Part shown: piece by piece, positions 1-64,000 of the stretch
How the letters are laid out: every line of letters starts with the position of its first letter
Position numbering within the stretch: position 1 is the first letter of the stretch
NCBI GenBank assembly: GCA_964557415.1
Contig: CAZLBB010000007.1
Span: 9,064 to 73,063, forward strand
Origin: an uncultured Rhodospirillaceae bacterium
GTDB taxonomy: Bacteria; Pseudomonadota; Alphaproteobacteria; JAEULC01
Length of the DNA stretch: 64,000 nt
Reading direction: 5' to 3'
The notes under the pieces: model-generated
Databases searched by the model: none
Told to the model about the DNA's origin: nothing
The model's input: only the letters and a program-made list of their open reading frames with translations
Made by a program: the position numbers and the translations under genes

Positions 1-931
1 CGCGGCCGGCGCCCTGCTGACGGCTTCGGGCGATCTCGCGCTCATGGCGGTCGGCGCGTTGCTGCTGGGCCTCGGAGCGGGGCCCGAGGTGCCGGCCAGC
101 GTCCAGTTGCTCACGCGGGTGACGACGGCGGGCAATCGGCCTCTGGTGTTCGCGATCAAGCATACCGGCTGGACCCTCGGCTCGGCCACGGTCGGCGCGC
201 TCGGCCCGGCGCTCGCCCTGACCCTGGGCTGGCAGGGAAGCGTCATCGTCTTCGGCGCCGCCTGCGCGCTCGCCGTCCTGGCGGTCGAGCCGGGGCGACG
301 GCGGTTCGACCCAGGCCATGTCGCCTCCGCGCCGCCGCGCGGCGCGGTGTTCGAGTCGCTGCGTGCCATCGCGCGTTCGGGCCCGCTTCGCCGCATCACG
401 ACCGTCGCCGTCGTGCTGACCGTCGCCTTCAATGCCTATATGGCGTTCCTGGTCTCGCTGTTCGTGGTCGAGCTCGGCTATGCGCTGGCGCTGGCCGGGT
501 CGATCTTCACGCTCGGCAATTTCGGGGTGATCGTCGGGCGCATCGGCTGCGGCTCGATCGCCGGGCGTTGGGTCGAGCCCGGCGCGCTGCTGCTGATCAT
601 CGGTTTCGGCATGGCGTTCCTTGCCGCCGTGGTCGGCATGGCGACGCCGCAATGGCCGGTCGTCGCCGTGGCGATCGCGGCGATCCTGTTCGGCATGATC
701 GGCGGCGGCTGGTTCGGCGTGTGCCTCTCCGAGATCGCCCGGCTGGCGCCGCCGGACCAGGTCGGGCTGGTGACCGGCGGCGTGCTCGTGTTCCACTACA
801 TGACGATCATCGTCGCGCCGCTCAGCTTCGCCGCGATCGCCGCCGGCTTCGGCTACGGCTGGGGCTTCCTCGCCGTCGCCCTTGTCACGGCGCTCGGCCT
901 GCTGCCGATGCTGGCGCCGAGGCGGCGCTGA
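1..931 (+). CDS. Polytopic membrane transporter, MFS-like, C-terminal part. The gene is 5-prime partial: the frame is open from base 2 with no stop before the first Met at 44.
   Basis: Multiple hydrophobic helices in two halves separated by a basic loop (GRRRFDP). The open reading frame continues upstream of the window. GC3-rich codon usage. Confidence 0.5.
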   Translation, partial: AAGALLTASGDLALMAVGALLLGLGAGPEVPASVQLLTRVTTAGNRPLVFAIKHTGWTLGSATVGALGPALALTLGWQGSVIVFGAACALAVLAVEPGRRRFDPGHVASAPPRGAVFESLRAIARSGPLRRITTVAVVLTVAFNAYMAFLVSLFVVELGYALALAGSIFTLGNFGVIVGRIGCGSIAGRWVEPGALLLIIGFGMAFLAAVVGMATPQWPVVAVAIAAILFGMIGGGWFGVCLSEIARLAPPDQVGLVTGGVLVFHYMTIIVAPLSFAAIAAGFGYGWGFLAVALVTALGLLPMLAPRRR

Positions 932-1009
932 GACGGAAGCGCGCGCGATCCGTCATCCGTCATCAATGGCGGAAATCCGCCATCGGACGGTGACGGATGG
1001 CCGTTCGGG

Positions 1010-1669
1010 CTACCCCTTCGCCACGCCGACCAGGGCCGGGCGCAGCAGCCTGCCGTGGATCACGAAGCCGGCCTGCAGCACCTGCACCACGGTGCCGTTC
1101 GGCTTGCCCGTGCCCGGAACCTCGAACATGGCTTGGTGGAAGTTGGGGTCGAAGGGCTGGTCCATCGGCGCGACCATGGTGATCCCGTATTTCTCCAGCA
1201 TCGACTGCAGCTGGCGCTCGGTCAGCTCGACGCCCTCGATCAGGGTGGCCAGCGCCGTGTTGCCGGTGCGGGCCTCGGCGGGCACCGAGTCGATGGCGCG
1301 GCGCAGGTTGTCGGCCACGGTCAGCACGTCGCGGGCGAAGTTGGCGATGGCGTATTTCGATGCCTCCTCGCGGTCGCGCTCGGCGCGCCGGCGCGTGTTC
1401 TCGGTCTCGGCCAGCGCGCGCAGCAGCTGGTCCTTGAGCTGGTTCATCTCCGCCTGGGCGGCCGGCTCCTTGGCAGGTTCCGCCGGCGGCGGCTCGGCCG
1501 GCTCGGCGCCGGGCGGCGAGGCGGGCGGAAACTCCTCAGGCGTCGGCGCCTGGGAATAGGCGCGCGCGGCGGCCGCCGCGGCGGCGGGGCTGGACGCCGG
1601 CTCCGGCGACGGCTCGCGCCGCCCGCCGTCCAGGTCGTCGTGCTGATCGTTCTTGCGGGGATCGGTCAT
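1010..1669 (-). CDS. grpE: GrpE nucleotide exchange factor
   Basis: 219 aa with an Ala/Pro/Glu-rich N-terminus followed by GrpE core motifs (NFARDVLTVADNLRRA ... GVELTERQL ... KYGITMV). Sits immediately downstream of hrcA, the classic hrcA-grpE arrangement. Confidence 0.9.
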   Translation of the reverse strand: MTDPRKNDQHDDLDGGRREPSPEPASSPAAAAAAARAYSQAPTPEEFPPASPPGAEPAEPPPAEPAKEPAAQAEMNQLKDQLLRALAETENTRRRAERDREEASKYAIANFARDVLTVADNLRRAIDSVPAEARTGNTALATLIEGVELTERQLQSMLEKYGITMVAPMDQPFDPNFHQAMFEVPGTGKPNGTVVQVLQAGFVIHGRLLRPALVGVAKG

Positions 1670-1724
1670 GGGCGGAAATCCACTGTGTTCCGGAATGGGA
1701 GCAAGTTCGTGCGAGGACGACCGC

Positions 1725-2753
1725 TCAGCCGAGCAGGCGCCCGATCACCTTCGCCGTATAGTCGACCATCGGGATGATCCGCGCGTAGTTCATGCGCGTG
1801 GGCCCGATCACGCCGATGGCGCCGATGATCTTCTCCTCGCGGTTGGCGTAGGGCGCGATGATCACCGAGCAGCCGGCCATGGCGAACAGCTCGTTCTGCG
1901 CGCCGATGAAGATCTGCACGCCCTCGGCCTTTTCCGAAGCGTCGATGAGGCGCACCATGGCCTCTTTCGTCTCCAGCAGGGCGAACAGGGCGCGAATGCG
2001 CTCCAGGTCGGCCATCTGCTGCACGTCGGCCAGAAGCTGGCTCTGACCGCGCACCAGCAGGTAGCCGCTGGGCGCGGACCAGGTTGCAAGCCCCGCCTCG
2101 ACCACTTTCTGCGTCAGGGCATCGAGCTGGGCGCGGTGCTCCTCGAGCTCCTGTGCGATGGTGCGGCGCGCCTCGTCGAGCGTGCGCCCGACCAGGCGCT
2201 GCGCCAGGTAGTTCGAGGCCTCGACCAGGCTCGAGACCGGCATGCCCAGCGGGATGTCGATGATGCGGTTCTCGACCAGGCCGTTCTCGCTGACCAGCAC
2301 GACGAGCGCGCGGCCGGGCCCGAGCTGCACGAACTCGATATGCTTCAGCGGCGCCTCGGCCTTCGGCGCCACCACCAGCCCGGCGCAGCGCGACAGACCC
2401 GAGAGCGTCTGGGTCGCTTCCTCGAGCACGCTGGCGACGCTGCGGCCCGAAGCGGCGCAGCGGCCCTCGATGCTCTCGCGCTCCTCCTTCGACAGGGCGC
2501 CGATCTCCAGCAGCCCGTCCACGAACAGGCGCAGGCCCGCCTCGGTCGGCACGCGGCCGGCCGAGGTGTGGGGGGCGTACAGCAGCCCGGCTTCCTCCAG
2601 ATCCGCCATGACGTTGCGGATCGTCGCCGGCGACAACGCCATGCCCAGCCGGCGCGAGATCGTGCGCGAGCCCACCGCCTCGCCCGTCTCGACATAGGCG
2701 TCGACGATATGCCGGAAGATCTCCCGCGACCGTTCGTTCAGCGCCCCGATCAT
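1725..2753 (-). CDS. hrcA: HrcA heat-inducible transcription repressor
   Basis: 342 aa. The N-terminus LNERSREIFRHIVDAYVETGEAVGSRTISRRL is the typical winged-helix HrcA start. Full-length similarity to the HrcA family; upstream of grpE. Confidence 0.9.
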   Translation of the reverse strand: MIGALNERSREIFRHIVDAYVETGEAVGSRTISRRLGMALSPATIRNVMADLEEAGLLYAPHTSAGRVPTEAGLRLFVDGLLEIGALSKEERESIEGRCAASGRSVASVLEEATQTLSGLSRCAGLVVAPKAEAPLKHIEFVQLGPGRALVVLVSENGLVENRIIDIPLGMPVSSLVEASNYLAQRLVGRTLDEARRTIAQELEEHRAQLDALTQKVVEAGLATWSAPSGYLLVRGQSQLLADVQQMADLERIRALFALLETKEAMVRLIDASEKAEGVQIFIGAQNELFAMAGCSVIIAPYANREEKIIGAIGVIGPTRMNYARIIPMVDYTAKVIGRLLG

Positions 2754-2899
2754 CGCCCGGCGTTCATCACCCTGTGCGTCCCTGGAAACGCTGTGCTATG
2801 TAGTCGCGCCATGCCGAGGCGTCAACCGGACCTCCGCGCGGCTCGATGCCGATCCGGCTTTGACTTCAACCCCTTGACCCGAACCACGCAGGCCCGCCC

Positions 2900-3616
2900 A
2901 TGCGCCCTTCCGGCCGCGCCCCCGACCAGCTACGCAGCGTCGTTCTCGAACCCGGCTTCAGCAAGCATGCCGAGGGCTCGTGCATGGCGCGCTTCGGCGA
3001 CACGCACGTGCTGTGCACCGCCTCGGTCGAGGACAAGGTGCCGCCGTTCCTGCGCAATTCCGGCCAGGGCTGGGTCACGGCCGAATACGGCATGCTGCCG
3101 CGCTCGACCGGCACGCGCACCGAGCGCGAGGCCTCGCGCGGCAAGCAGTCCGGCCGCACGCAGGAGATCCAGCGGCTGATCGGCCGCTCCTTGCGCGCCG
3201 TGATGGACCTCAAGGCGCTGGGCGAGCTGCAGATCAAGATCGACTGCGACGTGATCCAGGCCGACGGCGGCACGCGCACGGCCGCGATCACCGGATCGTA
3301 CGTGGCGCTGCACCAGGCGGTCGGCCACCTGCGCAAGCTCGGCGCGATCAAGGCGGCGCCGCTGGTCGACCAGGTCGCCGCGGTCTCCTGCGGCCTCTAC
3401 CGCGGCGTGCCCGTGCTCGACCTCGACTACGACGAGGACAGCGGCGCCGACGCCGACGCCAATTTCGTGCTGACCGGCAAGGGCGGCATCGTCGAGGTCC
3501 AGGGCACGGCGGAGAAGACGCCGTTCACCGACGAGCAGTTCGACGCCCTGATGAAGCTGGCGCGCAAGGGCATCACCGAGCTGCTGGAAGCGCAGCGCAA
3601 GGCCCTGGGGACATGA
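2900..3616 (+). CDS. rph: Ribonuclease PH
   Basis: 238 aa with the RNase PH hallmark stretch (RxxGRxxDQLR ... [14 protein letters not shown] ... [18 protein letters not shown]). The stop overlaps the start of the next gene as ATGA. Confidence 0.9.
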
Positions 3617-4221
3617 ACAGGCCGCCCGACGGGCGGCTGGTCATCGCCACGCACAACCCCGGCAAGCTCAAGGAGATGGCCGAGCTCGTCGGTCCCTACG
3701 GCTTCGAGTGCGTCAGCGCCGGCGCGCTCGGCCTGCCCGAACCCGAAGAGACCGGCGATACCTTCGTTTCCAATGCCGAGCTGAAGGCCCGCGCCGCCGC
3801 CGCGGGCAGCGGGCTGATGGCGCTGGCCGACGATTCCGGCCTGGTCGTTTCGGCGCTGGGCGGCGAGCCCGGCATTCATTCCGCGCGCTGGGCCGAAGGT
3901 GCCGGCGGCCGCGATTTCCGCCGCGCCATGGAGCGGGTCGAGCGCGCGCTGGGTGACAATCCGGACCGGCGTGCCTATTTCATCAGCGTGCTGAGCCTGG
4001 CCTGGCCCGACGGCCGCGTCCGCTCGTTCGAGGGGCGCGTCTACGGCACGCTGGTCTGGCCGCCGCGCGGCGGCCGCGGCTTCGGCTACGACCCGATGTT
4101 CCGGCCCTTGGGCCACGCCGAGACCTTCGGCGAGATGGAGCCCGCCGCCAAGCACCGCATCAGCCACCGCGCCGAGGCGTTCCGCAGGCTGGTGGCGGGC
4201 ATGGGGTGGACCGGGGGCTGA
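3613..4221 (+). CDS. rdgB: RdgB/HAM1 non-canonical purine NTP pyrophosphatase (dITP/XTP pyrophosphatase)
   Basis: The ATG at 3613 overlaps the rph stop (ATGA). The translation [14 protein letters not shown] ... FRP is the Ham1/RdgB family signature. Everything the ORF-track entry 2980..4221 adds upstream of 3613 is an antisense/read-through artefact. Confidence 0.85.
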
Positions 4222-4232
4222 TACACCGCGTT

Positions 4233-4303
4233 TCCTCGTCCTTCGACAAGCTCAGGACGAGGTGGTTCGTTGGCCTCGTCCTGAGCTTGTCGAAGGATGA
4301 AGG
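4233..4303. repeat. Large nested inverted repeat (REP/MITE-like hairpin) between rdgB and hemW
   Basis: Seen directly in the sequence. The left arm at 4233-4262 (TCCTCGTCCTTCGACAAGCTCAGGACGAGG) and the right arm at 4274-4303 are reverse complements: a 24-bp perfect core, then 3 mismatches over 6 bp, with an 11-nt loop. Each arm is itself a CCTCGTCC..GGACGAGG palindrome. Confidence 0.6.
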
Positions 4304-4315
4304 CGCTTGGCGCGC

Positions 4316-5476
4316 ATGACACAGACAGACACCTGCTTCGGCGTCTACGTGCACTGGCCGTTCTGCCGGTCGAAGTGTCCGTATTGCGACTTCAACAGCC
4401 ACGTGCGCGAGTCCATCGACCAGACGCGCTGGCGCCGCGCGCTGCTGGCCGAACTCGACCACTGGGCCGACCAGATTCCGGAACGGCGCGTCACCAGCCT
4501 GTTCTTCGGCGGCGGCACGCCGTCGCTGATGGAGCCCGAGACGGTGGCGGCGCTGATCGCGCGCGTGCGCCGGCGCTGGCCGGTTGCCGACGATCTCGAG
4601 ATCACGCTCGAGGCCAATCCGACCTCGGTCGAGCGATCGCGCTTCGCCGCCCTGGCGGAAGCCGGGGTCAACCGCGTGTCGCTCGGCGTGCAGGCGCTCG
4701 ACGATCGGGCACTCGGCTTCCTCGGCCGCCAGCACAGCGCCGGCGAGGCGCTCGAAGCGGTAGCCACGGCGCACCGGCACTTCGCCCGTGTGTCCTTCGA
4801 CCTGATCTATGCGCGGCCGGGGCAGGGCGTCGCGGATTGGCGGCGCGAGCTTGGCGAAGCGCTCTCGCATGCCGGCGAGCATCTGTCGGTCTACCAGCTC
4901 ACCATCGAGAGGCAAACCGCGTTCGAAGGCGCGCATCGGCGGGGCGAGTTCGCCTTGCCCGACGAGGACACGGCGACGGCGCTGTTCGAGGCCACGGGGG
5001 AGATTCTGGCCGCATCCGGCCGCGCGGCCTACGAGGTGTCGAACCATGCGCGTCCCGGCGCGGAATGCCGGCACAACCTGACCTACTGGCGCTACGGCGA
5101 CTATGTCGGCATCGGCCCCGGTGCGCACGGCCGGCCGCGCGTTTCCGGCGAAAAGCTGGCGACGCGCCAGCACCGCGCGCCGGAGATCTGGCTCGATGAA
5201 GTCGAGCGTCAAGGCCACGCGACGACCGAACGCCGCGCGCTGCCGCCGGCGGAGCAAGCGCAGGAGGCGCTGATGATGGGGCTCAGGCTCAGCGAGGGCA
5301 TCGACGCGGCGCGTTTCCATGCCGCGACCGGCGTGAGGCTGGAGCATGCGGTCGATCGCGCCGGGCTCGACGTGCTGGTCGAAGCCGGATTTGTGCAACG
5401 CGACGGCGCCACGATCCGCGCGACGCCGGAAGGCGTGCTGCGGCTGGACGCGGTGCTGGCGCGGCTCGCCGCCTGA
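4316..5476 (+). CDS. hemW: Radical-SAM haem chaperone HemW (HemN-like, oxygen-independent coproporphyrinogen-III oxidase family)
   Basis: Radical SAM CxxxCxxC motif near the N-terminus (HWPFCRSKCPYCDF). Conserved rph-rdgB-hemW gene order. The ATG at 4316 is preferred over the TTG at 4307 that the ORF track used. Confidence 0.85.
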   Translation: MTQTDTCFGVYVHWPFCRSKCPYCDFNSHVRESIDQTRWRRALLAELDHWADQIPERRVTSLFFGGGTPSLMEPETVAALIARVRRRWPVADDLEITLEANPTSVERSRFAALAEAGVNRVSLGVQALDDRALGFLGRQHSAGEALEAVATAHRHFARVSFDLIYARPGQGVADWRRELGEALSHAGEHLSVYQLTIERQTAFEGAHRRGEFALPDEDTATALFEATGEILAASGRAAYEVSNHARPGAECRHNLTYWRYGDYVGIGPGAHGRPRVSGEKLATRQHRAPEIWLDEVERQGHATTERRALPPAEQAQEALMMGLRLSEGIDAARFHAATGVRLEHAVDRAGLDVLVEAGFVQRDGATIRATPEGVLRLDAVLARLAA

Positions 5477-5484
5477 GTGCGCGC

Positions 5485-7059
5485 TCAGTTAGTCTCGGCG
5501 AAGCTCTCCGGCGCCGGGTCGACGACCTTGACGCCGCGCGGCAGGACTTCCAGCACCGCCATGCCACGCTCGATCAGCCCGTCGGCGCGGAAGCGGAATA
5601 TGCCGGCGACGCCGGCATAGCCCGAGGGCTGCTCGATCAGGTCGGCGGTGAAGCCGCGGCCGCGGCCGAGCACGGCGGCGAGCGCCGCCGCGTCGTAGGC
5701 GAGCGCGGCCAGCCGCGGCGGCCGGCGCTTGAAGGTCTGCTCGTACAGTCGCTCGAATTCCTGGCGCGGTGCCGGTGGCGGCGCGGCGAACCAAGCGCCG
5801 ACCAGCGCCGGCTCGTTGCCGAGACCCGGCTCGTCCCACAGCGCCGTGCCGAGGATTTTGATCTTCGCCGGATCGATGTCGTAGTAGGGCAGGAGCGGCG
5901 CCAGGGCGCGCAGGCGCGCGCCCGACTCGGCGACCAGCAACGCGTCGAATCCCATCTCCGAGGATATCTGGTCCTGCAGCCGGCGCAGCTCGGCCTTCGA
6001 CGCGGCGTCGTTCTTGCCCTGCAGCTGCTGGATCTGGGCGCGCCGCCGCCCGTCGTACTTGGCCAGCGCACGCACCGCCGGGTTGAAATCCTCGGTGCCC
6101 GGATCATAGAGCTGCACGTCGGTCAGCGTGCCGCCATAGGCGGCCAGCGCCGCCTGCAACCCGACCGTGATCGCCTCGCCGTACTCGTTGCGCGGCGCCA
6201 GCACGGCGAAGCGCTCGATCTGCCGGCTGCGCGCGAAGGCGACGACGCGCAGCACCTGCGCCTCGGGCAGGAAGCCCATGATGTGGACGCCGCCGCCGGC
6301 GACGCTGCGGTCGTTGGAGAACGCCACCGCGTTGACGCCGCTGCCGCCGATCAGCCGCCCGACCTCGCGCGCCTCGGCGGCGAAGAGCGGCCCCAGCAGC
6401 AGCTGCGCACCTTCGGCTAGCGCCTGCTGCGCGGCCTGCTGCGCCGCCTCGGGGGAGCCGGCGGTGTCGAAGGGCCTGAGCACGACGTCTTCGACGCCCA
6501 TCTCGTAGGTCGCCAGCATCGCGGCGTCGAGCATGCTCTGGCCGAGGCCCGCCGCCTGGCCGCTCAGCGGCAGCAGCACGGCGATGGTCTTGTGCCCGGC
6601 GAAGACGCCCGGCACGGGCGCGGCGGACGGCGCGGGAATGATGGCGCCGGGCGGGTGCCCGAACAGCGTCGCCAGCGCACCGGGCGGCAGCGCCGCCGGC
6701 GGACCGGGCGGCGCTCCGGCCGGCGGCGGCAGGGCGCCGGGATCGACCACGACGCTTGCCTCCGTGCCGGGCGGCGGCAGCGGCTTCGCCGTCACCGGCG
6801 GCGCCGGCGGGATGAGCCGCGGTGCGCCGGGCTGTGCCGCGCCGGGCGGCGGTGCGGAAGGCTGCGGCGCGGCCGCGACGGCTTGTGGCGGCGGCGCTAC
6901 CTCCTTGACCCCGGGCCGTGGTAGGCCTGCGTCCTGGAACCGCATGAACGATTCCGTCGACGGCTCTTGCGGTCCGGGCCACCTCGTCACTAACGTCTTG
7001 CAGCCCGACAGCAGCGCCGCGCCAGCGAGCAGCAATGGCAACCAACAGCCACGCCTCAT
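5485..7059 (-). CDS. LpoA/YraM-like lipoprotein: a periplasmic-binding-protein type-1 fold with a Pro/Ala-rich linker. Putative penicillin-binding-protein activator.
   Basis: Signal peptide plus lipobox (LLSGC). A long P/A-rich low-complexity linker, then a Leu/Ile/Val-binding-protein-like domain. It is divergent from rsmI-yraN, as lpoA (yraM) is in E. coli. Confidence 0.7.
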   Translation of the reverse strand: MRRGCWLPLLLAGAALLSGCKTLVTRWPGPQEPSTESFMRFQDAGLPRPGVKEVAPPPQAVAAAPQPSAPPPGAAQPGAPRLIPPAPPVTAKPLPPPGTEASVVVDPGALPPPAGAPPGPPAALPPGALATLFGHPPGAIIPAPSAAPVPGVFAGHKTIAVLLPLSGQAAGLGQSMLDAAMLATYEMGVEDVVLRPFDTAGSPEAAQQAAQQALAEGAQLLLGPLFAAEAREVGRLIGGSGVNAVAFSNDRSVAGGGVHIMGFLPEAQVLRVVAFARSRQIERFAVLAPRNEYGEAITVGLQAALAAYGGTLTDVQLYDPGTEDFNPAVRALAKYDGRRRAQIQQLQGKNDAASKAELRRLQDQISSEMGFDALLVAESGARLRALAPLLPYYDIDPAKIKILGTALWDEPGLGNEPALVGAWFAAPPPAPRQEFERLYEQTFKRRPPRLAALAYDAAALAAVLGRGRGFTADLIEQPSGYAGVAGIFRFRADGLIERGMAVLEVLPRGVKVVDPAPESFAETN

Positions 7060-7958
7060 CCAGCGAGCCTAGCCGTGCCGTTCCGGCAAGTAAACCGGAC
7101 GCCGCCTATCCGGCGCCCGTCGGCTTGAGCATCGTCGCGACGCCGATCGGCAATGCCGGCGACATCACCTTGCGCGCGCTCGACACGCTGAAGCGCGTCG
7201 TCGCGGTGGCGTGCGAGGACACGCGCGTCACCATGAAGCTGTTCTCGATCCACGGCATCTCCACCAGGCTGATCGCCTACCACGACCACAATGCCGAGGA
7301 AATGCGGCCGAAGCTTGTCGCACGCCTGGCGGCGGGCGAGGCGCTGGCCCTGGTCTCTGACGCCGGTACGCCGCTGATCTCGGACCCCGGCTACAAGCTC
7401 GTGCGCGAGTGCCTCAACCGCGGCATCGCGGTGACGGCACTGCCGGGCCCGTCGGCGCTGATCGACGCCCTGGTGCTCTCGGGGCTCCCGAGTGACCGGT
7501 TCTTCTTCGCCGGCTTCCTGCCGCCGCGCGCGGCGGCACGCCGCGCCGCCATCGCCGGGCTCGCCGCCATCCCCGGCTCGCTCGTGCTCTACGAGGCGCC
7601 GCAGCGCCTGGTCGATTGCCTGTCCGACCTCGGCGACGTTCTCGGCGACCGCCCCGCCGCGGTGGCGCGCGAGCTGACCAAGCGCTTCGAGGAGCTTCGG
7701 CGCGACCGCCTCCCCGCGCTCGCCGGGCATTACGCGGCGGCGGGCGCGCCCAGGGGCGAAGTGGTGATCGTCGTCGGCCCGCCCGACCGCCCGGCCGGGG
7801 CGCCGGCCGTCGAGACGCGGCTCGACGCGATGCTGGGCGAGGCGATGGCGCGCGCGAGTCTGCGCGATGCGGTGGACGAGGTCGCCGCGGCCTTAGGGCT
7901 GCCGCGCCGCGTGGTCTACCGGCGCGCGCTGGCGCTCGGCCCGGCGGCGCCGCGATGA
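7035..7958 (+). CDS. rsmI: 16S rRNA (cytidine1402-2'-O)-methyltransferase RsmI
   Basis: Contains LSIVATPIGNAGDITLRAL ... EDTR, the tetrapyrrole-methylase-fold RsmI signature. The start is uncertain: the ATG at 7035 overlaps the divergent lipoprotein start by 25 bp. An in-frame TTG at 7125, which would give MSIVATPIGN, is an alternative. Confidence 0.85.
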   Translation: MATNSHASSSEPSRAVPASKPDAAYPAPVGLSIVATPIGNAGDITLRALDTLKRVVAVACEDTRVTMKLFSIHGISTRLIAYHDHNAEEMRPKLVARLAAGEALALVSDAGTPLISDPGYKLVRECLNRGIAVTALPGPSALIDALVLSGLPSDRFFFAGFLPPRAAARRAAIAGLAAIPGSLVLYEAPQRLVDCLSDLGDVLGDRPAAVARELTKRFEELRRDRLPALAGHYAAAGAPRGEVVIVVGPPDRPAGAPAVETRLDAMLGEAMARASLRDAVDEVAAALGLPRRVVYRRALALGPAAPR

Positions 7959-8317
7959 GCCAGCGCCGGGCGGCGGAGCGGCGCGGCTACAACGCCGAGA
8001 CGCTGTGCTGCTGGTGGCTCAGGCTCAAGGGCTATCGCATCCTCACCCGCCGCGTGCGCACGCCGATGGGAGAGATCGACATCCTGGCGCGGCGCGGCAA
8101 GGTGCTGGCCATCGTCGAGGTGAAGGCGCGCCCAAGCCGCGACCTGGCGGCGCTGTCGCTGTCGCCGCGCCAGCGCCATCGGCTCGGCCGCGCGGCGCGC
8201 TGGATCCTGTCGTCGCGCCCCGACCTCGCCGGACTCGACCTGCGCTTCGACGCCATGCTGGTGTCGCCTTGGCGGCCGCTGCGCCATGTCGCCGGCGCCT
8301 GGAATCAGGATGCTTGA
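7955..8317 (+). CDS. yraN: YraN-family (UPF0102) endonuclease-like protein
   Basis: The ATG at 7955 overlaps the rsmI stop (ATGA). The translation GEIDILARRGKVLAIVEVKAR is the UPF0102 core. The ORF-track entry 7616..8317 is an N-terminal over-extension. Confidence 0.8.
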   Translation: MSQRRAAERRGYNAETLCCWWLRLKGYRILTRRVRTPMGEIDILARRGKVLAIVEVKARPSRDLAALSLSPRQRHRLGRAARWILSSRPDLAGLDLRFDAMLVSPWRPLRHVAGAWNQDA

Positions 8318-8918
8318 GAAGCTGCGCGGCGGCGCGCTCGTCTGCCTCGCGATCCTGGCGGCGGCGCAGGCCGGCTGCAGCCCGGCCGGCATGGCGGTGG
8401 GCGCGGCATCGACCGCTGGCGTGGCGGCGGTGCAGGAGCGCGGCTTCACCGGCACGCTCAACGACACGAAGATAAAGGCGGCGATCAGCGAAGCCTACTT
8501 CAAGGCCAGCGAGACGATCTTCCTCAAGGTGACGCTGCGCGTGCACGAGGGCAAGGTCATGCTGCTGGGCGGGCTTGCCGACCGGTCGCTGCGCGATCGC
8601 GCCGTTCAGCTCGCCGCGGCCCAGACCGGCGTCAGGCAGGTGATCGACGAGCTGCAGCCGGTCGAGGGCGGCGTCGGCGACTACGCCCGGGACACCTGGA
8701 TCACCACGCAGGTCAACGCCAAGCTCACCTTCGACGAGTACGTGCTGGCGGTGAACTACTCGGTCGACACGGTGGGCGGCGTGGTCTACCTGATGGGGAT
8801 CGCCCAGGACCAGCACGAGCTGGACCGCGTGATCGACCATGCCAACGACGTGCGCTATGTGAAGCGCGTGGTCAGCCATGTCATGCTCAAGGACGATCCG
8901 CGCCGGAAAGGCAGCTGA
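8310..8918 (+). CDS. Lipoprotein with two BON domains (OsmY/YraP/DolP-like)
   Basis: Signal peptide plus lipobox (AAQAGC), then two BON repeats (KAAISEAYFK ... VKVTLRVHEGKVMLLG and VNAKLTFDEY ... VGGVVYLMG). Follows yraN, as yraP does in E. coli. An alternative start lies at 8286. Confidence 0.75.
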   Translation: MLEKLRGGALVCLAILAAAQAGCSPAGMAVGAASTAGVAAVQERGFTGTLNDTKIKAAISEAYFKASETIFLKVTLRVHEGKVMLLGGLADRSLRDRAVQLAAAQTGVRQVIDELQPVEGGVGDYARDTWITTQVNAKLTFDEYVLAVNYSVDTVGGVVYLMGIAQDQHELDRVIDHANDVRYVKRVVSHVMLKDDPRRKGS

Positions 8919-8922
8919 TCCG

Positions 8923-9786
8923 ATGAAACCGCCCCTCCCCGTTTCCGCATCCAACGACAACGCCGCCGCCGCCGAGGCGATGCTGCGTCGCTGCGGCGAT
9001 CTGCCGGACGAGGCGATCGATCTTGCCGAGGCGGCGCTGGCGCTGGCGCTGCTCGACGGCGAGCACGTCGACGCCGCGCCCTATCGCCGGCATCTCGACG
9101 CGCTGGCCGCGGACCTCGTCGCCGCGGCCGGCGCAGCGGACGCAACGCTGGCCGACCGCGCGCACCTGCTGCAGGCCGTGATCCTCGGGCGCCACGGCTA
9201 CGGCGGCGACACCGAGACCTATGACGACCTGCAGAACGCGAACCTGATCCGCGTCATCGATCGTCGTCGCGGCCTGCCGGTGGCGCTCGGCGTCCTCTTC
9301 ATGCACGCGGCGCGCACCGCCGGCTGGACGGTGCACGGCTTGAACTTTCCCGCGCATTTCCTGCTGCGGCTCGACCGCGGGGCCGAGCGCGCCGTGATCG
9401 ACCCGTTCCATGGCGGCAAGCTGCGCGAAGCGGCCGAGCTGCGCGCGATGCTGAAGCAGGTCGCGGGCGACGGCGTCGAGCTCGGCCCGGCGCATTACAG
9501 CCCGGTCGGCAACCGCGCGGTGCTACTGCGCCTGCACAACAACGTCAAGACGCGGCTCTTGCGGCTGAACCGGGTGGCCGAGGCCGCGCGCGCGGCGCAG
9601 GCCATGCTGTGGCTCGCGCCCCGCGATGCCGGGCTGTGGCGCGAGACCGGCCTGATCGAAGCGCATGTCGGCAACCTGAAGCGCGGCATCGAGGCGCTGG
9701 AGACCGCCCTCGGCCTCGGCCTGCCCGATGGCCAGCGCCGTGAAACCGAACTGGCGATCAAGCGGCTCAAAGGCAGGTTGAACTAG
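8923..9786 (+). CDS. Transglutaminase-like/TPR protein of the SirB1/YchA (UPF0162) family
   Basis: The N-terminal region carries a transglutaminase-like core (RRGLPVALGVLFMHAARTAGWTVHGLNFPAHFLLR) and the C-terminus has TPR-like helices. The ATG at 8923 follows the upstream stop at 8918. Confidence 0.6.
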   Translation: MKPPLPVSASNDNAAAAEAMLRRCGDLPDEAIDLAEAALALALLDGEHVDAAPYRRHLDALAADLVAAAGAADATLADRAHLLQAVILGRHGYGGDTETYDDLQNANLIRVIDRRRGLPVALGVLFMHAARTAGWTVHGLNFPAHFLLRLDRGAERAVIDPFHGGKLREAAELRAMLKQVAGDGVELGPAHYSPVGNRAVLLRLHNNVKTRLLRLNRVAEAARAAQAMLWLAPRDAGLWRETGLIEAHVGNLKRGIEALETALGLGLPDGQRRETELAIKRLKGRLN

Positions 9787-9805
9787 CGCGCGTCGACCCG
9801 CGCGC
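9786..9805 (+). terminator. GC-rich hairpin (GCGCGCG-TCGACC-CGCGCGC) immediately after the stop of the preceding gene. There is no U-tract.
   Basis: A 7-bp perfect stem with a 6-nt loop, seen directly in the sequence. Absence of a T-run makes a classic intrinsic terminator uncertain. Confidence 0.35.
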
Positions 9806-9914
9806 CTAGATTCGAGCCGGGGTTCGGCGGCAGACCGAGCCCGAGGCGGCTTGGGGGGACCCGGTCACGCATGGTGGGGTCGGCCGGCGATCAGTTGACG
9901 CAGCGGGAATTTCC

Positions 9915-10475
9915 TTGACCGAAGCGGCCGATCGCAACGGCGGGGGCACGAACGCATATGCCCGATTCCTGGGCTTCTTGAAGAGCAAGGAAATCCGGGA
10001 CCTGCTCGACTATTGGCGCAGGGCGCGGAAGGGCAGGCCGATGCCGTCCAAATCCGACATACGGCCGGAGGAAATTCCGTGGGCGCTGTCGCGGGTGTTT
10101 CTTCTCGACTACGGCCCTGACAGCGGATTTCGCTATCGCCTGGCCGGCGCGGACGTGGCGCGGATGTTTCGTCGATCGAATCTGAAGGGGCTCGGTTTGA
10201 CGGATATCCTGCCGGCGCCCCAGGCCGAGCTGGTAACGCGGCGCTGGATGCCGATCGTCCAGGGACCCTGTGTGCTTCATATGCGGGGCATGGTCTACTT
10301 TGCGGCGGAGCGGGTTCCGCTGGGGGAACGCCTGCTAATGCCCTTGAGCGACGACGAGAGCAGCGCCGTAACAGGAGTCCTCGGCATGACGGTGTTCGAA
10401 TGGGTCAGCGGTCCCGTTGCCGACCAGGCCAAGCTCCCGGAGATCGAGTCGATCCTGGTCGGCGCGATTCCCTGA
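9915..10475 (+). CDS. PAS-like domain protein, alphaproteobacterial PAS_5/DUF1457-type
   Basis: 186 aa, soluble. Has a central region typical of single-domain PAS-fold proteins from alphaproteobacteria. Coding-like GC3 bias. Confidence 0.5.
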   Translation: MTEAADRNGGGTNAYARFLGFLKSKEIRDLLDYWRRARKGRPMPSKSDIRPEEIPWALSRVFLLDYGPDSGFRYRLAGADVARMFRRSNLKGLGLTDILPAPQAELVTRRWMPIVQGPCVLHMRGMVYFAAERVPLGERLLMPLSDDESSAVTGVLGMTVFEWVSGPVADQAKLPEIESILVGAIP

Positions 10476-10605
10476 CTTGCGTCGAACAGTCGCGCAAGGA
10501 GCGCCGAAATGGCTTCCGGGGAGTCCGATCGATCGTCCGCATGAATGCGGCCACCTGACGCGTTCCGCAAACGGATAGCTTGGCGTCGCGTAAGCGCGGC
10601 TTCGA

Positions 10606-10989
10606 TCACCCGGTCGCGCGGCCGAACGCCAGGTGCCATGCCGCGCCCATGACGACGAACAGGGCGCCCGCGGTGGCCGCGGTCCGGGCGAAGCGCCAAT
10701 AGGCCCAGCAGTGCGCGTCGATCACGACCCGTTCGGCCGCGTGGAGCGGCAGGCGCAGGCGCCCACCGACCGCCCGCCAGAGATCGGTGCGGCGGAAATC
10801 GCGCCGCCGGGCGTTGAGCGCGAGGATCGCCATCGTCGCGCCGAGCGCGAGGTTCAGCAACCCGCCCGCGGTCAAGGCGACGAACGGCTCGTCCATGCGC
10901 GTGACGCACAGCAGCATGATCGCCAGGCTGGCGAAGTGGAAATGGCGGCCGATCAGCGCGCCGGCGACCTGTCTGATGTCGAGGTCCAT
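10606..10989 (-). CDS. Small hypothetical membrane protein (3 predicted TM helices)
   Basis: 127 aa running from Met 10989 (MDLDIRQ...). Hydrophobic helices. The upstream part of the ORF-track entry (to 11205) is Arg/Cys-rich and unlikely to be coding. Confidence 0.35.
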   Translation of the reverse strand: MDLDIRQVAGALIGRHFHFASLAIMLLCVTRMDEPFVALTAGGLLNLALGATMAILALNARRRDFRRTDLWRAVGGRLRLPLHAAERVVIDAHCWAYWRFARTAATAGALFVVMGAAWHLAFGRATG

Positions 10990-11155
10990 GGGCTCGGAGC
11001 AAATGCAGGATCGATATCGGGCCGGGCATACTTCGCATGCCGCGGCGCCGGTGAAAAGAGGCCGCGCAGCGGCAGGATGCGCCGGGCGGCGCCGGTCGCT
11101 ATAGTCCCGCCTCCGCCCGCGCGGGCATGCAGACCGAACAGACGTCGAGGAGCGC

Positions 11156-12121
11156 ATGAGCCTGGCCGTTGGCATCCAGATGGACCCGATCGAGTCCGTC
11201 AACATCGACGCGGACTCGACCTTCGTGCTGGCGCTCGAGGCGCAGGCGCGCGGCCATGCGCTGTTCCACTACCATCCGCGCAACCTCAGCCTGCGCCACG
11301 GCCGGCTCTATGCCGAGGCCCGGCCGCTCCAGGTACGGCGCAAGAAGGGCGATCATTGCACCCTGGGCGCGCCCGGGGCGCTCGACCTTGCCACGCTCGA
11401 CATCGTGCTGATGCGCCAGGATCCGCCGTTCGACATGGCCTACATCACCGCCACGCACCTGCTCGAGCACATCCATCCCGACACGCTGGTGGTGAACGAC
11501 CCGGCGCATGTGCGCAACGCGCCGGAGAAGCTGTTCGTCACGCATTTCCCCGAGCTGATGCCGCCGACGCTGATCACCAGCGACCGCGCCGAGGTGCTCG
11601 CGTTCCGCCTGGAGCACAAGGACATCATCGTCAAGCCGCTGTTCGGCAACGGCGGCGCCGGCGTGTTCCACATCGGTCCCGGCGACGAGAACCTGAACGC
11701 CCTGCTCGAGATGTTCACGCAGCTCTACCGCGAACCCATCATCGTGCAGCGCTACATTCCCCAGGTGCGCGAGGGCGACAAGCGCATCATCCTGGTGGAC
11801 GGGCGCGCCGCCGGTGCCGTCAAGCGCGTACCGCCCGCGGGCGAGGCGCGCTCGAACCTGCATGTCGGCGGCCGGGCGGAGAAAGCGGCGCTCAGCGCGC
11901 GTGACCGCGAGATCTGCGAGGCGATCGGCCCGGCGCTCAAGGAGCGCGGCCTGGTGTTCGTCGGCATCGACGTGATCGGCGACTACCTGACCGAGATCAA
12001 CGTGACCTCGCCCACCGGCATCCAGGAGATCAACCGGCTCGACGGCGTCACGATCGAAAAGGAGCTGTGGGACGCCATGGAAGCGCGCTACCACGCGCGG
12101 AACCGCCGGCGGCCGGCGTGA
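11156..12121 (+). CDS. gshB: Glutathione synthetase
   Basis: 321 aa. N-terminal GSH-synthetase domain plus an ATP-grasp domain ([14 protein letters not shown] ... RIILVDG ... [14 protein letters not shown]). Confidence 0.9.
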
Positions 12122-13451
12122 ACGGGTCGTCGAGCCCGAACAGACCCGCCGGCCTGAACACAAGCACGAGCACCAGGATGGCGAACACCGCGGCGTCGCG
12201 GAAATCGCCGCCCAGATAGGCGGCCCAGAGGGACTCGATCAGGCCGATCGCGATTCCGCCGACGAGCGCGCCCGCGTACGAGCCGATGCCGCCCAGCATC
12301 GCCGCCGTCAGCGCCTTGAAGCCGAACAGCACGCCCAGCATCGCGCCGGCCTGCCCGTAGTGCAGCACGATCGCCGCGCCGGCCACCGCGGCCAGCGCGG
12401 CGCCGGCGGCATAGGTCAAGGCCACCACGCGGTTGACGTCGATGCCCAGCATGGCCGCCATCAGCGGGTCCTGGGAAGCGGCGCGATAGGCGCGGCCCTG
12501 CGGCGTCGCGGCCAGCACCCAGCCCTGCGCCAGCGACAAGGCGGACGCCAGCAGCACGATCATGATCTGCGTGTAGGTGAGGGACACGGAAAAGCCGCCC
12601 GCCGCGAACAGCTCGACCTTTCCCGGCAGCAGCGAGGGCATCCAGCGGCTGCGCGCACTCTGGCTCAGGCGCACGAACTCCTGCAGGAAGATCGACAGGC
12701 CCACGGCGGCGATCAGCGGTGCCTGCGTGCCGGCATGGTGCAGACGGCGAAAGATCGCGCGCTCGATGCTCCAGCCGTTGAGCGCCGCCAGCAGCACCAC
12801 CGCCGGCAGCGCCAGGGCCAGCATCGCGGCCAGATTGCCCCAGCCCGCCATCGCCAGCAGCCCATAGGAGATCGCCGTCGTGACCGCGCCGATGGTCAGG
12901 AGCTCGCCATAGGCGAACTGGACGTGGCGCGTGATGCCGTAGACCAGCGTGTATCCGACCGCGACCAGCGCGATGACGCTGCCGACCACCAGCCCGTTCA
13001 GCACCTGCTGGACCAGATAGGCGACATGCAGGCCGAGCGGCCAGGGGCGAAGCGGTTCCGGCTCGTCCAACAGCTCCGGCGGGACCGGGTGGCGCAGCCA
13101 GCGATGCAGCAGGATCAGCTTGACGCGCGACAGCGCCGCGCCGTCCAGCTCGACGCCGACGAGCGAACGGCGGAGCTCCATCCGCGCGCTGCCGGTGAAC
13201 AGACAACGCAGCCGCGCTTCGTTGCGCGTCGACGGGAAGGCGGCGCGGCGCTGGAACCGCACGACCACGCCGCCCAGCGCTTCGGGATCGTGCTCTACCG
13301 CCAGCACCTTGTACGCATCGGCGGGTCCCGCCAGCGCCTCGAGCACGTGCAGGCAGGTCTCCTCGTGCGGCAGGTCGGAGCAGGCGGCGAGCACCATCGC
13401 CACGCCGAGCGCTGCAAGCATTCGCCGAGGCTTCAATGCGGTGAGCGGCAT
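12048..13451 (-). CDS. LivH-family branched-chain-amino-acid ABC permease with a ~150-aa N-terminal exported extension
   Basis: The C-terminal ~310 aa match LivH/BPD_transp_2 permeases (YTLVYGI ... [20 protein letters not shown] ... [20 protein letters not shown]). The N-terminus has a signal/lipoprotein-like start (LAACS). No partner ABC genes are adjacent. The 3-prime end overlaps gshB convergently by 74 bp. Confidence 0.7.
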
Positions 13452-13580
13452 GTCGATGGAATGATCCTGGTTCTCGACACCTTAGCACCGGGCCCCCATC
13501 GGTTCGAAGCGCGCTACCCGGAGGTGTTGGCAGGAAATCGGGCGACGGCGTAGCTTCACGTCTGGCTGTTCGGGGGACGC

Positions 13581-15089
13581 ATGGTTGCGCGGGTTTGGAC
13601 GGTGGCGTTCCAGGGCATCGACGTCCTGGACATCGACGTGCAGGTGCAGGTCGCCTCGGGCATCGTCGGCTTCACCGTGGTGGGCCTGCCCGACAAGGCG
13701 GTGGCGGAGAGCCGCGAGCGCGTGCGCTCGGCCTTCAGCGCCATCGGCCTGGCGCTGCCGGCCAAGCGCATCACCGTCAACCTCTCGCCCGCCGACGTGC
13801 AAAAGGAAGGCTCGCATTTCGACCTGCCGATCGCGCTCGGCCTCCTGGTCGCCATGGGCGTGGTCGATGCCGAGGAGGTACAGGGCTACACGGTGCTGGG
13901 GGAGCTCGCGCTCGACGGCGCGGTGGCACCCGTGGCCGGGGCGCTGCCGGCGGCGATCGGCGCCAGCGCGCAAGGCCGCGGCATCATCTGCCCCGAAGCC
14001 AATGGCGGCGAGGCGGCCTGGGCCGGCGAGATCGAGGTGCTGGCGCCGCCGTCGCTCCTGGCCCTCATCAACCACTTCAAGGGCACGCAGGTCCTGGCGC
14101 GGCCGACGCCGCGCCTCGCCGAGGACGACGGCGCCGTCCCCGACCTCAGCGACATCAAGGGTCAGGAAGCGGCCAAGCGCGCGCTCGAAGTGGCCGCGTC
14201 CGGCGGGCACAACCTGCTGATGATCGGCCCGCCCGGCTCGGGCAAGTCGATGCTGGCGCAGCGCCTGCCCGGGCTGCTTCCGCCGCTCGAGCCGGCCGAA
14301 GCGCTCGAGGTTTCGATGATCCAGTCCGTCGCCGGCCAGCTCCAGGGCGGCCGTATCACGCGAAGGCGCCCGTTCCGCGACCCGCATCATTCGGCCTCGC
14401 TGGTTTCCCTGATCGGCGGCGGGAACCGTGCGCGGCCCGGCGAATGCTCGCTGGCGCATCGCGGTGTGCTGTTCCTCGACGAGCTGCCGGAGTTCCAGCG
14501 CCCCACGCTCGAGGCGCTCCGCCAGCCCATGGAATCCGGCAAGGCCGTGGTCGCGCGCGCCAACCACCACGTCTCCTATCCCGCGCGTTTCCAGCTCGTC
14601 GCCGCGATGAATCCCTGCCGCTGCGGCCATCTCGACGACGCGTCGCTGGCCTGCGGCCGCGCGCCGAAATGCGCGCAGGAGTACCAGGCCCGCATCTCCG
14701 GCCCGCTGTTCGACCGCATCGACCTGCATGTCGACGTGCCGGCGGTCGCGGCCTCCGACCTCTCGCTGCCGCCGCCGGCCGAAGGCTCGGCCGAGGTCGC
14801 CCGGCGCGTCGCCCGCGCGCGCGCCGTGCAGGCCAGGCGCTACGAGGGCTACGGCGTCGCCTGCAACGCCGAGGCCGACGGCACGCTCCTGGAAGAGGTC
14901 GCCGGCCCCGACAAGGACGGCCGCGACCTGCTCAACACCGCCGCCGAGAAGCTGAAGCTTTCCGCGCGCGGCTACCACCGCGTCATGCGCGTCGCGCGCA
15001 CGCTGGCCGATCTCGACGGCGCCTATCGCGTCGGGCGCCTGCACATCGCCGAGGCGCTCTCCTACCGCCGCATCGCGCCGGGAAGGTGA
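13581..15089 (+). CDS. comM: ComM/YifB Mg-chelatase-like AAA+ ATPase
   Basis: 502 aa with an N-terminal Lon-protease-like domain, Walker A (GPPGSGKS), a sensor/Zn-ribbon region (NPCRCGH) and the typical C-terminal helix bundle. Confidence 0.9.
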   Translation: MVARVWTVAFQGIDVLDIDVQVQVASGIVGFTVVGLPDKAVAESRERVRSAFSAIGLALPAKRITVNLSPADVQKEGSHFDLPIALGLLVAMGVVDAEEVQGYTVLGELALDGAVAPVAGALPAAIGASAQGRGIICPEANGGEAAWAGEIEVLAPPSLLALINHFKGTQVLARPTPRLAEDDGAVPDLSDIKGQEAAKRALEVAASGGHNLLMIGPPGSGKSMLAQRLPGLLPPLEPAEALEVSMIQSVAGQLQGGRITRRRPFRDPHHSASLVSLIGGGNRARPGECSLAHRGVLFLDELPEFQRPTLEALRQPMESGKAVVARANHHVSYPARFQLVAAMNPCRCGHLDDASLACGRAPKCAQEYQARISGPLFDRIDLHVDVPAVAASDLSLPPPAEGSAEVARRVARARAVQARRYEGYGVACNAEADGTLLEEVAGPDKDGRDLLNTAAEKLKLSARGYHRVMRVARTLADLDGAYRVGRLHIAEALSYRRIAPGR

Positions 15090-15383
15090 ATGGTGCCGGG
15101 TTTGCGGCGTCGCCGGCGAATGCCGCCGCCGCCGCCCTTGTCTTCGACCGCAATGGCTTTCCGGCCGACGACGCCATTGCCCGGCGAACATGGACGCTGT
15201 GCAGCGTCTTGCCGCGCGGAACCGCCGTCGCGAACGGGGCGAAACGGCCAGCGCGCCGGCTCACGCCGCTCCGCCGTGCTGCGGCGCCACGCGCCCAGGC
15301 GGGGCGGTTCCTTGCGTTGCCGGCATAGACCGTCTAAGTGTTATGTGCAGATCGGCAGGGCGCATTTCGAGGCATTGCCGAGC

Positions 15384-16313
15384 ATGGAGACGCGGGCCCT
15401 CCGCTATTTCCAGGCCGTGGCGGAATTCGGCAGCTACAGCCGCGGGTCGGAATTTCTGCGCATCTCCCAGCCCGCCGTCAGCCGCCAGATCCGCAGGCTC
15501 GAGGAAGAACTGGGCAGTGCGCTGTTCGAGCGCCATGGCCAGGGCGTCAGCCTGACCGAATCAGGCCGCATCCTGCTGGCGCGCAGCCAGACGGTGCTGC
15601 GGCAACTGGAGCAGACGAAGGCCGAGATCCGCACGGGCAAGGCCGGGCCGTCCGGCACGATTTCGTTCGCCGTACCCCCGGCGGCCGGCAATTTCCTGGT
15701 GCCCGAGCTGGTCCGGCGCTTCGGCGCCGAGTATCCCAACGTCTTCCTGCGCATCGTCGCCGGGTTCAGCGGGCATATCCACGAATGGCTGGTGCGCGGC
15801 CAGGTCGACCTGGCTTGCGCGCACGATCCGTTGCCGCAACGCGGCTTCGAGATCACGCCGCTGATCAGCGAGGAAATCTTTCTCGCCGGCAAGCCGGGGA
15901 CGATGCCGCCCCGCCGGACCAACGTGAGCATAGAGGACCTGGCCGACCTGCCGCTGATTCTCCCCAGCCGGCCGAATGCTTCGCGCCGGCTGCTCGACAG
16001 TTGGGTCGCGCAGCATAAGACCTCGCTCCACGTGAAGATCGAGGTCGACGATCACTCCGTGATTCGCGCGCTGGTGCGGCAGGGCGAGGGCTTCACCTTG
16101 CTGACGCGCGCCGCGATCGACGCCGAGCTGTCGCGCGGCGAGGTGCAGGTCCTGCCGTTCCGCCCGCGCGCGACCTGGACGCTGGCGCTGATCACGTCGT
16201 CGGACGCCGCGCGCTCGGACATCGTGACGATCTTGGCGCGCACGGTGCGCAGCGTGGCGCGCGAGCTTACCGCCTCGGGCGCTTGGCCCGGCCGGTCGCT
16301 CGATCAACGCTGA
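15384..16313 (+). CDS. LysR-family transcriptional regulator
   Basis: N-terminal HTH (LRYFQAVAEFGSYSRGSEFLRISQPAVSRQIRRLEEELG) plus a LysR substrate-binding domain. The ORF-track entry 15090..16313 is an upstream over-extension. Confidence 0.85.
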   Translation: METRALRYFQAVAEFGSYSRGSEFLRISQPAVSRQIRRLEEELGSALFERHGQGVSLTESGRILLARSQTVLRQLEQTKAEIRTGKAGPSGTISFAVPPAAGNFLVPELVRRFGAEYPNVFLRIVAGFSGHIHEWLVRGQVDLACAHDPLPQRGFEITPLISEEIFLAGKPGTMPPRRTNVSIEDLADLPLILPSRPNASRRLLDSWVAQHKTSLHVKIEVDDHSVIRALVRQGEGFTLLTRAAIDAELSRGEVQVLPFRPRATWTLALITSSDAARSDIVTILARTVRSVARELTASGAWPGRSLDQR

Positions 16314-16332
16314 CGGCGCACCGCCGCCGCCC

Positions 16333-17544
16333 TCACTCGACGACGATGATATCCCGCGAGTGGCGCGAAATGCGCTCCGCGCCGTTCTCGGTCACCAGAA
16401 CGGTGTCGGTGATGCGCGCGCCCAGGCGCTCCTCGCCGATGAAGATCGGCGGCACGACGGAGAAAACCATGCCGGCCCGCAGCGTGTACCTGCTGCCGCC
16501 GAAGATGTGGATCGGCTCGCCCCAATAGGGCGGAAAACCGGGCGCGACGCCATAGGCCGTGGTGTGGCAGCGATAGCGGTCGAAGCCGGCCTCGGCGATG
16601 ACGCGCTTGGCTGCCTCGTGCGGCACCGTTGCGGCGACGCCGGGGCGCATCGCCGCGATGCAGGCGTCGCCCGCGCGGCGGACGACCTCGTGCAGCTCCA
16701 GCATCCGCGCGACCGGCTTTCCCAGGCAGAACATGCGCCCGATGGTCGCGGTATAGCGCTTGTAGGCGGCGCCGAACTCGACGTTGCCGGCCTCGCCGCG
16801 CCCGAGGCGCCGCGAGGTGGGAGAACCGTGCGAGAAGCCCAGACGGTCGCCGGTCACGAGGTTGATCGCGCTCGCCGGCAGTCCGCCGCCCGCGCTAAGC
16901 ATGGCGTGATAGACCGCGCCGGCGATCTCGAGTTCGCTGCGGCCTTCCGCGATCGACCGGACGCAGGCGTCCATGCCCAGATCGGCGATGCGCCCGGCCT
17001 CGCGAACCAGCGCGATCTCGCGCGCGGACTTCACCATCTTCAGGTCGTGCACCAGGTTGTCCGGTTCGGCTACCAGCGCCGCGCCCAGCATATCCTTGAT
17101 GCGTACGTAGTGCCGGGGGTGCAGGTAGTAGGCGGGAACTTCCATGCCGACGCGCCGGTGGCGCAGACCCAGCGAATCGACCAGCCGGCCGAACGCGGCC
17201 ATCGGGTCATCCGGCTCCCCGCCGCCCCAGATGCGCAGGTCCTCGACCAGCGAATCCTGCAGCATCTCGTTGCGCTCGGCGTCCCGCGTGAGCATCACCA
17301 GGGGCTTCGCATCGGCGGCCACCAGCAGGCACTGGAAGGATTGGAAGCTCTTCGCGTCCGTCCCGATCAGCCAGTGCATCGACACGGGATGGAACACGAG
17401 AAGCCAGTCGAGCTTGGCGTCGGCGATGGCGCGGCGCAGCCGCGCCAGGCGCGCGGCGAATTCCTCCGCCGGAAAGTCATGCTTGGACAATCGGGCTCCC
17501 CCGTGTTCCCCCGGCGCAAAGCCTAGCACGACCGGCGCGCACAA
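16333..17544 (-). CDS. M24-family metallopeptidase (Xaa-Pro dipeptidase/creatinase-like)
   Basis: Creatinase-N-like N-terminal domain plus the pita-bread M24 catalytic domain (HGSPTSRRLGRGEAGNVEFGAAYKRYTATIGRM ... ERISR). The likely true start is the TTG at 17490, preceded by GGGGGAG (spacer 5). Confidence 0.8.
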   Translation of the reverse strand: MCAPVVLGFAPGEHGGARLSKHDFPAEEFAARLARLRRAIADAKLDWLLVFHPVSMHWLIGTDAKSFQSFQCLLVAADAKPLVMLTRDAERNEMLQDSLVEDLRIWGGGEPDDPMAAFGRLVDSLGLRHRRVGMEVPAYYLHPRHYVRIKDMLGAALVAEPDNLVHDLKMVKSAREIALVREAGRIADLGMDACVRSIAEGRSELEIAGAVYHAMLSAGGGLPASAINLVTGDRLGFSHGSPTSRRLGRGEAGNVEFGAAYKRYTATIGRMFCLGKPVARMLELHEVVRRAGDACIAAMRPGVAATVPHEAAKRVIAEAGFDRYRCHTTAYGVAPGFPPYWGEPIHIFGGSRYTLRAGMVFSVVPPIFIGEERLGARITDTVLVTENGAERISRHSRDIIVVE

Positions 17545-17661
17545 CGACGGCCCGACGAACGGGATTGCGCTGCCGAAGCGCCGCGTGAGAGCGGGAAAAA
17601 AAGAAAGGCGACGTTCTCCGGCGGACCGCGCCGCCGGAGAACGTCGCGCGCGATTCGTGCG

Positions 17662-19119
17662 CTATTCAGCGGCTTTCATCTGCGATTTGCCGCGCTTGGC
17701 CTGCAGCGCCCGCAATTCCTGCGCCAGGCGCAGTCCGCGCGGAGTGCCGCCTTCCTCGAAGAAGCGGATGATCTTGTCGGCATAGACGCCGGTGCGCGCC
17801 TCCTCGACGGCCGGGATCATCTCCGTGCGCAGCTTGTCGTAGGCCCACAGATCCGACCGCGACAGGTTGATGCGGATCGCGGTGCCTGCGCCGACGTCGC
17901 CCAGTCCGTCGCCGGCATAGAGCGCCACCTTCCGCTTGAACAGCGCCACGCAGATTTCCTGCGCCGTTGCCCCCGTCTTGGAAATGTCGAGGACCATGGA
18001 GAACCCGTACTTCGGCATCACCGGGATGGTCACTTCGCATCCCTTGGAGCGCCACATCTTTTCCGATTCGACCACGTGGGCGAGGTTGCGCCGCATGGCC
18101 GCCTCGGCCGATTGCAGGTACTCCTTGTCCTTGAGCGCGGCGATCGCCCCGTACTGGGCCAGCAGGTTGGTGTGGATCTTGGTGATCTCCATTTTCATCA
18201 TCGCCGCCGCCTTGAGCAGGTCGGGATGGCCGGCGAGGAAGCCCAGGCGCAGCGCCGCCATGCCGTAGCCCTTCGACATGCCGGAGGTGGAGATCACGTT
18301 CGACGTGTCGATCTCCTTGTGCAGCGCGGCGATCGGATACTGGCGCGTCTTCGGATCGAGCTGGTGGGTGTTGTGGGTGATGTTGTTGAAGACGAGGAGA
18401 TTGTGGTCGTTGGCGAGCTTCACGATCTCGAGCAGCTCTTGCTTGCTCTGCGTCGTCCCGTACGGGTTGATGGGATCGCAGATCACGATCATCTTCGTGC
18501 GCAGGTTGATGTGCTTCCTGATCTCCTCGGGCTTCAGCCGGTAGTCGTTCTGGGGCCCGAGGGGGATCTGGACCGGAGTCGCCCCCGCCATCAGCGCCGC
18601 CGGCGCGAAGTGGAAGTATACCGGATCCGGCATGATCACCTCGTCACCCGGATCGAGATAGGTGAGGTAGGTATAGCCGATGCCGCCCTGGGCGCCTTCG
18701 ACGCCGATGACCTCGAAATCGTCGCCGCGTTCCCGGCCGAACTTGGTGACCGCTGCCAGGTCGCGCAGTTCGGAGAGCAGGTCGGGCGGATAGGGGCCGA
18801 CATTCTCGGCCACGCAGCGCCGCTTCATTTCCTCGATCGCGCTCGCCGGCGGGCCGATGTAGGAGCACATCCACCCGAGATCCGACCATTCGGCGGGATC
18901 GAGGTCGATGCGGCCGCCCTTGTAGACCGCGGTGTGGTCCCAGCCGAGCACGTCGATCGCCTCGCGGTAGGTGAAGTAGTTGCCCATCCCCTGCGGGTGA
19001 TAGAACAGCGGCTTTGCCCGGTGCGAGATGTGCCGCTGCATCTTCAGGCTGATGAGCTTGCCGTCGGTCTGGTAGGTACGCCCCCACGACATGATGAAGC
19101 GCGGTTTTGCCTTGGCCAT
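17662..19119 (-). CDS. PLP-dependent aminotransferase, class I/II fold, with an unusual ~110-aa N-terminal extension
   Basis: Aminotransferase fold motifs (IMPDPVYFHF ... PINPYGT ... STSGMSKGYGMAALRLGF). The start ATG at 19119 is preceded by GGAGG (spacer 7). Slightly lower GC3 than its neighbours. Confidence 0.75.
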   Translation of the reverse strand: MAKAKPRFIMSWGRTYQTDGKLISLKMQRHISHRAKPLFYHPQGMGNYFTYREAIDVLGWDHTAVYKGGRIDLDPAEWSDLGWMCSYIGPPASAIEEMKRRCVAENVGPYPPDLLSELRDLAAVTKFGRERGDDFEVIGVEGAQGGIGYTYLTYLDPGDEVIMPDPVYFHFAPAALMAGATPVQIPLGPQNDYRLKPEEIRKHINLRTKMIVICDPINPYGTTQSKQELLEIVKLANDHNLLVFNNITHNTHQLDPKTRQYPIAALHKEIDTSNVISTSGMSKGYGMAALRLGFLAGHPDLLKAAAMMKMEITKIHTNLLAQYGAIAALKDKEYLQSAEAAMRRNLAHVVESEKMWRSKGCEVTIPVMPKYGFSMVLDISKTGATAQEICVALFKRKVALYAGDGLGDVGAGTAIRINLSRSDLWAYDKLRTEMIPAVEEARTGVYADKIIRFFEEGGTPRGLRLAQELRALQAKRGKSQMKAAE

Positions 19120-19343
19120 TTGCTGACCTCCATGGACGGTGGTGTTGCTGGGCGGGACCGGGCGGAGCCTCGCAAGCGAGATTCGCGCCGCCTCTTTTCC
19201 TGCCCAATGCGCGAACGGTAGGAACGCGTTCAACCGCAGTCCAATGCATAATGCTGTATGATCTTTATGCCGCATCGGCATGGCGGGATCCTGCGGGCAT
19301 CGCATTCGGCGCAGCTGCGGGAAGGTTCCCGCCCGCGAGCGGC

Positions 19344-19439
19344 CTGTTGAACAAGGCGGCGGAGAAGCTTGAGCTCAGCGCGCGCGGCGATCACCGGGTG
19401 ATGCGCATGGCTTGCGCGACGGCCTGTCTCGCCGGCGCC
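19344..19439 (+). pseudogene. Internal fragment (~32 codons) homologous to the comM 3-prime region. It is truncated at both ends.
   Basis: Seen directly in the sequence. 19344-19439 aligns codon-for-codon to comM 14930-15025: LLNKAAEKLELSARGDHRVMRMACATACLAGA versus LLNTAAEKLKLSARGYHRVMRVARTLADLDGA. Many of the differences are synonymous. Confidence 0.6.
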
Positions 19440-19461
19440 CCCGCTTGCCGGCGCGGGCGAA

Positions 19462-19566
19462 CGCGTTGTGCATGAAGTGGGTGCGGCAGCGCCGCCAGGA
19501 CGCATGCAGCACCTTGGTCACAGCCGCATTCAGCTCCTCATGCGCGTCCGAGACGACCAGCTTCAT
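19462..19566 (-). mobile_element. Relic of an IS256-family (Mutator-type) transposase gene, a ~35-aa internal piece
   Basis: The translation KLVVSDAHEELNAAVTKVLHASWRRCRTHFMHNA matches the conserved IS256 transposase block (V[IV]SDAHEGLK ... WQRCxVHFxRN). Only about 105 bp remain and no inverted repeats were recognised. Confidence 0.5.
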
Positions 19567-19623
19567 GCAAGCAGGCGCTGTCGCGGCGGCGGCAAACGGC
19601 GGACCGGAAGGGCCGGCGCTGGC

Positions 19624-20910
19624 TCATTGCGGCGCGCGATACGCGGCCCGGCACAGGCGCACGGGCTGGCTGCGCCCGCGCACGGGCTGCGGCGGCAGCT
19701 CGATCCATTCCACGCCGGGCAGCTCCCCGGCCGCGTCGGCGGCCTCGCGCGAGACCAGCAGGTCCACGTCGTTCTCGCGCGTCAGCCGCTCGATTCGCTC
19801 GGCGGTGTTCACCGTGTCGCCGATGACGGTGTACTCCAGCCGCCGCGGGTGGCCGATCACGCCGGCCATGACCTGGCCGTAATGGATACCGATGCCGATG
19901 CCGATCGGCTCATCGCCGCGGGCGGCGCGCTCGCGGTTCCATTGCTCGATCTCGTGGAGCAGGCCGAACGCGGCGAGAATCGCCATGCGGGCGTCGTTGG
20001 CGCCGGTGGGAGGCGCGCCGAACACCGCCATCACGGAATCGCCCATGAACTTGTCCAGCGTGCCGCGGCGTTCGAAGACGGCGTGGGCGCAGCGCGACCG
20101 GAACTCGTTGAGGAACGCCGCGACCGCCTCCGGCTCCTTGCGCTCGGACATGGCGGTGAAGCCGCGGATGTCGGCGAACAGGACGGCCGCCGTCAGGCGC
20201 TGCGGCCGCTCGATCGCCGCCGCCCCTTCGTAGCTCAGCGACGCGACGAGGTTGGGCGGCAGGAAGGGGGCGAGGTTCGCGCGCATGCGGCTGACGACGA
20301 TGTTCGACAGGCGCAACTGGTGCTTGCGCGCGACCACGAAGGCGAGCGCCGCGGCCGTGAGCGCGACGATCGCCATGCGTACCGCGACGCCGTGCGCCGG
20401 GCCGTGCAGCGGCCCGCCGCTCAGCTCGCCCGCGGCCAGATCTTCCGGCTGCAGCCAATCAAGCATGGCGAAGACCGCAAACCAGCCGCCGATGAAAAGC
20501 CCCGCCGTGTAGACGACCAGCCCGGGGTGGTAGCGGATCGCGGCATGGGCCAGGAACAGGAAGATCAGCCCGGCGATCGGCAGCGCGAGCGTCTCGGTGA
20601 ACGGAACGTGCCCCGCCTGCGCGATCATGGTCAGCAGCGTGAGGAGCAGCAGCACGTCGCATGTCGCCAGCGCCCAGGCCACCCAGACGGGGGGGATATC
20701 GATCCGGCCGCGGCGCGTGACCCAGAAATCGGCCGCGGTCACGATGCCGTAGCCGACCAGGATCGGAATGCCGTGGTGCGCCGGCCCGTGGTGCTGCACG
20801 CTGAGCAGGACGACCGCCAGCCCGAGGAAGCTGAGCAGCCGGATGGTCGCCGAGGCGCGCTCGCTGCGGCGTTCCGATTCCAGGATCACGCGGCGGATAT
20901 GGGTCCTCAT
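19624..20910 (-). CDS. Membrane-anchored class III adenylate/guanylate cyclase
   Basis: N-terminal multi-TM region plus a C-terminal CYC domain (LFADIRGFTAMSE ... FMGDSVMAVFGAP ... IGIGIHYGQVMAGVIG ... GDTVNTAERIE). Start chosen at Met 20910 (MRTHIRR); the ORF-track start at 21036 is an alternative. Confidence 0.8.
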   Translation of the reverse strand: MRTHIRRVILESERRSERASATIRLLSFLGLAVVLLSVQHHGPAHHGIPILVGYGIVTAADFWVTRRGRIDIPPVWVAWALATCDVLLLLTLLTMIAQAGHVPFTETLALPIAGLIFLFLAHAAIRYHPGLVVYTAGLFIGGWFAVFAMLDWLQPEDLAAGELSGGPLHGPAHGVAVRMAIVALTAAALAFVVARKHQLRLSNIVVSRMRANLAPFLPPNLVASLSYEGAAAIERPQRLTAAVLFADIRGFTAMSERKEPEAVAAFLNEFRSRCAHAVFERRGTLDKFMGDSVMAVFGAPPTGANDARMAILAAFGLLHEIEQWNRERAARGDEPIGIGIGIHYGQVMAGVIGHPRRLEYTVIGDTVNTAERIERLTRENDVDLLVSREAADAAGELPGVEWIELPPQPVRGRSQPVRLCRAAYRAPQ

Positions 20911-21120
20911 CCCGGCCCCCGCGGAGCCAGCCGCGCCCCGGCCTTCGCCCGACAGCCCCCGACTTGCCCGCTGGTCATGCAATCGCCTCCCCGCCGACTG
21001 AGCGTATTCGTACGGCGCGCGGTCATCCAGAACCAAGTGCCTCGGGGCCCGATCATAGGGTTGGAAATCTTCAATTGATCCAAATCATTGCCGAATTCGC
21101 CACGGATGAGATGATATGTG

Positions 21121-21378
21121 ATGCTCGAGGCGAACCCTTGGCGCGAAAAGGCGCTGAAACTGCTGGTCGTTGCCGAGACGAATTCGGACCCGGAAGAGCG
21201 CCTTCACTATCAGCTTGCCGCGGTCGCCCTGATGGACCTCGCAGAGAACGCCGAGAATCCTCAAGCGGCCGTGTGCACGGATTGCGGCTCGCCCCATGCA
21301 TGCCCGATGGGCTGCGCAGGCGCAGAAATGTCGGCGGCTCTCGGGATCGCTGGTGCAGTGGTCGGCTGCATCTCGTAG
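21121..21378 (+). CDS. Small hypothetical protein (85 aa) with a Cys-rich C-terminal segment
   Basis: GC3-biased codon usage. Sits downstream of an AT-rich promoter-like stretch at 21061-21117. No family recognised. Confidence 0.3.
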   Translation: MLEANPWREKALKLLVVAETNSDPEERLHYQLAAVALMDLAENAENPQAAVCTDCGSPHACPMGCAGAEMSAALGIAGAVVGCIS

Positions 21379-21465
21379 CTCCGACCTGGCTGCAGCCGAT
21401 TTGGTGCTGCGAGATGCCTGGCTGACCGAGGCCCGGGACAGGCTGCCCGGGCGTGGAGGTCGCCG

Positions 21466-21894
21466 ATGACGACAATCGGACAGCTGCTCGATCGCAAGGG
21501 CCACGACGCTTACGCCATCGCGAAGGGATCGACGGTGTTCGACGCCATCAGGACGATGGCGGACCATGACGTGGGCTCGTTGCTGGTCATGGACGGCGAC
21601 AAACTCATCGGCATCGTCACCGAGCGGCAATACGCGCGGAATGTCTTTCTGAAGGGGAAATCTTCGCCGACGACGCGCGTCGAAGAGATCATGCGGACAC
21701 CGGTGCTCGTCGCACGGCCCGATCAGTCAGTGGAAGAAGCTATGGCGGTGATGACCAAAGGACGCGTTCGCCACCTTCCGGTTCTCGATGGCGAGAAGAT
21801 CGTCGGCGTCGTTTCGATCGGCGACCTGGTGAGCAGCAAGATCGCCGACCAGGAATTCGTCATCGACCAGCTCGAGCACTACATCCGGAGCTAG
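21466..21894 (+). CDS. CBS-pair domain protein
   Basis: 142 aa with two tandem CBS motifs (VGSLLVMDGDKLIGIVTERQ ... RVRHLPVLDGEKIVGVVSIGDLV). Confidence 0.85.
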   Translation: MTTIGQLLDRKGHDAYAIAKGSTVFDAIRTMADHDVGSLLVMDGDKLIGIVTERQYARNVFLKGKSSPTTRVEEIMRTPVLVARPDQSVEEAMAVMTKGRVRHLPVLDGEKIVGVVSIGDLVSSKIADQEFVIDQLEHYIRS

Positions 21895-21947
21895 CGCGGC
21901 AGACTCTCAGCGCCGGCCACCTGTGCGGCGGCGCCGTGCGGCGGCCG

Positions 21948-22538
21948 CTATTTTGCCACGACCTGCTTCCACGCCGCTTCCCAGTCCTTCGGCAGCTTGT
22001 GTGCGATTCCCTGGTGGCAGTCGATGCAGGTCATTCCCTTCTCGCGCGCTTCGGCGTGCCTGCGCTGCGCCGGGCGCACCTGCTTTTCCTTGTCCATGAA
22101 CTCGAAAGCGTGGCAGTTGCGGCATTCGCGCGAGTCGGTCGACCTCATTGCCGTCCACACGGACTTGGCCAGCTCGGTACGGGCTGTCTCGAACTTCTCG
22201 GGCGTGCCCACGGTGCCGACGATCTTGTGGTACAGCTCGTTCGTGGCGCGAACCTTGCGCACCACCTTGTGGACCCATTCCTTCGGCACGTGACAGTCGG
22301 AGCAGACGGCGCGCACGCCGGTGCGATTGCTGAAATGCGGCGTGGTCTTTATTTCGGCGTACACGTTGTCGCGCATCTCGTGGCACGAGATGCAGAAGGC
22401 TTCGGTGTTCGACAGCTCCATCGCCCAGTTGAAGCCGCCCCAGAACACGATGCCGGCGGCGAACGACGCCAGCACGAATCCGGCCAGCAGCCATCCGCCG
22501 CGCGGTGCGCCCAGCCATTTGCAAATGCGCTTGAACAT
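21948..22538 (-). CDS. NapC/NirT/CymA-family membrane-anchored tetrahaem cytochrome c (quinol dehydrogenase)
   Basis: N-terminal TM helix plus four CxxCH motifs (CISCH, CSDCH, CRNCH, CIDCH) in the characteristic NapC/NirT spacing. Confidence 0.85.
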   Translation of the reverse strand: MFKRICKWLGAPRGGWLLAGFVLASFAAGIVFWGGFNWAMELSNTEAFCISCHEMRDNVYAEIKTTPHFSNRTGVRAVCSDCHVPKEWVHKVVRKVRATNELYHKIVGTVGTPEKFETARTELAKSVWTAMRSTDSRECRNCHAFEFMDKEKQVRPAQRRHAEAREKGMTCIDCHQGIAHKLPKDWEAAWKQVVAK

Positions 22539-22661
22539 GCTGCCGGTTCCTTTTCTGGGATGTTCGCCTGCCGGACCAGATCCCCGGCAATCGAATCATC
22601 GCGGCGATGTTGATGGCGCCCGGCCGAGTGTCTAATCGGCCGGGCGCCGGCGAGGGAGGGG

Positions 22662-23981
22662 CTAGTTGAGGGTCACCGCCTTGATAGTGGCGTCCGCGCC
22701 GATCCCGAGGCTCAACGGGAACGAGACGAAATGGTAGCGCGTGGTGACGTTGTCGTCGTGCACCGCGATGCCGATCGTGTACACGCCGCCAACCTTCATG
22801 ATCTTGTCGTCCGCCGGATTGCCGGTATCCAGCTTGCGCCGCCACAACAGCGTGTAGGCGCCGTCCTTCCACATTCCCTTCGCGTAGTCGTTGTCGGCGG
22901 CCGATCCCTTGGCGTCGGCGCGGCTGATCAGGCGGCCGGGAAGGATGTCGCCCTCCTTCCACCCCGCGTTCGGGTCGAAGGGCGCGGCGTTCTCCTCGCG
23001 CACGACCGCCGCCGGCTTGGCGGCGTTGCCGATGTCCTCGGCGCGCAACGCCTTGAAGCCCGTCTTGGCGGAATCGAACATGTATTTCGGCAGTTTGGTC
23101 TTGCCGTCGATGTTGGAAGCGAACGGATTGGCGCCGGCATCGAACAAACGGAATTCCAGCACGTAGCCGTCGTCGGCCATGCCGACGGGGTTGCTGCGCG
23201 CGGTCCGCCACTGCATGAGGTCGAGGAACTGGCCGGCGGCCTTCAGCTTGGCGATCTCCTCGGCCGATTTCGGCTTGTCCCAGCTCGCCTCCGGATCCGA
23301 GCGCGTGATGGCGAGATACTTGAGGACCTCGTCCTTCTTCATGCCGGCGTCGCCCAGGAAGGGATGCTTCTTGACGGCATCCTTGCCCGCCATCTTCGGC
23401 GCGTCGCGCATGCCGTTGTGGCAGGTCAGCCAGCAGCCCTGCTGGGCGAAGCGCTCGACCTTGCCGTCGTCGAGCATGATCGCGACGCGGTCCTCGTAGA
23501 GCGGTGGCTCGGCACCCGAGCGCACCTTCTCGTGAGAGCGATAGCTGCCGTACGACTTCCACTCCTTGCCGTCGAAGCGCACGTAGTCGTGCATGCGCCC
23601 CTCGCGGTTCATCTGGGATTTCCACTGCATGCGGAAATAGACGAACTCCTTGTCGTGCGCCGCCTGCACCGACAGCGGGAGCGTGCCGTTCTTGCCGGCG
23701 ATCGGCGTCGGCTCCAGCGGGCCGCCCTTCACCAGCTTGTTGCCGATGTCCGCCTCGTCGCCCTCGTGACAGGACAGACACGCCTTGCCTTGCGCGACCT
23801 GCTTGTCGCCCTTCTTGTGGTCGGGGCTCAGCAGCCAGTCATAGGTCGATTGTCCGGGGTAGAACAGCGTGATCGACTTGGCGGGGATCTTCGACCAGTC
23901 GATGGTCGCCGGATCGGCGGCCAGCGCGGGCCCACCCATCAGCGCAACGGCGCCCAAGAGAGCAGCCGTTTTGTTCCTCAT
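22662..23981 (-). CDS. Periplasmic dihaem c-type cytochrome of unassigned family (439 aa)
   Basis: Sec signal peptide (AVALMGGPALAADP). Exactly two CxxCH motifs (CLSCH near residue 68, CWLTCH near residue 193) and no other Cys. Sits 123 bp upstream of the NapC/NirT gene on the same strand. Confidence 0.7.
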   Translation of the reverse strand: MRNKTAALLGAVALMGGPALAADPATIDWSKIPAKSITLFYPGQSTYDWLLSPDHKKGDKQVAQGKACLSCHEGDEADIGNKLVKGGPLEPTPIAGKNGTLPLSVQAAHDKEFVYFRMQWKSQMNREGRMHDYVRFDGKEWKSYGSYRSHEKVRSGAEPPLYEDRVAIMLDDGKVERFAQQGCWLTCHNGMRDAPKMAGKDAVKKHPFLGDAGMKKDEVLKYLAITRSDPEASWDKPKSAEEIAKLKAAGQFLDLMQWRTARSNPVGMADDGYVLEFRLFDAGANPFASNIDGKTKLPKYMFDSAKTGFKALRAEDIGNAAKPAAVVREENAAPFDPNAGWKEGDILPGRLISRADAKGSAADNDYAKGMWKDGAYTLLWRRKLDTGNPADDKIMKVGGVYTIGIAVHDDNVTTRYHFVSFPLSLGIGADATIKAVTLN

Positions 23982-24627
23982 GGACCTCTCCTCTCAGTGC
24001 CAATGCCCGCGGCGCCGGCGCCATGCGATGTCGCCATTCGCCTTGCCGAGGGTCGAGGACGCCCGCACGGCCGAGAGCCGCTTCGGGTCGCGAACGAATT
24101 GATCGGTGCTCGAGCGAGAAGACTTGACGCGATGCCGAAGGCTGTCTCGCCGCGTTCGAGGAAATTGCGGTGCCGGGATGTTTGCTTGGATACCAGTAAC
24201 GGCAGCAAGTGCGATTGATCATGCCGCCGGACAGCCCCGTCTAGCCTCTGCGTCGGAGGTGGAGCTGTTCCAGTGAAGCCCGCAAACAGCCACATGTCTG
24301 CAACCGGTGGCCAAGCCCGGAAGGGCGCAAGGTTGCTTGCGTCACGCATCAAGCCTGCGAAGGGTGATCGTATCGCACTCGATCGCAGGCAGTTCCCGAG
24401 TTGGCTCCGTCCCTCGTCCGCTGGTTTTCACAAAAGTCGGGCTATGTTCGTTTGCTGGCGGGATTGCCGCATTGACATAGATCATGTCCAGCGGTCTTCG
24501 CGGCGCGATTTGGCTAGTTTCGACAGGGGACGCCGGTCGAGCGGTCTGTGCCAAGCGCGTCGCGGTGTGCTGTCATCGACGCGTTGTCCGCCTGGCGGAT
24601 CGTGCTTGGGCGATGGCGTCCTTCGGG

Positions 24628-25605
24628 CTAGATCTTGTCCCTCAATCGCTCGATCAGCGTGCGGTACAGCTCCTTGTCCGCGCCCGTCGCGGCGTCGAAG
24701 CGGTCGGTCAGCTCCTTCAGCGTCATGCCGATGTTGAGCGCGTCGCCGGGCGGGCGCGGCGAGGGCCTTGCGGTCTGTACGGTCTCGATGCCGACCTTGG
24801 GCAGGATGGCGTTGATGACGCGCTCGATCGTCTGGAACAGGAAGTCGGTGCTGTAGCCGGCCAGGAAGCCGAGCGCGGCGGCGCTGAGCTGGATCGTCTC
24901 GCCGCCCTCCGTCGTGATCTGGTTTACGAACAGCGTGATCGTGCCGCCCGCCACCGCGCCCAACAGGATGCGGTTCATGTATTCGGACTTGCGCCGCACG
25001 TCGAAGGTCCGCGCATGCAGATTGGTGTGCGCATTGCGCAGCAGGTAGACGCAGGCACCGAGACCGCCATACGAGAACGGCAGCAGCAGTTCGACAAGTT
25101 GCAGCCACGTGTTGATCCGATCGATCTCGCCATCCAGGATCGGCCCGTAGCGACGCTGCATCCAGCCGGCAAAGACGATGAACGCAGCGAAGCCGATGGT
25201 CGCCATGAACAGCCCGCGCGCGAAACGCTGCGCCGGCGCCAGGCCGTCGGAAAACCAGTCTGCGGGCGAGAACCAGCGGATCGTGATGCCGGCGGCGGCG
25301 GTCGCACGCAGCGTATCGGCGGTGACGGGATGCAGCAGTGCCGCCAGCTGATGATACGCCATCTGGAACTTGATCCAGTCCCCGGGCCCGTTCCTCAGCG
25401 CCTCGCCTGCCGGGGTCTTGTCGAGCGTGGCGGCCGTCGTCTTGATCGTCGTCATGATGTCCGAGGAAACCGTCAGGCCCTCGGCGGTCTTGAAACCGCT
25501 CTCGACGGCGTAGGTAAGCAGCTCGAGCGCGTCCTTCGCTTCCTTGCGATAGACACGCTCGGCTTCGCTTGGACTCGGCGCATCGGGCGGGAGCGGATCG
25601 CTCAT
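24628..25605 (-). CDS. Hypothetical membrane protein: an N-terminal soluble ~120 aa, 4 predicted TM helices, then a C-terminal soluble ~60 aa
   Basis: The start ATG at 25605 overlaps the stop of the upstream nuclease gene (ATGA) and is preceded by AAGGAGG (spacer ~5). The upstream part of the ORF-track entry 24628..26031 is Arg/Gly-rich read-through. Confidence 0.6.
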   Translation of the reverse strand: MSDPLPPDAPSPSEAERVYRKEAKDALELLTYAVESGFKTAEGLTVSSDIMTTIKTTAATLDKTPAGEALRNGPGDWIKFQMAYHQLAALLHPVTADTLRATAAAGITIRWFSPADWFSDGLAPAQRFARGLFMATIGFAAFIVFAGWMQRRYGPILDGEIDRINTWLQLVELLLPFSYGGLGACVYLLRNAHTNLHARTFDVRRKSEYMNRILLGAVAGGTITLFVNQITTEGGETIQLSAAALGFLAGYSTDFLFQTIERVINAILPKVGIETVQTARPSPRPPGDALNIGMTLKELTDRFDAATGADKELYRTLIERLRDKI

Positions 25606-26741
25606 AGTCCCTCCTTCGCGAACTTCTTGCAGCCCTGGTCGTAGTCGGCCGGCGCGACGGGCCAGGCCGCCGTCGCGACGCGCTTCTTCAGATTGGCGGT
25701 GTCGCCGCCGGCGTCGGTGAAGAAGCGCTGGCCCGTCAGATGCTCGATGCGCGCCACCGAGGCCAGCCAGGCCGACGGCCGGAACGGGCCCTTGCGGTAG
25801 CTCGGGTGGTCCTGCGGGTAGACGAAGGCGAGCGCGTCCCACGCGCCCGTTTCGTCCTTGCGCGCGACGATCTTGAACAGGGCGTCGGGGATGGCGACCT
25901 TGAGCGCCTTGCGTCCGGGCTCGCGCAGCCAATGCGTCGGCCGTCCTTGCAGGAAGACCGGCCCGCTGACGACCCAGATGCTGCCGTGCCGGTTCGCGAG
26001 CGCGCCGGTATAGCACTCGAGCTTGAGCCACGGCCCGCTGTTGAAGCGGCTGCGCTGCGGCACGGCGTTGCCCACGTTGTGCGTGAACTTGCCGGCGTCC
26101 GGCCCCAGCCGCTCGGCCAGGAACTTCTGCGCCATGTGGCCGCGGTCGTACCAGTTCGGATGCGCATCGCGGAAGGATTTCGAGAACTTGTAGCTGTCGT
26201 CGGTCGGCGCGATGTTGTTGCGCGCCAGGTCGGGGATCGTGTACCAGGCGCGCGGGCGCGGGCCGCCGCGCGGCTCGCGCGACTTGCGGTCGACGCGCTG
26301 GCTGACCCAGTGCGGCACGGCGAGCACGTCCGGCTTGCCGTCACCGTCGTCGTCGTCGCCCAGGTCGAAATTGACCGCGAAGGCCTGGAAGCAGACGAGC
26401 CGGTCGGTGACCGCGGCCAGGCCCGGATTGTGCTCGCCGCCCTGTTGGTCGGCGCATTCCACGATGCCGACCCGCCGCGCCTCGTCGTCGACCGGCTGCA
26501 TCTCGATGGCGCCGGCGACGACCGCGCAGAACAGCGCGACCGCGCCGATCACTGCCGCGGGCCTGACAAGGCGCGCCGCACGGCCGCTCCGTCGATCGGG
26601 CGGAGAAGCGCCAGGGAATGCCGTCACGCCTCGCTCCCCCAGTTCCCGCCGGCCGCGCCCGAGCCGAGGCGGCGGCACGACGTGATGCGGCCGCAGCTTA
26701 GCACCACACCTGCCGGAGGACACGGCCGAGTTGTGCTGCAA
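25602..26741 (-). CDS. Secreted/membrane-anchored DNA/RNA non-specific endonuclease, Serratia NucA/EndoG (His-Me finger) family
   Basis: Catalytic DRGH motif (NWYDRGHMAQ) and downstream Asn-containing region (FNSGPW). N-terminal hydrophobic signal/anchor (AAVIGAVALFCAVVAGAI) and an acidic linker (DLGDDDDGDG). The exact start is uncertain; 26741 is the most upstream ATG. Confidence 0.75.
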   Translation of the reverse strand: MQHNSAVSSGRCGAKLRPHHVVPPPRLGRGRRELGERGVTAFPGASPPDRRSGRAARLVRPAAVIGAVALFCAVVAGAIEMQPVDDEARRVGIVECADQQGGEHNPGLAAVTDRLVCFQAFAVNFDLGDDDDGDGKPDVLAVPHWVSQRVDRKSREPRGGPRPRAWYTIPDLARNNIAPTDDSYKFSKSFRDAHPNWYDRGHMAQKFLAERLGPDAGKFTHNVGNAVPQRSRFNSGPWLKLECYTGALANRHGSIWVVSGPVFLQGRPTHWLREPGRKALKVAIPDALFKIVARKDETGAWDALAFVYPQDHPSYRKGPFRPSAWLASVARIEHLTGQRFFTDAGGDTANLKKRVATAAWPVAPADYDQGCKKFAKEGL

Positions 26742-26788
26742 CCAAGTCGGGAATACCCTGCTCGCGTCGCTGCTGGGGAGGTTTGAGC

Positions 26789-26995
26789 ATGGCGTTCGTC
26801 AGGCTGACGCGGCCGGGCGGCTCGGCCGTGATCATCAACACCGACCACATCGTCCAATGCGCGCCGGTGCCGGAATCGGGGCCGCTGGCCGGCACGCAGC
26901 CGACGGGCACGCGCGTCGAGTTCGCGAACCGCACGCACCAGGACGTGGTCGAGCTGGTCGACGAGGTCGAGCGCCGGCTGGAGTTGCACGCCTAG
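26789..26995 (+). CDS. Small hypothetical protein (68 aa)
   Basis: The ATG at 26789 is preceded by GGGGAGG (spacer 7). It is divergent from the nuclease operon. Coding-like GC3. No family assigned. Confidence 0.45.
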   Translation: MAFVRLTRPGGSAVIINTDHIVQCAPVPESGPLAGTQPTGTRVEFANRTHQDVVELVDEVERRLELHA

Positions 26996-27029
26996 CGCGG
27001 CGGCCTCGCGGCCCAAGCGGACGGAGCGC

Positions 27030-28169
27030 CTATCCGGCCGCGGCAGCCGCGGTTTCGAAGGGGATGGTGCCGGCGCCGCGCGCGGGTCCGGCGATCGCTT
27101 CCTGGCGCTTGAACGCGAGCGCGAAATGGGCGCCGCCGCCGGCGACGGATTCGTAGCGGACGCTGCCGCCGAGCTGCTGGGCAAGGGCCTGCACGATCTG
27201 CATGCCGAAGCCCGCGCCGGAGCGGTCGTCCGTCCCATCCTGGTCCAAAGGCGTCCCGACGCCGTTGTCGACGACGTCCAGCCGCACCTTGCCGCCCTCG
27301 GTCGCGACCGCGATCCGCACCCGGCCGGCGCGCTGGCTGGCGAAGGCGTGCTTCAGCGCGTTGGTGATCGCCTCGTTGGCGATCAGCGCAAGCGGCACCG
27401 ACTGGTCGATCGGCAGCGCCGTGTCGTCGGCCGTCACCTCGATCTCCACCGCGCCCGCGTGCGGGTCGGCCTGCCGCAGGTACTCGACCAGCTTGCGCAT
27501 GTAGTTGCCGGCATTGACGCTGACGATGTTGGTGCTGCCGTACAGCGCCTGGTGCACCAGACTCATCGCATGCACGCGCGCGATGCTGCGCTCGAGGGCG
27601 TCGCGCAGCTGCGCGTCCGCGAACCGGCGCTGCTGCAGCCGCAGCATCGAGGCGACGACCTGCAGGTTGTTCTTCACGCGGTGATGCACCTCCTGCAGCA
27701 GGGCGGTGAGCTGCTGGTTGGCGCGCTCGACCTCTTCCGTGCGCTCGGCCACGCGGCGCTCCAGCTCCTCGTTCATGCGCTGCAGGACCTCGCGGCTCGG
27801 CAGGGACAGGAGCCGCGGCAGGAGCGGCCAGACCAGGATGGCCGTGCCGATCGAGGCGATGCCCGTCGCCAGCTTGACGATCGCCTCCAGCCCGTAGATC
27901 GGATGCCAGAACGAGACGATGTTCAACAGATGCGCGGCGCCGCAGAGCAGGATGAAGGTGCCGAACAGGTAGAGAGGCCAGGTGAACAGCAGGCCGCGCC
28001 GCCGGCGCGCCAGCGTGACCAGGAAGACCGGGATGGTGAAGTAGGCCAGCGCGATGGTGGCGTCGGCGACGACATGGGTCCAGACCAGGTCCGGCCGCCA
28101 CAGCAGGCAGAAGCCGTGCGGCATGAGCTGGTCGGTGCTGAACAGCCACTGCGTGATGGAATCGATCAT
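27030..28169 (-). CDS. Sensor histidine kinase with an HWE/HisKA_2-type dimerisation domain and an N-terminal membrane sensor region
   Basis: About 5 TM helices, then EVHHRVKNNLQVVASMLRLQ (H-box of HisKA_2/HWE kinases) and an ATPase domain ending in a G-rich lid (GAGFGMQIV). Confidence 0.8.
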   Translation of the reverse strand: MIDSITQWLFSTDQLMPHGFCLLWRPDLVWTHVVADATIALAYFTIPVFLVTLARRRRGLLFTWPLYLFGTFILLCGAAHLLNIVSFWHPIYGLEAIVKLATGIASIGTAILVWPLLPRLLSLPSREVLQRMNEELERRVAERTEEVERANQQLTALLQEVHHRVKNNLQVVASMLRLQQRRFADAQLRDALERSIARVHAMSLVHQALYGSTNIVSVNAGNYMRKLVEYLRQADPHAGAVEIEVTADDTALPIDQSVPLALIANEAITNALKHAFASQRAGRVRIAVATEGGKVRLDVVDNGVGTPLDQDGTDDRSGAGFGMQIVQALAQQLGGSVRYESVAGGGAHFALAFKRQEAIAGPARGAGTIPFETAAAAAG

Positions 28170-28240
28170 CGCTGCCCCGCCGTGAGCATGTCGGTCGCAG
28201 GTGTTCGCCGCAGGCCTTCGGCAGCGACGCGAACGCGGCG

Positions 28241-28693
28241 TTATTCCGGGTCGCGGCAGGCGCGCTGGATGGCGCGCTTCAGCCCGTCGATCGAGATCGG
28301 CTTCGGCACCAGGGGCGCCCGGCCGAACTTGCCGATGCGCAGCAGCGTTTCGGGATCGGTATTGCCGGTCACGAACACGATGCGCGCGCCGTGGCGCTCG
28401 CGGATCTGGCGGGCCGCGTCGATCCCATCGCCGTCCGGCAACCGGATGTCCATCAGCGCCACATCGGGCGGCTGCTGGGCGGCCGATCGCAGGGCTTCGC
28501 TGACCGAGGCGACGGGCCCGATCACCGTGCCACCGAACTGCTCCACGATCGACGCGAGGTCGAGGGCGACCAGGCCTTCATCCTCCACCACCAGGACGCG
28601 CAGCTCGCGCCCGTCGGCGCGGCTGAGCCTGTCGCTAAGCTCGGCCTTCATCGTGGATCCGCCCTGGTCGACCGGCGACGCGGCTTGCGGCAT
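28241..28693 (-). CDS. Single-domain response regulator (receiver only)
   Basis: REC fold motifs (VLVVEDEGLVALDL ... DVALMDIRLPDGDG ... IVFVTG ... KPI). Lies immediately downstream of the kinase. Start at 28693, with GGGAG 5 nt upstream. Confidence 0.8.
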   Translation of the reverse strand: MPQAASPVDQGGSTMKAELSDRLSRADGRELRVLVVEDEGLVALDLASIVEQFGGTVIGPVASVSEALRSAAQQPPDVALMDIRLPDGDGIDAARQIRERHGARIVFVTGNTDPETLLRIGKFGRAPLVPKPISIDGLKRAIQRACRDPE

Positions 28694-28873
28694 GGAGGCT
28701 CCCGCGGCCCTGGGGCTTGCCTAGCTTGAAAGTTATACCCGCTATCAACAATATTCACAGGTCGCAAGCGCTGGCAATCCAAGGCGCCCTGATTCGTCTG
28801 GCTTTGCGCAACGTCAAATGGCGCCGCCCCTGCTGCGGCACCCACGCAGGAGCAATTTTTCCAGCTGGTTCAA

Positions 28874-29656
28874 TTACTTCGTGAAGCGATCCCACAGGCC
28901 CAGGGCGATCTCCAGCGCAATCAGGGCAATAATGTACCACTCCAGCCGGTGGCTCGTCCGGGTCGAGATCAGGTCGGTGATCGTGTCCGCGGTCTCGCGG
29001 ATGACGGCCAGCCGCCGCTCGATCGCGCGGGCGCGCTGCGGCAGGTCGTATTCGTCGACCAGCTTGGCCCAGAAGCGCTCGAGCTCCGGATGGTCCCATA
29101 ACAGGTCCGGCTTTTCGTCCAGGTCGACGCGTTCCGCCAAGCGCTGCTGGATATGCAGGGCTTCGCCGATCTGGCCGAGCAGCGCCGATTTCGGCCCGGG
29201 CGGCAGGCGGCGCTTGACGAGGCTCGACGCCACCGGCTCCAGGCGCTCGAAGGCGCGTGCGATGCGCCGCTCGTCATGCGCCAACGCCACGCTGACCGCC
29301 AGCGCCTCGGCCACCAGCAGCAGGCGGTTCGGATCCGCCGCCTTCAACTGGATCGCACCCGTCGGCGAGGTGATGTCGTCCTCGGCCGGCCGCACCACGA
29401 TCTGCGCCGATTCGCTCTCGCGCTCGTTCAGCGGCTCGATCACGCGCGTGCCCAGGCCGCGGACCACGTCCTCCTCCTCGATCGGCGTCATGTTGACGAA
29501 GACCACTGCGCCCGACTTGAACAGTACGACCGTTCCGCCGCTGCGGGTGCGGAAGGCAAGCGGGTTGCTCGAGAACGCGTCCTCGCGCTCCAGCCCCTTC
29601 AAGTCGATGTGGTCGCCGAGCTGCAGCGCGCGGATATGCATCGCTTCGTTGGCCAT
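28874..29656 (-). CDS. RMD1/YagE-family (DUF155) protein with a C-terminal TM helix
   Basis: 260 aa. Conserved DUF155 core and a terminal hydrophobic helix (LEWYIIALIALEIALGLW). Confidence 0.6.
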   Translation of the reverse strand: MANEAMHIRALQLGDHIDLKGLEREDAFSSNPLAFRTRSGGTVVLFKSGAVVFVNMTPIEEEDVVRGLGTRVIEPLNERESESAQIVVRPAEDDITSPTGAIQLKAADPNRLLLVAEALAVSVALAHDERRIARAFERLEPVASSLVKRRLPPGPKSALLGQIGEALHIQQRLAERVDLDEKPDLLWDHPELERFWAKLVDEYDLPQRARAIERRLAVIRETADTITDLISTRTSHRLEWYIIALIALEIALGLWDRFTK

Positions 29657-29736
29657 GGAACCCCCGGGAGCTGGCCGCGGGACAAAGTCGTAGCATTTCC
29701 GGAGATTCCCCGCCCGCCCGCGGATATGATCGTCGC

Positions 29737-30258
29737 ATGGTGCAGATCCAGCGCATGGAAGCCCTCGCGGCCGACATCACCGGCCTCAAGGTCGACGCCA
29801 TCGTCAACGCGGCCAACAGCCGCCTGATCCGCGGCGGCGGCGTCGACGGCGCGATCCATCGCGCCGCCGGACCCGAGCTGCAGGAGGAGCTCAACGGCAT
29901 CGGCGGCTGCCCGACCGGCCAGGCCGTGATCACGAAAGCCTATCGCCTGCCGGCGAAGCGCATCATCCACACGGTCGGGCCGGTCTGGCGCGGCGGCAAG
30001 TCGGGCGAGGCCGAGCAGCTGGCAAGCTGCTACCGCGCGTCCCTGGCGCTGGCGGTCGAGCACGGCGTCAAGTCGGTGGCATTCCCCGCCATCTCGACCG
30101 GCATCTACGGCTACCCGCTGGACGCGGCGACGCGGATCGCGGTCGGCACGGTGGCCGAGATCCTGGGCAGGGAGAAGCGCATCGAGCGCGTCATCTTCTG
30201 CTGCTTCGGCGACGAGGCGCTCAAGACCTATCAGCGCGCGCTCGCGGACCTGCGATAA
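29737..30258 (+). CDS. Macro-domain protein (O-acetyl-ADP-ribose deacetylase, YmdB/MacroD-like)
   Basis: The translation DAIVNAANSRLIRGGGVDGAIHRAAGPEL ... GGCPTGQAVIT ... AFPAISTGIYGYP is the canonical macro-domain signature. Confidence 0.8.
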   Translation: MVQIQRMEALAADITGLKVDAIVNAANSRLIRGGGVDGAIHRAAGPELQEELNGIGGCPTGQAVITKAYRLPAKRIIHTVGPVWRGGKSGEAEQLASCYRASLALAVEHGVKSVAFPAISTGIYGYPLDAATRIAVGTVAEILGREKRIERVIFCCFGDEALKTYQRALADLR

Positions 30259-30279
30259 TCGGCCGGCCGCTGCCTCGTC

Positions 30280-32958
30280 ATGTCGATCCGCAACCTCGAC
30301 GCGCTGCTCCGGCCGCAATCGGTCGCGCTGATCGGCGTCAGCCGGCGCCCCGGCGCGGTAGGCACGGTGGTGGCGCGCAACCTGATGGAAGGCGGCTTCA
30401 AGGGCAAGCTGCTGCTGGTCAATCCCAAGCACAAGAGAATCGCCGGCCTGCCGGTCTATCCCGACGTCGCGGCCCTGCCGCTGGTGCCCGACCTTGCCGT
30501 CATCGCCACGCCGCCTGCGACCGTGCCGGGCCTCGTTGCCGCGGTGGCCGCGCGCGGCACGCGCGCCGCGGTGGTGATCACGGCCGGAGTCGGCGCCAAG
30601 GACGGCCTGCGCCAGGCGATGCTCGATGCGGCGCGGCCGCATCTCCTGCGCGTGCTCGGGCCGAACTGCGTCGGCATCCTGGCGCCGCAGATCGGCCTCA
30701 ATGCCAGCTTCGCCCATATCGGTGCGCCGCCGGGCGACCTCGGCTTCGTCACCCAGTCGGGCGCGATCCTGGTATCCGTGCTCGATTGGGCGACGTCGCG
30801 CGGCATCGGCTTCTCGCACATGGTCTCGCTCGGCGACATGGCCGACGTGGATTTCGGCGACATGCTCGACTATCTCGGGCGCGATCCCAACGTGCGCGCC
30901 GTGCTGCTCTACATCGAGCAGGTCACGCATGCGCGCAAGTTCATGTCGGCTGCGCGCGCCACCGCGCGCATCAAGCCCGTCGTCGTGGTCAAGGCCGGTC
31001 GCGGCGAGGCCGGCGCCAGGGCCGCGGCTTCCCATACCGGCGCGCTCGCCGGCATGGACGCGGTCTACGATGCCGCCTTCCGCCGCGCCGGCATGCTGCG
31101 CGTGCGCGAGCTCGCCGACCTGTTCGCTGCCGTCGAGACGCTGGCGATGCTGCGCCCGCCTGCCGGCGACCGGCTGGCGATCGTCACCAACGGCGGCGGG
31201 CTCGGCGTCATGGCGGTGGACACGGTATCCGAGGCGGGCGCCACGCTGGCGTCCCTCTCGCCCGAGACGATGGCGCGCCTGAACGCCGTGCTGCCGGCCA
31301 CCTGGTCGCACGACAATCCCGTCGACATCATCGGCGACGCGGACGGATCGCGCTATGCCGCCGCCGTCGCCGCCGTGCTCGAAGACCGCAACGTCGACGC
31401 TCTGCTGGTGCTCAACTGCCCGACCGCGATCACCTCGCCGCTCGAGGCCGCCGAGGCGGTGATCAAGGCGGTCGGCGACCGGCGGCGCTCGGTGCTGACC
31501 AGCTGGGTCGGCGGCGCGGCGGCCGAGCCGGGCCGCCGGCGCCTGGCCGAGGCGCGCATCGCCTCGTTCGACACGCCAGACCAGGCCGTGCGCGGCTTCA
31601 TGCGGCTTGTCGAGTACCGGCGCAACCAGGAAGCGCTGATGCAGACGCCGCCGGTGCTCGCCAGCGAAATCCGCCCCGATGCGGCGCGTGGCCGCGCCAT
31701 CGTCGAGCAGGCGCTGGCGTCCGGGTCGCAATGGCTGGGCGAGGCCGAGGCCAAGGACCTGCTCGCCGCCTATGGCGTGCCGGTGGTGCCGACGCGCATC
31801 GCCGTCACGCCCGAACAGGTCGCCGAGTTCGCGCACGGCATGATGGGTCCGGTCGCGGTCAAGATCCGCTCGCCCGATATCACGCACAAGACCGACGTGG
31901 GCGGCGTTGCGCTCGATCTCGCCACGCCGGTCGCCGCGCGCCAGGCGGCGGCGCGCATGCTCGACGTGGTGCGCGCGCGCCGTCCCGACGCGCGGCTCGA
32001 GGGCTTCACCGTGCAGCCCATGGCCAGCCGCCCGCGCGCGCACGAGCTGATCGTCGGCATCGTCGAGGACCGGCAGTTCGGACCGGTCGTGCTGATAGGC
32101 CAAGGCGGCACGGCGGTCGAGCTGGCGGACGACAAGGCGCTGGCCTTGCCGCCGCTCAACCTCGTACTCGCGCGCGAGGCGCTCTCGCGCACGCGCATCT
32201 GGCGCCTGCTGCAGCCGCATCGCGGCCGGCCCGGCGCCGATCTCGACGCCATCGCGCTCGCCATGATCCGCGCCGCGCAGATCGCCATCGACCTGCCCGA
32301 GGTCGTCGAGCTCGACATCAACCCGCTCTTGGCCGACGCCGACGGCGTGGTGGCGCTGGACGCGCGTGTGCGCGTGCGCCCGGTCCAGACGGTCGACGGC
32401 AGGCGCCCGACGACCGATCGCCTGGCGATCCGCCCCTACCCGCAGGAGCTGGAGGAGATCGTCGCCGACCATGATGGGCGCCGCTACCGCCTCAGGCCCA
32501 TCCGGCCCGAGGACGAGCCGGCGCTGCGCCATGCCTTCACCAAGCTGAGCCCGCATGCCGTGCGCATGCGCTTCTTCGCGCCGCTGCGCGCGCTCGACCA
32601 CGCCATGGCGGCACGGCTGACGCAGATCGACTACGATCGCGAGATAGCCTTCGTGCTGGCGGCGCCGCTCGAGAGCGGCGCGGAGGAGCTCTACGGCGTC
32701 GGCCGCCTCAGCGCTGACCCGGACAACGCCCGTGCCGAGTTCGCCGTCATCGTGCGCACCGACGTGACGGGCAAAGGCCTCGGGCATCTGCTGATGCAGC
32801 GCATCCTTTCCTATGCCCGCGCCCGCGGCATCGGCGAGGTCCACGGCGACGTGCTGGCCGAGAACACCAGCATGCTCGAGCTCTGCCGCCAGCTCGGCTT
32901 TTCCATCCAGGCCTCGCCCGACGACGGCGCCGTGATGCAGGTGAGCGTCAGGCCGTAA
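30280..32958 (+). CDS. Pat/YfiQ-like protein acetyltransferase: an NDP-forming acyl-CoA synthetase-like region (CoA-binding + ATP-grasp) fused to a C-terminal GNAT domain
   Basis: 892 aa. N-terminal CoA-binding/succinyl-CoA-synthetase-like domains, a central ATP-grasp, and a C-terminal GNAT (RLRPIRPEDEPALRHAF ... VTGKGLGHLLMQRILSYARARGI). Confidence 0.8.
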   Translation: MSIRNLDALLRPQSVALIGVSRRPGAVGTVVARNLMEGGFKGKLLLVNPKHKRIAGLPVYPDVAALPLVPDLAVIATPPATVPGLVAAVAARGTRAAVVITAGVGAKDGLRQAMLDAARPHLLRVLGPNCVGILAPQIGLNASFAHIGAPPGDLGFVTQSGAILVSVLDWATSRGIGFSHMVSLGDMADVDFGDMLDYLGRDPNVRAVLLYIEQVTHARKFMSAARATARIKPVVVVKAGRGEAGARAAASHTGALAGMDAVYDAAFRRAGMLRVRELADLFAAVETLAMLRPPAGDRLAIVTNGGGLGVMAVDTVSEAGATLASLSPETMARLNAVLPATWSHDNPVDIIGDADGSRYAAAVAAVLEDRNVDALLVLNCPTAITSPLEAAEAVIKAVGDRRRSVLTSWVGGAAAEPGRRRLAEARIASFDTPDQAVRGFMRLVEYRRNQEALMQTPPVLASEIRPDAARGRAIVEQALASGSQWLGEAEAKDLLAAYGVPVVPTRIAVTPEQVAEFAHGMMGPVAVKIRSPDITHKTDVGGVALDLATPVAARQAAARMLDVVRARRPDARLEGFTVQPMASRPRAHELIVGIVEDRQFGPVVLIGQGGTAVELADDKALALPPLNLVLAREALSRTRIWRLLQPHRGRPGADLDAIALAMIRAAQIAIDLPEVVELDINPLLADADGVVALDARVRVRPVQTVDGRRPTTDRLAIRPYPQELEEIVADHDGRRYRLRPIRPEDEPALRHAFTKLSPHAVRMRFFAPLRALDHAMAARLTQIDYDREIAFVLAAPLESGAEELYGVGRLSADPDNARAEFAVIVRTDVTGKGLGHLLMQRILSYARARGIGEVHGDVLAENTSMLELCRQLGFSIQASPDDGAVMQVSVRP

Positions 32959-32967
32959 GGGTCGCGC

Positions 32968-34821
32968 TCAGTTGCCTGCCGCCGCCTTGCGCTGCGCCAG
33001 GGTCGCTTCCTTCTTCGGATCGACCCACCACGCGTCGAACTGCGCCCCCTGCTTTGGCGTCACCGCAGGCCGCCCGAACTTGTCCCAGTAGGCCAGCCGG
33101 TCGACGTTGGTGTGGAAATTGGGGATGACCCAGAAGCCCCATTGCAGCACGCGGTCGAGCGCGCGTGTGCGCGCCACCAGTGCCTGGCGGTCGGGCGCGG
33201 CGATCAGCTTCTCGATCAGCTCGTCGATCGCTTTGCTCTTGATGCCGACCGAGTTGCGGCTGCCCTTCTGGTCGGCGGCGGCGGTGCTCCAGAAGTCGCG
33301 CTGCTCGTTGCCCGGCGATTCCGACTGGCCCCAGACCTCGACCGTCATGTCGAAATCGAACTCGTCCGAACGGCGCTGGTATTGCGCCGTGTCGACCGTG
33401 CGCACCGACGCCTCGATGCCCAGCCGCTCCAGGTTTTTCACGAACGGCAGCACGATGCGCTCGAATTGCGGGTTGTTGAGCAGAATCTCGAAGCGCATCG
33501 GCTCCCCGGTCCTGTCGTTGACCAGCTTGCCGCCCTTGATCGACCAGCCCGCCTCCTTCAAGAGCTGCGCGCCCTTCATCAGATTGCCGCGGATGTTGCC
33601 CGACCCGTCGGTGCGCGGCGGGTTGTATTCCTGCGCGAACGCTTCGTCCGGGATCTGGCCGCGCAGCGGTTCCAGCAGCTTCAGCTCCTCCGGCCCGGGC
33701 AGGCCCTTGGCCTCGAGCTCGGAATTGCCGAAATAGCTGCGCGTGCGCGTATACTGCTCGTAGAACAGGGTCCTGTTCGACCATTCGAAATCGAAGGCGA
33801 AGCCGAGCGCCTCGCGCACCTTGCGGTCCTGAAAGATCGGGCGCCGCACGTTGAAGGCGAAGCCCTGCATGCCCTGCGTGCGGCTGTTCTTCAGCGCCTC
33901 CTTGACGATCACGCCGGCCTTGACCGCCGGCACGTCGTAGCCGGTGGCCCATTCCTTGGCCGAGTTCTCGACCCGGAAGTCGAACGCGCCGGCCTTGAAC
34001 GCCTCCAGCGCGACCGTGGCGTCGCGGTAGTAGTCGTAGCGGATCGCGTCGAAGTTCTCGCGCCCGATGTTCACCGCCAGGTCCTTGCCCCAGTAGTCGG
34101 GCACGCGGCGATAGGTGATCGCACGACCCGGATCGATGCTGTCTATCTTGTAGGCGGCGCTGCCGAGCGGCGGCTCGAGCGTCGTCTTCTCGAAGTCGCG
34201 CGTCTCCCAGTAATGCTTGGGCAGCACTGGCAGCTGGCCGAGGATCAGCGGCAATTCGTGGTTCTCGCCCGGCTTGAAGCCGAATTTCACCGTGCGCTCG
34301 CCCGTCTTCGCCACCTGGTCGACATGCTGGTAGTAGAGCCGGTAGAAGGGCGCGCCCTTCTCGCGCAGGATGTTGAAGGTGAAGATCACGTCGTCGACCG
34401 TGATCGGCTTGCCGTCGTGCCAGCGGGCGTTCGGCCGCAGCGTGAAGGCGACCCAGGACCGGTCGGCCGGCGTCTCGATCTTCTCCGCCAGCAGGCCGTA
34501 CTGGCTGAACGGCTCGTCGGCCGAGCCCGCCATCAGCGAATCGTAGATCTGCCCCAGGCCGGCAGCGGCGCGGCCCTTGATGACGAAGCCGTTCAGCGTG
34601 TCGAAGCCGCCGATCGCCGCCAGCTTGACCTCGCCGCCCTTGGGTGCGTTCGGGCTGACGTAGTCGAAGTGCTTGAAGTCGTCCTTGTATTTCGGCGTGC
34701 CGTGCATGGCGATGCCCAGCCCGTTGACCGGCTGATCGGCCAGCGCGCCCGCCGCGGGCGCGCCCGCGAGCAGCGCGGACGCAAGCAGGCGGAAGAGATG
34801 GGGCCGCATTCCCTGGCGCAT
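32968..34821 (-). CDS. ABC transporter substrate-binding protein, family 5 (oligopeptide/microcin-C YejA-like)
   Basis: 617 aa with a signal peptide and the SBP_bac_5 fold. No permease or ATPase genes are adjacent. Confidence 0.8.
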   Translation of the reverse strand: MRQGMRPHLFRLLASALLAGAPAAGALADQPVNGLGIAMHGTPKYKDDFKHFDYVSPNAPKGGEVKLAAIGGFDTLNGFVIKGRAAAGLGQIYDSLMAGSADEPFSQYGLLAEKIETPADRSWVAFTLRPNARWHDGKPITVDDVIFTFNILREKGAPFYRLYYQHVDQVAKTGERTVKFGFKPGENHELPLILGQLPVLPKHYWETRDFEKTTLEPPLGSAAYKIDSIDPGRAITYRRVPDYWGKDLAVNIGRENFDAIRYDYYRDATVALEAFKAGAFDFRVENSAKEWATGYDVPAVKAGVIVKEALKNSRTQGMQGFAFNVRRPIFQDRKVREALGFAFDFEWSNRTLFYEQYTRTRSYFGNSELEAKGLPGPEELKLLEPLRGQIPDEAFAQEYNPPRTDGSGNIRGNLMKGAQLLKEAGWSIKGGKLVNDRTGEPMRFEILLNNPQFERIVLPFVKNLERLGIEASVRTVDTAQYQRRSDEFDFDMTVEVWGQSESPGNEQRDFWSTAAADQKGSRNSVGIKSKAIDELIEKLIAAPDRQALVARTRALDRVLQWGFWVIPNFHTNVDRLAYWDKFGRPAVTPKQGAQFDAWWVDPKKEATLAQRKAAAGN

Positions 34822-34879
34822 GGCGGATTCCTTGGCTATGCGAGGACCGCCCCGACTCTGGCCGATGCACGCCGGACCA

Positions 34880-35680
34880 TCAACCCGCGAGCGTGCGCAC
34901 CACGTCCTTGTGAAGCTGCCGGTCGCCGCAGGCGACCACGCGCCCGTCGGACCTGAGGCCGAGCGCCGTTCCGTTCCAGTCGGTCAGCGCGCCGCCGGCG
35001 CCTTCGATGATCGGCACCTGGGCCAGGTAGTCGTACGGCTTGAGGCTGGCCTCGACCACGATGTCGATATGGCCGATCGCGACCAGGCCGTAGGCGTAGC
35101 AATCGCTGCCGTAGCGCGGCAGCTTCACCGCCTTACGCAGCCGCTCGTAGGCGGGCCAGTTGTCGCCCTTGAACATTTCGGGCGACGTGGAGAACAGCGA
35201 CGCCTCGGCCAGGCTCGCGCAGGGGCGCGTCCGCGCGATCTGGCCGCAGAACAGGGTCGGCCGCCCCTCGACGCCGATCCAGCGCTCGCGTGAAATGGGC
35301 TGGTCGATCACGCCCAGGATCGGCCGGCCGCGATGCAGCAGCGCGATCAGCGTGCCGAACAGCGGCACGCCCGAGATGAAGGACTTCGTGCCGTCGATCG
35401 GATCGAGTACCCAGACGAACTCGGCGTCGAGGCGCTCGGGCCCGAATTCCTCGCCCAGGATGCCATGGCCGGGGCACTCGCGCGCGATGATCGCGCGCAT
35501 CGCCGCCTCCGCCTCGCGGTCGGCGACGGTCACGGGCGAGGCGTCGTCCTTGCCGATGACATCGAGCCGCGTGCGGAAATACGGACGGATGATGGCGCCG
35601 GCGGCGTCGGCGAGCCGGTCGGCGAGGGCGATCAACGCTTCCGGGCGGCCCGTGCCGATGCGCCCGGCCGTCAGCGTCAA
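34880..35680 (-). CDS. Inositol-monophosphatase-family protein (HisN-like histidinol-phosphatase candidate)
   Basis: IMPase motifs (WVLDPIDGTKSFISGVPLFGTLIAL ... GSDCYAYGLVAIGHIDIVVEASLKPYD). The proposed TTG start at 35680 overlaps the stop of the upstream cytochrome c gene (TTGA). The ORF-track entry 34880..36904 is an over-extension. Confidence 0.65.
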   Translation of the reverse strand: MTLTAGRIGTGRPEALIALADRLADAAGAIIRPYFRTRLDVIGKDDASPVTVADREAEAAMRAIIARECPGHGILGEEFGPERLDAEFVWVLDPIDGTKSFISGVPLFGTLIALLHRGRPILGVIDQPISRERWIGVEGRPTLFCGQIARTRPCASLAEASLFSTSPEMFKGDNWPAYERLRKAVKLPRYGSDCYAYGLVAIGHIDIVVEASLKPYDYLAQVPIIEGAGGALTDWNGTALGLRSDGRVVACGDRQLHKDVVRTLAG

Positions 35681-36228
35681 GGCAGCGGCTTCGGCTGATC
35701 GCTGAGCGAGCGCAGATAGGCGATCACGTCGGCCCGCTCCTTGGCGCTCGAGATGCCGGCGAACGCCATCTTGGTGCCGGGCACGACGCCCTTGGGATTG
35801 GCCAGGAACTGGTTCAGATCCTCGTAGTCCCAGTTCTTGTCCTTCATGCCCGCCAAGCCCTGCGAATAGGCGAAGCTGGCGGAATGGGCGCGATGGCCGC
35901 CCACGACGTTCCACAGGTTGGGGCCGACGCGGTCCGGCCCGCCCTTGGTGAAGGTGTGGCAGGCCGCGCACTTCTTCGCCGCCGCCTCGCCCGCCTCGGG
36001 CTTGGCACTGGCCAGGAGCGGCCCGATCGGCTCGATCGCCTTGGGCGCGCCGGCCGCCGCCGTCGCCGCCTCGGGTACCGCCACGACGTAGACGTTCTCC
36101 TTCAGCTTCTTCGGGTGCACCAGCAGCTCCGCGATGAAGCCGGTCGTCATGGCGATCAGGCCGGCGAACAGGATCGCCCCCACCACCTTGTTCCAGAACA
36201 ACGGATCGGATTGCTTGGTTGTCGCCAT
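35677..36228 (-). CDS. Membrane-anchored mono-haem cytochrome c (CycM/c552-like)
   Basis: N-terminal TM anchor (VVGAILFAGLIAMTTGFIA). Single CAACH haem site plus a downstream Met ligand region (GTKMAFAG), typical of the cytochrome c2/c550 fold. Confidence 0.8.
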   Translation of the reverse strand: MATTKQSDPLFWNKVVGAILFAGLIAMTTGFIAELLVHPKKLKENVYVVAVPEAATAAAGAPKAIEPIGPLLASAKPEAGEAAAKKCAACHTFTKGGPDRVGPNLWNVVGGHRAHSASFAYSQGLAGMKDKNWDYEDLNQFLANPKGVVPGTKMAFAGISSAKERADVIAYLRSLSDQPKPLP

Positions 36229-36425
36229 GAACCTGATTTTCCCTCAAAGCGGCCTGGACCGGCCGCCCACCCCTCGAAGCGGGCGGAATGTAGCCTCCCG
36301 CAACGCACAAAGGCAATACGCCAAACGTCGGGGTCGCAACGCCTTCGCCGGCCCCGCCGGCTTCAGGATCGTGGCTCGCCGCGGCCGCTTCCCGCCCGGG
36401 GCGCGCTTCGCTATGGTCGCCGCCG

Positions 36426-37175
36426 ATGATCGCGCCCAGGCTCAACCCGATCGTCGCCATTCCGGCGCGCCTTGCGGCGACGCGGCTGCCGAACAAGCCG
36501 CTGGCCGATATCGGCGGCGTGCCGATGATCGTGCAGGTCTGGCGCCGCGCGACGGAGGCCGGCGTCGGCCCGGTGCTGGTCGCCTGCGCCGATGCGGAGA
36601 TCGCGCGCGAAGTGGAGCGTGCGGGCGGCCGGGCCGTGCTGACCGACCCCGGCCACCAGACCGGGTCCGACCGCATCGCCGAGGCCGTGGCCAAGGTCGA
36701 TCCGGAGCGTCGCCATGACGTGGTGGTCAACGTCCAGGGCGATCTGCCGACCGTCGATCCCCAGGCGATCCGCGCCTCGCTGCTGCCGCTGATGGACCCC
36801 GCGGTCGACATCGCCACGCTGGTCGCCGAGATCAGGATCGAGGAGGAACGCAGCAATCCCAACGTGGTGAAATGCGTGGTTGGCTTCGCGCCGGGCAAGC
36901 GCATCGCGCGCGCACTCTATTTCTCGCGCGCCACCGTGCCGGCGCGCGAGGGGCCGCACTATCACCATATCGGGCTCTATGCCTATCGCCGCGCCGCGCT
37001 CGAGCGCTTCGTCAAGCTGCCGCCCGGCGTGCTGCAGCTGCGCGAGAGCCTGGAGCAGCTGCGCGCGCTGGAGAACGGCATGCGCATCGACGCCGTATTG
37101 GTTGACACGGTTCCGCTCGGTGTCGATACTCAGGCCGACCTGGAGCGCGCGCGTCAATTGCTGGCCGCGCGCTGA
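36426..37175 (+). CDS. kdsB: 3-deoxy-manno-octulosonate cytidylyltransferase (CMP-KDO synthetase)
   Basis: The translation [28 protein letters not shown] ... GSDRIAEA ... NVQGDLP is the KdsB signature. Confidence 0.85.
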
Positions 37176-37197
37176 TTTTTTCCGTGCAGAGCCGCCC

Positions 37198-38103
37198 ATG
37201 ACCACGATCAAGAGCGCCCCCAAGGCCGCGCCCGCCGTCGTCGCCGACACCTCGCCGGACAACACGATCGCTTTCCAGGGCGAGCACGGCGCCTATTCCG
37301 ACCTCGCCTGCCGCACCGTGTTCCCGACGATGAACACGCTGCCCTGCCGCGACTTCGCCGAAACGTTCGCCTCGGTCCAGGAAGGCCGCGCGCGCCTGGC
37401 GATGATCGCGGTCGAGAACTCGGTCGCCGGACGCGTCGCCGACGTCTATCACCTGCTGCCGGAATCGCGCCTGCACATCATCGCCGAGCACTTCCAGCGC
37501 GTGGAGCATCACCTGCTGGCGCCCCAAGGCGCGACGACCGAAGGCGTCAGGACCATCCTCAGCCACGTGCACGCGCTCGGCCAGTGTCGCAAGCTGATCC
37601 GCGAGCTGGACGCCAAGGCGATGGTCTGGGCCGATACGGCCGGTGCCGCGGCCGAGGTGGCGCGGCGCGGCGACAAGACCATGGCGGCGATCGCCTCGTC
37701 GCTCGCCGGCCGGCTGCACGGACTCCAGTCGCTGCGCGCCAACATCGAGGACGCCGAGCACAACACCACGCGCTTCCTGGTGATGGCGCGCGAGCCGATC
37801 AACCCCGACGCCGGCAGCGACGTCATGACGACATTCGTGTTCCGCGTGCGCAACGTGCCGGCGGCGCTCTACAAGGCGATGGGCGGATTCGCCACCAATG
37901 GCGTCAACATGACCAAGCTCGAGAGCTACATGCTCGGCGGCAGCTTCTTCGCCACGCAGTTCTACGCCGACATCGAGGGCCACCCCGAGCACACGCCGGT
38001 CAGGCTCGCGCTCGAGGAACTCAGCTTCTTCTCGCGCGAGGTGCGGATCCTCGGCGTCTATCCCGCGCATCCCGCGCGCCGGAAAGGCGCGGTCGACGAC
38101 TGA
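37198..38103 (+). CDS. pheA: Prephenate dehydratase (monofunctional; PDT catalytic + ACT domain)
   Basis: Contains IAFQGEHGAYSDLA ... ESRLHIIAE ... TRFLV, then an ACT region (TTFVFRVRNVPAALYKAMGGFATNGVNMTKLESY). Start ATG at 37198. The ORF-track entry 36880..38103 is over-extended. Confidence 0.85.
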   Translation: MTTIKSAPKAAPAVVADTSPDNTIAFQGEHGAYSDLACRTVFPTMNTLPCRDFAETFASVQEGRARLAMIAVENSVAGRVADVYHLLPESRLHIIAEHFQRVEHHLLAPQGATTEGVRTILSHVHALGQCRKLIRELDAKAMVWADTAGAAAEVARRGDKTMAAIASSLAGRLHGLQSLRANIEDAEHNTTRFLVMAREPINPDAGSDVMTTFVFRVRNVPAALYKAMGGFATNGVNMTKLESYMLGGSFFATQFYADIEGHPEHTPVRLALEELSFFSREVRILGVYPAHPARRKGAVDD

Positions 38104-38133
38104 TCATCGGCGGCTGCCCGCTGGTCCCGGCCG

Positions 38134-39096
38134 TCATCCTTCCTTCATCCACTCCTCGACCAGGCGGCGCGCGATCGAATCGGCGCGCGGCAGGCGGAAG
38201 ACGTCGTTCATCGGGCAGTTCCGCACTTCCTCGCGCGTGAACCAGCGCGCCGACTCCAGTTCGTCCGTGTTGACGTCGGGCTCGACCGGGTCGCTGACGG
38301 CGGTGAAGCCCAGCATGATCGAGGCGGGAAACGGCCAGGGCTGCGACGAGCGGTAGCGGATGTCGCGCACCTTCAAGCCGACCTCCTCCTCGACCTCGCG
38401 CGCGACCGCGTCCTCCAGGCTCTCGCCGGGCTCGACGAAGCCGGCCAGCACCGAATGCTGTCCCGGCGGCCAGATGCGCTGGCGGCCGAGCAGCAGGCGC
38501 TCGCCGTCGGTCACCAGCATGATCACGGCCGGGTCGGTGCGGGGGAAATGCGACGCGTTGCAGTCGGGATTGGTGCAGCGCCGGACATGGCCGCCTTCGG
38601 CAGGCCGCGTCGGCGAGCCGCAGACGCCGCAGAACTTGTTCCGGTCGTGCCAGTGCATCAGCCCGCGCGCATAGGCGAGCAGCGCGCCTTCGCGGCGCTC
38701 CATCAGCGGCCCGACCGCGCGCAGGTCGACGAACCTGGCCCCGCTCGCGGAAACCAGGTCGGCGACGCAGGCCTGGGCCCGCTCCTCTTCCAGGGCCGAC
38801 ACGTCGACGGCGAAATGCGCCGCCTCGTCGAGGAAGCCGAGCAAGGTCGCGCCGGCTTCGGGATCGAGCGCGATGCTGTCGAAGCGGCGCACGAACTCCG
38901 CCACCGACAGCAGGGCAGCGCCGGGCGCCGACCCTTCGACCACCAGGCTGCGCGCGCGCCAGACCGGCACGATGCGCGTGGTGGGCAGCGCCAGCGCCTG
39001 GCGCAGCGCCTCGACGTCGGCGCGCAGGCGATGCGCGCGCTCGATTCCGCCCGAGGCGTAGAAGTTCGCGCGATGGCGATGGTGGAAGACGATCAT
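38134..39096 (-). CDS. nudC: NADH pyrophosphatase, Nudix, NudC-like with a zinc ribbon
   Basis: Zn-ribbon CGVCGSPTRPAEGGHVRRCTNPDC plus a Nudix box (GFVEPGESLEDAVAREVEEEVG). Confidence 0.8.
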   Translation of the reverse strand: MIVFHHRHRANFYASGGIERAHRLRADVEALRQALALPTTRIVPVWRARSLVVEGSAPGAALLSVAEFVRRFDSIALDPEAGATLLGFLDEAAHFAVDVSALEEERAQACVADLVSASGARFVDLRAVGPLMERREGALLAYARGLMHWHDRNKFCGVCGSPTRPAEGGHVRRCTNPDCNASHFPRTDPAVIMLVTDGERLLLGRQRIWPPGQHSVLAGFVEPGESLEDAVAREVEEEVGLKVRDIRYRSSQPWPFPASIMLGFTAVSDPVEPDVNTDELESARWFTREEVRNCPMNDVFRLPRADSIARRLVEEWMKEG

Positions 39097-39169
39097 GGTC
39101 CTGCAAGCGATCGGAACGCGGGCCGGGAAACTCGCACGGCGCGGCCCGCGAGCGCAACCCGTGCGCCGC

Positions 39170-39666
39170 CTAAGGCTCCGCGGGGGCCTTTTCCATGAAT
39201 ATGCTCAGCGGGTCGGGCCGGTACGCGCCGAAGGGCCCGCGCGTGCGGAAGCCGAAGCGGCGGCAGAGCGCGAGGGCGGCGACGTTCCCGGGGCCGGTTT
39301 CCAGCGGGATCACCTGCACCCGCTCGCGCCGCGCCGCCTCATCGATGGCGCCGAGGAGCGCGCGGCCGACGCCCATCCCGCGCGCGGCCGCCGTCACGAT
39401 CATGCGCTTGACCTCGGCATCGCCGGCTCGGCCCCGCAGCAACCCGGCACAGCCGGCCACGCACCCATCAGCCGCGCGACAAAGAAGCGGGTCCCGGGCC
39501 GGTCAAGCGCGTCGACGCCGATCAGATGGTTGCTCCACGGCGGGTAGAGCCCCATGGAGAATGCGTCGGATTCCCGCAGCAGGGATTCGATCTCGGCCTG
39601 CCGCGGCGGCTCTTCGGCAATCATCACCATCGGGCTAGACTGGCATTGGGTCAGGCCCTCGCGCAA
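39170..39666 (-). pseudogene. GNAT-family N-acetyltransferase interrupted by a 1-nt frameshift near 39455
   Basis: The N-terminal half lies in the frame of 39400..39666 and the C-terminal half (AGCAGLLRGRAGDAEVKRMIVTAAARGMGVGRALL, GNAT motif A) in the frame of 39170..39460. Joining them requires a 1-nt shift within CGGCTGATGGG. It could equally be a sequencing error. Confidence 0.55.
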
Positions 39667-39917
39667 TCCAGAGCCGCATATCGCGTCTCGCCGTCCTGTG
39701 CGCCCCCGGTGCGCGGCTGGCGCTGTTCGTCCCGGCGCTGCGCCATCTCGGCACGGCGCGCACGGGCGCCTATTTCTCGACCTCGCCCTTCCTCGGCGCG
39801 GCCCTCTCCACCCCGCTTCTGGGCGAACAGCCGACGGTGCGGCTCGCCCATGCGCGGCTGTGCCATGCGCACCCGCACGCGCCGGACATGCATCACCAGC
39901 ACCGGCACTGACGCCGG

Positions 39918-40895
39918 TCAGGCGCGCCTGCCGCGGAAGGAGCGATAGAGCGCCTCGAACAGCTCGGCGCCGCGCTTGATGCGCTCCGTGTCGTCGGCTG
40001 CGCTCTCGCAGATGCCGGCGACGAGCTGCAGCACGCCGGCCGCCTCGGGCCGCGCGTACTTGCCGTCCTTCAGGTCGATGTCGTGCACGATCTCGGCGAG
40101 CTGGTGCAGGCCTGGATCGTTCGCGACAAAGCGCTGCTGCAACACCTCGAACGTGCAGCGGTCGCCTTCGTGCGTGAACTCGGCATCGAACATGTCGAAG
40201 CGCAGCTCGCCGGCGCGCGGGCTGTAGTCCTTCTCGGAGACGAACTTGAAGCGCGCCCGGGGATCGATGAAGCGCTTGATCAGCCAGGCGGTGGCGATGC
40301 GGTCGACGAACACCTGCGACCGGGTCACCCAGACCCGGCCGCTCGGCCGTGCCCTCTCCGCGCGCGCTTCGGCCTGGTGCTGCGACGCGGGCTTGAGCCG
40401 CGCCTCCAGGCCCGACAGCGCCCCTTCGGCCGGCTCGCGGCCGGCCGCGCCGAAGAAATCAAGCGCCGCCACCTGATCGAAGCGACGCCTGAGCCGCCGC
40501 GTCGCCGCCTCCATCTCGGACGGCTGCTCGGCCAGCTCGTCGAGAATCCGGCGCGCTTCCTCGGTCACGCCGGCGTAGTCGGCATCGCGCGCGGCATCGA
40601 ACAGGCCGCGCAGACCCGCGTCGTCCAGGCCGTGCACGAAGCGCGCCTCGCACAGCACCGCCTCGCCGCCGCCCTGCTCGATCTCGCGACAGACCCAGCG
40701 CAGGTCCTCGTGCGCCTGGTCCGACCGCGGCAGAACGTAGGCCGCGTTCTTGACCGCTACGGCGCCCAGCGCCTGCAGCCGGCGCCAGATCTTGACCCGC
40801 AGGTAGGCCGGCTTCGGCGGGATGTTGTGCAGCAGCATCAGCCAGGACATCGGCGCGGGCGCGGCCATAGCGTCTCCTTGCGGCCAATATAACAA
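39918..40895 (-). CDS. chrB: ChrB-family chromate-resistance protein (regulator/sensor; two ChrB domains)
   Basis: N-terminal ChrB domain (LLHNIPPKPAYLRVKIWRRLQALGAVAVKNAAYVLP) and C-terminal ChrB_C-like domain (VWVTRSQVFVDRIATAWLIKRFIDP). Confidence 0.75.
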   Translation of the reverse strand: MLYWPQGDAMAAPAPMSWLMLLHNIPPKPAYLRVKIWRRLQALGAVAVKNAAYVLPRSDQAHEDLRWVCREIEQGGGEAVLCEARFVHGLDDAGLRGLFDAARDADYAGVTEEARRILDELAEQPSEMEAATRRLRRRFDQVAALDFFGAAGREPAEGALSGLEARLKPASQHQAEARAERARPSGRVWVTRSQVFVDRIATAWLIKRFIDPRARFKFVSEKDYSPRAGELRFDMFDAEFTHEGDRCTFEVLQQRFVANDPGLHQLAEIVHDIDLKDGKYARPEAAGVLQLVAGICESAADDTERIKRGAELFEALYRSFRGRRA

Positions 40896-41012
40896 CTGCT
40901 AGCAACAAAGCCATTAAGAAAGAAACAGTTGCAACATCGATTGTCCAGGTATATAGAGCAGATGTATCATTGAATGCAACAGTGATGATCATGAAGCCAT
41001 CGAGGGCCGCAC
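40896..41012. promoter_or_regulatory. AT-rich divergent intergenic region between chrB and the DUF1127 genes. It carries three GCAAC half-sites, including a perfect GTTGCAAC palindrome.
   Basis: Seen directly in the sequence. This is a marked GC drop in a ~68% GC genome. GCAAC occurs at 40902, 40931 (GTTGCAAC at 40928-40935) and 40976. TATATAGAG lies at about 40950. The function is inferred. Confidence 0.3.
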
Positions 41013-41186
41013 ATGCCCGGCAAGCTCATGGAGTTGCTCGTCATTCTTCACCGCGTTCTGGCGCGCCGCCGGCATCGGCGGGCCCTCGCCGGGCTGTCGA
41101 GGCTGGGCGAGCGCACGCTGCGCGACCTGGGCATCGATCCCGATGCGCTGCGCGCAGAAATGTCGAAGCCGTCATGGCGACCCTGA
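41013..41186 (+). CDS. DUF1127-family small protein (57 aa; 52 aa if it starts at the ATG at 41028)
   Basis: Not in the ORF track (<60 aa). The translation ...RRRHRRALAGLSRLGERTLRDLGIDPDALRAEMSKPSWRP matches the DUF1127 C-terminal signature (basic stretch, DxGLxR, KPFW/KPSW). GAGGG lies 6 nt before the ATG at 41013. Confidence 0.6.
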   Translation: MPGKLMELLVILHRVLARRRHRRALAGLSRLGERTLRDLGIDPDALRAEMSKPSWRP

Positions 41187-41220
41187 CCATGTCGAAGACG
41201 CAAGCACGGGAGATTCGATC

Positions 41221-41436
41221 ATGCTGATGGACGTTCTCTATGCCACGTTTGCGCGCTGCGCCGCCCGCAACCGCGCAGCGCGATCGGGCGGCCTGGCCGG
41301 CGTGCTGCTGTGCTGGACCGAGCGGGCGCGTCAGCGCAACGCGTTGGCGACGCTGGACGCCGACGGGCGGCGCGATATCGGCCTCGCCGCGGGGGCGATC
41401 GACCGCGAGGTCGCCAAGCCGTTCTGGCGCCCATAG
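41221..41436 (+). CDS. DUF1127-family small protein (71 aa), second tandem copy
   Basis: The translation MLMDVLYATFARCAARNRAARSGG ... RARQRNALATLDADGRRDIGLAAGAIDREVAKPFWRP. GGGAG lies 7 nt before the ATG. The ORF-track entry 41143..41436 is an over-extension. Confidence 0.6.
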   Translation: MLMDVLYATFARCAARNRAARSGGLAGVLLCWTERARQRNALATLDADGRRDIGLAAGAIDREVAKPFWRP

Positions 41437-41445
41437 GGGACGGCC

Positions 41446-42390
41446 ATGAGCTACCGCGTCGCACCGCTCGACGTCACCCCGGCCTCGCTCGACGGCCTGT
41501 CCGAGCGGCTGATCGTCAGCCACTACGAGAACAACTACGGCGGCGCCGTGCGCCGATTGAACGCGATCGCCGCCGAACTCGCGCGGCTGGACCCGCAGGC
41601 GGCGCCCGGCTTCCAACTCAACGGGCTCAAGCGCGAGGAGCTGATCGCCGCCAACTCGATGCTCCTGCACGAGCTCTACTTCGCGAGCCTGGGCGGCGGC
41701 AGCGGCGATCCGCCGGCGGCGCTGGCGGCGGCGCTTGAGCGCGACTTCGGCAGCGTCGCGCGCTGGCGCGCGGAATTCAGCGCGATGGGCAAGGCGCTGG
41801 GCGGTGGCTCGGGCTGGGTGCTGCTCGCGTGGTCGTCGCGCGACCGGCGCCTGGTGAACCAATGGGCCGCCGACCACACGCACACGCTGGCGGGCGCCCG
41901 GCCGGTCCTCGCGCTCGACATGTACGAGCATGCCTATCACCTCGATTTCGGCGCCCGCGCCGGCGCCTATGTCGACGCGTTCATTCGCAATATCGACTGG
42001 GCTTCGGTCGAGCGGCGCGTTCAGGCCGCGGCCGGCATCGCCGACGAGCCGCGACGCCATGACGCGGAATCGATCGCACCCGAGGATCTCAGTGCGTCGC
42101 TGGCCGCCGGCCGGGCGCCGCTCATCCTCGACGTGCGCCGGCGCCGGGCCTTCGATGCCGGCGCCGACATGATCCAGGGCGCCGCTTGGCGCCAGCCGGA
42201 GATCGTGGCCGACTGGGCCGACACGCTGCCGCGCGGCCGCGAGGTCGTCGTCTACTGCGTCTACGGCCACAACGTCAGCCACGACACGGTGACGGCCCTG
42301 CGTGCCAAAGGCATCGATGCCCGCGCGCTCCGCGGCGGTATCGCGGCCTGGCATGCGATCGGCGGGCCGGTAGGCGGCAAAACCGCGTGA
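41446..42390 (+). CDS. Fe/Mn superoxide-dismutase-like domain fused to a C-terminal rhodanese (sulfurtransferase) domain. The SOD-like part resembles ChrC.
   Basis: SOD C-terminal motifs are conserved (GSGWVLLAW; DMYEHAYHLDFG ... FIRNIDW). In the N-terminal motif, VSHYENNY replaces the canonical FHHxKHHxxY. The rhodanese domain has the active-site Cys loop VVVYCVYGHNVS. Confidence 0.75.
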   Translation: MSYRVAPLDVTPASLDGLSERLIVSHYENNYGGAVRRLNAIAAELARLDPQAAPGFQLNGLKREELIAANSMLLHELYFASLGGGSGDPPAALAAALERDFGSVARWRAEFSAMGKALGGGSGWVLLAWSSRDRRLVNQWAADHTHTLAGARPVLALDMYEHAYHLDFGARAGAYVDAFIRNIDWASVERRVQAAAGIADEPRRHDAESIAPEDLSASLAAGRAPLILDVRRRRAFDAGADMIQGAAWRQPEIVADWADTLPRGREVVVYCVYGHNVSHDTVTALRAKGIDARALRGGIAAWHAIGGPVGGKTA

Positions 42391-42433
42391 TCGGCCGCGC
42401 GACAGCCAATATGGTCCTTGACGGGGGAACGCC

Positions 42434-42928
42434 ATGAAATGGATCACGCGCGAGCGGCCGAAGATCGATCGCATCGCTTGTCCCTGGCTGGTCGCGCGCT
42501 TCATCGACCGCGCGCCGGAATTCCTCTACGTGCCCGCGGGCGCGGTGATGCGCGAGGCAACGGCGCAGAGCGCCATTCCCTACGACGTACCCGAGGTCGA
42601 GCTCAGCCATGTCGGCGAGAGATGCAGCTTCGACGCGTTCCTGTCGAAATACGGTCTCGACGAGCCGGCGCTGCGTCAGCTCGCGACGATCGTGCGCGGC
42701 GCCGATACCGGGCGGCCCGATCTCACCGCGCAGTCGGCCGGGCTGCTCGCGGTTTCGCTCGGCCTCTCGCGAGTCTTCAGGGACGATCACCAGATGCTGG
42801 CGCACGGCATGGTGCTCTACGACGCGCTCTATGCCTGGTGCCGCGAGGCGCAGGGCGAGACGCATGGCTGGCCGCCGGCCGATTGGCCGAGAGCCGTCCT
42901 CGATGACGCGGAGCCGCCACGCGTATGA
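42434..42928 (+). CDS. ChrB C-terminal-domain-like protein (standalone)
   Basis: The translation ERPKIDRIACPWLVARFIDRAPEFLYV parallels the C-terminal domain of the chrB product. Its stop overlaps the chrA start (ATGA). Confidence 0.6.
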   Translation: MKWITRERPKIDRIACPWLVARFIDRAPEFLYVPAGAVMREATAQSAIPYDVPEVELSHVGERCSFDAFLSKYGLDEPALRQLATIVRGADTGRPDLTAQSAGLLAVSLGLSRVFRDDHQMLAHGMVLYDALYAWCREAQGETHGWPPADWPRAVLDDAEPPRV

Positions 42929-44289
42929 CGCATGCCGCCGCACCGGTCCCCTTTCGCGATGCGCTGCGCACCTGGGCCAAGATCGGGCTCCTGAGCTTCG
43001 GCGGGCCGGCGGGACAGATCGCCACCATGCACCGCATCCTGGTCGAGGAGAAGCGCTGGATCGGCGAAGCGCGGTTCCTGCACGCGCTCAACTACTGCAT
43101 GCTGCTGCCGGGGCCCGAGGCGACGCAACTCGCCGCCTATATCGGCTGGCTGCTGCACCGCACGCTCGGCGGCATCGTCGCCGGCGTGCTGTTCGTGCTG
43201 CCGGGCGCCTTGGTGATGGTGGCGTTGAGCGCGCTTTACGCCGGCTATCGCGATCTGTCCGCGGTCGACGCCGTGTTCTTCGGCATCAAGGCGGCGGTGC
43301 TGGCGGTGGTGGTCGAGGCTGTCCTCCGCATAGGCCGGCGCGCGCTCGGCAATCCCGCGCGCGTGGCGCTCGCGGCGCTGGCGTTCGTCGGCATCTTCCT
43401 GTTCGCCGTGCCGTTCCCGCTGATCGTGCTGGCGGCGGGGATGGCCGGCCTGGTCGGCGCGCGGGTCCGGCCGGACTGGTTCGCCAACGGCGTCGGACAT
43501 GGTTCCGCCAAGGGCAAGCCCGTGCTCGACGCGCTGATCGACGAGAGGCTGCTGACCCATGTCGATCCCACGCCGGGCCGCGCGCTCGGCGTGCTGCTGG
43601 CCTGGGGGGCCATCTGGGCCGCTCCGGTCGCGGTTGCGGGCCTCGTGCTCGGATCGAGCCACGTGCTGGTGGCCGAGGGCCTGTTCTTCTCCAAGGTCGC
43701 GGTGGTCACCTTCGGCGGCGCCTACGCGGTGCTCGCCTACGTCGCGCAGCAGGCGGTCGAGCACTATGCCTGGATCGGAGCCGGCGAGATGCTGGACGGT
43801 CTCGGCATGGCCGAGACCACGCCCGGGCCGCTGATCCTGGTGCTGACCTTCATCGGCTACTTGGCCGCCTACCGGCTCGGCGCGCCGCTCGATCCGGCTC
43901 TGGCCGGCTTGCTGGGAGCGGCCCTGACCACCTGGGTGACGTTCGTTCCCAGCTTCCTGTTCATCTTCCTCGGCGCGCCTTATGTCGAGCGGCTGCGCGG
44001 CAACCCGGCCGCGGCGGGGGCGCTGTCGGCGATCACGGCCGCCGTGGTCGGCGTGATCCTCAACCTCGCCGTCTGGTTCGCCCTGCACGTGGTGTTCCGC
44101 GACCACGTGCCCTGGCGCTTCGCCGGGATGCAGGTCGACCTCCCGGTCGCGTCCTCGCTCGACCTGCCGGCCCTGGTGCTCGCAGGCGGCGCGATGCTGG
44201 CCATGCTGCGTTTCAAGCTCGGCATGATCCCGGTCCTGGCCGGGGCGGCGGCACTCGGTCTCGGCTGGCGCTATGTCACAGGGACTTGA
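42925..44289 (+). CDS. chrA: Chromate ion transporter ChrA (long form, two CHR domains)
   Basis: 454 aa. The translation IGLLSFGGPAGQIATMHRILVEEKRWI ... GPEATQLAAYIGW, with the repeat VAVVTFGGAYAVLAYVAQQ ... TPGPLILVLTFIGY, gives the tandem CHR-family signature. Confidence 0.85.
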   Translation: MTHAAAPVPFRDALRTWAKIGLLSFGGPAGQIATMHRILVEEKRWIGEARFLHALNYCMLLPGPEATQLAAYIGWLLHRTLGGIVAGVLFVLPGALVMVALSALYAGYRDLSAVDAVFFGIKAAVLAVVVEAVLRIGRRALGNPARVALAALAFVGIFLFAVPFPLIVLAAGMAGLVGARVRPDWFANGVGHGSAKGKPVLDALIDERLLTHVDPTPGRALGVLLAWGAIWAAPVAVAGLVLGSSHVLVAEGLFFSKVAVVTFGGAYAVLAYVAQQAVEHYAWIGAGEMLDGLGMAETTPGPLILVLTFIGYLAAYRLGAPLDPALAGLLGAALTTWVTFVPSFLFIFLGAPYVERLRGNPAAAGALSAITAAVVGVILNLAVWFALHVVFRDHVPWRFAGMQVDLPVASSLDLPALVLAGGAMLAMLRFKLGMIPVLAGAAALGLGWRYVTGT

Positions 44290-44436
44290 AGATATCCGAA
44301 AGGCGGATCGCGATTCCCCCTTAACTCGCGCGACCGTTTTGTGCCATTGTGAAATAAAAAATGCCACGGTGATGTAAAGAACGATCCCGGGCCGGGTGCG
44401 CCGGCCGGGCGCGAGAGGGCAACCCGAGGAGGAAAC

Positions 44437-45585
44437 ATGAGCGAGATTTCGAAGAAACCCGACGTGCAGGTCGACAAGGCCGCGACCCGCCGCAAGTTCC
44501 TGGTCGGTGCCGGCGCCGGCGCGGCCGCCGTCGCCACGCTCGCGACACCCAGCGTGTCGCGCGCGCAGACGACGACCCTGAAGATGCAGACCTCGTGGCC
44601 GGCGTCGGACATCTTCCAGGAAATGGCCGCCGACTACTGCGACCGCGTGAACGCGATGGCGGGCGGCAGGCTCAAGGTCGACCTGCTGACCGGCGGCGCC
44701 GTGGTGCATCCGTTCAGCGTGCAGGACGCGGTCCATACCGGCGCGCTCGACGCAGCCCATACCGTCACCGTCTACTGGTACGGCAAGCACAAGGCCGCGT
44801 CGCTGTTCGGCACCGGGCCGGTGTTCGGCTTCAACGCCGAGCAGGGTCTGGGCTGGATCCACAAGGGCGGCGGGCAGGAGCTGTTCCAGGAGCTGCTCGA
44901 CAACATCCTCAAGATCAACATCGTCAGCTTCTTCGCCATGCCGATGCCGACCCAGCCGCTCGGCTGGTTCAAGAAGCCGATCAAGACGTCTGCTGAGCTG
45001 AAGGGCCTGAAGTACCGCACCGTGGGCTTGGCGGCCGACCTGTTCCAGGCGATGGGTGCGGCCGTGGCGCAGCTCCCCGGCGGCGAGATCGTGCCGGCGA
45101 TGGAGCGCGGCGTCATCGACGCGTTCGAGTTCAACAACCCGACCTCGGATCGCCGCTTCGGGGCGCAGAACGTGGCCAAGAACTACATGCTGGGCTCGTA
45201 CCATCAGGCAACCGAGTATTTCGAGCTGATGTTCAACAAGACCAAGTTCAACGCGCTGCCCAAGGAACACCAGGCGATCCTGCGCTACGGCGCGGAGGCC
45301 GCCTCCTCGGCCAACTACTGGAAGGCCATGGACGTCTACTCCAAGGACCTGCAGGAGCTGCGCGAGAAGGAGAAGGTCACGGTCATCCGCACGCCGAAGG
45401 AGGTGTTCGAGGCGCAGATCAAGGCCTGGGACGGCCTGATCGACAAGCTCGGCGCCGATCCCTTCATGAAGAAGGTGATGGAGTCGCAGAAGGCCTGGAC
45501 CAAGCGCGTCGTGTACTACGAAATGCTCAACGCGGCCGACTATCAGACCGCGTATGAGCATCACTTCGGCAAGCTCGGTCTGTAG
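44437..45585 (+). CDS. TRAP transporter substrate-binding protein (DctP family), Tat-type signal
   Basis: RRKFLVGAGAGAAAVATLA twin-arginine signal plus the DctP fold. GAGGAGG lies 6 nt upstream of the ATG. Confidence 0.85.
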   Translation: MSEISKKPDVQVDKAATRRKFLVGAGAGAAAVATLATPSVSRAQTTTLKMQTSWPASDIFQEMAADYCDRVNAMAGGRLKVDLLTGGAVVHPFSVQDAVHTGALDAAHTVTVYWYGKHKAASLFGTGPVFGFNAEQGLGWIHKGGGQELFQELLDNILKINIVSFFAMPMPTQPLGWFKKPIKTSAELKGLKYRTVGLAADLFQAMGAAVAQLPGGEIVPAMERGVIDAFEFNNPTSDRRFGAQNVAKNYMLGSYHQATEYFELMFNKTKFNALPKEHQAILRYGAEAASSANYWKAMDVYSKDLQELREKEKVTVIRTPKEVFEAQIKAWDGLIDKLGADPFMKKVMESQKAWTKRVVYYEMLNAADYQTAYEHHFGKLGL

Positions 45586-45694
45586 CGCATCGTCGGCGGT
45601 CTGGCGGGGCGGCGCCTGACGGCGCCGCCCTTGCCGCGCTTCCGGGGGTGAAATTCGGGGGAGCAAAGCGGCGCAGGCCGGCCGCGATCACGCC

Positions 45695-46306
45695 ATGAAC
45701 AAGGTCCTGCTTTTCATCGACCAGATCAGCGCCTGGGTCGGCAAGTGCTTCGGCTGGCTGATCCTGGTCCTGACGCTGGGCGTCAGCTACGAGGTGTTCG
45801 TGCGCTATGCGCTGCGCGCGCCGACCACCTGGGCGTTCGATTTCAGCTACATCATGTACGGGGCGCTGCTGCTGATGGCCGGCCCCTACACCCTTTCGCG
45901 GAACGGGCACGTGCGCGGCGACGTGCTTTATCGCCTGTGGCCGCACCGCGTGCAGGCGTCGGTCGAGCTGACGCTGTACATCATCTTCTTTCTGCCCGCG
46001 GTGCTGGCGTTGATCTATTCCGGCTGGACCTTCGCCAGCATGTCGATCCGCTTCAAGGAGGTCAGCATCTTCAGTCCCGCCGGCGTGCCGGTCTTTCCGT
46101 TGAAGACCTTGATTCCCGTGGCCGGCTGCCTGTTGCTGTTGCAGGGCATCGCCGAGATCATCCGCTGCGTCGTGTGCCTGCGCAGCGGGCGCTGGCCGCA
46201 GCGGCTGCATGACGTCGAAGAGCTGGAAACGGCGATCCTGGCCCAGGCCCAGGCGCATGGCGGGCAGTCGGCATCCGCTGCCGGCACAAGCGGAGCGTCT
46301 CGATGA
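45695..46306 (+). CDS. TRAP transporter small permease (DctQ family)
   Basis: 203 aa with 4 TM helices. Precedes and overlaps the start of the large permease (ATGA). Confidence 0.8.
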   Translation: MNKVLLFIDQISAWVGKCFGWLILVLTLGVSYEVFVRYALRAPTTWAFDFSYIMYGALLLMAGPYTLSRNGHVRGDVLYRLWPHRVQASVELTLYIIFFLPAVLALIYSGWTFASMSIRFKEVSIFSPAGVPVFPLKTLIPVAGCLLLLQGIAEIIRCVVCLRSGRWPQRLHDVEELETAILAQAQAHGGQSASAAGTSGASR

Positions 46307-47658
46307 CCAACCCCGAAGTCGGCATCCTGATGCTGGCGCTGTTCATCCTCATCGTCATGCTCGGATTCCCCATCGCCTTCACGCTGATCGCGATGGGCGT
46401 CATCTTCGGCTATTACGCCTATGCCGGTCCGACCCAGCTCGACAACATCTTCGACAATCGGATCTTCGGCCTGCTGGTGCAGAAGACGTTCGAGGTGACG
46501 ACCAGCGACGTGCTGACCGCCGTTCCGCTGTTCCTCTTCATGGGATACATCGTCGAACGCAGCAACATTCTCGATCGCCTGTTCCACAGCATCCAGCTGG
46601 CCGCGCGCCACGTGCCTGGCTCGCTGGCGGTTGCGACGCTCGTCACCTGCGCGCTGTTTGCGACCGCGACCGGGATCGTCGGCGCCGTCGTCACGCTGAT
46701 GGGGCTGCTCGCCTATCCCGCGATGCTCAAGGCCGGCTACGACACCAAGCTCGCCTCCGGCGTCGTCTGCGCGGGGGGATGCCTCGGCATTCTCATCCCG
46801 CCGAGCATCCTCCTGATCGTCTATGCCGCGACAGCCGGCATCTCGGCGGTCAAGCTCTACGCCGCCGCCTTCTTCCCCGGCTTCCTCCTGGCCGGGCTCT
46901 ACGTCGTCTACGTCATCATCTTCGCGCTGATCTTCCCGAAGGCCGCGCCGAAGCTGCCGAAGTCCGAGACCGACGTGCCGTTCGGCACGCTGCTCTGGGC
47001 GCTGGCGACGTCGTTCTTCCCGCTCGCCGTGCTGATCCTGGCCGTTCTCGGCGCCATCCTGTTCGGTCTCGCCACCCCGTCGGAGGCGGCAGCGGTCGGT
47101 GCTCTCGGCAGCATGGTCCTGGCGGCCTGCTACCGGGCCCTGAACTTCGAGCGCGTGCGCGAGGCGGTGTTCCTCACCGCCCGCACCACGGCGATGGTCT
47201 GCTACCTGTTCATCGGCTCTTGGACGTTCTCCTCGGTGTTCTCGTATCTCGGCGGCCATTCCGTGGTCGAGGAGTTCGTCAAGTCGCTGAACATGTCGCC
47301 GACGCAGTTCCTGATCATGACCCAGGCCATCATCTTCCTGCTCGGCTGGCCGCTGGAGTGGAGCGAGATCATCATCATCTTCGTTCCGATCTTCCTGCCG
47401 CTGCTCAAGGCCTTCGACATCGATCCGATCTTCTTCGGCATCCTGGTGGCGCTGAACATCCAGACCTCGTTCAACACGCCACCGATGGCAATGGCCGCCT
47501 ATTATCTCAAGGGCGTCGCGCCGCCGCACGTGCGCCTGACGCAGATCTTCGCCGGGGCGCTGCCCTTCGTGTCGATGGTGTTCCTCAGCATGGTGCTCGT
47601 GTACACCTATCCGCAGATCGTGCTGTGGCTGCCCGACTACCTGTACACGCCGCGATGA
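46303..47658 (+). CDS. TRAP transporter large permease (DctM family)
   Basis: 451 aa, about 12 TM helices, DctM family. Its stop overlaps the amidase start (ATGA). Confidence 0.85.
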   Translation: MTNPEVGILMLALFILIVMLGFPIAFTLIAMGVIFGYYAYAGPTQLDNIFDNRIFGLLVQKTFEVTTSDVLTAVPLFLFMGYIVERSNILDRLFHSIQLAARHVPGSLAVATLVTCALFATATGIVGAVVTLMGLLAYPAMLKAGYDTKLASGVVCAGGCLGILIPPSILLIVYAATAGISAVKLYAAAFFPGFLLAGLYVVYVIIFALIFPKAAPKLPKSETDVPFGTLLWALATSFFPLAVLILAVLGAILFGLATPSEAAAVGALGSMVLAACYRALNFERVREAVFLTARTTAMVCYLFIGSWTFSSVFSYLGGHSVVEEFVKSLNMSPTQFLIMTQAIIFLLGWPLEWSEIIIIFVPIFLPLLKAFDIDPIFFGILVALNIQTSFNTPPMAMAAYYLKGVAPPHVRLTQIFAGALPFVSMVFLSMVLVYTYPQIVLWLPDYLYTPR

Positions 47659-49028
47659 GCCTGCACGAGCTGTCGCTGGCGCAAGCCGCCCTCGAGATTC
47701 GCGAGGGCAGGGTCAAGTCCGTCGAGCTGGTGCGTGCCTGCCTCGATCGCATCAAGGCGATCGACGCCGACATCCGTGCCTGGACCTTCCTGGATCCGGA
47801 TCACGCGATCCGGCAGGCCGAGGCGCTGGACCGGCACCGCAGCCAGGGCAAGGCCGTCGGCCGGCTGCACGGCGTTCCCGTCGGCATCAAGGACGTGTTC
47901 GACACGGGCGACATGCCGACCGAGCTCGGCTCGCCGCTCTATGCCGGTCGCACGCCCAGGCGGGACGCCGCCTGCGTGTCCCGGCTGCGCAGCGCCGGCG
48001 CGGTCATCATGGGCAAGACGGTCACGACCGAGTTCGCCTACTTCACGCCGGGCAAGACGGCGAACCCGCACGACCCGAAACGCACGCCCGGCGGCTCGTC
48101 CTCCGGCTCCGCCGCCGCCGTCGCGGCGATGATGGTACCCGGCGCCATCGGTTCGCAGACCGCGGGATCGACGATCCGGCCGGCCGCATTCTGCGGCGTG
48201 GTGGGCTTCAAGCCGACGCACGGACTGATCCCGCGCAGCGGCGCTCTGCTTCTGTCGCGTACGCTCGACCATGTCGGCGTGTTCGCGCGCACCATCGAGG
48301 ACGCCGCGCTCCTGGCCGAGATCATGGCGGGGCACGACAAGGACGATCCCGACACGCGGCCGATTGCGACACCGCCGCTCGCCGCGGTCGCGTCGGAAGA
48401 GCCACCGCTGCCGCCGCGCTTCGCCTTCGTCAGGACGCCCATGTGGGAGCAGGCGGAGAAGAGTACCCAGGAGGCCTTCGCCGGGTTCGCGAAGCTGCTC
48501 GGCGAGCATACCGGCGATGTCGAGCTGCCTTCGTCCGCCGGCGAAGTCATGGCGCTGCACGGCACCGTGATGGATGTCGAGATGGCGGGCAACCTGCATC
48601 GCGAATACGAGGACGGGTCGGAGAAGATGAGCCTCCGGCTGCGCCAGCTGATCGAGCGCGGCCGCGGGCACCTGGCCGTGGCATACCGTCGCGCAGTCGA
48701 CCTGGTGGAGCCGCTCAACGCTTCCATCGACGCCATCTTCGACGAATACGACGCGATCCTGACGCCGACGGCGCCGGGCGAGGCGCCACTCGGGCTCGAT
48801 GCCACGGGCACCCCGGTGTTCTGCTCGATGTGGACCTATCTCGGCACGCCCGCCGTCACGCTGCCGCTGATGCAAGGGCCGGCCGGCATGCCGCTCGGCG
48901 TGCAATTGGTAGGGCGGCGCGGCAACGATGCGCGGCTGCTGCGCACGGCGCGGTGGCTCGCGCGCCATGTGGCCGGCGGGCCCTCAAGGGGCGGGCGGAG
49001 CAAGGCCGCCAGGCGCGGCAAGCGCTAG
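47655..49028 (+). CDS. Amidase-signature (AS) family amidase
   Basis: Has the GGSSSGSAAAVAA signature and Ser-cisSer-Lys triad context (GVPVGIKDVFDT ... KTVTTEFAY). The ORF-track entry 46209..49028 is an over-extension. Confidence 0.8.
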   Translation: MSLHELSLAQAALEIREGRVKSVELVRACLDRIKAIDADIRAWTFLDPDHAIRQAEALDRHRSQGKAVGRLHGVPVGIKDVFDTGDMPTELGSPLYAGRTPRRDAACVSRLRSAGAVIMGKTVTTEFAYFTPGKTANPHDPKRTPGGSSSGSAAAVAAMMVPGAIGSQTAGSTIRPAAFCGVVGFKPTHGLIPRSGALLLSRTLDHVGVFARTIEDAALLAEIMAGHDKDDPDTRPIATPPLAAVASEEPPLPPRFAFVRTPMWEQAEKSTQEAFAGFAKLLGEHTGDVELPSSAGEVMALHGTVMDVEMAGNLHREYEDGSEKMSLRLRQLIERGRGHLAVAYRRAVDLVEPLNASIDAIFDEYDAILTPTAPGEAPLGLDATGTPVFCSMWTYLGTPAVTLPLMQGPAGMPLGVQLVGRRGNDARLLRTARWLARHVAGGPSRGGRSKAARRGKR

Positions 49029-49050
49029 ATCAGCGGAAGCGGGGACGGAC

Positions 49051-49233
49051 ATGGTGAGCACGTTGATCGCAGGAGTGATCGGGATAGCGATGGTGTGCGG
49101 GTTCCTTGCCATCCTCCTGATCTGGGTTCCTGCACTTCCGATCGTCATCATCATCCTCATGGTGATCGCCATGATGGTCTACGACTTCTGGCTCTCGCTC
49201 CGCGGCAACGGCAGCACACCCTATCGGCGCTGA
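49051..49233 (+). CDS. Small hydrophobic protein (60 aa, 2 TM)
   Basis: The translation MVSTLIAGVIGIAMVCGFLAILLIWVPALPIVIIILMVIAMMVYDFWLSLRGN. Starts 23 nt after the amidase stop. Codon usage is coding-like. Confidence 0.3.
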   Translation: MVSTLIAGVIGIAMVCGFLAILLIWVPALPIVIIILMVIAMMVYDFWLSLRGNGSTPYRR

Positions 49234-49409
49234 CGTCCGTCGCAGTCCCGCCGCCATTGCGACACGGAATCCGGCCGGGACCAAAGATCGGGCTTGCGCA
49301 TCTTGCCTCGCCGGCGCGCGCGCCCACGCGGACATCGCCTGGTGCCGCTCCGGGTGTGGATGGGCAGCAAAGGCGTCCTGGCGAAGATCGAAGAAGCGAT
49401 GGGCCGGCG

Positions 49410-50666
49410 TCACGCCTTCGCCGTATCGCGCGACAGCAGCGCCGCGCCGGTTCCGATCGCCAGAATCAGCGGCAACACGGCGAAGGCGCGGTAATAGGCC
49501 GCGGCAGAATAGACGCGCGCGCCGGCCGACATCGTGCCGTCCCATTGCAGGTCCAGCAGCGCGCCGATCAGCGGCTGCAGCAGGGCGCCGCTGCCGACCA
49601 CGAAGGTGTTGACCACGCCCAGCACCGTGCCGCTGACCTGCGGCGGGGTGGTTTCGCGCGCCAGCGCCACGCCCACCACCATGGTCGAGGCGCAGAGCCC
49701 CTGCATGGTCATCAAGCCGGCGATGGCCCAGGCCGGCGCGCCGTCGACCAGCGGCAGGGCCGCGAGCAACAGCGTGGTGAGCGCGCCGCTCGCCAGCATC
49801 GGCGCGCGGCGCCGGCCGAGCCGGTCGGACAGCCAGCCGACCAGCGGGGCGCCGATGCCCCAGCCGATGAACATGATCGAGGTGAGCGCCGCAGCCTCGG
49901 CGCGCGTCATGCCTTGCGTCTGGGTCAGATAGGGCACGGCCCAGAGGCCGCCGAAGGCGACCATGGGCGACACCATCGCCATGCCGAAGATGCCCGACAG
50001 CCAGGTCTGGCGCCGGGCCAGCACGATGCGCAGTCCCGCGCCCAGGCCCACCGAGACGTGCGTTGCCGCCGGCCGGTCGCGCGCCACGGCCCAGATCGCG
50101 GCGGCCAGCGCCAATCCCAGCGCCGCCAGCACCATCATCGCGCCGCGCCAGCCCCAGTCCGCGACCAGCGCGGCGATCGGCGCCTGGCCGAACACGGCGC
50201 CCGCCATGCCGAAAGCCTGGGTGCCGCCGGCGAGCCCGGCGAAGCGCCGCGGCGGAAACCACTGCAGCGCCACCGTCAGCGCGCCGACCCAGCTGAAGGC
50301 GGAGCCCGCGCCGATCAGGAGGCGGCCGGCGTAGGCGAACAGGATCGACTCGCCCGCGGTGAACACCAGGCTGCCGATGCCGGCCAGCAGCAGCCCGCCG
50401 GTCATCAGCCGCCGCGGCCCCAGCCGGTCGAGCATGAAGCCGATCGGGATCTGCAGGCTGGCATAAGCATAGAAATAGAAGGCGGTCAGATTGCCGAGGA
50501 TCGCCGCGCCGACGGCGAAGTCGCGCATCAGCTCCTCGACCATCACCGAGGGCGCCACGCGCTGGGCGAAGGCGTAGAAGAAGAACAGCGAGGCGAGCAG
50601 CCATGCCGCCCAGGCGCGCACCGTGACGACGCTGGACGCGGGTTCGCCTGCCGTTCCGGCGGTCAA
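49410..50666 (-). CDS. MFS transporter
   Basis: 418 aa, 12 TM helices. MFS motif A-like loops (GFMLDRLGPRRLM; GWLSDRLGRRRAPM). Confidence 0.8.
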   Translation of the reverse strand: MTAGTAGEPASSVVTVRAWAAWLLASLFFFYAFAQRVAPSVMVEELMRDFAVGAAILGNLTAFYFYAYASLQIPIGFMLDRLGPRRLMTGGLLLAGIGSLVFTAGESILFAYAGRLLIGAGSAFSWVGALTVALQWFPPRRFAGLAGGTQAFGMAGAVFGQAPIAALVADWGWRGAMMVLAALGLALAAAIWAVARDRPAATHVSVGLGAGLRIVLARRQTWLSGIFGMAMVSPMVAFGGLWAVPYLTQTQGMTRAEAAALTSIMFIGWGIGAPLVGWLSDRLGRRRAPMLASGALTTLLLAALPLVDGAPAWAIAGLMTMQGLCASTMVVGVALARETTPPQVSGTVLGVVNTFVVGSGALLQPLIGALLDLQWDGTMSAGARVYSAAAYYRAFAVLPLILAIGTGAALLSRDTAKA

Positions 50667-50682
50667 GGCGCGGGCAGCGTCC

Positions 50683-52953
50683 CTACCTGACCGCCTGGTA
50701 CGCCGCCAGCACGGCGGCCTGCACCACGTCGGACACGGTGGCGCGCAGGTGCACGATCTGCACCGGCTTCTCCAGCCCGATCAGGATCGGGCCGATCATC
50801 GTGGCGCCGCCCAGCTGGTGCATCAGGCGGGTCGACACGTCGGCCGTGTGCAGCGCCGGCATCACCAGGACGTTCGCCTGGCCCTTGAGGCGGCAGAACG
50901 GGAAGAAGCGCTCGCGCAGCTCGGGCTCCAGCGCCATGTCGGCGTTCATCTCGCCGTCGTACATGAAGTCGACCTTGCGCCGGTCGAGCACGGCGACCGC
51001 ATCGCGCACGCGCTGCGCCTTCTCGCGCCAGGGGTTGCCGAAATTGGAGAAGGACAGCAGCGCCACGCGCGGCTCGTGTCCCATCTGGCGCGCGACCGCC
51101 GCGCTCTGCACGGCGATATCGGCCAGCATCTCGGGCTCGGGCAGCGAATGCACGTTCGTGTCGGCGATGAACAGGGTGCGGCCGCGCGCGACGACGATCA
51201 TCATGCCGAAGGCGCGCTCGCCCGGCTTATGGTCGATCACGCGGCTGATGTCCTCGTAGCAGACCATCCAGCTGCGCGTCAGGCCCGTGACCATCGCGTC
51301 CGCGTCGCCGCAGGCGACCATGCAGGCGGCGAACACGTTGCGGTCCTGGTTCACCATGCGCTGGCAGTCGCGGTACAGCGCGCCTCTGCGCTGCAGCCGC
51401 GAATAGAGGAAGTCGGTGTACTTCTTGTTGTTGCTCGACAGCCGCGCGTTGTGGACCTCGAGGTCGGCGGTACCTTGCAGCCCCGCCGCCTTGATCGTGT
51501 CGGCCATGCGGTGCTCGCGCCCGATCAGGACCGGCGTGCCGTACCCTTGGGCACGGAAGGCGAGCGCGGCGCGGATCGCCTTTTCCTCCTCGCCCTCGGT
51601 GAACACGACGCGGCGCGGGTTGGCGCGCACCGTCTCGGTGATGCGCGTCAGGCTCGAGGCGGTCGGGTCGAGGCGTGAGCGCAGCGTGGCGCGATAGGCC
51701 TTGACGTCGACGATCGGCCGCCGCGCCACGCCGGAATCCATCGCCGCGCGCGCGACCGCCTCCGGCACCGCCTCGATCAGGCGCGGATCGAACGGGACCG
51801 GGATGATGTATTCCGGCCCGTAGCGCAGGCGTCTTCCGCCATAGGCGGCGTCGACCTCGTCCGGCACGTCCTCGCGCGCGAGCGCGGCGAGCGCGCGGGC
51901 GGCGGCGATCTTCATCGCGTCGTTGATGGTCGAGGCGCGCACGTCGAGCGCGCCGCGGAAGATGTAGGGGAAGCCCAGCACGTTGTTGATCTGGTTCGGG
52001 TAGTCCGAGCGGCCGGTGGCGATGATGGCGTCGTTGCGGACCGCCTTGACGTCCTCGGGCGTGATCTCCGGGTCGGGATTGGCCATGGCGAAGATGATCG
52101 GCCTCGCCGCCATCGACTTGACCATCTTCTGGTCGACCGCGTCCTTGACCGACAGGCCGAAGAAGACGTCGGCGCCTTCCATCGCCTCCGTCAGCGTGCG
52201 CGCTTTCGTCTCGACCGCGTGCGCCGACTTCCACTGGTTCATGCCCTTGGGGCGGCCGCGGTAGATCACGCCCTGGCTGTCGCATAGGATCGCGTTCTCG
52301 GGCGGCAGGCCCAGCGTCTTGATCAGCTCGACGCAGGCGATCGACGCCGCGCCCGCGCCGTTGATCACCAGCTTTATGCTCCTGAGGTCGCGTCCGGTCA
52401 GGTCGAGCGCGTTCAAGAGGCCGGCCGTGGCGATGATCGCCGTGCCGTGCTGGTCGTCGTGGAAGACCGGGATGTCCATCAGCTCGCGCAGGCGCTGCTC
52501 GATGATGAAGCACTCCGGCGCCTTGATGTCCTCGAGGTTGATGCCGCCCCAGGTCTTGCCGAGGAAGCGCACGCAGTTGACGAACTCGTCGACGTCGTGC
52601 GTATCGACCTCGAGGTCGATGCCGTCGATGTCGGCGAAGCGCTTGAACAGCACCGACTTGCCTTCCATCACCGGCTTGGCCGCCAGCGCGCCGAGGTCGC
52701 CGAGGCCCAGCACCGCCGTGCCGTTCGAGATCACGGCGACGATGTTGCCCTTGGCCGTGTAGTCGTAGGCGCTGTCGGGATCCTTCTGGATGCGCAGGCA
52801 CGGCACCGCCACGCCCGGCGAATAGGCGAGGCTCAGGTCGCGCTGCGTCGTCAGCGGCTTGGTCGGCGCGATCGACAGCTTGCCCGGCCGGCCGCTCGAG
52901 TGCAGCAGCAGGGCTTCCTCGTCGCTGATGCGGATGCGGCGATCTTCGATCAC
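50683..52953 (-). CDS. maeB: NADP-dependent malic enzyme (malic-enzyme domain + phosphotransacetylase-like domain)
   Basis: 756 aa. Malic-enzyme motifs (PVFHDDQHGTAII ... INGAGAASI) followed by a PTA-like C-terminal half. Confidence 0.9.
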   Translation of the reverse strand: MIEDRRIRISDEEALLLHSSGRPGKLSIAPTKPLTTQRDLSLAYSPGVAVPCLRIQKDPDSAYDYTAKGNIVAVISNGTAVLGLGDLGALAAKPVMEGKSVLFKRFADIDGIDLEVDTHDVDEFVNCVRFLGKTWGGINLEDIKAPECFIIEQRLRELMDIPVFHDDQHGTAIIATAGLLNALDLTGRDLRSIKLVINGAGAASIACVELIKTLGLPPENAILCDSQGVIYRGRPKGMNQWKSAHAVETKARTLTEAMEGADVFFGLSVKDAVDQKMVKSMAARPIIFAMANPDPEITPEDVKAVRNDAIIATGRSDYPNQINNVLGFPYIFRGALDVRASTINDAMKIAAARALAALAREDVPDEVDAAYGGRRLRYGPEYIIPVPFDPRLIEAVPEAVARAAMDSGVARRPIVDVKAYRATLRSRLDPTASSLTRITETVRANPRRVVFTEGEEEKAIRAALAFRAQGYGTPVLIGREHRMADTIKAAGLQGTADLEVHNARLSSNNKKYTDFLYSRLQRRGALYRDCQRMVNQDRNVFAACMVACGDADAMVTGLTRSWMVCYEDISRVIDHKPGERAFGMMIVVARGRTLFIADTNVHSLPEPEMLADIAVQSAAVARQMGHEPRVALLSFSNFGNPWREKAQRVRDAVAVLDRRKVDFMYDGEMNADMALEPELRERFFPFCRLKGQANVLVMPALHTADVSTRLMHQLGGATMIGPILIGLEKPVQIVHLRATVSDVVQAAVLAAYQAVR

Positions 52954-53046
52954 GGCGGCGTTTCCTTATCCCCGAAGCTCCTGGACTCGTTGCCCGAGAT
53001 AATCCCAGGTTTGTCGCTTCCCTGTCCAGCAATCCGGGAGGAAACG

Positions 53047-53877
53047 CTATCCCTTGATCGCGCCGGCGCCCCAGCCGGAGACGAGATAGCGCTGCACCGC
53101 AACAAAGAACACCAGCGCCGGGATCGTGATCATCACGCCGGCCGCCATCACCATGCCCCAGTCGGTGACGGTCGACTCGTAGAGGTCCTGGATGCCGACC
53201 GGCAGGGTCTTGAGCTGGTCGGCGCCGATCAGCACGCGCGCGAACAGGTAGTCGTTCCACGCCACGATGAAGGTGAAGATCGACACGGCGATGACGCCGG
53301 GCAGCGCCAGCGGCACGATGATCAGCGCGACGGCGCGCGGGCGCGAGGCGCCGTCGATCATCGCCGCTTCCTCCAGCTCGAGCGGGATCGACTGGAAGAA
53401 CGAGCGCAGCATCCACATGCTGAACGGCAGCGAGAAGGTCGTGTAGGACAGGATCAGCCCCAGATGCGAGTTCACCAGACCGGCGCTGCGCATCAGGATG
53501 TAGAACGGCACCACGATCATGATCGGCGCGAACATGTAGGTGAACAGCATGGTGCCCGCGACTGCCTCGCGGCCGCGGAAGCGGAAGCGCGTGATCGCAT
53601 AGGCCGCCAGTACCGCGACCAGGATCGTCAGCAGCGTCGCCGCGCCCGCCACGGTGATGCTGTTGACGAAATAGGTGAGGAAGCGCGTCTGCGTGAACAG
53701 GCGCTGATAGGCGTCGAGATGCGCCTGCCAGGTCAGGAACGTCGGCACCGCCTGGATGATCTCGGCATCGGGCTTCACCGAGGTCAGCACCATCCAGTAG
53801 AGCGGGAAGCCGCACGTCAGGCAGATCACGCCCGCCGCCAGGTAGACCGCCGTGCGCTGCGCGATCTGGGCGACCAT
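53047..53877 (-). CDS. Carbohydrate ABC transporter permease (MalG/UgpE-like)
   Basis: 276 aa, 6 TM. EAA loop (LEEAAMIDGASRPRAVALIIVPLALPG). Confidence 0.85.
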   Translation of the reverse strand: MVAQIAQRTAVYLAAGVICLTCGFPLYWMVLTSVKPDAEIIQAVPTFLTWQAHLDAYQRLFTQTRFLTYFVNSITVAGAATLLTILVAVLAAYAITRFRFRGREAVAGTMLFTYMFAPIMIVVPFYILMRSAGLVNSHLGLILSYTTFSLPFSMWMLRSFFQSIPLELEEAAMIDGASRPRAVALIIVPLALPGVIAVSIFTFIVAWNDYLFARVLIGADQLKTLPVGIQDLYESTVTDWGMVMAAGVMITIPALVFFVAVQRYLVSGWGAGAIKG

Positions 53878-53880
53878 GGC

Positions 53881-54816
53881 CTAGAGGTGCTCGTCGCGCT
53901 TGAACAGGCGGAAATACAGCGCCACGAACGCTGCCAGCATCAGGAACATGATCGTCGAGAGGGCCGCGCCCATGCCGACCTGCAGCTCGCCGAAGCTCTT
54001 GACGAAGGTGTAGATGGGCAAGGTGCGCACGTAGGAGCCAAGTCCGCCGGCGCCGGCGAACAGCCAGATGACGTCGAACTTCGTGAACATGAACATGAAG
54101 CGCAGCAGCACGACGACGAACAGGACGTTGCGGATCTGCGGCAGCGTCACGTGCCAGAAGCGCCGCAGGATGCCGGCGCCGTCCACCTTGGCGGCGGCGT
54201 AGAGCTCGGGGTCGATCGTCTGCAGGCGCGCCAGCGTACCGATCACGACGAAGGGGAAGAAGGTCCAGGTGCTGATCAGGATCATCGTCACCATGATCGT
54301 CTCGGGCGCGAACCACACGATGGCCCTGGTCACGATGGTCGATTCGAGCAGGTACTTGACGACGCCGATGCTGTCGTTGAACAGCCACCGCATCAGGATG
54401 ACGACGACGATGGTCGGCAGCATGTAGGGGAACAGCGCAAGCCCGCGCACGAAACCGCGGCCGATGAAGGTCTCGTTCAGGACCAGCGCCGCCGCGACGC
54501 CGACCACGATCTGCAGCGTCACCGTCCCGAAGGCGTAGATCGTGCCCAGCCACAGCGAGCGCCAGAACCCGTCGTAGTCGGTCAGGAAGAAGATGTAGTT
54601 GTCCAGCCCGACCCATGTCTGGATCGGCATGTAGGCGTGCTTGGCATGGAAGCTGATCCAGATGGAATAGGCGACGGGATAGAGGATGATGCCGATCACC
54701 AGCGCGACCGCCGGCGTCAGCAGGACGTAGCCCCACCAATGTTCGGGGATGCGCCGCGGCTTGAGCGCCGGCAGCGCCTTGCGTTCGGCATAGGCGACGG
54801 TCGTGGTCATCGACAT
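53881..54816 (-). CDS. Carbohydrate ABC transporter permease (MalF/UgpA-like)
   Basis: 311 aa. EAA-like loop (AAKVDGAGILRRFWHVTLPQI). Confidence 0.85.
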   Translation of the reverse strand: MSMTTTVAYAERKALPALKPRRIPEHWWGYVLLTPAVALVIGIILYPVAYSIWISFHAKHAYMPIQTWVGLDNYIFFLTDYDGFWRSLWLGTIYAFGTVTLQIVVGVAAALVLNETFIGRGFVRGLALFPYMLPTIVVVILMRWLFNDSIGVVKYLLESTIVTRAIVWFAPETIMVTMILISTWTFFPFVVIGTLARLQTIDPELYAAAKVDGAGILRRFWHVTLPQIRNVLFVVVLLRFMFMFTKFDVIWLFAGAGGLGSYVRTLPIYTFVKSFGELQVGMGAALSTIMFLMLAAFVALYFRLFKRDEHL

Positions 54817-54887
54817 GTCAATCCGGAGAGCTCCCCGCGCCGGCCTCGGCCGGCGCGGGGCATCATCTCAAGCGGTGCGTCCGCGGG

Positions 54888-56264
54888 CTACCACTTCTTG
54901 TAGCCGAGCTGCGTGATGAGCTGCTCGGCGCGCTGCTGCGCCTTGGTGGCCGCTTCCATCGGCGTCCTGCCGTTCTTGGTCACGTCGGTGACCATGTCGA
55001 CCAGAATGGTCGAGCCGGCGATCTCGGCGACGTAGGGCAGCTCCAGGTCGCTCCACTGCGTGATCAGCAGCGGCCGCGGGTCGTGCTTCGCGATCACCTC
55101 ATGCTGGGCGTCGACCCAGAACTTCCACTTCTGGAACTCGGGCGTCGCCTTGTACGCCGCGTCCTCGCGCAGCGACTTGGTGATCGGGAAGAAGTGCACC
55201 GGCACGGTCTGGATGTACTTCAGGTAGTTGTCCTTGCGGTGGAAGAACTTCAGGAACTTCGCCGCCTCCTCGGGATTCTTCGAATTCTTGAACACCATCC
55301 ACGGCTCGCAGTCGAACTGCGTGACGAAGGACTGCCCGGGCTTGGCCGACGGGCCCAGCGGCTTCGAGGCATAGACGCCGATGTCGCCCTTGGCGACGAC
55401 GTCGGGCGCGTACTGCTCGAAATAGCCGTTGCCGCGGCCCCAGCCCAGGATCTGCGCCGCCTTGCCGGTGGCGAGGTCGGCGAAGGTGTCGAGATACTGC
55501 CGGCTCAGCCAGTCCGGCGCGAGGCAGCAGTCGTTGAGCTGCTTCCAGAACTCCAGTACCTCGAGCACCGGCTTCTCGGTGAAGGCCGGCTTGCCCTTCT
55601 CGTCGAACAGCCGCCCGCCGTTCGAGCCGACCCACATGTAGAGGTCCTCGTTGATGAAGAAGCCGGGACCGGCCAGGCTGAGGCCGTAGCGGTCGGGCTT
55701 GCCGTCGCCGTTGGTATCGACCGTCAGCTTCTTCAGCTGCTCCAGCCACTCCTTGAACGTTGTCGGCGGCTTCTCGGCGTCGAGCCCGGCCTGCCGCATG
55801 AAGTCCTTGCGATAGACGATCAGGTCGGTCCCAACCGCATGGGCCAGCCCGTAGTACTTCTTGTCCTTCGGGTTGTAGTCGAGCTTGCGCACGACCTCAA
55901 AAATGTCGTTCTCGCCGATCGACTCGATCACGTCGTTGAGCGGCCTGAGGAAGCCCTTGGCCGACAGCGAGCGCTCGACATAGGTCTGGCCGTGCGCGAT
56001 CTCGGGGAACGCCCCCGAGGCCAGCGCTGCCTGCATCTTCTTGTCCAGGTCGCCCCAGGCGACCGCCTCCTGCTCCACCTTGACGCCCGGGTTCTCCTTC
56101 TCGAACGCCTTGATGATCTCGTCGATGGCGGCCTTCGTCTTCGGGTTGGGCTCGGTGTGCCAGACGTTGACGACCTTCTGCGCCGCCGCCGGCAAGGGCA
56201 GGGCGAGCGAGAGCGCGATCCCGGCCGCGAGCCCGAGTCGCCACAGGTCCGATTTCCACTGCAT
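54888..56264 (-). CDS. Carbohydrate ABC transporter substrate-binding protein (family 1)
   Basis: 458 aa from the ATG at 56264 (MQWKSDLWRL..., signal peptide). The upstream part of the ORF-track entry 54888..57761 is antisense to mutS. Confidence 0.8.
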   Translation of the reverse strand: MQWKSDLWRLGLAAGIALSLALPLPAAAQKVVNVWHTEPNPKTKAAIDEIIKAFEKENPGVKVEQEAVAWGDLDKKMQAALASGAFPEIAHGQTYVERSLSAKGFLRPLNDVIESIGENDIFEVVRKLDYNPKDKKYYGLAHAVGTDLIVYRKDFMRQAGLDAEKPPTTFKEWLEQLKKLTVDTNGDGKPDRYGLSLAGPGFFINEDLYMWVGSNGGRLFDEKGKPAFTEKPVLEVLEFWKQLNDCCLAPDWLSRQYLDTFADLATGKAAQILGWGRGNGYFEQYAPDVVAKGDIGVYASKPLGPSAKPGQSFVTQFDCEPWMVFKNSKNPEEAAKFLKFFHRKDNYLKYIQTVPVHFFPITKSLREDAAYKATPEFQKWKFWVDAQHEVIAKHDPRPLLITQWSDLELPYVAEIAGSTILVDMVTDVTKNGRTPMEAATKAQQRAEQLITQLGYKKW

Positions 56265-56441
56265 GGCGTGATTCCCCCTTGTTCCCCGGCGCCTGTTTCG
56301 GCCGACGACGCCCGGACGCGATGCCCGGTGTATGCGCTTACGTCGCCGCCCGCGCCGGCACGCCGCGGATTTGACCAGCGCCGAAGGGCAGGCGTCAAGG
56401 CGACTGCCGCCGCAAGGCGCGCGTGATATCGTGCCGGCCCC

Positions 56442-59207
56442 ATGGCTTCCGCGCGCTCGCACCCGCCCAGGGAAGGCGTCACGGCTCCGGCCGCCGCCGC
56501 GCCGGTTTCGGCCGCGCTGCGCACCGACGGCGCCTCGCCGGTGATGGCGCAGTATCTCGAGCTCAAGCGGCAGTACCCGGACTCGCTGCTGTTCTACCGC
56601 ATGGGCGATTTCTACGAGCTGTTCTTCGACGACGCCGCGCGCGCGGCAAAGGCGCTCGACATCGCGCTGACCAAGCGCGGCCAGCACGCCGGGCAGGACA
56701 TCCCGATGTGCGGCGTGCCGGTGCACAGCGCCGAGTCCTATCTGCTGAGGCTGATTCGCCAGGGCTTCAAGGTCGCGGTCTGCGAGCAGCTCGAGGATCC
56801 GGCCGAGGCAAGGAAGCGCGGCAGCAAGGCCGTCGTGCGCCGCGACGTGGTGCGGCTGGTCACGCCCGGCACGATCACCGAGGAGGCGCTGCTCGACGCG
56901 CGCCGGCACAACTATCTCGCCGCCCTGGCCGAGGCCGAGCGGCGCCTGGCGCTCGCCTGGCTCGACATGAGCACGGGCGGCTTCACCGTGCAGCACGTGC
57001 CGGTGGCGGCGCTGGCCGCCGCGCTGGAGCGGGTGCAGCCGGGCGAGCTTCTGCTGTCCGACCGGCTGCTGCAGCGTCCCGAGCTGTTCGAAGTCCTGGG
57101 CCAGTGGAAAGAGCGGCTGACGCCGTTGCCGGCGCCGCGCTTCGACAGCGACAACGCGCGCCGCCGGCTGCAGGCGGTCTACCAGGTCGAGGCGCTGGAT
57201 GCGTTCGGCGCGTTCGGCCGCGCCGAGCTCGCCGCCGCCGGCGCGCTGGTCGACTATGTCGAGCTGACGCAGAAGGGCCGCCTGCCGCGGCTCGAGCAGC
57301 CGCGCCTGCTCGGCGACGGCGCGATCATGGAGATCGACGCGGCGACGCGCCGTTCGCTCGAGATCGACCGCTCGATCACGACCGGCGACCGGCGCGGCAG
57401 CCTGATCGGCGCGATCGACCGCACCGTCACCGGCGCGGGCGCGCGGCTGCTGCTGGCGCGCCTGTCGGCGCCGCTGACCGATCCGCGCGCGATCGCGAGC
57501 CGCCTCGACGTGATCGGCTGGTTCGTCGACGACGCCGAGGCGCGCGCGGCGGCGCGCACGGCGCTCGGCGGTGCGCCCGACATCGAGCGCGCGCAGACCA
57601 GGCTCCTGCTCGGCCGCGGCGGCCCGCGCGATCTCGCCGCTATCCGCGACGGGCTCGCCGCCGCCGGCGCGCTCAAGGCCGCGCTCGAGGCGCGCCAGGC
57701 CGACCCGCTGGCCCGGACGCCGGAAGAGCTCGCGGCGGCGCTCGCCGATCTCGGCCACCACGAGGTGCTGGTCGAGCGCCTGCGGCGCGCGCTGGCGCCG
57801 GACCTGCCGCTAATCGCGCGCGATGGCGGCTTCGTCGCCGAGGCCTACCTGCCCGAGCTGGACGAGCAGCGCGCGCTGCGCGACGAAAGCCGGCGCCTGA
57901 TCGCCGAGCTGCAGCAGCGCTATGCGGCCGAGACCGGCATCGCGTCGCTCAAGATCCGCCACAACAACGTGCTCGGCTACTACATCGAGGCCTCGGCCGC
58001 GCAGGCCGACAAGCTGACCAAGGGCGAGCATGCCCGGCGCTTCATCCATCGCCAGACCATGGCCGGCGCGATGCGCTTCTCCACGGTCGAGCTGGGCGAG
58101 CTCGAGCACCGCATCGCCGCGGCCGCCGACAAGGCGCTGGCGCTGGAGCTGCGCCTGTTCGACGACCTCGTCGGCGAGATCCGCGCGCGGGCCGACGCCA
58201 TCGCGCGCGCCGCCGCGGGGCTTGCGGCGCTCGACGTCGCCGCGTCGCTCGCCGAGCTCGCGGTCGAACGGCGCTATTGCCGGCCCGTGGTCGACGACAG
58301 CGCCGTCTTCGCCGTGCGCGGCGGGCGCCACGCCGTGGTCGAGCAGTCGCTGCCCGGGGGCGAACGCTTCATCGCCAACGAATGCGACCTGTCGCCCGGC
58401 CGGCGCCTGTGGCTGGTGACCGGCCCGAACATGGCGGGCAAGAGCACCTTCCTGCGGCAGAACGCGCTGATCGCGATCCTGGCGCAGGCCGGCTCCTACG
58501 TGCCGGCCGAGGAATGCCGGATCGGCGTGGTCGACCGCCTGTTCAGCCGTGTCGGCGCCTCGGACGACCTCGCGCGCGGCCGCTCGACCTTCATGGTCGA
58601 GATGGTCGAGACCGCGGCGATCCTCAACCTCGCCGGCCCGCGCGCGCTGGTGATCCTCGACGAGATCGGGCGCGGCACGGCGACCTTCGACGGGCTGTCG
58701 ATCGCCTGGGCCTGCGTCGAGCACCTGCACGAGGTCAACAAGTGCCGCGCGCTGTTCGCGACGCACTACCACGAGCTGGTGGCGCTGACCGGCCGCCTGC
58801 CCGACCTCGCTTCCTACACGATGCGGGTCAAGGAATGGCAGGGCGACGTGGTGTTCCTGCACGAGGTTGCGCCGGGCGCGGCCGACCGCTCCTACGGCAT
58901 CCATGTCGCGCGCCTCGCCGGCCTGCCGGCCGCCGCGGTCAAGCGCGCGGAGGAAGTGCTGGCGCGGCTCGAGGCCGGCGAGCAGAGCGGCGTGGTGACC
59001 GAGCTTGCGACCGACCTGCCCCTGTTCGCCGCCGTCGCCAGGCGCACCGGCCCAAACGGATCGAAGGGGGCGAACGAGGAGCGCGGCGCCGGCCCGTCGC
59101 CGCTCGAAACCGCGCTCGCGGCGCTCAACCCCGACGAGCTCGCCCCGCGCGAGGCGCTCGACGCGCTCTATCGCCTGCGCGCCCTGCTGCCGCCGGAAAA
59201 GGGGTGA
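56442..59207 (+). CDS. mutS: DNA mismatch repair protein MutS
   Basis: 921 aa. N-terminal mismatch-binding motif ([27 protein letters not shown]), Walker A (GPNMAGKST) and a C-terminal HTH. The start is uncertain within the first ~35 codons. Confidence 0.9.
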
Positions 59208-60172
59208 TGCGCGCGCGTCTTCTGGTTGCCTGCGTCGTCTGGTTCGCCGCCGCCGCCGCCGTGGCCGAGCCGGTCCGGCTCCACGCCGTGCCGGTCGAGC
59301 TCGTGCCCGGCCGGTCCGACCTGCGGCAGGTCGGCCGGCTCCAATGGCGCGGCGGCCTGCACCTGACGAGTCCGGACCGCCGCTTCGGCGGCTACTCGGG
59401 GCTGGAGCGCCTGCCCGACGGGCGGCTCGTCGCGGTGTCCGATCTCGGGCATTGGCTGGTGTTCCGCCCCGTCTTCGACATGGACGGGCTTCTGGTCGCC
59501 GCCATCGACGGCGAGATCGAGCCGCTGAAGGACGAGGCCGGGCGCCCGTTCCGGCGCAAGCTCCAGGCCGATGCCGAAAGCCTGCGCCGCGACCGCGACG
59601 GCGCCTTCCTGATCGGCTTCGAGCGCGACCATCGCCTGCTGCGCTACGCCGCGCCCGGCGCGCCCGGCAAGCGGGTGGACACGCCGGCCGAGCTTGCCTC
59701 GCAGCCTGGCAACGGCGGCATCGAGTCGATCGCGGTATGGCCCGACGGGCGCGTCCTCCTGATCAGCGAGTTGGCGCGCACCGATGACGGCGACCTCAAG
59801 GCCTGGCTGCGCGCGCGCGGCCAATGGCACGATCTCGCCTACGCCATCTCGGGCGAGCACCAGCCGACCGACGCCGTGGTGCTGCCGTCGGGCGATCTGC
59901 TGGTGCTCGAACGCCGCTACGGCCTGTTCGCCTCGCAGGGCGCGCGCGTCATCCGCGTTCCCGCCCAGCGCGTCGTCCCCGGCGGCCGGCTCTACGGCGA
60001 GGTGCTGGCCGACTGGGACGCATCGATGACCGTCGACAACATGGAAGCGATGGCGATCGGCCGCGGTCCGCGCGACAGCCCCGACGCAGGCGCCGTGCTG
60101 CTGTGGCTGATGTCCGACGACAACAAGAATCCCCTGCAGCGCACGCTCCTGATGCTGTTCCGTGTCGAATAG
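59207..60172 (+). CDS. Secreted phytase-like/esterase-like beta-propeller protein (PF13449-type)
   Basis: The ATG at 59207 overlaps the mutS stop (GTGATG). Signal peptide (LLVACVVWFAAAAAVA). Repeated Dxx-GxxL-type blades (GYSGLERLPDGRLVAVSD). The ORF-track entry 56423..60172 is a read-through artefact. Confidence 0.65.
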   Translation: MRARLLVACVVWFAAAAAVAEPVRLHAVPVELVPGRSDLRQVGRLQWRGGLHLTSPDRRFGGYSGLERLPDGRLVAVSDLGHWLVFRPVFDMDGLLVAAIDGEIEPLKDEAGRPFRRKLQADAESLRRDRDGAFLIGFERDHRLLRYAAPGAPGKRVDTPAELASQPGNGGIESIAVWPDGRVLLISELARTDDGDLKAWLRARGQWHDLAYAISGEHQPTDAVVLPSGDLLVLERRYGLFASQGARVIRVPAQRVVPGGRLYGEVLADWDASMTVDNMEAMAIGRGPRDSPDAGAVLLWLMSDDNKNPLQRTLLMLFRVE

Positions 60173-60185
60173 GGCGGGTAAGGCG

Positions 60186-60232
60186 CCGGACGCCACAGCG
60201 TTCGCGTCCGGAAGAGCGCCCGGGCAGCGCTC
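60186..60232. terminator. Two adjacent GC-rich hairpins between convergent genes (CCGGACGC-N10-GCGTCCGG and GAGCGC-N7-GCGCTC)
   Basis: Seen directly in the sequence. No U-tract, so this may be a bidirectional terminator or an RNA-processing structure. Confidence 0.35.
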
Positions 60233-60293
60233 TGGTGCGCTGAACGGCCCCGGAACCGCCGCGCGATCCGGCCGCTTGAGCCGGCCGTTGTGC

Positions 60294-61559
60294 TCAAGTG
60301 CCGGCTCGCGCCAGGGCGTCGATTGCGGCCGCGCCGGCGGCGGTCAGGATCACGACGAGCCAGGGCGGCCATTTCCACAACGCGAGGAGCGCGAACGCGG
60401 TGAGCGCCAGGGCGAAGTCGGCCGGCGCCTTGATCGCGCTGGTCCACACCGGATTGTAGAGCGCCGCGAGCAGCAGCCCGACTACGGCCGCGTTGACGCC
60501 CATCAGGGCCGAGCGTACCGGACGCACGCGGCGCAGATCGTCCCAGAACGGCAGCGCGCCGAGGGTCAAGAGGAAGGACGGCAGGAAGATCGCCGCCAGG
60601 CACAGGACCGCGCCCGCCCAGCCGTTGGGCGGCGGTGTCATCACGGTCCCGAGATAGCCCGCAAAGGTGAAAAGGGGACCGGGCACGGCCTGGGCGGCGC
60701 CGTAGCCGGCAAGGAACGTGTCGTTCGTGACCCAGCCCGGCTGCACGACCTCGGATTGCAGCAGCGGCAGCACCACGTGTCCGCCGCCGAACACGAGCGA
60801 GCCGGTGCGGTAGAAACTGTCGAGCAGCGCCAGCGACTGGCTCGGGAAGGCTGCCGCGAGAGCCGGCAGGCCGAGCAGCAGAGCGAAGAACAGGAACAGT
60901 GCCACCGCACCGGTCGTCCGCGAGACGCCGGCATGCATCGGCTCATGCGCTCCCTCGCGCGTGTCCTTGAGGAACAGCAGGCCGAAGAGCCCGCCGCCGG
61001 CGATCGCGCCGATCTGGCCGAGCGAGGTCGGCCAAAGCGAGAAGGCCCAGGCCGCCGCAACGGCGACGCTCGCGCGGGTCGCGTCGGGACAGAGGTTGCG
61101 GGCCATGCCCCACACCGCAAGGGCGACGACGGCGACCGCCACCACCTTCAAGCCGTGCAGGAGGCCCGCATCGAGCAAGTCGTGATAGGCGCCGACGCCA
61201 TAGGCGAACAGGACGAGCGCCAGCGCCGAGGGCAGCGTGAAGGCAAGCCACGAGGCGATGCCGCCCGGCAGCCCGCCCATCATGAGGCCGATGCCGATTC
61301 CGACCTTGCTGCTGGCGGCGCCAGGCGTGAACTGGCACAGCGCCACCAGGTCGGCGTAGCTTTGGTCGTCGAGCCACTTGCGGCGGTTGACGATCTCGTC
61401 GCGGAAATATCCCAGGTGCGCGATCGGCCCACCGAAGGAGGTCAGTCCAAGGCGCAGGAATACCAGGAAGATCTCGCCGATGGAGCGGTGCCGAGCGTGA
61501 CGCGCATGCGGTTGCGCCGTCGCGCCGACCTTGTGTGGGCGCTGATCCATCGTTGTCAC
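60294..61559 (-). CDS. chrA: Chromate ion transporter ChrA, second paralog
   Basis: 421 aa. The translation LRLGLTSFGGPIAHLGYFRDEIVNRRKWL ... LVFGGGHVVLPLL ... VPGPLFTFAGYLG gives the tandem CHR domains. Confidence 0.8.
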   Translation of the reverse strand: MTTMDQRPHKVGATAQPHARHARHRSIGEIFLVFLRLGLTSFGGPIAHLGYFRDEIVNRRKWLDDQSYADLVALCQFTPGAASSKVGIGIGLMMGGLPGGIASWLAFTLPSALALVLFAYGVGAYHDLLDAGLLHGLKVVAVAVVALAVWGMARNLCPDATRASVAVAAAWAFSLWPTSLGQIGAIAGGGLFGLLFLKDTREGAHEPMHAGVSRTTGAVALFLFFALLLGLPALAAAFPSQSLALLDSFYRTGSLVFGGGHVVLPLLQSEVVQPGWVTNDTFLAGYGAAQAVPGPLFTFAGYLGTVMTPPPNGWAGAVLCLAAIFLPSFLLTLGALPFWDDLRRVRPVRSALMGVNAAVVGLLLAALYNPVWTSAIKAPADFALALTAFALLALWKWPPWLVVILTAAGAAAIDALARAGT

Positions 61560-61661
61560 CGGTCAGGATGACGTTTCCAATCGGCTATCGATATCGATTT
61601 ACGATATACTGTGCAACAGCTATCGGCTGAGTGGTTCCACGCACCTTGGAAGGCGGCGCAG

Positions 61662-62447
61662 ATGGAGTACGCCGTTATTGCCGCGACGGCCCTGCTGGTA
61701 TCGGGCGTGACGCTGTTTTCCGGCTTCGGGCTCGGCACGGTGCTGATGCCGGCCTTTGCGTTGTTCTTCCCCGTGCCGGTCGCGATCGCGGCGACGGCGG
61801 TGGTGCATCTCGCCAACAACCTGTTCAAGGTCGGCCTCGTCGGCCGCCATGCGGATTGGCGCGTCGTGCTGCGCTTTGGCCTGCCGGCGGCCTGTGCGGC
61901 GATTGTTGGCGCGCGGCTCCTGGCGGCATTTGCCGGCCTGCCACCGCTGACCACCTTTCAGCTGGCGGGCGCCGAGCGCGAAATCTCGCCACTGAAGCTG
62001 ACCGTCGGATTGCTGATCGTCGCCTTCGCATGGCTGGAGCTCTCGTCGCGCCTGGAACAGCTCGCCATCCCGCCGCGCCTGCTGGTCCTGGGCGGGCTGA
62101 TCTCGGGCTTTTTCGGCGGGCTGACCGGCAACCAGGGCGCCTTTCGCACGGCCTTCCTGGTCAAGGCAGGTCTCTCGAAGGACGCGTTCGTAGGAACCGG
62201 GGTCGTATCGTCGGTCATCGTCGATACGGTGAGGCTCACGGTCTACGGCCTCTCCTTCTATACGGCGCAATTCGCCGTGCTCGACCGGGACGTGATAGCG
62301 GCGGTCGCGGTTGCCACGGTGGCTGCCTTCGCAGGTGCGTGGCTCGGGGCGCGCTTGCTGCGGAAGGTGACGTTGCGCTCGGTGCAGATCATCGTGGCCG
62401 CGATGATGATCGCGTTCGGCTTCGCGCTGGCGGCGGGCATCGCGTAG
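61662..62447 (+). CDS. TauE/SafE-family (DUF81) anion exporter membrane protein
   Basis: 261 aa from the ATG at 61662, about 8 TM, with the conserved paired G-rich helices (LFSGFGLGTVLMP; GGLISGFFGGLTGNQGAF). Confidence 0.75.
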   Translation: MEYAVIAATALLVSGVTLFSGFGLGTVLMPAFALFFPVPVAIAATAVVHLANNLFKVGLVGRHADWRVVLRFGLPAACAAIVGARLLAAFAGLPPLTTFQLAGAEREISPLKLTVGLLIVAFAWLELSSRLEQLAIPPRLLVLGGLISGFFGGLTGNQGAFRTAFLVKAGLSKDAFVGTGVVSSVIVDTVRLTVYGLSFYTAQFAVLDRDVIAAVAVATVAAFAGAWLGARLLRKVTLRSVQIIVAAMMIAFGFALAAGIA

Positions 62448-62449
62448 CT

Positions 62450-62788
62450 TCAGTCGTCCTCGAACAGCTCCCCGAACAGCTCGCGGACCTTCTCCTTGGC
62501 CTCTGCCAGCGCGCGCCTTCCGGCCGGAGTTGCGCGGTAGAGCCGCCGCGCGCTGCGCCCCTGGCGTTCATGGCGCGAGCGCAGATAGCCGCGCGTCTCC
62601 AGGCCGTGCAGCAGCGGGTAGAGCGTACCCGCGCTGAGCCTGTAGCCGTGCCGCGCCAGCTCTTCCATGATTCCGGTGCCAAAGATCGGCTCGCGCGCGG
62701 CGTGATGCAGGATGTGCAGGCGGATGAGCCCCGAATAGAGCTGGTTGTGGCTGGCGCCCTTCCGGCCGGAATCGATGCGGTTGCGCAT
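62450..62788 (-). CDS. PadR-family transcriptional regulator
   Basis: 112 aa. The translation GLIRLHILHHAAREPIFGTGIMEELARHGYRLSAGTLYPLLHGLE is the PadR winged-HTH signature. Confidence 0.8.
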   Translation of the reverse strand: MRNRIDSGRKGASHNQLYSGLIRLHILHHAAREPIFGTGIMEELARHGYRLSAGTLYPLLHGLETRGYLRSRHERQGRSARRLYRATPAGRRALAEAKEKVRELFGELFEDD

Positions 62789-62959
62789 GGGCTTGAAATC
62801 GACGAAACGATCGCGAAACGCCGATCATGTCACAGGTCGGGGCGCGTCCACCAGCCTCGGGCGCGGACTCGGCGGCTGTCGCTTACCCTGTCCCCGCGTG
62901 ACAGGCGGCCGGCGGTCGCGTAATCCTCTGCGCCCCGCTTTCCGCCGGAGCCCGCGACC

Positions 62960-64000
62960 ATGACCGCATCCGCCAAGTCCCGCCCGCGCATCACCGCCAT
63001 CACCGCCTGGCGCGTCGAGCTGCCGCTGCACGAGGGCAGCTACAAATGGTCGGGCGGCAACCAGGTGACGGTGTTCGACAGCACCGTGGTCGCTGTCGAA
63101 ACCGACGCGGGCGTGACCGGCTATGGCGAGATCTGCCCGCTCGGTCCCGCCTACCTGCCGGCCTATGCCGCGGGCGCGCGGGCCGGCATCAAGGAGCTGG
63201 CGCCGGCGCTGATCGGCCAGGACCCGACCGGATTGGGCGCGCTCAACCGCCGCATGGACCAGGCGATGCGCGGCCATCCCTACGTCAAGTCGGCGCTCGA
63301 CATGGCGTGCTGGGACATCACCGGCAAGCTCGCCGGCCTGCCGGTCGCTACCCTGCTCGGCGGTGCAAACGGCGACTCGTTCCGGCTCTATCGCGCCATC
63401 TCGCAGGAAAGCCCGAAGCAGATGGCAAGCCGCGTCGGCGACTACCGCAAGGAGGGCTACTCGAAGTTCCAGCTCAAGGTCGGCGGCGACCCGGACACCG
63501 ATATCGAGCGCATCAAGGCCTGCGCGGAGAATCTGAAAGCCGGCGACGTGCTGGTCGCCGACGCCAATACGGGCTGGCTGATGCACCAGGCGACGCGCGT
63601 GGTCGACGCGGTCAAGGACGTCGACGTCTATATCGAGCAGCCCTGTCCCTCTTACGAGGAATGCCGCGCGATCCGCGAGCGCACGCAACGCCCGTTCATC
63701 CTCGACGAGGTGATCGACGGCGTGGGGATGGTGCTGCGCGCTGCGCAGGACCGCGCCGCCGACGTCGTCAACCTGAAGATCTCCAAGGTCGGCGGCCTCA
63801 CCAAGGCGCGACAGATCCGCGACCTCTGCCAGTCGCTCGGCCTCGCCATGATCATCGAGGACACCTGGGGCGGCGACATCGTCACGGCGGCGATCGCGCA
63901 TCTGGCGCATTCGACGGCGCCGGAATTCCTGTTCGCGGCGACCGACTTCAACAGCTACGTCACCAAGCCGATCGCCATCGGCGCGCCCAAGCGGCGCGAA
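62960..64000 (+). CDS. Enolase-superfamily enzyme (mandelate racemase/muconate-lactonising-enzyme family), 3-prime partial at the window edge
   Basis: Not in the ORF track, since there is no stop inside the window. The open frame runs from the ATG at 62960. Has the MR/MLE capping domain plus barrel motifs (KFQLKVGG ... DANTGW ... IEQP ... ILDE ... KISKVGG). Confidence 0.75.

Follow-up and report, generated by a model that had tools for sequence, protein, structure and literature searches.

On balance, the 4.4-kb B-type segment of three genes that lies behind comM in the window (W, the whole 64,000-nucleotide stretch analysed) seems to have been inserted there by recombination in the end of the gene, and a truncated second comM end at its far border (comM′) appears to be the scar of that event. 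Most likely, the event represents ordinary genome plasticity and not a new mobile element.

The backbone of W, which stems from an uncultured Rhodospirillales-like alphaproteobacterium, was classed as A-type according to its closest relatives, the L166 lineage, represented by two MAGs and six contigs (Logan) with comM 93% identical to W at the nucleotide level. The B-type group is the sister subclade, in which L186 and L161 carry the islet genes and L001 and L187 served as further B-type comM parents. Nucleotide identity of comM was 92.9% between W and L166, 83–86% between W and L186, L001 or L187, and 88–89% among the B-types; the comparative comM set comprised 178 loci. The features of the region are as follows.

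13581–15089, plus strand: comM/yifB, intact, 502 aa, YifB-family Mg-chelatase-like AAA ATPase (Pfam ChlI, Mg_chelatase and Mg_chelatase_C)
14923–15023, plus strand: repeat copy 1, comM codons 448–481, native A-type allele (89/96 to L166 over codons 450–481)
15012–15026, plus strand: putative crossover zone, comM codon 481/482, at the end of the 18-nt A/B-identical tract CTGGCCGACCTCGACGGC
15024–15089, plus strand: last 21 codons and stop of comM, of B-type and apparently imported character (5/5 diagnostic sites B)
15090–15371, plus strand: comM–lysR spacer, aligned from about 15190 with the L186 spacer (global alignment, W 15081–15310 versus L186 4785–4890)
15372–16313, plus strand: LysR-family regulator, islet gene 1 (Pfam HTH_1 and LysR_substrate; 88% nt, colinear with L186/L161)
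16333–17544, minus strand: M24 creatinase/prolidase-fold hydrolase, islet gene 2 (Pfam Creatinase_N and Peptidase_M24)
17662–19119, minus strand: class I/II PLP-dependent aminotransferase, 485 aa, islet gene 3 (Pfam Aminotran_1_2)
19120–19286: upstream region of the aminotransferase gene and end of the B-type colinearity (blastn ends at 19283 for L161 and 19286 for L186)
19287–19338: 52 nt with no match in the relatives; the closure joint of a circularised segment would lie here or at 19338/19339
19339–19439, plus strand: repeat copy 2, comM′ (codons 448–481), B-type allele, cut off at codon 481 (7/7 diagnostic sites B)
19444–19566, minus strand: IS256-family transposase gene, internal relic of 41 codons (Pfam Transposase_mut, NCBIfam transpos_IS256)
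19567–19579: 13 nt ahead of the resumed A-type backbone (L166 colinearity restarts at 19580)
19624–21036, minus strand: adenylate/guanylate cyclase, with which the native A-type block downstream begins (Pfam Guanylate_cyc)

The repeat search joined 14923–15023 and 19339–19439 into a direct repeat of 101 nt (family D1, 74% identity, spacing 4416). In the best ungapped register, 14928–15023 (comM codons 450–481) against 19344–19439, 71/96 nt (74%) and 23/32 aa were identical; the 32 aligned codons fell into 14 identical, nine synonymously and nine non-synonymously different ones, with a longest exact run of 10 nt. The first-pass annotation had claimed a second copy of the comM 3′ end at 19344–19439. 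The copy is real and all the synonymous pairs listed for it were found, but the comM coordinates given (14930–15025) were 2 nt off and the identity is 74%, not 63%. The similarity, for which shuffled controls had been proposed, proved significant: in 200 dinucleotide-preserving shuffles of the whole window the matches averaged 48.5 (sd 1.4) and reached at most 53 of 96 against the 71 observed, the top 96-mer match elsewhere in the window was 51/96, blastn of the repeat within the window gave E = 2.8e-13 (next match 2e-3), and tblastn gave E = 1e-6. Short GC-rich matches are common in this genome of about 70% G+C (many blastn matches with E > 1e-3), but chance or low-complexity matching as the source of the repeat is ruled out by the shuffle control, and the in-frame, codon-for-codon match and the separate 87.5–89.7% matches to comM of other lineages likewise speak against it.

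The two copies differ in allele type. The near one belongs to an intact comM (NCBIfam TIGR00368, 531 bits, cut-off 362), which agrees with L166 at 283/300 and 89/96 positions upstream and then at only 51/63 in the last 21 codons, where agreement with the B-types is 55–57/63. At sites that consistently separate A from B, W showed 22 A to 6 B states in the 401 nt before the breakpoint and 0 A to 5 B after it. The breakpoint was placed by the max-chi-square method at 15021–15026 or 15022/15023 with L166 and either L001, L187 or L186 as parents (permutation P of 0.0005–0.0008, 0.0002 and 0.03, respectively), and 15021–15026 was the single best breakpoint across the entire comM, a signal that leans on few sites, five to nine informative ones 3′ of it. 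Sequence comparison showed the A-type and B-type alleles to be identical over the tract CTGGCCGACCTCGACGGC. Judged by these sites, the intact gene is A-type up to codon 481 and its final 21 codons, of B-type, look imported.

The far copy spans 34 of 502 codons and is therefore a gene fragment with YifB/ComM homology; because it is so short, the Pfam Mg_chelatase_C score of its ORF (E = 3.6e-5, 24.7 bits) remained just below the gathering score of 26. It is non-functional and promoterless, and most likely a scar. Its identity reached 87.5% to L186 comM (72 nt) and 89.7% to L001 (68 nt) compared with 74% to W's own comM, and its first 68 nt matched the B-types at 59–61 positions and the A-types at 51–52. 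The last 28 nt are far more diverged (13/28 mismatches to L001 versus 7/68 in the first 68 nt; Fisher P = 2e-4). The suggestion that the fragment diverged while still coding and stems from another lineage is supported by its B-type state at 7/7 sites. Of the two origins offered earlier for the comM ends, a foreign end is borne out by the fragment and by the B-like final codons, but displacement of the native end is not: the proposed check of which copy is native identified the near-side copy, codons 450–481 of the intact gene, as native (89/96 to L166) and the far-side copy as foreign. Nor is comM interrupted; the gene is intact with 502 aa and the insert follows its stop codon.

Comparison with the closest relatives revealed the empty site. 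Reversed, L166 runs colinear with window positions 4332–15090 (89–91% nt) and 19580–30688 (86–87.5%), and in place of 15091–19579 it carries a 58-nt spacer, so that the comM stop is followed by 58 nt and then the cyclase. The W cyclase is 88% identical (aa) to P0121, which lies 100 nt from comM in L166, L178 and L179, and comM and cyclase are also adjacent in the second MAG (L179). Among the six short A-type contigs, four have an opposite-strand gene fragment 100 nt past comM, as the cyclase is placed in L178 and L179; the other two end too soon to show the gene after comM. The segment is thus inserted relative to the L166 lineage, as the first-pass annotation had it.

In L186 and L161, comM, LysR, M24 and aminotransferase genes are contiguous and colinear with window 15291–19286 at 88% nt, the blastn colinearity after comM starting at 15291 (L186) and 15296 (L161). 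In both, the comM′ fragment and the IS256 relic are absent and a PAS histidine kinase comes next. Relatives with the three genes and no fragment, which the earlier reading took as a sign against an insertion, do exist, but as L186 and L161 belong to the sister subclade, they mark the donor-type arrangement and do not refute the insertion. No counterpart in any relative compared was found for about 100 nt directly 3′ of the comM stop (15090–15189), and 19287–19338 matched neither L186, L161 and L166 nor comM. Nearly every lineage differs in the stretch from comM to the macro-domain gene; in the L001 lineage an IS110-type gene lies 137 nt after comM, and behind comM, relatives with 83–93% comM nt identity carry at least seven different sets of genes. 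This shows that the comM 3′ end is the left border of a hypervariable region.

The gene content between the copies was as described before, and family matches in 15090–19579 comprised only LysR, M24, aminotransferase and the 41-codon IS256 relic. GC3 of the islet genes was 0.885–0.895, and both GC3 and the synonymous-codon score fell inside the range of the window's other genes, so the proposed codon-usage check brought out no compositional anomaly, as expected for a closely related donor. An integrase, recombinase or transposition module was absent from the islet and from the scanned window parts (ORFs from 11 kb onwards, among them those of 19.6–30 and 30–64 kb); window 4.3–15 kb is colinear with L166, and only core-type genes were called in that L166 stretch. 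The repeat search found no terminal repeats at the islet boundaries. At the right junction, the transposase piece reported beside the fragment is real (Transposase_mut E = 2.6e-7, profile 227–270/379; transpos_IS256 E = 9e-7, 188–230/338). It is a relic and not an element: a complete DDE transposase (about 340–400 aa) and ends are missing, and the repeat search around 19440–19580 returned neither terminal inverted repeats nor a target duplication.

We propose that a contiguous 4416-bp piece of B-type chromosome, reaching from comM codon ~448 to about 170–220 nt upstream of the aminotransferase start, entered the cell and circularised, and that a single (Campbell-type) crossover then joined it, through its comM 3′ segment, to the comM of the recipient. 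The exchange, of RecA type rather than site-specific as we infer, would have occurred at codon 481/482, the end of the longest tract of A/B allele identity. Its outcome would be a hybrid intact comM, the three-gene cassette and, at the far end, a second comM piece (B-type codons 448–481) that begins where the incoming DNA began. The expected native continuation of that copy, 124 nt (codons 482–502, the stop and the 58-nt spacer), would later have been replaced by 140 nt with the IS256 relic, which would also have taken away most of the direct repeat able to excise the cassette.

The reciprocal mosaic and the repeat spacing of 4416 nt fit a circularised B-type segment and one crossover in the comM 3′ end. 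The direct duplication flanks the insert, the first copy switches from recipient to donor type, and the insert is a contiguous donor segment, permuted: a circular permutation turns the contiguous gene order of the B-types into that of W. In the second copy the donor-type part is present; the recipient-type part (codons 482–502 and the 58-nt spacer) is absent and the IS256 relic stands there. Suicide plasmids and, according to a report on E. coli (PMC3240628), incoming linear DNA circularised by ligation integrate in this manner, the latter by a recA-dependent single crossover. Such Campbell-type integration shares with W the homologous segment duplicated directly on both sides of the insert, a first copy that is recipient and then donor, a second copy whose start marks the end of the incoming homology, the exact empty site in relatives and the lack of an element-encoded recombinase. 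W differs in that its event happened naturally, among sister lineages of uncultured bacteria, with only about 160 nt of homology at about 85%, with the IS256 relic in place of the recipient half of the second copy and with a circularisation that is presumed. With the fragment, the hybrid gene end, the exact empty site and the donor-type arrangement at hand, the course of events can be retraced nearly to the base, which makes W an unusually legible natural case of a few chromosomal genes moving between sister lineages without mobile-element machinery.

Several observations fit the proposed insertion less well. Since the IS256 relic occupies the place of native codons 482–502, the mosaic lacks its reciprocal half, and the model has to assume two or more additional deletions. 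The fragment ends (codon 481) within about 10 nt of the crossover, which was not predicted and as a chance coincidence would be rather improbable. The model does not account for the marked divergence of the fragment's last 28 nt, the ~100 nt after the comM stop match nothing, and the short homology of about 85% would serve RecA poorly as a substrate. With only 88% identity between the islet and the sampled B-types, the true donor lies outside the sampling. The insertion may also be older, predating the W/L166 split, with excision in L166.

Site-specific integration, which comes close to the first-pass reading, is an unlikely source of the same structure, though the least unlikely of the alternatives. 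Here the comM 3′ end around codons 471–482 (RVARTLADLDG) would be the attB of a tyrosine- or serine-recombinase element, whose attP with a comM-like 3′ end repaired the gene and whose integrase was lost or acted in trans. In three further loci of the 178 (L037, L116 and L148) an intact comM is followed, after a small foreign insert, by another copy of its 3′ end; codons 477–481 are common to all four repeats, and in L116 the copies share a 33-nt identical run at codons 471–481 with diverged flanks. The W crossover at 481/482 and the coding-type divergence kept by both copies point the same way. However, besides the integrase missing from the islet and the scanned parts of W, none was evident by eye among the listed ORFs between the repeats of L037 and L116; the repeats start at codons 448, 463, 475 and 477, unlike a fixed att core; and the W copies share no identical run above 10 nt. 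As codons 471–481 are the best-conserved nucleotides of the region, homologous crossovers would cluster there too. The lone viral-contig match was an unrelated low-GC host flank. Tyrosine-recombinase islands at the 3′ ends of tRNA or protein genes likewise show 3′-end direct repeats bracketing the insert, an intact gene and an empty site, but W lacks the identical att core, a displaced native end and a compositional signature, and its scanned parts yielded no integrase; its cargo is the ordinary chromosomal context after comM in the sister subclade (L186/L161).

Quite improbable is a one-sided import of linear DNA, homologous in comM and illegitimate downstream, from a B-type donor that already possessed comM′ and the IS256 relic. 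The left crossover in comM is supported, donor-side homology is lacking at the right junction 19579/19580, the L001 lineage exemplifies that ISs settle behind comM in B-types, and homology-facilitated illegitimate recombination is documented in several bacteria (PMC3240628; the model is discussed in PMC5361080). In such recombination, too, a conserved gene end anchors non-homologous DNA without mobile-element machinery, but the foreign end is joined to recipient DNA and a leftover gene piece should be recipient-type; the far-end piece of W is donor-type (7/7 sites), which points to the two ends of the donor fragment having been joined together. Moreover, L186 and L161, the two sampled cassette-bearing B-types, lack fragment and relic, and the import merely shifts the fragment's origin to another genome and leaves unexplained why the fragment end and the comM type switch share a codon.

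It is hardly to be expected that both subclades inherited the cassette from their common ancestor, that the L166 lineage lost it by deletion and that the fragment is an unrelated comM piece brought with IS256. The W–B identities (88% in the islet, 84–86% in comM) are by themselves compatible with vertical descent, and the comM to macro-domain region varies in almost all lineages. Such descent, though, accounts neither for the change to B-type in comM's final 21 codons nor for a direct-orientation comM piece exactly at the B-like/A-like boundary, and the relic, internal and without ends, cannot show transduction of flanking DNA.

Duplicated comM ends like that of W recur in other Alphaproteobacteria. 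Only as a long shot would we regard the RVARTLADLDG-coding site (codons ~471–482) as a dedicated, reused insertion site for small integrase-less cassettes, with the recombinase supplied from another place in the genome; this reading extends to Rhodospirillales-like Alphaproteobacteria (4/178 loci, W, L037, L116 and L148) and, if true, would mean an undescribed cassette-capture system instead of sporadic homologous recombination.

The analogy with comM as an integration hotspot, drawn earlier, turned out to be inapplicable. AbaR islands of Acinetobacter baumannii are Tn7-like transposons with their own transposition machinery that interrupt comM (PMC11441513, PMC11014353). W shares with them a comM/yifB family gene adjoining acquired DNA, but its comM is intact, the insert follows the stop codon, and tns/tni genes and terminal repeats are lacking. 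In the C-terminal displacement of rhs, CDI and T6SS effector–immunity genes (PMC5361080), a new 3′ end with downstream genes also comes to lie beside a conserved 5′ part, and an extra (orphan) 3′ fragment is left downstream in direct orientation; there, however, what is displaced downstream is the former native end, and the variable 3′ end shows functional polymorphism, while the W fragment is foreign and the comM end conserved. Such fragments should be annotated as scars and taken as evidence neither of an integrative element nor of comM inactivation.

As to the cargo, the nearest named family of the islet M24 hydrolase is ectoine hydrolase, the DoeA-like NCBIfam scores (159/142 bits) lying below the cut-offs (575/613), and the aminotransferase is 95% identical (aa) to P0001, encoded on L161. 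Together, the islet genes probably encode two catabolic enzymes for a nitrogenous compound under LysR control. Upstream of the aminotransferase gene, a palindrome, ATGCCGCATCGGCAT, is present at 19267–19281, and L161 has the same palindrome.

The match between the 3' end of comM and a second copy lying further downstream (the fragment) was far above chance. Comparison of comM nucleotides 14928-15023 (codons 450-481) with 19344-19439 revealed 71 of 96 identical nucleotides (74%) and 23 of 32 identical residues, with 14 identical, nine synonymous, and nine non-synonymous codons in the 32-codon alignment. The best match to this 96-mer elsewhere in the window reached only 51, and after dinucleotide shuffling of the window (200 rounds) the best matches averaged 48.5 ± 1.4 and never exceeded 53. 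The second copy described in the first-pass annotation was thus upheld, also against shuffled controls, after a shift of the comM side by 2 nt; in the register proposed originally (14930-15025), merely 30 of 96 positions agree. A repeat search of the window extended the pair to 14923-15023 and 19339-19439 (101 nt, 74%, spacing 4416), with an in-window blastn E value of 2.8e-13 in comparison to 2e-3 for the runner-up match. Between the copies lie the genes for a regulator of the LysR family, a hydrolase of the M24 creatinase/prolidase fold, and a class I/II aminotransferase, and beside the fragment lies the IS256-type relic, just as had been described. The product of comM scored 531 bits against NCBIfam TIGR00368 (cut-off 362). 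The framing features are as follows:

13581-15089, forward strand: comM, encoding a 502-aa YifB-family Mg-chelatase-like AAA ATPase (Pfam ChlI, Mg_chelatase, Mg_chelatase_C)
19444-19566, reverse strand: relic of an IS256-family transposase, 41 internal codons, beginning 4 nt past the fragment

ComM scans of genomes and metagenomes yielded relatives of up to 92% amino acid identity, in which the upstream synteny (gshB, the branched-chain permease gene, comM) was kept and everything after the comM stop codon differed. L166 (NCBI GCA_026647135.1), a locus of the lineage closest to the window, was found through homologues of the cyclase gene on the right-hand side of the fragment. When reversed, L166 was colinear with window positions 4332-15090 (89-91% nucleotide identity) and 19580-30688 (86-87.5%), with just 58 nt separating the comM stop codon from the point matching 19580. 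The comM-cyclase adjacency was also seen in a second MAG (L179); among six short contigs, four carried an opposite-strand gene fragment 100 nt past comM, positioned like the cyclase of L178/L179, the remaining two being too short past comM to judge. Since L166 has an empty site between colinear flanks, the stretch 15091-19579 is a 4489-nt insertion relative to the closest relatives, comprising three genes, the comM fragment, and the IS256 relic.

Searches with the aminotransferase and ComM led to two further loci, L161 and L186 (NCBI GCA_020851015.1), respectively. In both, comM is followed without interruption by the LysR, M24, and aminotransferase genes; the stretch aligns colinearly with window 15291-19286 (88% nucleotide identity), a PAS histidine kinase gene comes next, and neither the comM fragment nor the IS relic is present. 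The same three genes thus occur without the fragment in L186/L161, which show the donor-type arrangement of the sister subclade, and the islet is absent from L166. A simply native islet, as suggested by L161 alone, was overturned by the L166 empty site. No further similarity to the window was detected in L174 and L177, contigs of the L001 lineage reaching beyond comM.

Over the whole comM, the window showed 92.9% nucleotide identity to L166 (A-type) and 83-86% to L186, L001, and L187 (B-type, a sister subclade), the latter three being mutually 88-89% identical. The cassette-bearing L186 and L161 belong on the B-type side, L161 being placed there from 99 nt of comM and 89.8% identity to L186 over 5.6 kb only, and the window backbone is A-type on both sides of the islet. 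Codons 450-481 of the intact gene matched L166 at 89 of 96 positions, whereas the fragment matched L166 at only 70 of 96. BLASTN of the fragment against the related comM genes showed that it matches the B-type (89.7% over 68 nt with L001 and 87.5% over 72 nt with L186). Seven repeat sites split the A-types (the window, L166, L179) from the B-types (L186, L001, L187), and the fragment had the B state at all seven. Together with the L166-like codons 450-481, this marks the fragment, as judged from its sequence, as the foreign copy and not a displaced native end, and the copy in the intact gene as native. Of the two origins put forward in the first-pass annotation, a comM end from another lineage was borne out, and a native end displaced by an element was not. 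Under the latter, with the intact 3' end supplied by an element and the fragment native, the identity to L001 and L002 should drop at codon 450; no such drop was seen, and codons 450-481 are L166-like. The fragment is also nearer to comM of other lineages than a decayed duplicate of the window's own gene would be.

Foreign comM sequence did not seem to be confined to the fragment. A maximum chi-square scan of the whole comM alignment, with L166 and one B-type as parents, placed the single best breakpoint at 15021-15026 (codon 481/482), with permutation P of 0.0005-0.0008 for L001, 0.0002 for L187, and 0.03 for L186. On its left side, the window shared the L166 state at 179 of 211 informative sites; on its right side, where such sites are few, it shared the L001 state at seven of nine. 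Counting only the consistent A/B sites, the 401 nt preceding 15024 held 22 A and 6 B states in the window, and all 5 sites beyond that position were B. Identity to L166 fell from 283/300 and 89/96 upstream to 51/63 in the last 21 codons, where identity to the B-types reached 55-57/63. An 18-nt tract, CTGGCCGACCTCGACGGC, in which L166 and L186 do not differ, ends at the breakpoint, which makes this the likeliest place for homologous exchange.

The window thus reads in the order A-type comM codons 1-481, B-type codons 482-502, the B-type spacer, LysR, M24, and aminotransferase genes with the aminotransferase upstream region, 52 nt, B-type comM codons 448-481, the IS256 relic, and the A-type downstream block. 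Taken together, the B-type parts correspond to a single contiguous B-type segment in circularly permuted order; it runs from about codon 448 of comM to the aminotransferase upstream region, and its length equals the repeat spacing, 4416 nt. Such an order and length are expected of a Campbell-type insertion, in which a circular copy of the B-type segment would have undergone a single recombination with the resident comM at codon 481/482. The rest of the second copy would later have been replaced through insertion and decay of an IS256 element, with loss of most of the direct repeat. This model expects the fragment to be followed by 124 nt, made up of the native comM end (codons 482-502 with the stop) and the 58-nt spacer; 140 nt with the IS256 relic are seen instead. 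In E. coli, incoming linear DNA has been documented to circularise and integrate by a recA-dependent single crossover (PMC3240628). The fragment is thus most likely a remnant of donor DNA from one such crossover, in what would be a clear yet ordinary case of gene gain by recombination between sister lineages. The 4.4 kb unit may conceivably be linked to the headful size of gene transfer agents.

Several observations fit the single crossover less well. The fragment ends (codon 481) within ~10 nt of the crossover, a coincidence not called for by the model. The 3'-terminal 28 nt of the fragment (19412-19439) were far more diverged, with 13 mismatches to L001 versus 7 in the first 68 nt (Fisher P = 2e-4), and residues most conserved in ComM are changed non-conservatively there (R to C, D to C). 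About 100 nt after the comM stop codon (15090-15189) are without a counterpart in A- or B-type relatives, the B-type spacer homology starting from ~15190. The islet shares only 88% identity with the B-types sampled, so the true donor is not among them. The same arrangement would result from an insertion older than the split of the window and L166 and a subsequent excision in L166. Had the import been one-sided, with an illegitimate join, a recipient-type piece should remain at the far end; the fragment found there is donor-type. Models based on IS256 (an IS at codon 481/482 in the donor or recipient, a composite transposon, an aberrant IS circle) offered no simplification, given that the relic consists of an internal part of the transposase directly next to the fragment.

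The machinery of a mobile element was sought in vain. Neither integrase nor transposition genes were detected in the islet or the rest of the scanned window, which, together with the donor type of the fragment, speaks against an integrative element displacing the native comM end; of that proposal, the insertion itself, evident from the empty site in L166, and the presence of a foreign comM end were retained. The boundaries showed no target-site duplication and no terminal inverted repeats, only GC-rich chance matches besides the comM repeat. No Rfam match was obtained across 13-31 kb (E up to 0.1), and neither tRNA genes nor Rfam families were found near the islet. ARAGORN reported an 88-nt tRNA-Arg(GCG) at 33017-33104 (reverse strand) inside an SBP_bac_5 ORF (32968-34821), probably a false positive. 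GC3 of the islet genes was 0.885-0.895 and their synonymous-codon scores lay inside the range of the window's other genes, so the suggested compositional check disclosed no deviation. The proposed analogy with the comM integration hotspot did not hold either: AbaR-type islands are Tn7-like transposons interrupting comM (PMC11441513, PMC11014353), whereas in the window comM is intact and the insert sits past its stop codon. A scan of viral contigs for comM 3' ends returned one match only, an unrelated low-GC host flank. This low-GC viral/prophage contig (L189, 722-1345; IMG/VR UViG_3300029541_000124, ~18.3-19.0 kb) ends with a 5'-truncated comM (last 207 aa) followed by a gene that looks dprA-like, and may represent a prophage inserted within comM of an unrelated bacterium.

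Duplicated comM ends recur. The scan for a second comM covered 188 loci, 178 of them with a comM match, and besides the window three of the 178 had an extra 3' end downstream of an intact comM (81-85% identity); no relative of these three loci was closer than ~81%:

L037, 11429-11528 and 12688-12785: codon 477 to stop, 85%, spacing 1259; low-GC 316-aa ORF between
L116, 11387-11555 and 12071-12239: codon 463 to 22 nt past stop, 82%, spacing 684; 159-aa ORF between
L148, 2420-2517 and 2640-2737: codon 475 to end, 81%, spacing 220; ~120 nt between copies

None of the ORFs between copies, judged by eye from the ORF listing, was integrase-like; the 159-aa ORF of L116 looks GYD-domain-like. The copies in L116 share a 33-nt identical run at codons 471-481. 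The repeat starts vary by codon and codons 477-481 are common to all repeats, an overlap that homologous exchange in the best-conserved stretch would be expected to give. The pattern would also fit a site-specific system acting in trans, which seems improbable.

The region after comM is hypervariable. Comparison of window 15090-29737 with the loci L002, L081, L083, L166, L186, and L187 showed that at least seven different gene sets follow comM in relatives sharing 83-93% comM nucleotide identity, with a macro-domain gene as the common right border wherever visible:

cyclase block
LysR-M24-aminotransferase
IS110-type gene
rhomboid-NfeD-TerC
TerC and histidine kinase
8-kb set in L081
non-coding DNA in L083

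The IS110-type gene occurs in the B-type L001 lineage:

L174 11649-12371 and L177 2610-3332: IS110-family transposase gene (Pfam Transposase_20), 137 nt past the comM stop codon

Several contigs of this lineage stop right past comM, as expected with a repeated element. Elsewhere, window 9786-10616 holds ~830 nt with a 186-aa PAS_5-domain ORF (9915-10475) in place of ~9 nt in L166, and 9125-9430 and 24066-24628 aligned to L166 poorly or not at all.

All three islet genes are intact, with lengths matching those in L186. Ectoine hydrolases are the nearest family for the hydrolase, and GntC-like and class I aminotransferases for the PLP enzyme, with scores far below the family cut-offs in both cases; a more distant relative has the hydrolase and aminotransferase genes alongside those for an NMT1-type ABC transporter and a DAO-type oxidase. 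The cargo would most likely serve LysR-controlled catabolism of a nitrogenous small molecule. A perfect palindrome, ATGCCGCATCGGCAT, at 19267-19281 upstream of the aminotransferase gene is kept in L161, lies at the very end of the B-type-colinear stretch, and may be a regulator binding site. Further along the window, a chromate-resistance-type cluster at 39918-44289 encodes ChrB, a SOD/rhodanese fusion, ChrB_C, and a ChrA transporter, and a second ChrA-type transporter gene was found 16 kb from it, at 60294-61559.

Follow-up and report, generated by a model that had tools for sequence, protein, structure and literature searches.

Two genes lie in tandem on the reverse strand of the window, by which we mean the whole 64-kb stretch of DNA analysed here, and each is preceded by a Shine-Dalgarno-like sequence. 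The first (22662..23981, (-)) encodes a periplasmic c-type cytochrome of 439 aa with two haems and an EB_dh fold, a long-form relative of NirB and NapO/PcrO. The second (21948..22538, (-)) encodes a 196-aa tetrahaem cytochrome of the NapC/NirT family (PF03264), a putative membrane quinol dehydrogenase. The reading frames and the spacing are exactly those of the original prediction, which placed a NapC/NirT-type gene 123 bp downstream of the gene for the 439-aa protein. The 123-bp intercistronic region (22539..22661, (-)) contains a perfect 13-bp GC-rich stem-loop just past the first stop codon (arms 22615-22627 and 22636-22648, (-); fold z-score -3.8), followed by an AAGGA ribosome-binding site before the next ATG. 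Stem-loops of other sequence are present at the matching position in L001, L002, L004 and L005. No sigma-70-like promoter was found between the two genes, neither an FNR/Crp-type box nor a sigma-70 promoter was found 5' of the pair, and an Rfam search of the window returned no matches. Co-transcription of the two genes is plausible. The scanned ORFs of the window include no conduit genes and no reductase of the Nap, Nir, Tor, Nrf or Dms type, in keeping with the earlier statement that no cognate reductase is adjacent.

Electrons enter many anaerobic respiratory chains through NapC/NirT-type quinol dehydrogenases, whose soluble partners are, to our knowledge, poorly catalogued. The 196-aa protein had been described as a NapC/NirT/CymA-type anchor, a description borne out by its match to PF03264 (E 1.5e-71), its four CxxCH motifs and a single N-terminal transmembrane helix, placed by hydropathy scan at residues 14-32 (22443..22499, (-)). 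The four haem sites, read from the sequence, span 22014..22394 (-) and comprise CISCH (22380-22394), CSDCH (22290-22304), CRNCH (22110-22124) and CIDCH (22014-22028), all on the reverse strand. The protein scores below the cut-offs of three narrower models, namely TIGR02161 napC_nirT (263.2 vs 310.6 bits), the NapC equivalog NF007906 (242.5 vs 349 bits) and the TorC equivalog TIGR02162 (232.8 vs 478.2 bits).

The 439-aa protein starts with a Sec-type signal peptide (residues 1-21; 23919..23981, (-)), read from the sequence with cleavage between MRNKTAALLGAVALMGGPALA and ADP; a twin-arginine motif is absent from the N-terminus. This N-terminus varies among homologues, and the mature part is conserved. 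Haem-c site 1 is a canonical CLSCH (C68, C71 and H72; 23766..23780, (-)), and haem-c site 2 is an atypical CxxxCH with the sequence CWLTCH (C183, C187 and H188; 23418..23435, (-)). Two CxxCH motifs near residues 68 and 193, with no further cysteines, had been proposed; the motif at 68 and the absence of other cysteines hold, as the protein has four in total, every one within a haem-type motif, but the second site is a CxxxCH and lies at 183. The pair CXXCH and CWXXCH is the published signature of PcrO and NirB, in which CWXXCH was called atypical (PMC3884062), and the motifs at 68 and 183 fit this signature. All four cysteines and both histidines are invariant in 37/37 close homologues, and the same set is invariant in 39/39 haem-c family representatives, down to ~31% identity. 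The C[W/F/Y]xxCH form of site 2 is likewise conserved across the haem-c family. Almost every full-length long or short form has both motifs, as do all of the listed NapC/NirT fusions, and haem-c-free relatives lack the N-terminal haem-1 segment.

Conservation also points to candidates for the sixth ligand of each haem. H55 (23817..23819, (-)), the candidate for haem 1, does not vary among haem-c forms, whether long, short or fused, and disappears along with the haem-1 segment in the haem-c-free relatives. The candidate for haem 2 is H417, in a C-terminal HDD...RYH strand that also contains H408 (22731..22760, (-)). H417 is conserved in 38/39 haem-c members and H408 in 33/39, and both are present in 8/8 haem-c-free relatives. 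Only H55, H72, H188 and H417 are universal among the ligand candidates of haem-c members; the Met and Lys candidates M130, M169 and K393 are not conserved across the haem-c family. In EbdC, the haem b is bound non-covalently, with Met/Lys ligation. Because R415 aligns with EbdC R197 in the profile-PDB alignment, H417 can be placed near the EbdC ligand strand, close to the presumed position of the haem-b lysine. Both haems are thus probably six-coordinate, with histidine ligands H72/H55 and H188/H417. Two six-coordinate haems would, in turn, favour a redox carrier or adaptor over a catalyst.

The family assignment of the 439-aa protein is firm. It matches EB_dh (PF09459) with 179 bits against a cut-off of 33.3 (E 2.1e-52), so that the test against EB_dh/DOMON-like profiles suggested in the original prediction is positive. 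A single match spans residues 27-419 and profile positions 2-235 of 236, and the predicted model, of moderate confidence (pLDDT 70) and built without cofactors, is a single EbdC-like beta-sandwich; the two beta-rich domains proposed earlier are therefore replaced by one. PDB sequence searches with the single protein or a close-family profile gave nothing useful, whereas a broad family profile reached EbdC and NxrC. CCP/MauG, NapB and TsdA-type families gave no Pfam match at E values up to 0.1; these identities are rejected, as anticipated from the missing hallmark motifs. The protein is a member of the EbdC-like dihaem c-cytochrome family, and the combination of CxxCH with C[W/F/Y]xxCH marks out a large family, with Pseudomonas stutzeri NirB and Azospira suillum NapO/PcrO among its members. 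We know of no solved structure and no curated NCBIfam model for the dihaem EB_dh family.

Within this family, the 439-aa protein is one of the long forms, a separate and strongly conserved subfamily that carries 98 additional residues in two segments, and the window locus is an ordinary member of that subfamily. Insertion 1 (residues 131-151; 23529..23591, (-)) and insertion 2 (residues 285-361; 22899..23129, (-)) each align to a gap in 80% or more of the short and fused forms. Insertion 2 is also present in haem-c-free relatives. Long forms keep ~60-70% identity across proteobacterial classes, a conservation tighter than expected for a simple shuttle. Long forms of Photobacterium minamisatsumaniensis and P. 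makurazakiensis are 47% identical to the 439-aa protein.

Gene neighbourhoods show that the pairing is conserved across Proteobacteria. A NapC/NirT gene lies immediately 3' of the long-form gene in nine genome loci and in 38/61 informative metagenome loci, and 22/61 of the latter lack an adjacent NapC/NirT gene. Neither a set of 17 loci nor the 26 loci that lack a neighbouring NapC gene yielded a third conserved neighbour, and reductase or conduit genes were not found beside most long-form loci. The long-form subfamily usually occurs as a stand-alone pair. ORFs 3' of the long-form gene at L008 were set aside as probably spurious, because they have no transmembrane segments and no Pfam matches. 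NirT-EB_dh fusion proteins occur naturally (P0250, P0137 and P0193), and the partnership itself is confirmed by fusions that adjoin nirS, in Parasedimentitalea and on an Azospirillum brasilense plasmid; an unfused nirT-nirB pair was found inside a full nir cluster. Fusion of NirT and NirB-type domains in some bacteria has also been published (PMC13086519).

Taken together, these results sustain the earlier view of a quinol-linked periplasmic redox module. The dihaem protein had, however, been called unassigned and the module uncharacterised, and this claim of novelty is largely refuted at the family level because of the confident match to a characterised family. NirB and NapO/PcrO are each partnered with a NapC/NirT quinol dehydrogenase (PMC3884062; PMC5845722); with these partnered relatives already described, the module type is known, and the long, stand-alone subfamily is an uncharacterised variant of it.

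We consider it probable that the pair forms a self-contained cassette for electron transfer from quinol to the periplasm, of the NirT-NirB, NapC-NapO and PcrQ-PcrO kind, with the 439-aa protein as the carrier. In this scheme, the 196-aa protein would be held in the inner membrane by its one helix, oxidise quinol at the periplasmic face and pass electrons along its four c-haems, as its family membership suggests. The 439-aa protein would be exported by Sec and receive two covalently bound haems, haem 1 at the canonical CxxCH in the N-terminal add-on segment and haem 2 at CWLTCH, where it probably occupies the pocket that houses haem b in EbdC-type subunits. Judging from the conserved residues, it would act as a redox carrier or adaptor and not as a catalyst, an electron relay that links the membrane cytochrome with a redox partner in the periplasm or outer membrane, presumably encoded elsewhere in the genome. 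Gene neighbourhoods in other systems speak for a carrier role. In 3/3 loci of one short-form clade, the dihaem gene is flanked by a NapC-like gene on one side and MtoA-like/MtrB-PioB genes on the other, and long forms adjoin cymA-mtoA-mtoB-like operons in L007 and L010; at L089, tblastn matches to MtoA and MtrB accompany a long form with a NapC-type gene directly 3' of it.

The original prediction took the dihaem protein for the likely terminal partner. Several features of the long forms could indeed suggest a terminal enzyme, that is, a quinol-driven periplasmic reductase or detoxifying oxidoreductase acting on a small molecule, with the insertions shaping a substrate site at one haem. No reductase is adjacent to the long-form gene in ~100 long-form loci, conservation is unusually high and the insertions, insertion 2 among them, hold many invariant residues. 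Furthermore, the membrane partner can be exchanged while the long form stays. A few loci carry another membrane cytochrome in place of NapC/NirT. In Photobacterium this is a cytochrome b561-type protein (PF01292); in L053 and L062 a class-I cytochrome with four haems and a membrane anchor is joined by a monohaem protein with four transmembrane segments, and L085 has related ORFs of shorter length. In several lineages, the genes directly 5' of the long form encode two-component sensors or regulators, including a dCache_3 kinase and a sigma-54 regulator in L009, L011 and L068. Nevertheless, neighbouring sensor kinases are no proof of an enzyme product, the protein matches no catalytic haem family and its characterised relatives are carriers. 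The universal residues give each haem a sixth-ligand candidate and leave no obvious open site, and the proximity of some long forms to porin-cytochrome conduits fits a shuttle. A terminal enzyme is therefore an unlikely, if coherent, reading. It is similarly doubtful that the long form is the substrate-facing end of a widespread, self-contained and sensor-regulated two-gene module for respiration or detoxification, with interchangeable membrane cytochromes and the insertions as the site for a substrate or partner. The interchangeable cytochromes in such a module would be of the NapC/NirT, cytochrome b561 and anchored class-I multihaem types.

Electrons could also flow in the opposite direction, from a periplasmic or outer-membrane donor to the dihaem protein and through NapC/NirT into the quinone pool. 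Such a donor could be a periplasmic dehydrogenase or a conduit of the MtoAB type that oxidises Fe(II). Dihaem EB_dh genes do occur inside clusters of NapC-like, MtoA-like and MtrB-PioB genes. Relatives are present in a Zetaproteobacteria MAG (L011), and NapC/NirT proteins of Fe(II) oxidisers are discussed in this context in the literature (PMC9600427). However, conduit and dehydrogenase genes are missing from the window and from most long-form loci, sequence does not reveal which way electrons flow, and the one NapC/NirT protein of an iron oxidiser studied so far reportedly showed quinol oxidation activity. Reverse flow is thus quite improbable for the pair in the window. Finally, the common EB_dh fold and profile of EbdC and NxrC could suggest that the 439-aa protein is a haem-b gamma subunit of a type II DMSO-reductase-family molybdoenzyme (Ebd, Nxr, Ser, Clr or Ddh), but this identity is extremely unlikely and effectively refuted by a TIGR03477 score of 12.1 bits against a cut-off of 169.85 and by the lack of adjacent alpha/beta subunit genes in the window or the examined related loci, and the protein has two c-type haem motifs and a NapC/NirT gene as its partner instead.

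The dihaem EB_dh cytochrome represented by NirB and NapO/PcrO is far more widespread than the few papers on it suggest. Bacteria combine it with nitrite, nitrate and perchlorate reductases as well as with porin-cytochrome conduits of the outer membrane, and its stand-alone long form is abundant too. Naming the acceptor of the long form would close a gap in how the respiratory chains of many uncultured Proteobacteria are annotated, and a structure would reveal how a haem-b pocket is converted to haem c through a rare CxxxCH site.

Among known systems, CymA and its shuttles (PdsA in Aeromonas/Vibrio; MtoD with ImoA/CymA in Sideroxydans) offer a functional analogy only. In these systems, a small soluble cytochrome links a NapC/NirT-type inner-membrane cytochrome to a terminal system, but PdsA and MtoD, the latter a monohaem class-I cytochrome, are unrelated to the 439-aa protein and have no EB_dh fold. 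PdsA, a periplasmic dihaem shuttle, was rejected as a homologue because of its predicted mass of 20.8 kDa. EbdC and NxrC (PDB 2ivf_C and 7b04_C) share the EB_dh fold with the 439-aa protein. However, these haem-b gamma subunits have one non-covalent haem b and no c-type motifs, whereas the 439-aa protein has two, and they lack its N-terminal haem-1 segment and the long-form insertions. They are subunits of type II DMSO-reductase-family molybdoenzymes, in contrast to the pairing with NapC/NirT in the window.

The NirT-NirB system of P. (Stutzerimonas) stutzeri (nirSTBM, where NirB is the dihaem 'cytochrome c552') has both protein families side by side, like the window, and its NirB has the same CxxCH and CWxxCH haem signature as the 439-aa protein. 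It differs in gene order, with nirT preceding nirB and the order reversed in the window, and in adjoining nirS, which the window lacks. The NirB-type proteins that this analysis places in nir clusters are short forms of ~320-340 aa, ~31-39% identical to the 439-aa protein and without its residues 131-151 and 285-361. In Azospira suillum PS, the EbdC-like dihaem c-cytochromes of the NapC-NapO and PcrQ-PcrO pairs also adjoin NapC/NirT genes, although these pairs lie inside nap and perchlorate-reduction clusters and the pair in the window stands alone; the likeness of NapO/PcrO to the 439-aa protein follows the published description. The experiments that speak to a carrier role were all performed on relatives of the 439-aa protein. 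In A. suillum, deletion of napO abolishes growth on nitrate, and a strain without both pcrO and napO no longer grows anaerobically on nitrate and perchlorate (PMC5845722). NapC/PcrQ and NapO/PcrO cross-complement, and these genetics support an electron path from quinol through NapC/PcrQ and NapO/PcrO to the terminal reductase (PMC5845722).

The gene pair occupies two minus-strand ORFs with 123 bp between them, as the original prediction had placed them: the dihaem protein (439 aa) is encoded at 22662-23981 and the NapC/NirT protein (196 aa) at 21948-22538. GC3 is high in both ORFs, as real genes here should show (the sequence is 65-74% GC). By its sequence features, the 196-aa protein is clearly a NapC/NirT-family cytochrome, with a Pfam match to PF03264 (E 1.5e-71), four CxxCH motifs and a single N-terminal transmembrane helix (residues 14-32). 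Because it falls below the NCBIfam cut-offs for the NapC equivalog, the TorC equivalog and the napC_nirT subfamily model, it is regarded as a family member and not as a named orthologue. Co-transcription of the pair is plausible: a Shine-Dalgarno-like sequence precedes each gene, and no sigma-70-like promoter was found between the two. A perfect 13-bp GC-rich stem-loop without a T-run lies at 22615-22648 on the minus-strand transcript, just behind the dihaem stop codon, and four relatives (loci L001, L002, L004 and L005) have a stem-loop of other sequence at the same position. This element may adjust how much of each transcript is present relative to the other; a role as intercistronic stabiliser or attenuator controlling the product ratio is possible.

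The dihaem protein starts with a Sec-type signal peptide and has four cysteines in all. Two CxxCH motifs had been expected; one is present (haem site 1, C68-LSC-H72), and the other site is a CxxxCH motif (C183-WLT-C187-H188) located at residue 183 instead of about 193. EB_dh, one of the profiles proposed for a check, gives a single match (PF09459, E 2.1e-52) over residues 27-419 and profile positions 2-235 of 236. Since this one match covers nearly the whole profile, the two beta-rich domains originally envisaged reduce to one domain, and the extra length represents insertions inside it. An AlphaFold2 model made from 37 homologues has a pLDDT of 70 and a pTM of 0.76; CBM9 and DOMON-type cytochrome domains are among the solved structures that resemble it at lower scores. 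A sequence search detected no solved structure of the dihaem EB_dh family, and NCBIfam holds no model for it.

More than 2,800 homologues of the 439-aa protein exist. The top 120 of them share 67-100% identity with it at a length of about 440 aa, and nearly all are either unnamed or called "ethylbenzene dehydrogenase-related protein". In public data its closest relatives belong to a MAG labelled "Alphaproteobacteria bacterium" (97% protein identity) and to one from Rhodospirillales (89%), so the window probably derives from an uncultured alphaproteobacterium. When 50%-identity representatives were searched exhaustively, 880 relatives were found at E <=0.001, and among representatives of at least 300 aa the order CxxCH then C[W/F/Y]xxCH is kept down to about 31-35% identity. 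The family has four architectures: long forms of about 440 aa, including the window's protein; short forms of 310-345 aa; fusions with an N-terminal NapC/NirT domain; and relatives without haem-c motifs. The fusion proteins P0250 (599 aa) and P0193 (554 aa) have one EB_dh domain, whereas P0137 (924 aa) has two tandem EB_dh repeats; Pfam identifies the fusion in P0250 and P0137, and BLAST and motif evidence in P0193. The window's protein exceeds the short and fused forms by two segments that together make up 98 aa (residues 131-151 and 285-361). Both segments also occur in the haem-c-free relatives, which lack the N-terminal segment bearing haem site 1. At two loci of such relatives (L024 2336-9923, and L025 with the same layout), a 475-aa protein without cysteines is followed by a DUF2231 membrane protein, and opposite lies an operon for a PepSY_TM-flavodoxin-NAD-binding reductase, ApbE, DUF2271 and PepSY proteins and a two-component system.

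Several potential axial ligands are conserved. Among 39 haem-c members, H55, H72 and H188 are invariant, H417 is found in 38 and H408 in 33; M130, M169 and K393 are not universal. The broad family profile matches EbdC (E 3e-8) and NxrC (E 6.5e-8), and its alignment sets EbdC R197 opposite R415 and EbdC G112 opposite G250. The haem ligands of EbdC are Met and Lys. From this conservation and alignment we infer that haem 2 (CWLTCH) would sit in the classical EB_dh haem pocket, with H188 and H417 standing in for the EbdC Met and Lys, and that haem 1 (H72, partner H55) is probably an N-terminal addition. Two six-coordinate haems of this predicted kind would be more in keeping with a carrier than with a catalyst.

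Gene linkage is widespread among long forms. A NapC/NirT-type gene lies immediately downstream in nine genome loci (Alpha-, Gamma- and Zetaproteobacteria) in a Burkholderiales MAG, and in an 86%-identical relative, where the CBS-domain gene found downstream in the window is present too. Among 61 metagenome loci with enough downstream sequence, 37 have NapC/NirT immediately downstream (gaps of 57-220 nt), or 38 of 61 once Pfam had found a divergent copy at L068; one more has it 455 nt away, and 22 have none within the flank. No third gene family is conserved beside the pair. At three loci (L022 8475-10326, L053 103-3929 and L062 5001-9097), the membrane redox proteins beside the long form are not homologous to NapC/NirT. 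The first, from Photobacterium (47% identity), has an adjacent PF01292 cytochrome b561-type gene overlapping the EB_dh start. Downstream in the other two are a membrane-anchored four-haem class-I cytochrome and a 4-TM monohaem protein, to which shorter ORFs at L085 are related. Two-component systems lie upstream in several lineages; a dCache_3 sensor histidine kinase and a sigma-54-dependent response regulator are encoded directly upstream at Gamma- and Zetaproteobacterial and metagenome loci (L009 437-3684; L011 295-3458; L068 1522-4810).

The cassette is reused in different respiratory contexts. A 341-aa short form is encoded within a cluster comprising nirS and nirT-nirB-nirE-nirC-nirF-nirDLGH-nirJ-nirN, and NirT-EB_dh fusions lie directly 3' of nirS in Parasedimentitalea denitrificans and on plasmid p4 of Azospirillum brasilense Sp7; P0250 and the A. 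brasilense protein are among the fusions in this position. NapC/NirT-EB_dh fusions are located at L023 9001-10800 and L027 8269-9891. A second short-form clade occurs, in three of three loci (L019 7396-12300; L020 7274-12439; L021 7364-12375), in conserved four-gene clusters encoding a NapC/NirT-like protein, the EB_dh dihaem protein, an MtoA/MtrA-like multihaem cytochrome and an MtrB/PioB porin. Two Betaproteobacteria MAGs have a long-form gene divergent from a cymA-like/mtoA-like/mtrB-like operon, with a GAF protein gene between them and, at one locus (L007), also a Crp/FNR-type regulator. At L089, where a NapC-type gene directly follows the long form, tblastn matches MtoA and MtrB.

It had been predicted that no reductase adjoins the pair, and the scanned ORFs of the window indeed encode no respiratory reductase or conduit. 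In the mechanism that we consider rather probable, the NapC/NirT protein would oxidise quinol on the periplasmic side of the inner membrane, and the Sec-exported dihaem protein would take the electrons and relay them to a partner encoded elsewhere. The present analysis establishes family membership, fold, conserved motifs, gene linkage, the fusions and the reuse of the cassette; that NapO and PcrO are carriers comes from published work, and the number and ligation of haems in the window's protein, the flow direction and a remote acceptor are predictions. The long form could instead be the enzyme at which a two-gene module ends; its stand-alone context, swapped membrane partners, adjacent sensors and tight conservation speak for this, but it is unlikely given the pattern of ligands and the fact that its relatives are carriers. 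Electron flow towards the quinone pool, as in iron oxidisers, is more doubtful still, and a molybdoenzyme gamma subunit is effectively excluded.

Other features of the window include a histidine kinase (27030-28693, minus strand) with ETR1_N (ethylene-receptor-like N-terminal domain, E 7e-34) and HisKA_2/HWE-type kinase domains, adjoined by a single-domain response regulator, and two genes for the chromate transporter ChrA (PF02417) within the same 64 kb (42925-44289, plus; 60294-61559, minus). The 88-nt tRNA-Arg(GCG) called by ARAGORN at 33017-33104 (minus) is probably a false positive; it lies wholly within an SBP_bac_5 solute-binding protein ORF (32968-34821), and Rfam finds no tRNA there. 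The stretch of about 1.6 kb that precedes the dihaem gene (23982-25600) contains no confidently assigned gene; a 467-aa ORF (24628-26031, minus) has no Pfam match, does not pass the GC3 filter when taken whole, and overlaps an Endonuclease_NS gene (25602-26741).

The relay from quinol through the NapC/NirT protein to the dihaem protein has precedents. The haem motifs are kept in NirB of the P. stutzeri nirSTBM cluster, and the gene for a dihaem protein adjoins the NapC-like Dsui_0144 (Melnyk et al., PMC3884062). Wang et al. 2018 (PMC5845722) gave these two proteins the names PcrO and PcrQ and found the paralogous NapC-NapO pair. Deletion of napO abolished growth on nitrate, a pcrO napO double deletion abolished anaerobic growth on nitrate and perchlorate, and the NapC/NapO and PcrQ/PcrO paralogues cross-complement (PMC5845722). 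NapO and PcrO are carriers in the model of that study, in which electrons pass from quinol via NapC/PcrQ and NapO/PcrO to NapAB or PcrABC. NirT and NirB are fused in some bacteria (2026 Stutzerimonas paper, PMC13086519), and the short form in L019-L021 holds the place that the small shuttles MtoD or PdsA have in described systems. The features that the original prediction described are real except for the motif detail and the number of domains. It was right in seeing a quinol-linked periplasmic module and mistaken, at the family level, in calling it unassigned and uncharacterised. For the long-form subfamily, which is abundant and strongly conserved, no characterised member, structure or acceptor was found. 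Novelty is modest: the window carries a long-form, stand-alone variant of the same cassette type as NirT-NirB, NapC-NapO and PcrQ-PcrO, and if the Azospira proteins are themselves long forms, its locus would simply be a further example of a described type.

Follow-up and report, generated by a model that had tools for sequence, protein, structure and literature searches.

The locus considered here raises two questions: what a membrane protein without any recognisable domain might do beside a nuclease that is probably exported, and which of the two genes defines their association. Both genes lie on the minus strand of the window, i.e., the whole stretch of 64,000 nucleotides that was analysed. 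The earlier note on this DNA had described an exported NucA-family endonuclease coupled to a four-helix membrane protein (hereafter the partner) and had suggested roles in immunity, export, DNA scavenging or defence.

The nuclease

25602..26627, minus strand: nuclease gene, 341 aa from the GTG at 26627 (ORF list, sequence, PF01223)
26634..26640, minus strand: GGGGGAG Shine-Dalgarno sequence of the nuclease, 6 nt 5' of the GTG (read from the sequence)
26508..26627, minus strand: putative N-terminal export signal, residues 1-40 (hydropathy scan)
26016..26147, minus strand: catalytic core (motif coordinates, alignment A2 of 13 homologues, EXOG alignment)
26136-26147, minus strand: catalytic motif DRGH with His164
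26055-26069, minus strand: catalytic motif NAVPQ with Asn187
26016-26042, minus strand: NSGPW and LKLE of the catalytic core, with Asn196 and Glu204

The longest open reading frame of the nuclease spans 25602..26741 and opens with TTG (ORF list). The GTG at 26627 is probably the true start, because the nuclease of an 87%-identical relative (locus L001) has the N-terminus MTAIAGASPP... and the GGGGGAG sequence stands directly upstream. The protein matches the Pfam family Endonuclease_NS (PF01223) over profile positions 32-218 of 223 with an E-value of 2.1e-25, its score of 90.2 bits lying above the curated cut-off of 23, and sequence comparison with the PDB returned structures of EXOG, the Serratia nuclease and EndoG. 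Its catalytic motifs line up with the active-site motifs of EXOG and supply the residues that characterize PF01223, namely the DRGH histidine, the Mg-binding asparagine and the conserved glutamate. Residues R162, G163, H164, N187, N196 and E204 show no variation in the 13 homologues of alignment A2, and the catalytic His and Asn, on whose presence the earlier note had made its reading depend, are thus in place. Judged by sequence, the protein is a NucA/EndoG-family non-specific DNA/RNA endonuclease with an intact active site.

Residues 1-40 comprise a basic n-region, an 18-residue hydrophobic core, AAVIGAVALFCAVVAGAI, and a possible AGA cleavage motif (hydropathy scan); comparable hydrophobic N-termini are present in the homologues (alignment A2), and two Cys pairs, 58/79 and 205/333, are conserved. 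We infer that the nuclease is exported via Sec, with this segment serving as signal peptide or anchor, and that its site of action is extracytoplasmic (periplasm or cell surface); the exported and catalytically intact NucA-family enzyme first proposed for this locus is consistent with the profile match, the invariant residues and the N-terminal signal. The acidic linker that had also been described exists as the run DLGDDDDGDGKPD, although relatives do not conserve it (alignment A2). The same alignment contains no insert that would set partner-linked nuclease homologues apart from partner-less ones, and there is nothing unusual about the nuclease by itself.

The gene junction

25602..25616, minus strand: coupling junction, comprising AAGGAGG and the ATGA overlap (read from the sequence)

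The ribosome-binding site of the partner, AAGGAGG, occupies positions 25616-25610, 4 nt 5' of the ATG, and the ATG itself (25605-25603) overlaps the nuclease stop codon TGA (25604-25602) as ATGA; both elements had been pointed out previously and were read at these positions. The identical 4-nt overlap recurs in L001, L003, L004, L024, L025, L026 and L029, giving eight loci together with the window. The nuclease and the partner form a two-gene operon, translationally coupled through ATGA. Obligate co-expression, which had been deduced from the overlap, fits the locus in the window but does not extend beyond it, since the partner is absent within 3 kb in all four of the close nuclease homologues that were sampled (45-55% identity).

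No third gene of the operon was found: a 116-aa ORF located 3' of the partner in L001 is missing from the window, and homology between the window and the L001 contig ends exactly at the partner stop codon. Upstream, Rfam detected neither a riboswitch nor another known RNA in the window region or in 12 further loci, and a consensus scan for promoters and terminators was uninformative. Conserved upstream motifs are present; when LexA, Pho and FNR boxes were sought by eye, no nameable regulator matched.

The membrane partner

24628..25605, minus strand: partner gene, 325 aa, four-helix inner-membrane protein (ORF list, AlphaFold model, profile searches)
25303..25566, minus strand: cytoplasmic helical N-domain, residues 14-101 (AlphaFold, conserved motifs in alignment A1)
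24805..25236, minus strand: four TM helices, residues 124-153, 163-197, 203-227 and 242-267 (AlphaFold)
24634..24720, minus strand: C-terminal cytoplasmic helical pair, residues 296-324 (AlphaFold)

The AlphaFold model of the partner (pLDDT 79.9) begins with a helical N-domain, continues with four long TM helices and closes with a pair of C-terminal helices. The N-domain helices (residues 14-36, 48-63, 66-71, 74-91 and 96-101) are modelled mostly with pLDDT above 90. The most conserved segment of the protein, LLRxAH..RTFDxRRKxEYxNR (189-212), is located where TM2 and TM3 reach the cytoplasm, and the invariant columns of alignment A1 are Y179, G180, G181, G183, H193, R199, F201, D202, E208, Y209, R212, G250, Y251 and E261. 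The positive-inside count gives 4.9 K+R for the TM2-TM3 loop, in contrast to the acidic loops 1 and 3. In the predicted topology, both termini and the most conserved residues are cytoplasmic, and only two short acidic loops are exposed outside; the model and the residue count are in accordance with the cytoplasmic N-domain, four TM helices and C-terminal domain described in the earlier note.

The C-terminal helical pair is kept in NucA-type relatives and is variable in many DNase II-type relatives. Periplasmic loop 1 also varies with the type of nuclease. Co-evolution of loop 1 with the nuclease was considered as a sign of contact and rejected, because nuclease type largely tracks partner phylogeny.

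A total of 252 partner homologues were found, and the family comprises 2367 representative clusters at 50% identity, distributed patchily and mostly over soil Proteobacteria, Planctomycetes and Acidobacteria. Culturable species among the carriers are Rhizobium terrae NAU-18, Bradyrhizobium oligotrophicum, Thalassobaculum fulvum and Desertibaculum subflavum. The partner has no Pfam or NCBIfam match at E-values up to 1, and none of 36 family members has a Pfam match even at E-values up to 5. Neither the partner nor these 36 members has a significant match in PHROGs, the longer members of the family (up to 581 aa) contain no recognisable fused domain, and no structural relative was identified in the PDB or BFVD, nor any significant resemblance to a solved membrane-protein fold. 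Neither sequence nor fold reveals a transporter, channel, enzyme or signalling domain. The earlier view of the partner as neither NuiA-like nor a recognisable transporter holds. No relatives were present in 2.9 million viral contigs, and a search of a plasmid collection yielded distant relatives only, in unannotated records. No description of the family was found in the literature, and the partner, as far as its sequence tells, belongs to a large undescribed and unannotated family.

Genomic association

The genomic neighbourhood was assessed in a sample of 109 partner loci, with the association counted on 49 that were well flanked and on 41 that remained after collapse at 90% identity. A nuclease-type gene is located on the same strand at most 1.5 kb from the partner in 43 of the 49 loci, and in 36 of the 41 non-redundant ones. 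Chance adjacency was rejected, since the pairing recurs in many unrelated contigs and is far beyond what chance would give; the pair is co-conserved elsewhere, the lack of which the earlier note would have taken as refuting its reading.

The enzymes in question belong to four types, i.e., NucA, DNase II-like, EEP and a stand-alone ComEC/Rec2 MBL domain, all of which carry signal peptides. Both HxK motifs are intact in the partner-linked DNase II-like enzymes, and the stand-alone MBL neighbour matches TIGR00361 with an E-value of 1e-30. In one locus (L030), a NucA gene lies 5' and a DNase II gene 3' of a single partner gene. Further hydrolases are found as well: a Tle1-like lipase without signal peptide is added in about 15 of the 109 loci, other loci contain a patatin (without signal peptide) or a ceramidase-like gene, a distant partner relative adjoins a gene for a sedolisin-type peptidase, and in L025 two peptidoglycan hydrolases follow 3' of the nuclease-partner pair. 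Some loci contain the partner alone, and four to five have no hydrolase neighbour at all.

The association is therefore strong from the side of the partner and weak from that of the nuclease, so that the constant core of the module is the membrane protein, with the nuclease as a payload that can be exchanged. The TM core of the family is conserved to the same degree with every type of payload, and since the partner almost always adjoins some exported DNase across soil bacteria, it looks like a dedicated companion of such enzymes. The proposal of a dedicated export pair is unlikely and was rejected as an obligate arrangement, because the nucleases already have Sec signals and close homologues occur without a partner gene.

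The module occupies stable chromosomal positions with no recurrent defence or mobile genes beside it. Defence-island neighbours, which the earlier note had advised looking for, were found neither in the window nor in a Bradyrhizobium-like clade of 15 loci, where mobile context is likewise missing, and no competence genes were found near the locus. PADLOC-DB 2.0 gave no match, and hence no defence model, for the nuclease, the partner or distant partner relatives; among the payloads, the DNase II-like, Tle1-like, patatin, EEP and ceramidase-like proteins were also unmatched, and MBL alone matched, to generic MBL models. A defence or antagonism role of unrecognised kind, as suggested in the earlier note, may nonetheless apply, as may its eDNA-scavenging or competence role.

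As a separate observation, exported DNase II-like enzymes are common in soil bacteria; bacterial DNase II has been described as limited to few genera and non-secreted (PMC5449587).

Possible functions of the module

Tentatively, we favour a membrane-coupled module that processes DNA outside the cytoplasm. The nuclease and the partner would be made in matched amounts and act as one membrane-associated unit, in which the nuclease would cut DNA outside the cytoplasm and the partner would link this activity to the cell interior. At the outer face of the inner membrane, the partner may keep the nuclease in place or control it, and breakdown products or a signal may be handed on to the inside by the partner; the module would probably serve to scavenge DNA from the environment or to remove DNA that comes in. 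Several points speak against this reading. A DNA-specific role does not explain the lipase, patatin, ceramidase-like and sedolisin-type neighbours, no functional domain is detectable in the partner, and four to five loci have no neighbouring hydrolase. In the predicted topology, moreover, the periplasmic loops are short and leave little surface to which a nuclease could be held.

Alternatively, the partner may be a regulated inner-membrane permeabiliser, triggered from its cytoplasmic face, that mixes compartments in a form of suicide or lysis; we regard this as unlikely. The DNases would be stored safely in the DNA-free periplasm and the Tle1-like lipase in the cytoplasm, and, upon a cytoplasmic cue in an infected or damaged cell, opening of the membrane would bring the enzymes to their substrates, such that cell DNA and phage DNA are destroyed without any need for an immunity protein. 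Tle1 lipases of the T6SS are toxic in the periplasm and are not known to be so elsewhere. Consistent with such storage, the DNase II, NucA, EEP and MBL proteins possess signal peptides, and the Tle1-like and patatin proteins do not. The payloads (four nuclease folds, Tle1-like, patatin, MBL) resemble effectors to whose type the core is indifferent; the hot-spot of conservation in the partner lies on the cytoplasmic side, the partner occurs alone in some loci, and its spread over Proteobacteria, Planctomycetes and Acidobacteria is patchy. An anti-phage effector acting in the periplasm also has a precedent (PMC13128918). However, PADLOC is silent on the partner and most payloads, the window and the 15-locus clade are devoid of defence-island or mobile context, relatives are absent from viral contigs and viral folds (BFVD), all holin PHROG matches are non-significant, and there is no sign that a protein with four such helices would open holes wide enough for an enzyme of 35-45 kDa.

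The one-sided dependence, in which the partner needs the nuclease and the nuclease does not need the partner, would also be expected of an uptake channel, i.e., an inner-membrane conduit for the oligonucleotides or single-stranded DNA that the exported nuclease generates, likened to the EndA nuclease and ComEC channel in competence or to the use of DNA as food. The pairing of a stand-alone ComEC-type MBL nuclease domain with some partner relatives, the conserved glycine-rich and polar positions in the TM helices, and the stable chromosomal context are in line with this proposal, which is nevertheless quite unlikely. The partner resembles neither the ComEC competence domain nor any transporter family, it has four TM helices only and lacks an energising partner, and the lipase, ceramidase and peptidase neighbours are left unexplained. 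The equal conservation of the TM core across payloads, in turn, argues for a function independent of product chemistry.

It is improbable that the partner is a holin-like release factor, through which co-encoded hydrolases would be released by a route like holin/endolysin-dependent (type 10) secretion. The NucE/NucD proteins of Serratia are linked to NucA release, and the diversity of cargo classes, the two peptidoglycan hydrolases after the pair in L025 and weak, sub-threshold holin PHROG matches are compatible with such a role; yet most of the cargo is provided with a Sec signal anyway, close homologues of the nuclease occur without the partner, peptidoglycan hydrolases or spanins are absent from nearly all loci, and there are no phage relatives by sequence or fold. 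The partner, with 325 aa and a cytoplasmic domain of 120 aa, is also unlike known holins.

Lastly, immunity, in which the partner would shield the producing cell against the co-encoded nuclease, in the manner of NuiA and NucA in Anabaena, has the usual toxin-immunity layout of gene adjacency and translational coupling in its favour, but is highly improbable and was rejected, because one and the same partner family is found with nucleases of four structurally unrelated folds as well as with lipases, the conserved surface of the partner faces the cytoplasm, which the nucleases leave by export, nuclease homologues of up to 55% identity exist without it, and it matches neither NuiA nor any other inhibitor family.

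Significance

Exported non-specific nucleases are well known; to our knowledge, a conserved membrane companion for them has not been described. An orphan family of 2367 clusters thereby gains a concrete, testable context in its gene-order tie to exported DNases of four folds. The association suggests an unrecognised step in the handling of DNA outside the cytoplasm, be it scavenging, a barrier to foreign DNA or controlled self-destruction. If the partner did open the inner membrane on a cytoplasmic cue, the system would be for bacteria what the release of EndoG from the intermembrane space is for mitochondria.

Comparison with known systems

NuiA is soluble and inhibits its own nuclease specifically. 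The pair described here is similar to NucA-NuiA of Anabaena, and to toxin-immunity pairs, in that a nuclease gene stands beside a small dedicated partner gene; contrary to NuiA, the partner spans the membrane several times, has a predicted cytoplasmic conserved face and is common to four nuclease folds, and close homologues of the window nuclease do without it. By sequence it is a member of no inhibitor or immunity family, and it is not specific to a single fold.

In S. pneumoniae, the entry nuclease EndA works with the ComEC DNA channel, and the two are not known to be encoded as a coupled pair. NucM of Moraxella is an entry nuclease of the same family (PMC6384898). These systems resemble the present module in having a membrane-proximal DRGH nuclease that acts outside the cytoplasm beside a membrane component; unlike EndA-ComEC, the partner has no detectable similarity to the ComEC/Rec2 channel domain and no competence genes nearby, and the C-terminal nuclease domain of ComEC is matched only by MBL proteins encoded beside the partner in two to four relatives.

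Type 10 secretion, as in nucEDC of Serratia, likewise involves a small membrane protein encoded with secreted hydrolases. However, the partner shows no significant similarity to holins (best holin PHROG E-values 0.09-0.39), the cargo here carries Sec signals, and peptidoglycan hydrolases are adjacent in one locus only.

CBASS is a defence system with a conserved sensor and swappable effectors, and CBASS-like systems share with the present loci a conserved core and interchangeable nuclease, lipase or MBL payloads. In HXS, a periplasmic effector can act on incoming phage DNA (PMC13128918). The loci here, by contrast, display no PADLOC match, no known sensor or signalling domain and no defence island, and most payloads are exported instead of staying in the cytoplasm.

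The nuclease itself shares its DRGH histidine, Mg-ligand asparagine and glutamate with Serratia and Anabaena NucA, EndoG and EXOG (PF01223), and its putative export signal and cysteine pairs with the secreted bacterial members of this family.

The gene pair and the nuclease

The nuclease and its coupled membrane protein, hereafter the partner, are encoded on the minus strand of the window, which comes from an uncultured alphaproteobacterium, as follows:

24628-25605, minus: partner ORF, 325 aa (ATG at 25605-25603, end at 24628)
25602-26627, minus: nuclease gene, 341 aa, GTG start at 26627
25604-25602, minus: nuclease stop codon TGA, overlapping the partner ATG (25605-25603)
4 nt upstream of the partner ATG, minus: AAGGAGG, read from the sequence
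6 nt upstream of GTG 26627, minus: GGGGGAG Shine-Dalgarno, the nuclease ribosome-binding site

The longest reading of the nuclease ORF begins at TTG 26741 and gives 379 aa; however, GTG 26627 was taken as the start because the 87%-identical relative L001 begins at the matching position, and because of the GGGGGAG Shine-Dalgarno. These coordinates confirm the ATGA coupling and AAGGAGG ribosome-binding site described in the earlier note, and the identical 4-nt overlap recurs in seven loci (L001, L003, L004, L024, L025, L026, and L029). Homology between the window and L001 forms a single block that begins ~130 nt ahead of the nuclease start and breaks at the partner stop codon, before picking up again at the downstream cytochrome genes; thus, the unit comprises these two genes.

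The nuclease matches Pfam Endonuclease_NS (E 2.1e-25) as well as the sequences of the solved EXOG, Serratia nuclease, and EndoG structures. Alignment with 12 homologues shows no variation at R162, G163, and H164 (DRGH), N187 (NAVPQ), N196, and E204, and conservation of two cysteine pairs (58/79 and 205/333). The catalytic His and Asn anticipated earlier are therefore both present and invariant (H164 and N187) among the 13 sequences; the acidic linker proposed with them exists as an acidic run in the window nuclease but is not conserved in homologues. At the N-terminus, a basic stretch precedes a hydrophobic core of 18 residues. Together, the N-terminus, invariant residues, and cysteine pairs argue for an exported, catalytically competent NucA-type enzyme, which is probably disulfide-bonded.

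The membrane partner family

Pfam, NCBIfam, and PADLOC contain no match to the window partner, and none of 36 family members, each scanned against Pfam and PHROGs, produced a significant hit; holin homology is unsupported, since the best holin PHROG E-values of these members are a non-significant 0.09-0.39. All 252 homologues detected are unnamed or annotated as 'hypothetical protein', the longer members contain no recognisable additional domain, and no relatives were found in viral contigs. The profile search proposed in the earlier note uncovered a large undescribed family: a limit of E 1e-3 gave 2367 representative clusters, and one of E 1e-10 gave 885.

An AlphaFold model made from the family alignment (pLDDT 79.9) contains the following elements:

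residues 14-101: helical N-domain
residues 124-153, 163-197, 203-227, and 242-267: four long helices
C-terminal: helical pair

Charge counts over 36 sequences assign the TM2-TM3 loop, with 4.9 K+R, to the cytoplasmic side and both short acidic loops to the outside; the two termini are thus predicted to be cytoplasmic. The model and the counts bear out the layout of N-domain, four TM helices, and C-terminal domain originally read from the sequence. Conservation across the family peaks in the stretch LLRxAH..RTFDxRRKPEYxNR, which sits where TM2 and TM3 end on the cytoplasmic side, and the membrane core is equally conserved across types of payload, i.e., the hydrolase encoded beside the partner.

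Co-occurrence of partner and nuclease

The partner loci sampled comprise 23 from species-representative genomes, 80 from metagenomes, and 6 from exact protein look-ups, and neighbouring genes were classed by tblastn with Pfam and NCBIfam. The co-occurrence analysis proposed in the earlier note shows the pair to be co-conserved: 43 of the 49 well-flanked loci (at least 1.3 kb upstream and at least 1.5 kb downstream of the partner) have a same-strand gene of nuclease type no more than 1.5 kb from the partner, as do 36/41 once partners are collapsed at 90% identity. The 43 loci comprise 26 with a DNase II-like neighbour (two with a Tle1-like gene too), 10 with NucA, 4 with MBL (one with patatin too, one with a ceramidase-like gene), and 3 with EEP. 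NucA always lies upstream of the partner and the DNase II-like gene almost always downstream, and in L030 one partner gene is flanked by both, in that order. Both HxK motifs are retained in the partner-linked DNase II-like proteins, the MBL payloads represent a free-standing ComEC/Rec2 C-terminal nuclease domain (TIGR00361, E 1e-30), and the EEP payloads weakly resemble the MnuA and ExeM nucleases. N-terminal signal peptides occur on all four nuclease types and are absent from the Tle1-like and patatin proteins. The pattern carries on in distant partner relatives, which follow a protein with two lamin-tail domains on a 1.85-Mb replicon of Vibrio sp. THAF191d (plasmid pTHAF191d_b, PLSDB) and a sedolisin-type peptidase in Paraburkholderia phymatum. 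Clustering of all neighbours yielded no further recurrent component, only lineage-specific synteny, such as AnmK with a GST-like gene in one Bradyrhizobium-like clade of 15 loci.

From the side of the nuclease, four homologues of the window enzyme on long contigs (55, 52, 48, and 45% identity) were looked up, and no member of the partner family lies within 3 kb of any of them (0/4), as a search of six-frame translations with the family profile confirmed. Nucleases with and without a partner are equally near to the window enzyme, and no feature sets the partner-less ones apart. The key fact is therefore an asymmetry: an exported DNase nearly always stands beside the partner, whereas the DNase does not need the partner. 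The NucA type occupies three or more positions in the neighbour-joining tree of partners, so pairings have formed or been swapped repeatedly. NucA-type and DNase II-type partners differ in periplasmic loop 1, but the difference largely tracks phylogeny and is not counted as evidence of contact.

Neighbouring genes and upstream elements

DNase II-like (PF03265) proteins of ~440 aa, with signal peptides and both HxK motifs intact, form a large soil-bacterial clade (L002, L005, L007, L009, L011-L017, and ~45 metagenome loci, e.g., L013:6906-8246); bacterial DNase II has been reported from few genera only and as non-secreted (PMC5449587). In the Bradyrhizobium-like clade, the region ~120 nt upstream of the partner start is strongly conserved (L011, L066, L070, L071, L079, L085, L094, L097, L099, and L103), with a sigma-70-like TGGACT-N17-TATGAT, then a 5' leader containing a small hairpin, ACGCCTAAATGGCGAG, and no Rfam match; in related loci (L015, L017, L085, L100, and L106), the -10 region contains the palindrome TCAAT-N5-ATTGA. 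A GGTTGCAG/GGTTGTAG-type motif at window 26700-26720 (minus), ~85 nt upstream of the nuclease start, recurs ahead of such operons in several lineages (L005, L037-L039, L042-L044, L054, L057, and L061), in some loci as an 11-nt-spaced direct repeat; the window copy is GGTTGCAGCACAAC, others are GGTTGTAGTATGCTGTAG or AAGTTGCAGTAGG, and the motif may be a response-regulator binding site.

Divergent from the nuclease gene, a 68-aa ORF (MAFVRLTRPGGSAVIINTDHIV...) at 26789-26995 (plus) is preceded by a good ribosome-binding site, GGGGAGG; it matches nothing in Pfam and was not seen beside the pair in other loci. A histidine kinase at 27030-28693 (minus) combines an ETR1_N ethylene-receptor-like N-terminal membrane domain (E 7e-34) with HisKA_2/HWE and HATPase, and is followed by a single-domain response regulator. 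Downstream of the pair, 21948-23981 (minus) encodes an EB_dh (ethylbenzene-dehydrogenase-like haem) periplasmic protein and a NapC/NirT tetrahaem cytochrome, which occupy the same position in L001 beyond a non-conserved spacer. The segment 15090-19631 (~4.5 kb) has no counterpart in the elsewhere collinear L001, the blastn alignment jumping from 19631 to 15090.

In a deep-branching clade including Sulfuriflexus (L010:8005-9324, L077:3727-5208, and L108:5065-6390), the operon is followed by a conserved protein of 440-490 aa that lacks a Pfam match and is predicted to be a lipoprotein; it could be a third component there. In the NucA-type locus L025 (5037-8981), the pair is followed by an unusual lytic and nucleolytic cluster of two peptidoglycan hydrolases (Rv2525c-like with SH3; PG_binding_1 with Peptidase_M15_4), a DUF3616 protein, an Mrr-type restriction nuclease, and an S1/P1 nuclease.

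Possible roles of the pair

We tentatively favor a membrane-associated unit for DNA scavenging or foreign-DNA exclusion, in which the nuclease would work outside the cytoplasm and the partner would couple its activity to the cell interior. The weak points of this reading are that the partner has no recognisable transport or signalling domain, that a minority of loci have lipase, ceramidase, or peptidase neighbours, and that the membrane core is equally conserved with every payload, all of which favor a payload-independent mechanism. Such a mechanism is offered by a regulated inner-membrane gate that would let periplasm-stored DNases and cytoplasm-stored lipases meet their substrates, and it would account for which payloads bear signal peptides; however, we consider it unlikely. 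It is backed neither by a defence-system match nor by the defence-island context that the earlier note had thought worth seeking. A dedicated uptake channel appears doubtful, and a release factor quite improbable. The asymmetry and the cytoplasmic conserved surface rule out several readings in practice, including a fold-specific inhibitor and the previously suggested immunity role. An obligate export factor, also raised before, is unlikely since the payloads carry Sec signals of their own.

Compared with known systems, the window nuclease is a routine member of its family, whereas neither the partner family nor its cross-fold link to exported DNases is described in the profile libraries and literature searched. 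The gate, if shown, would be categorically new, and the pair gives an orphan family of membrane proteins a solid genomic association that can be tested.
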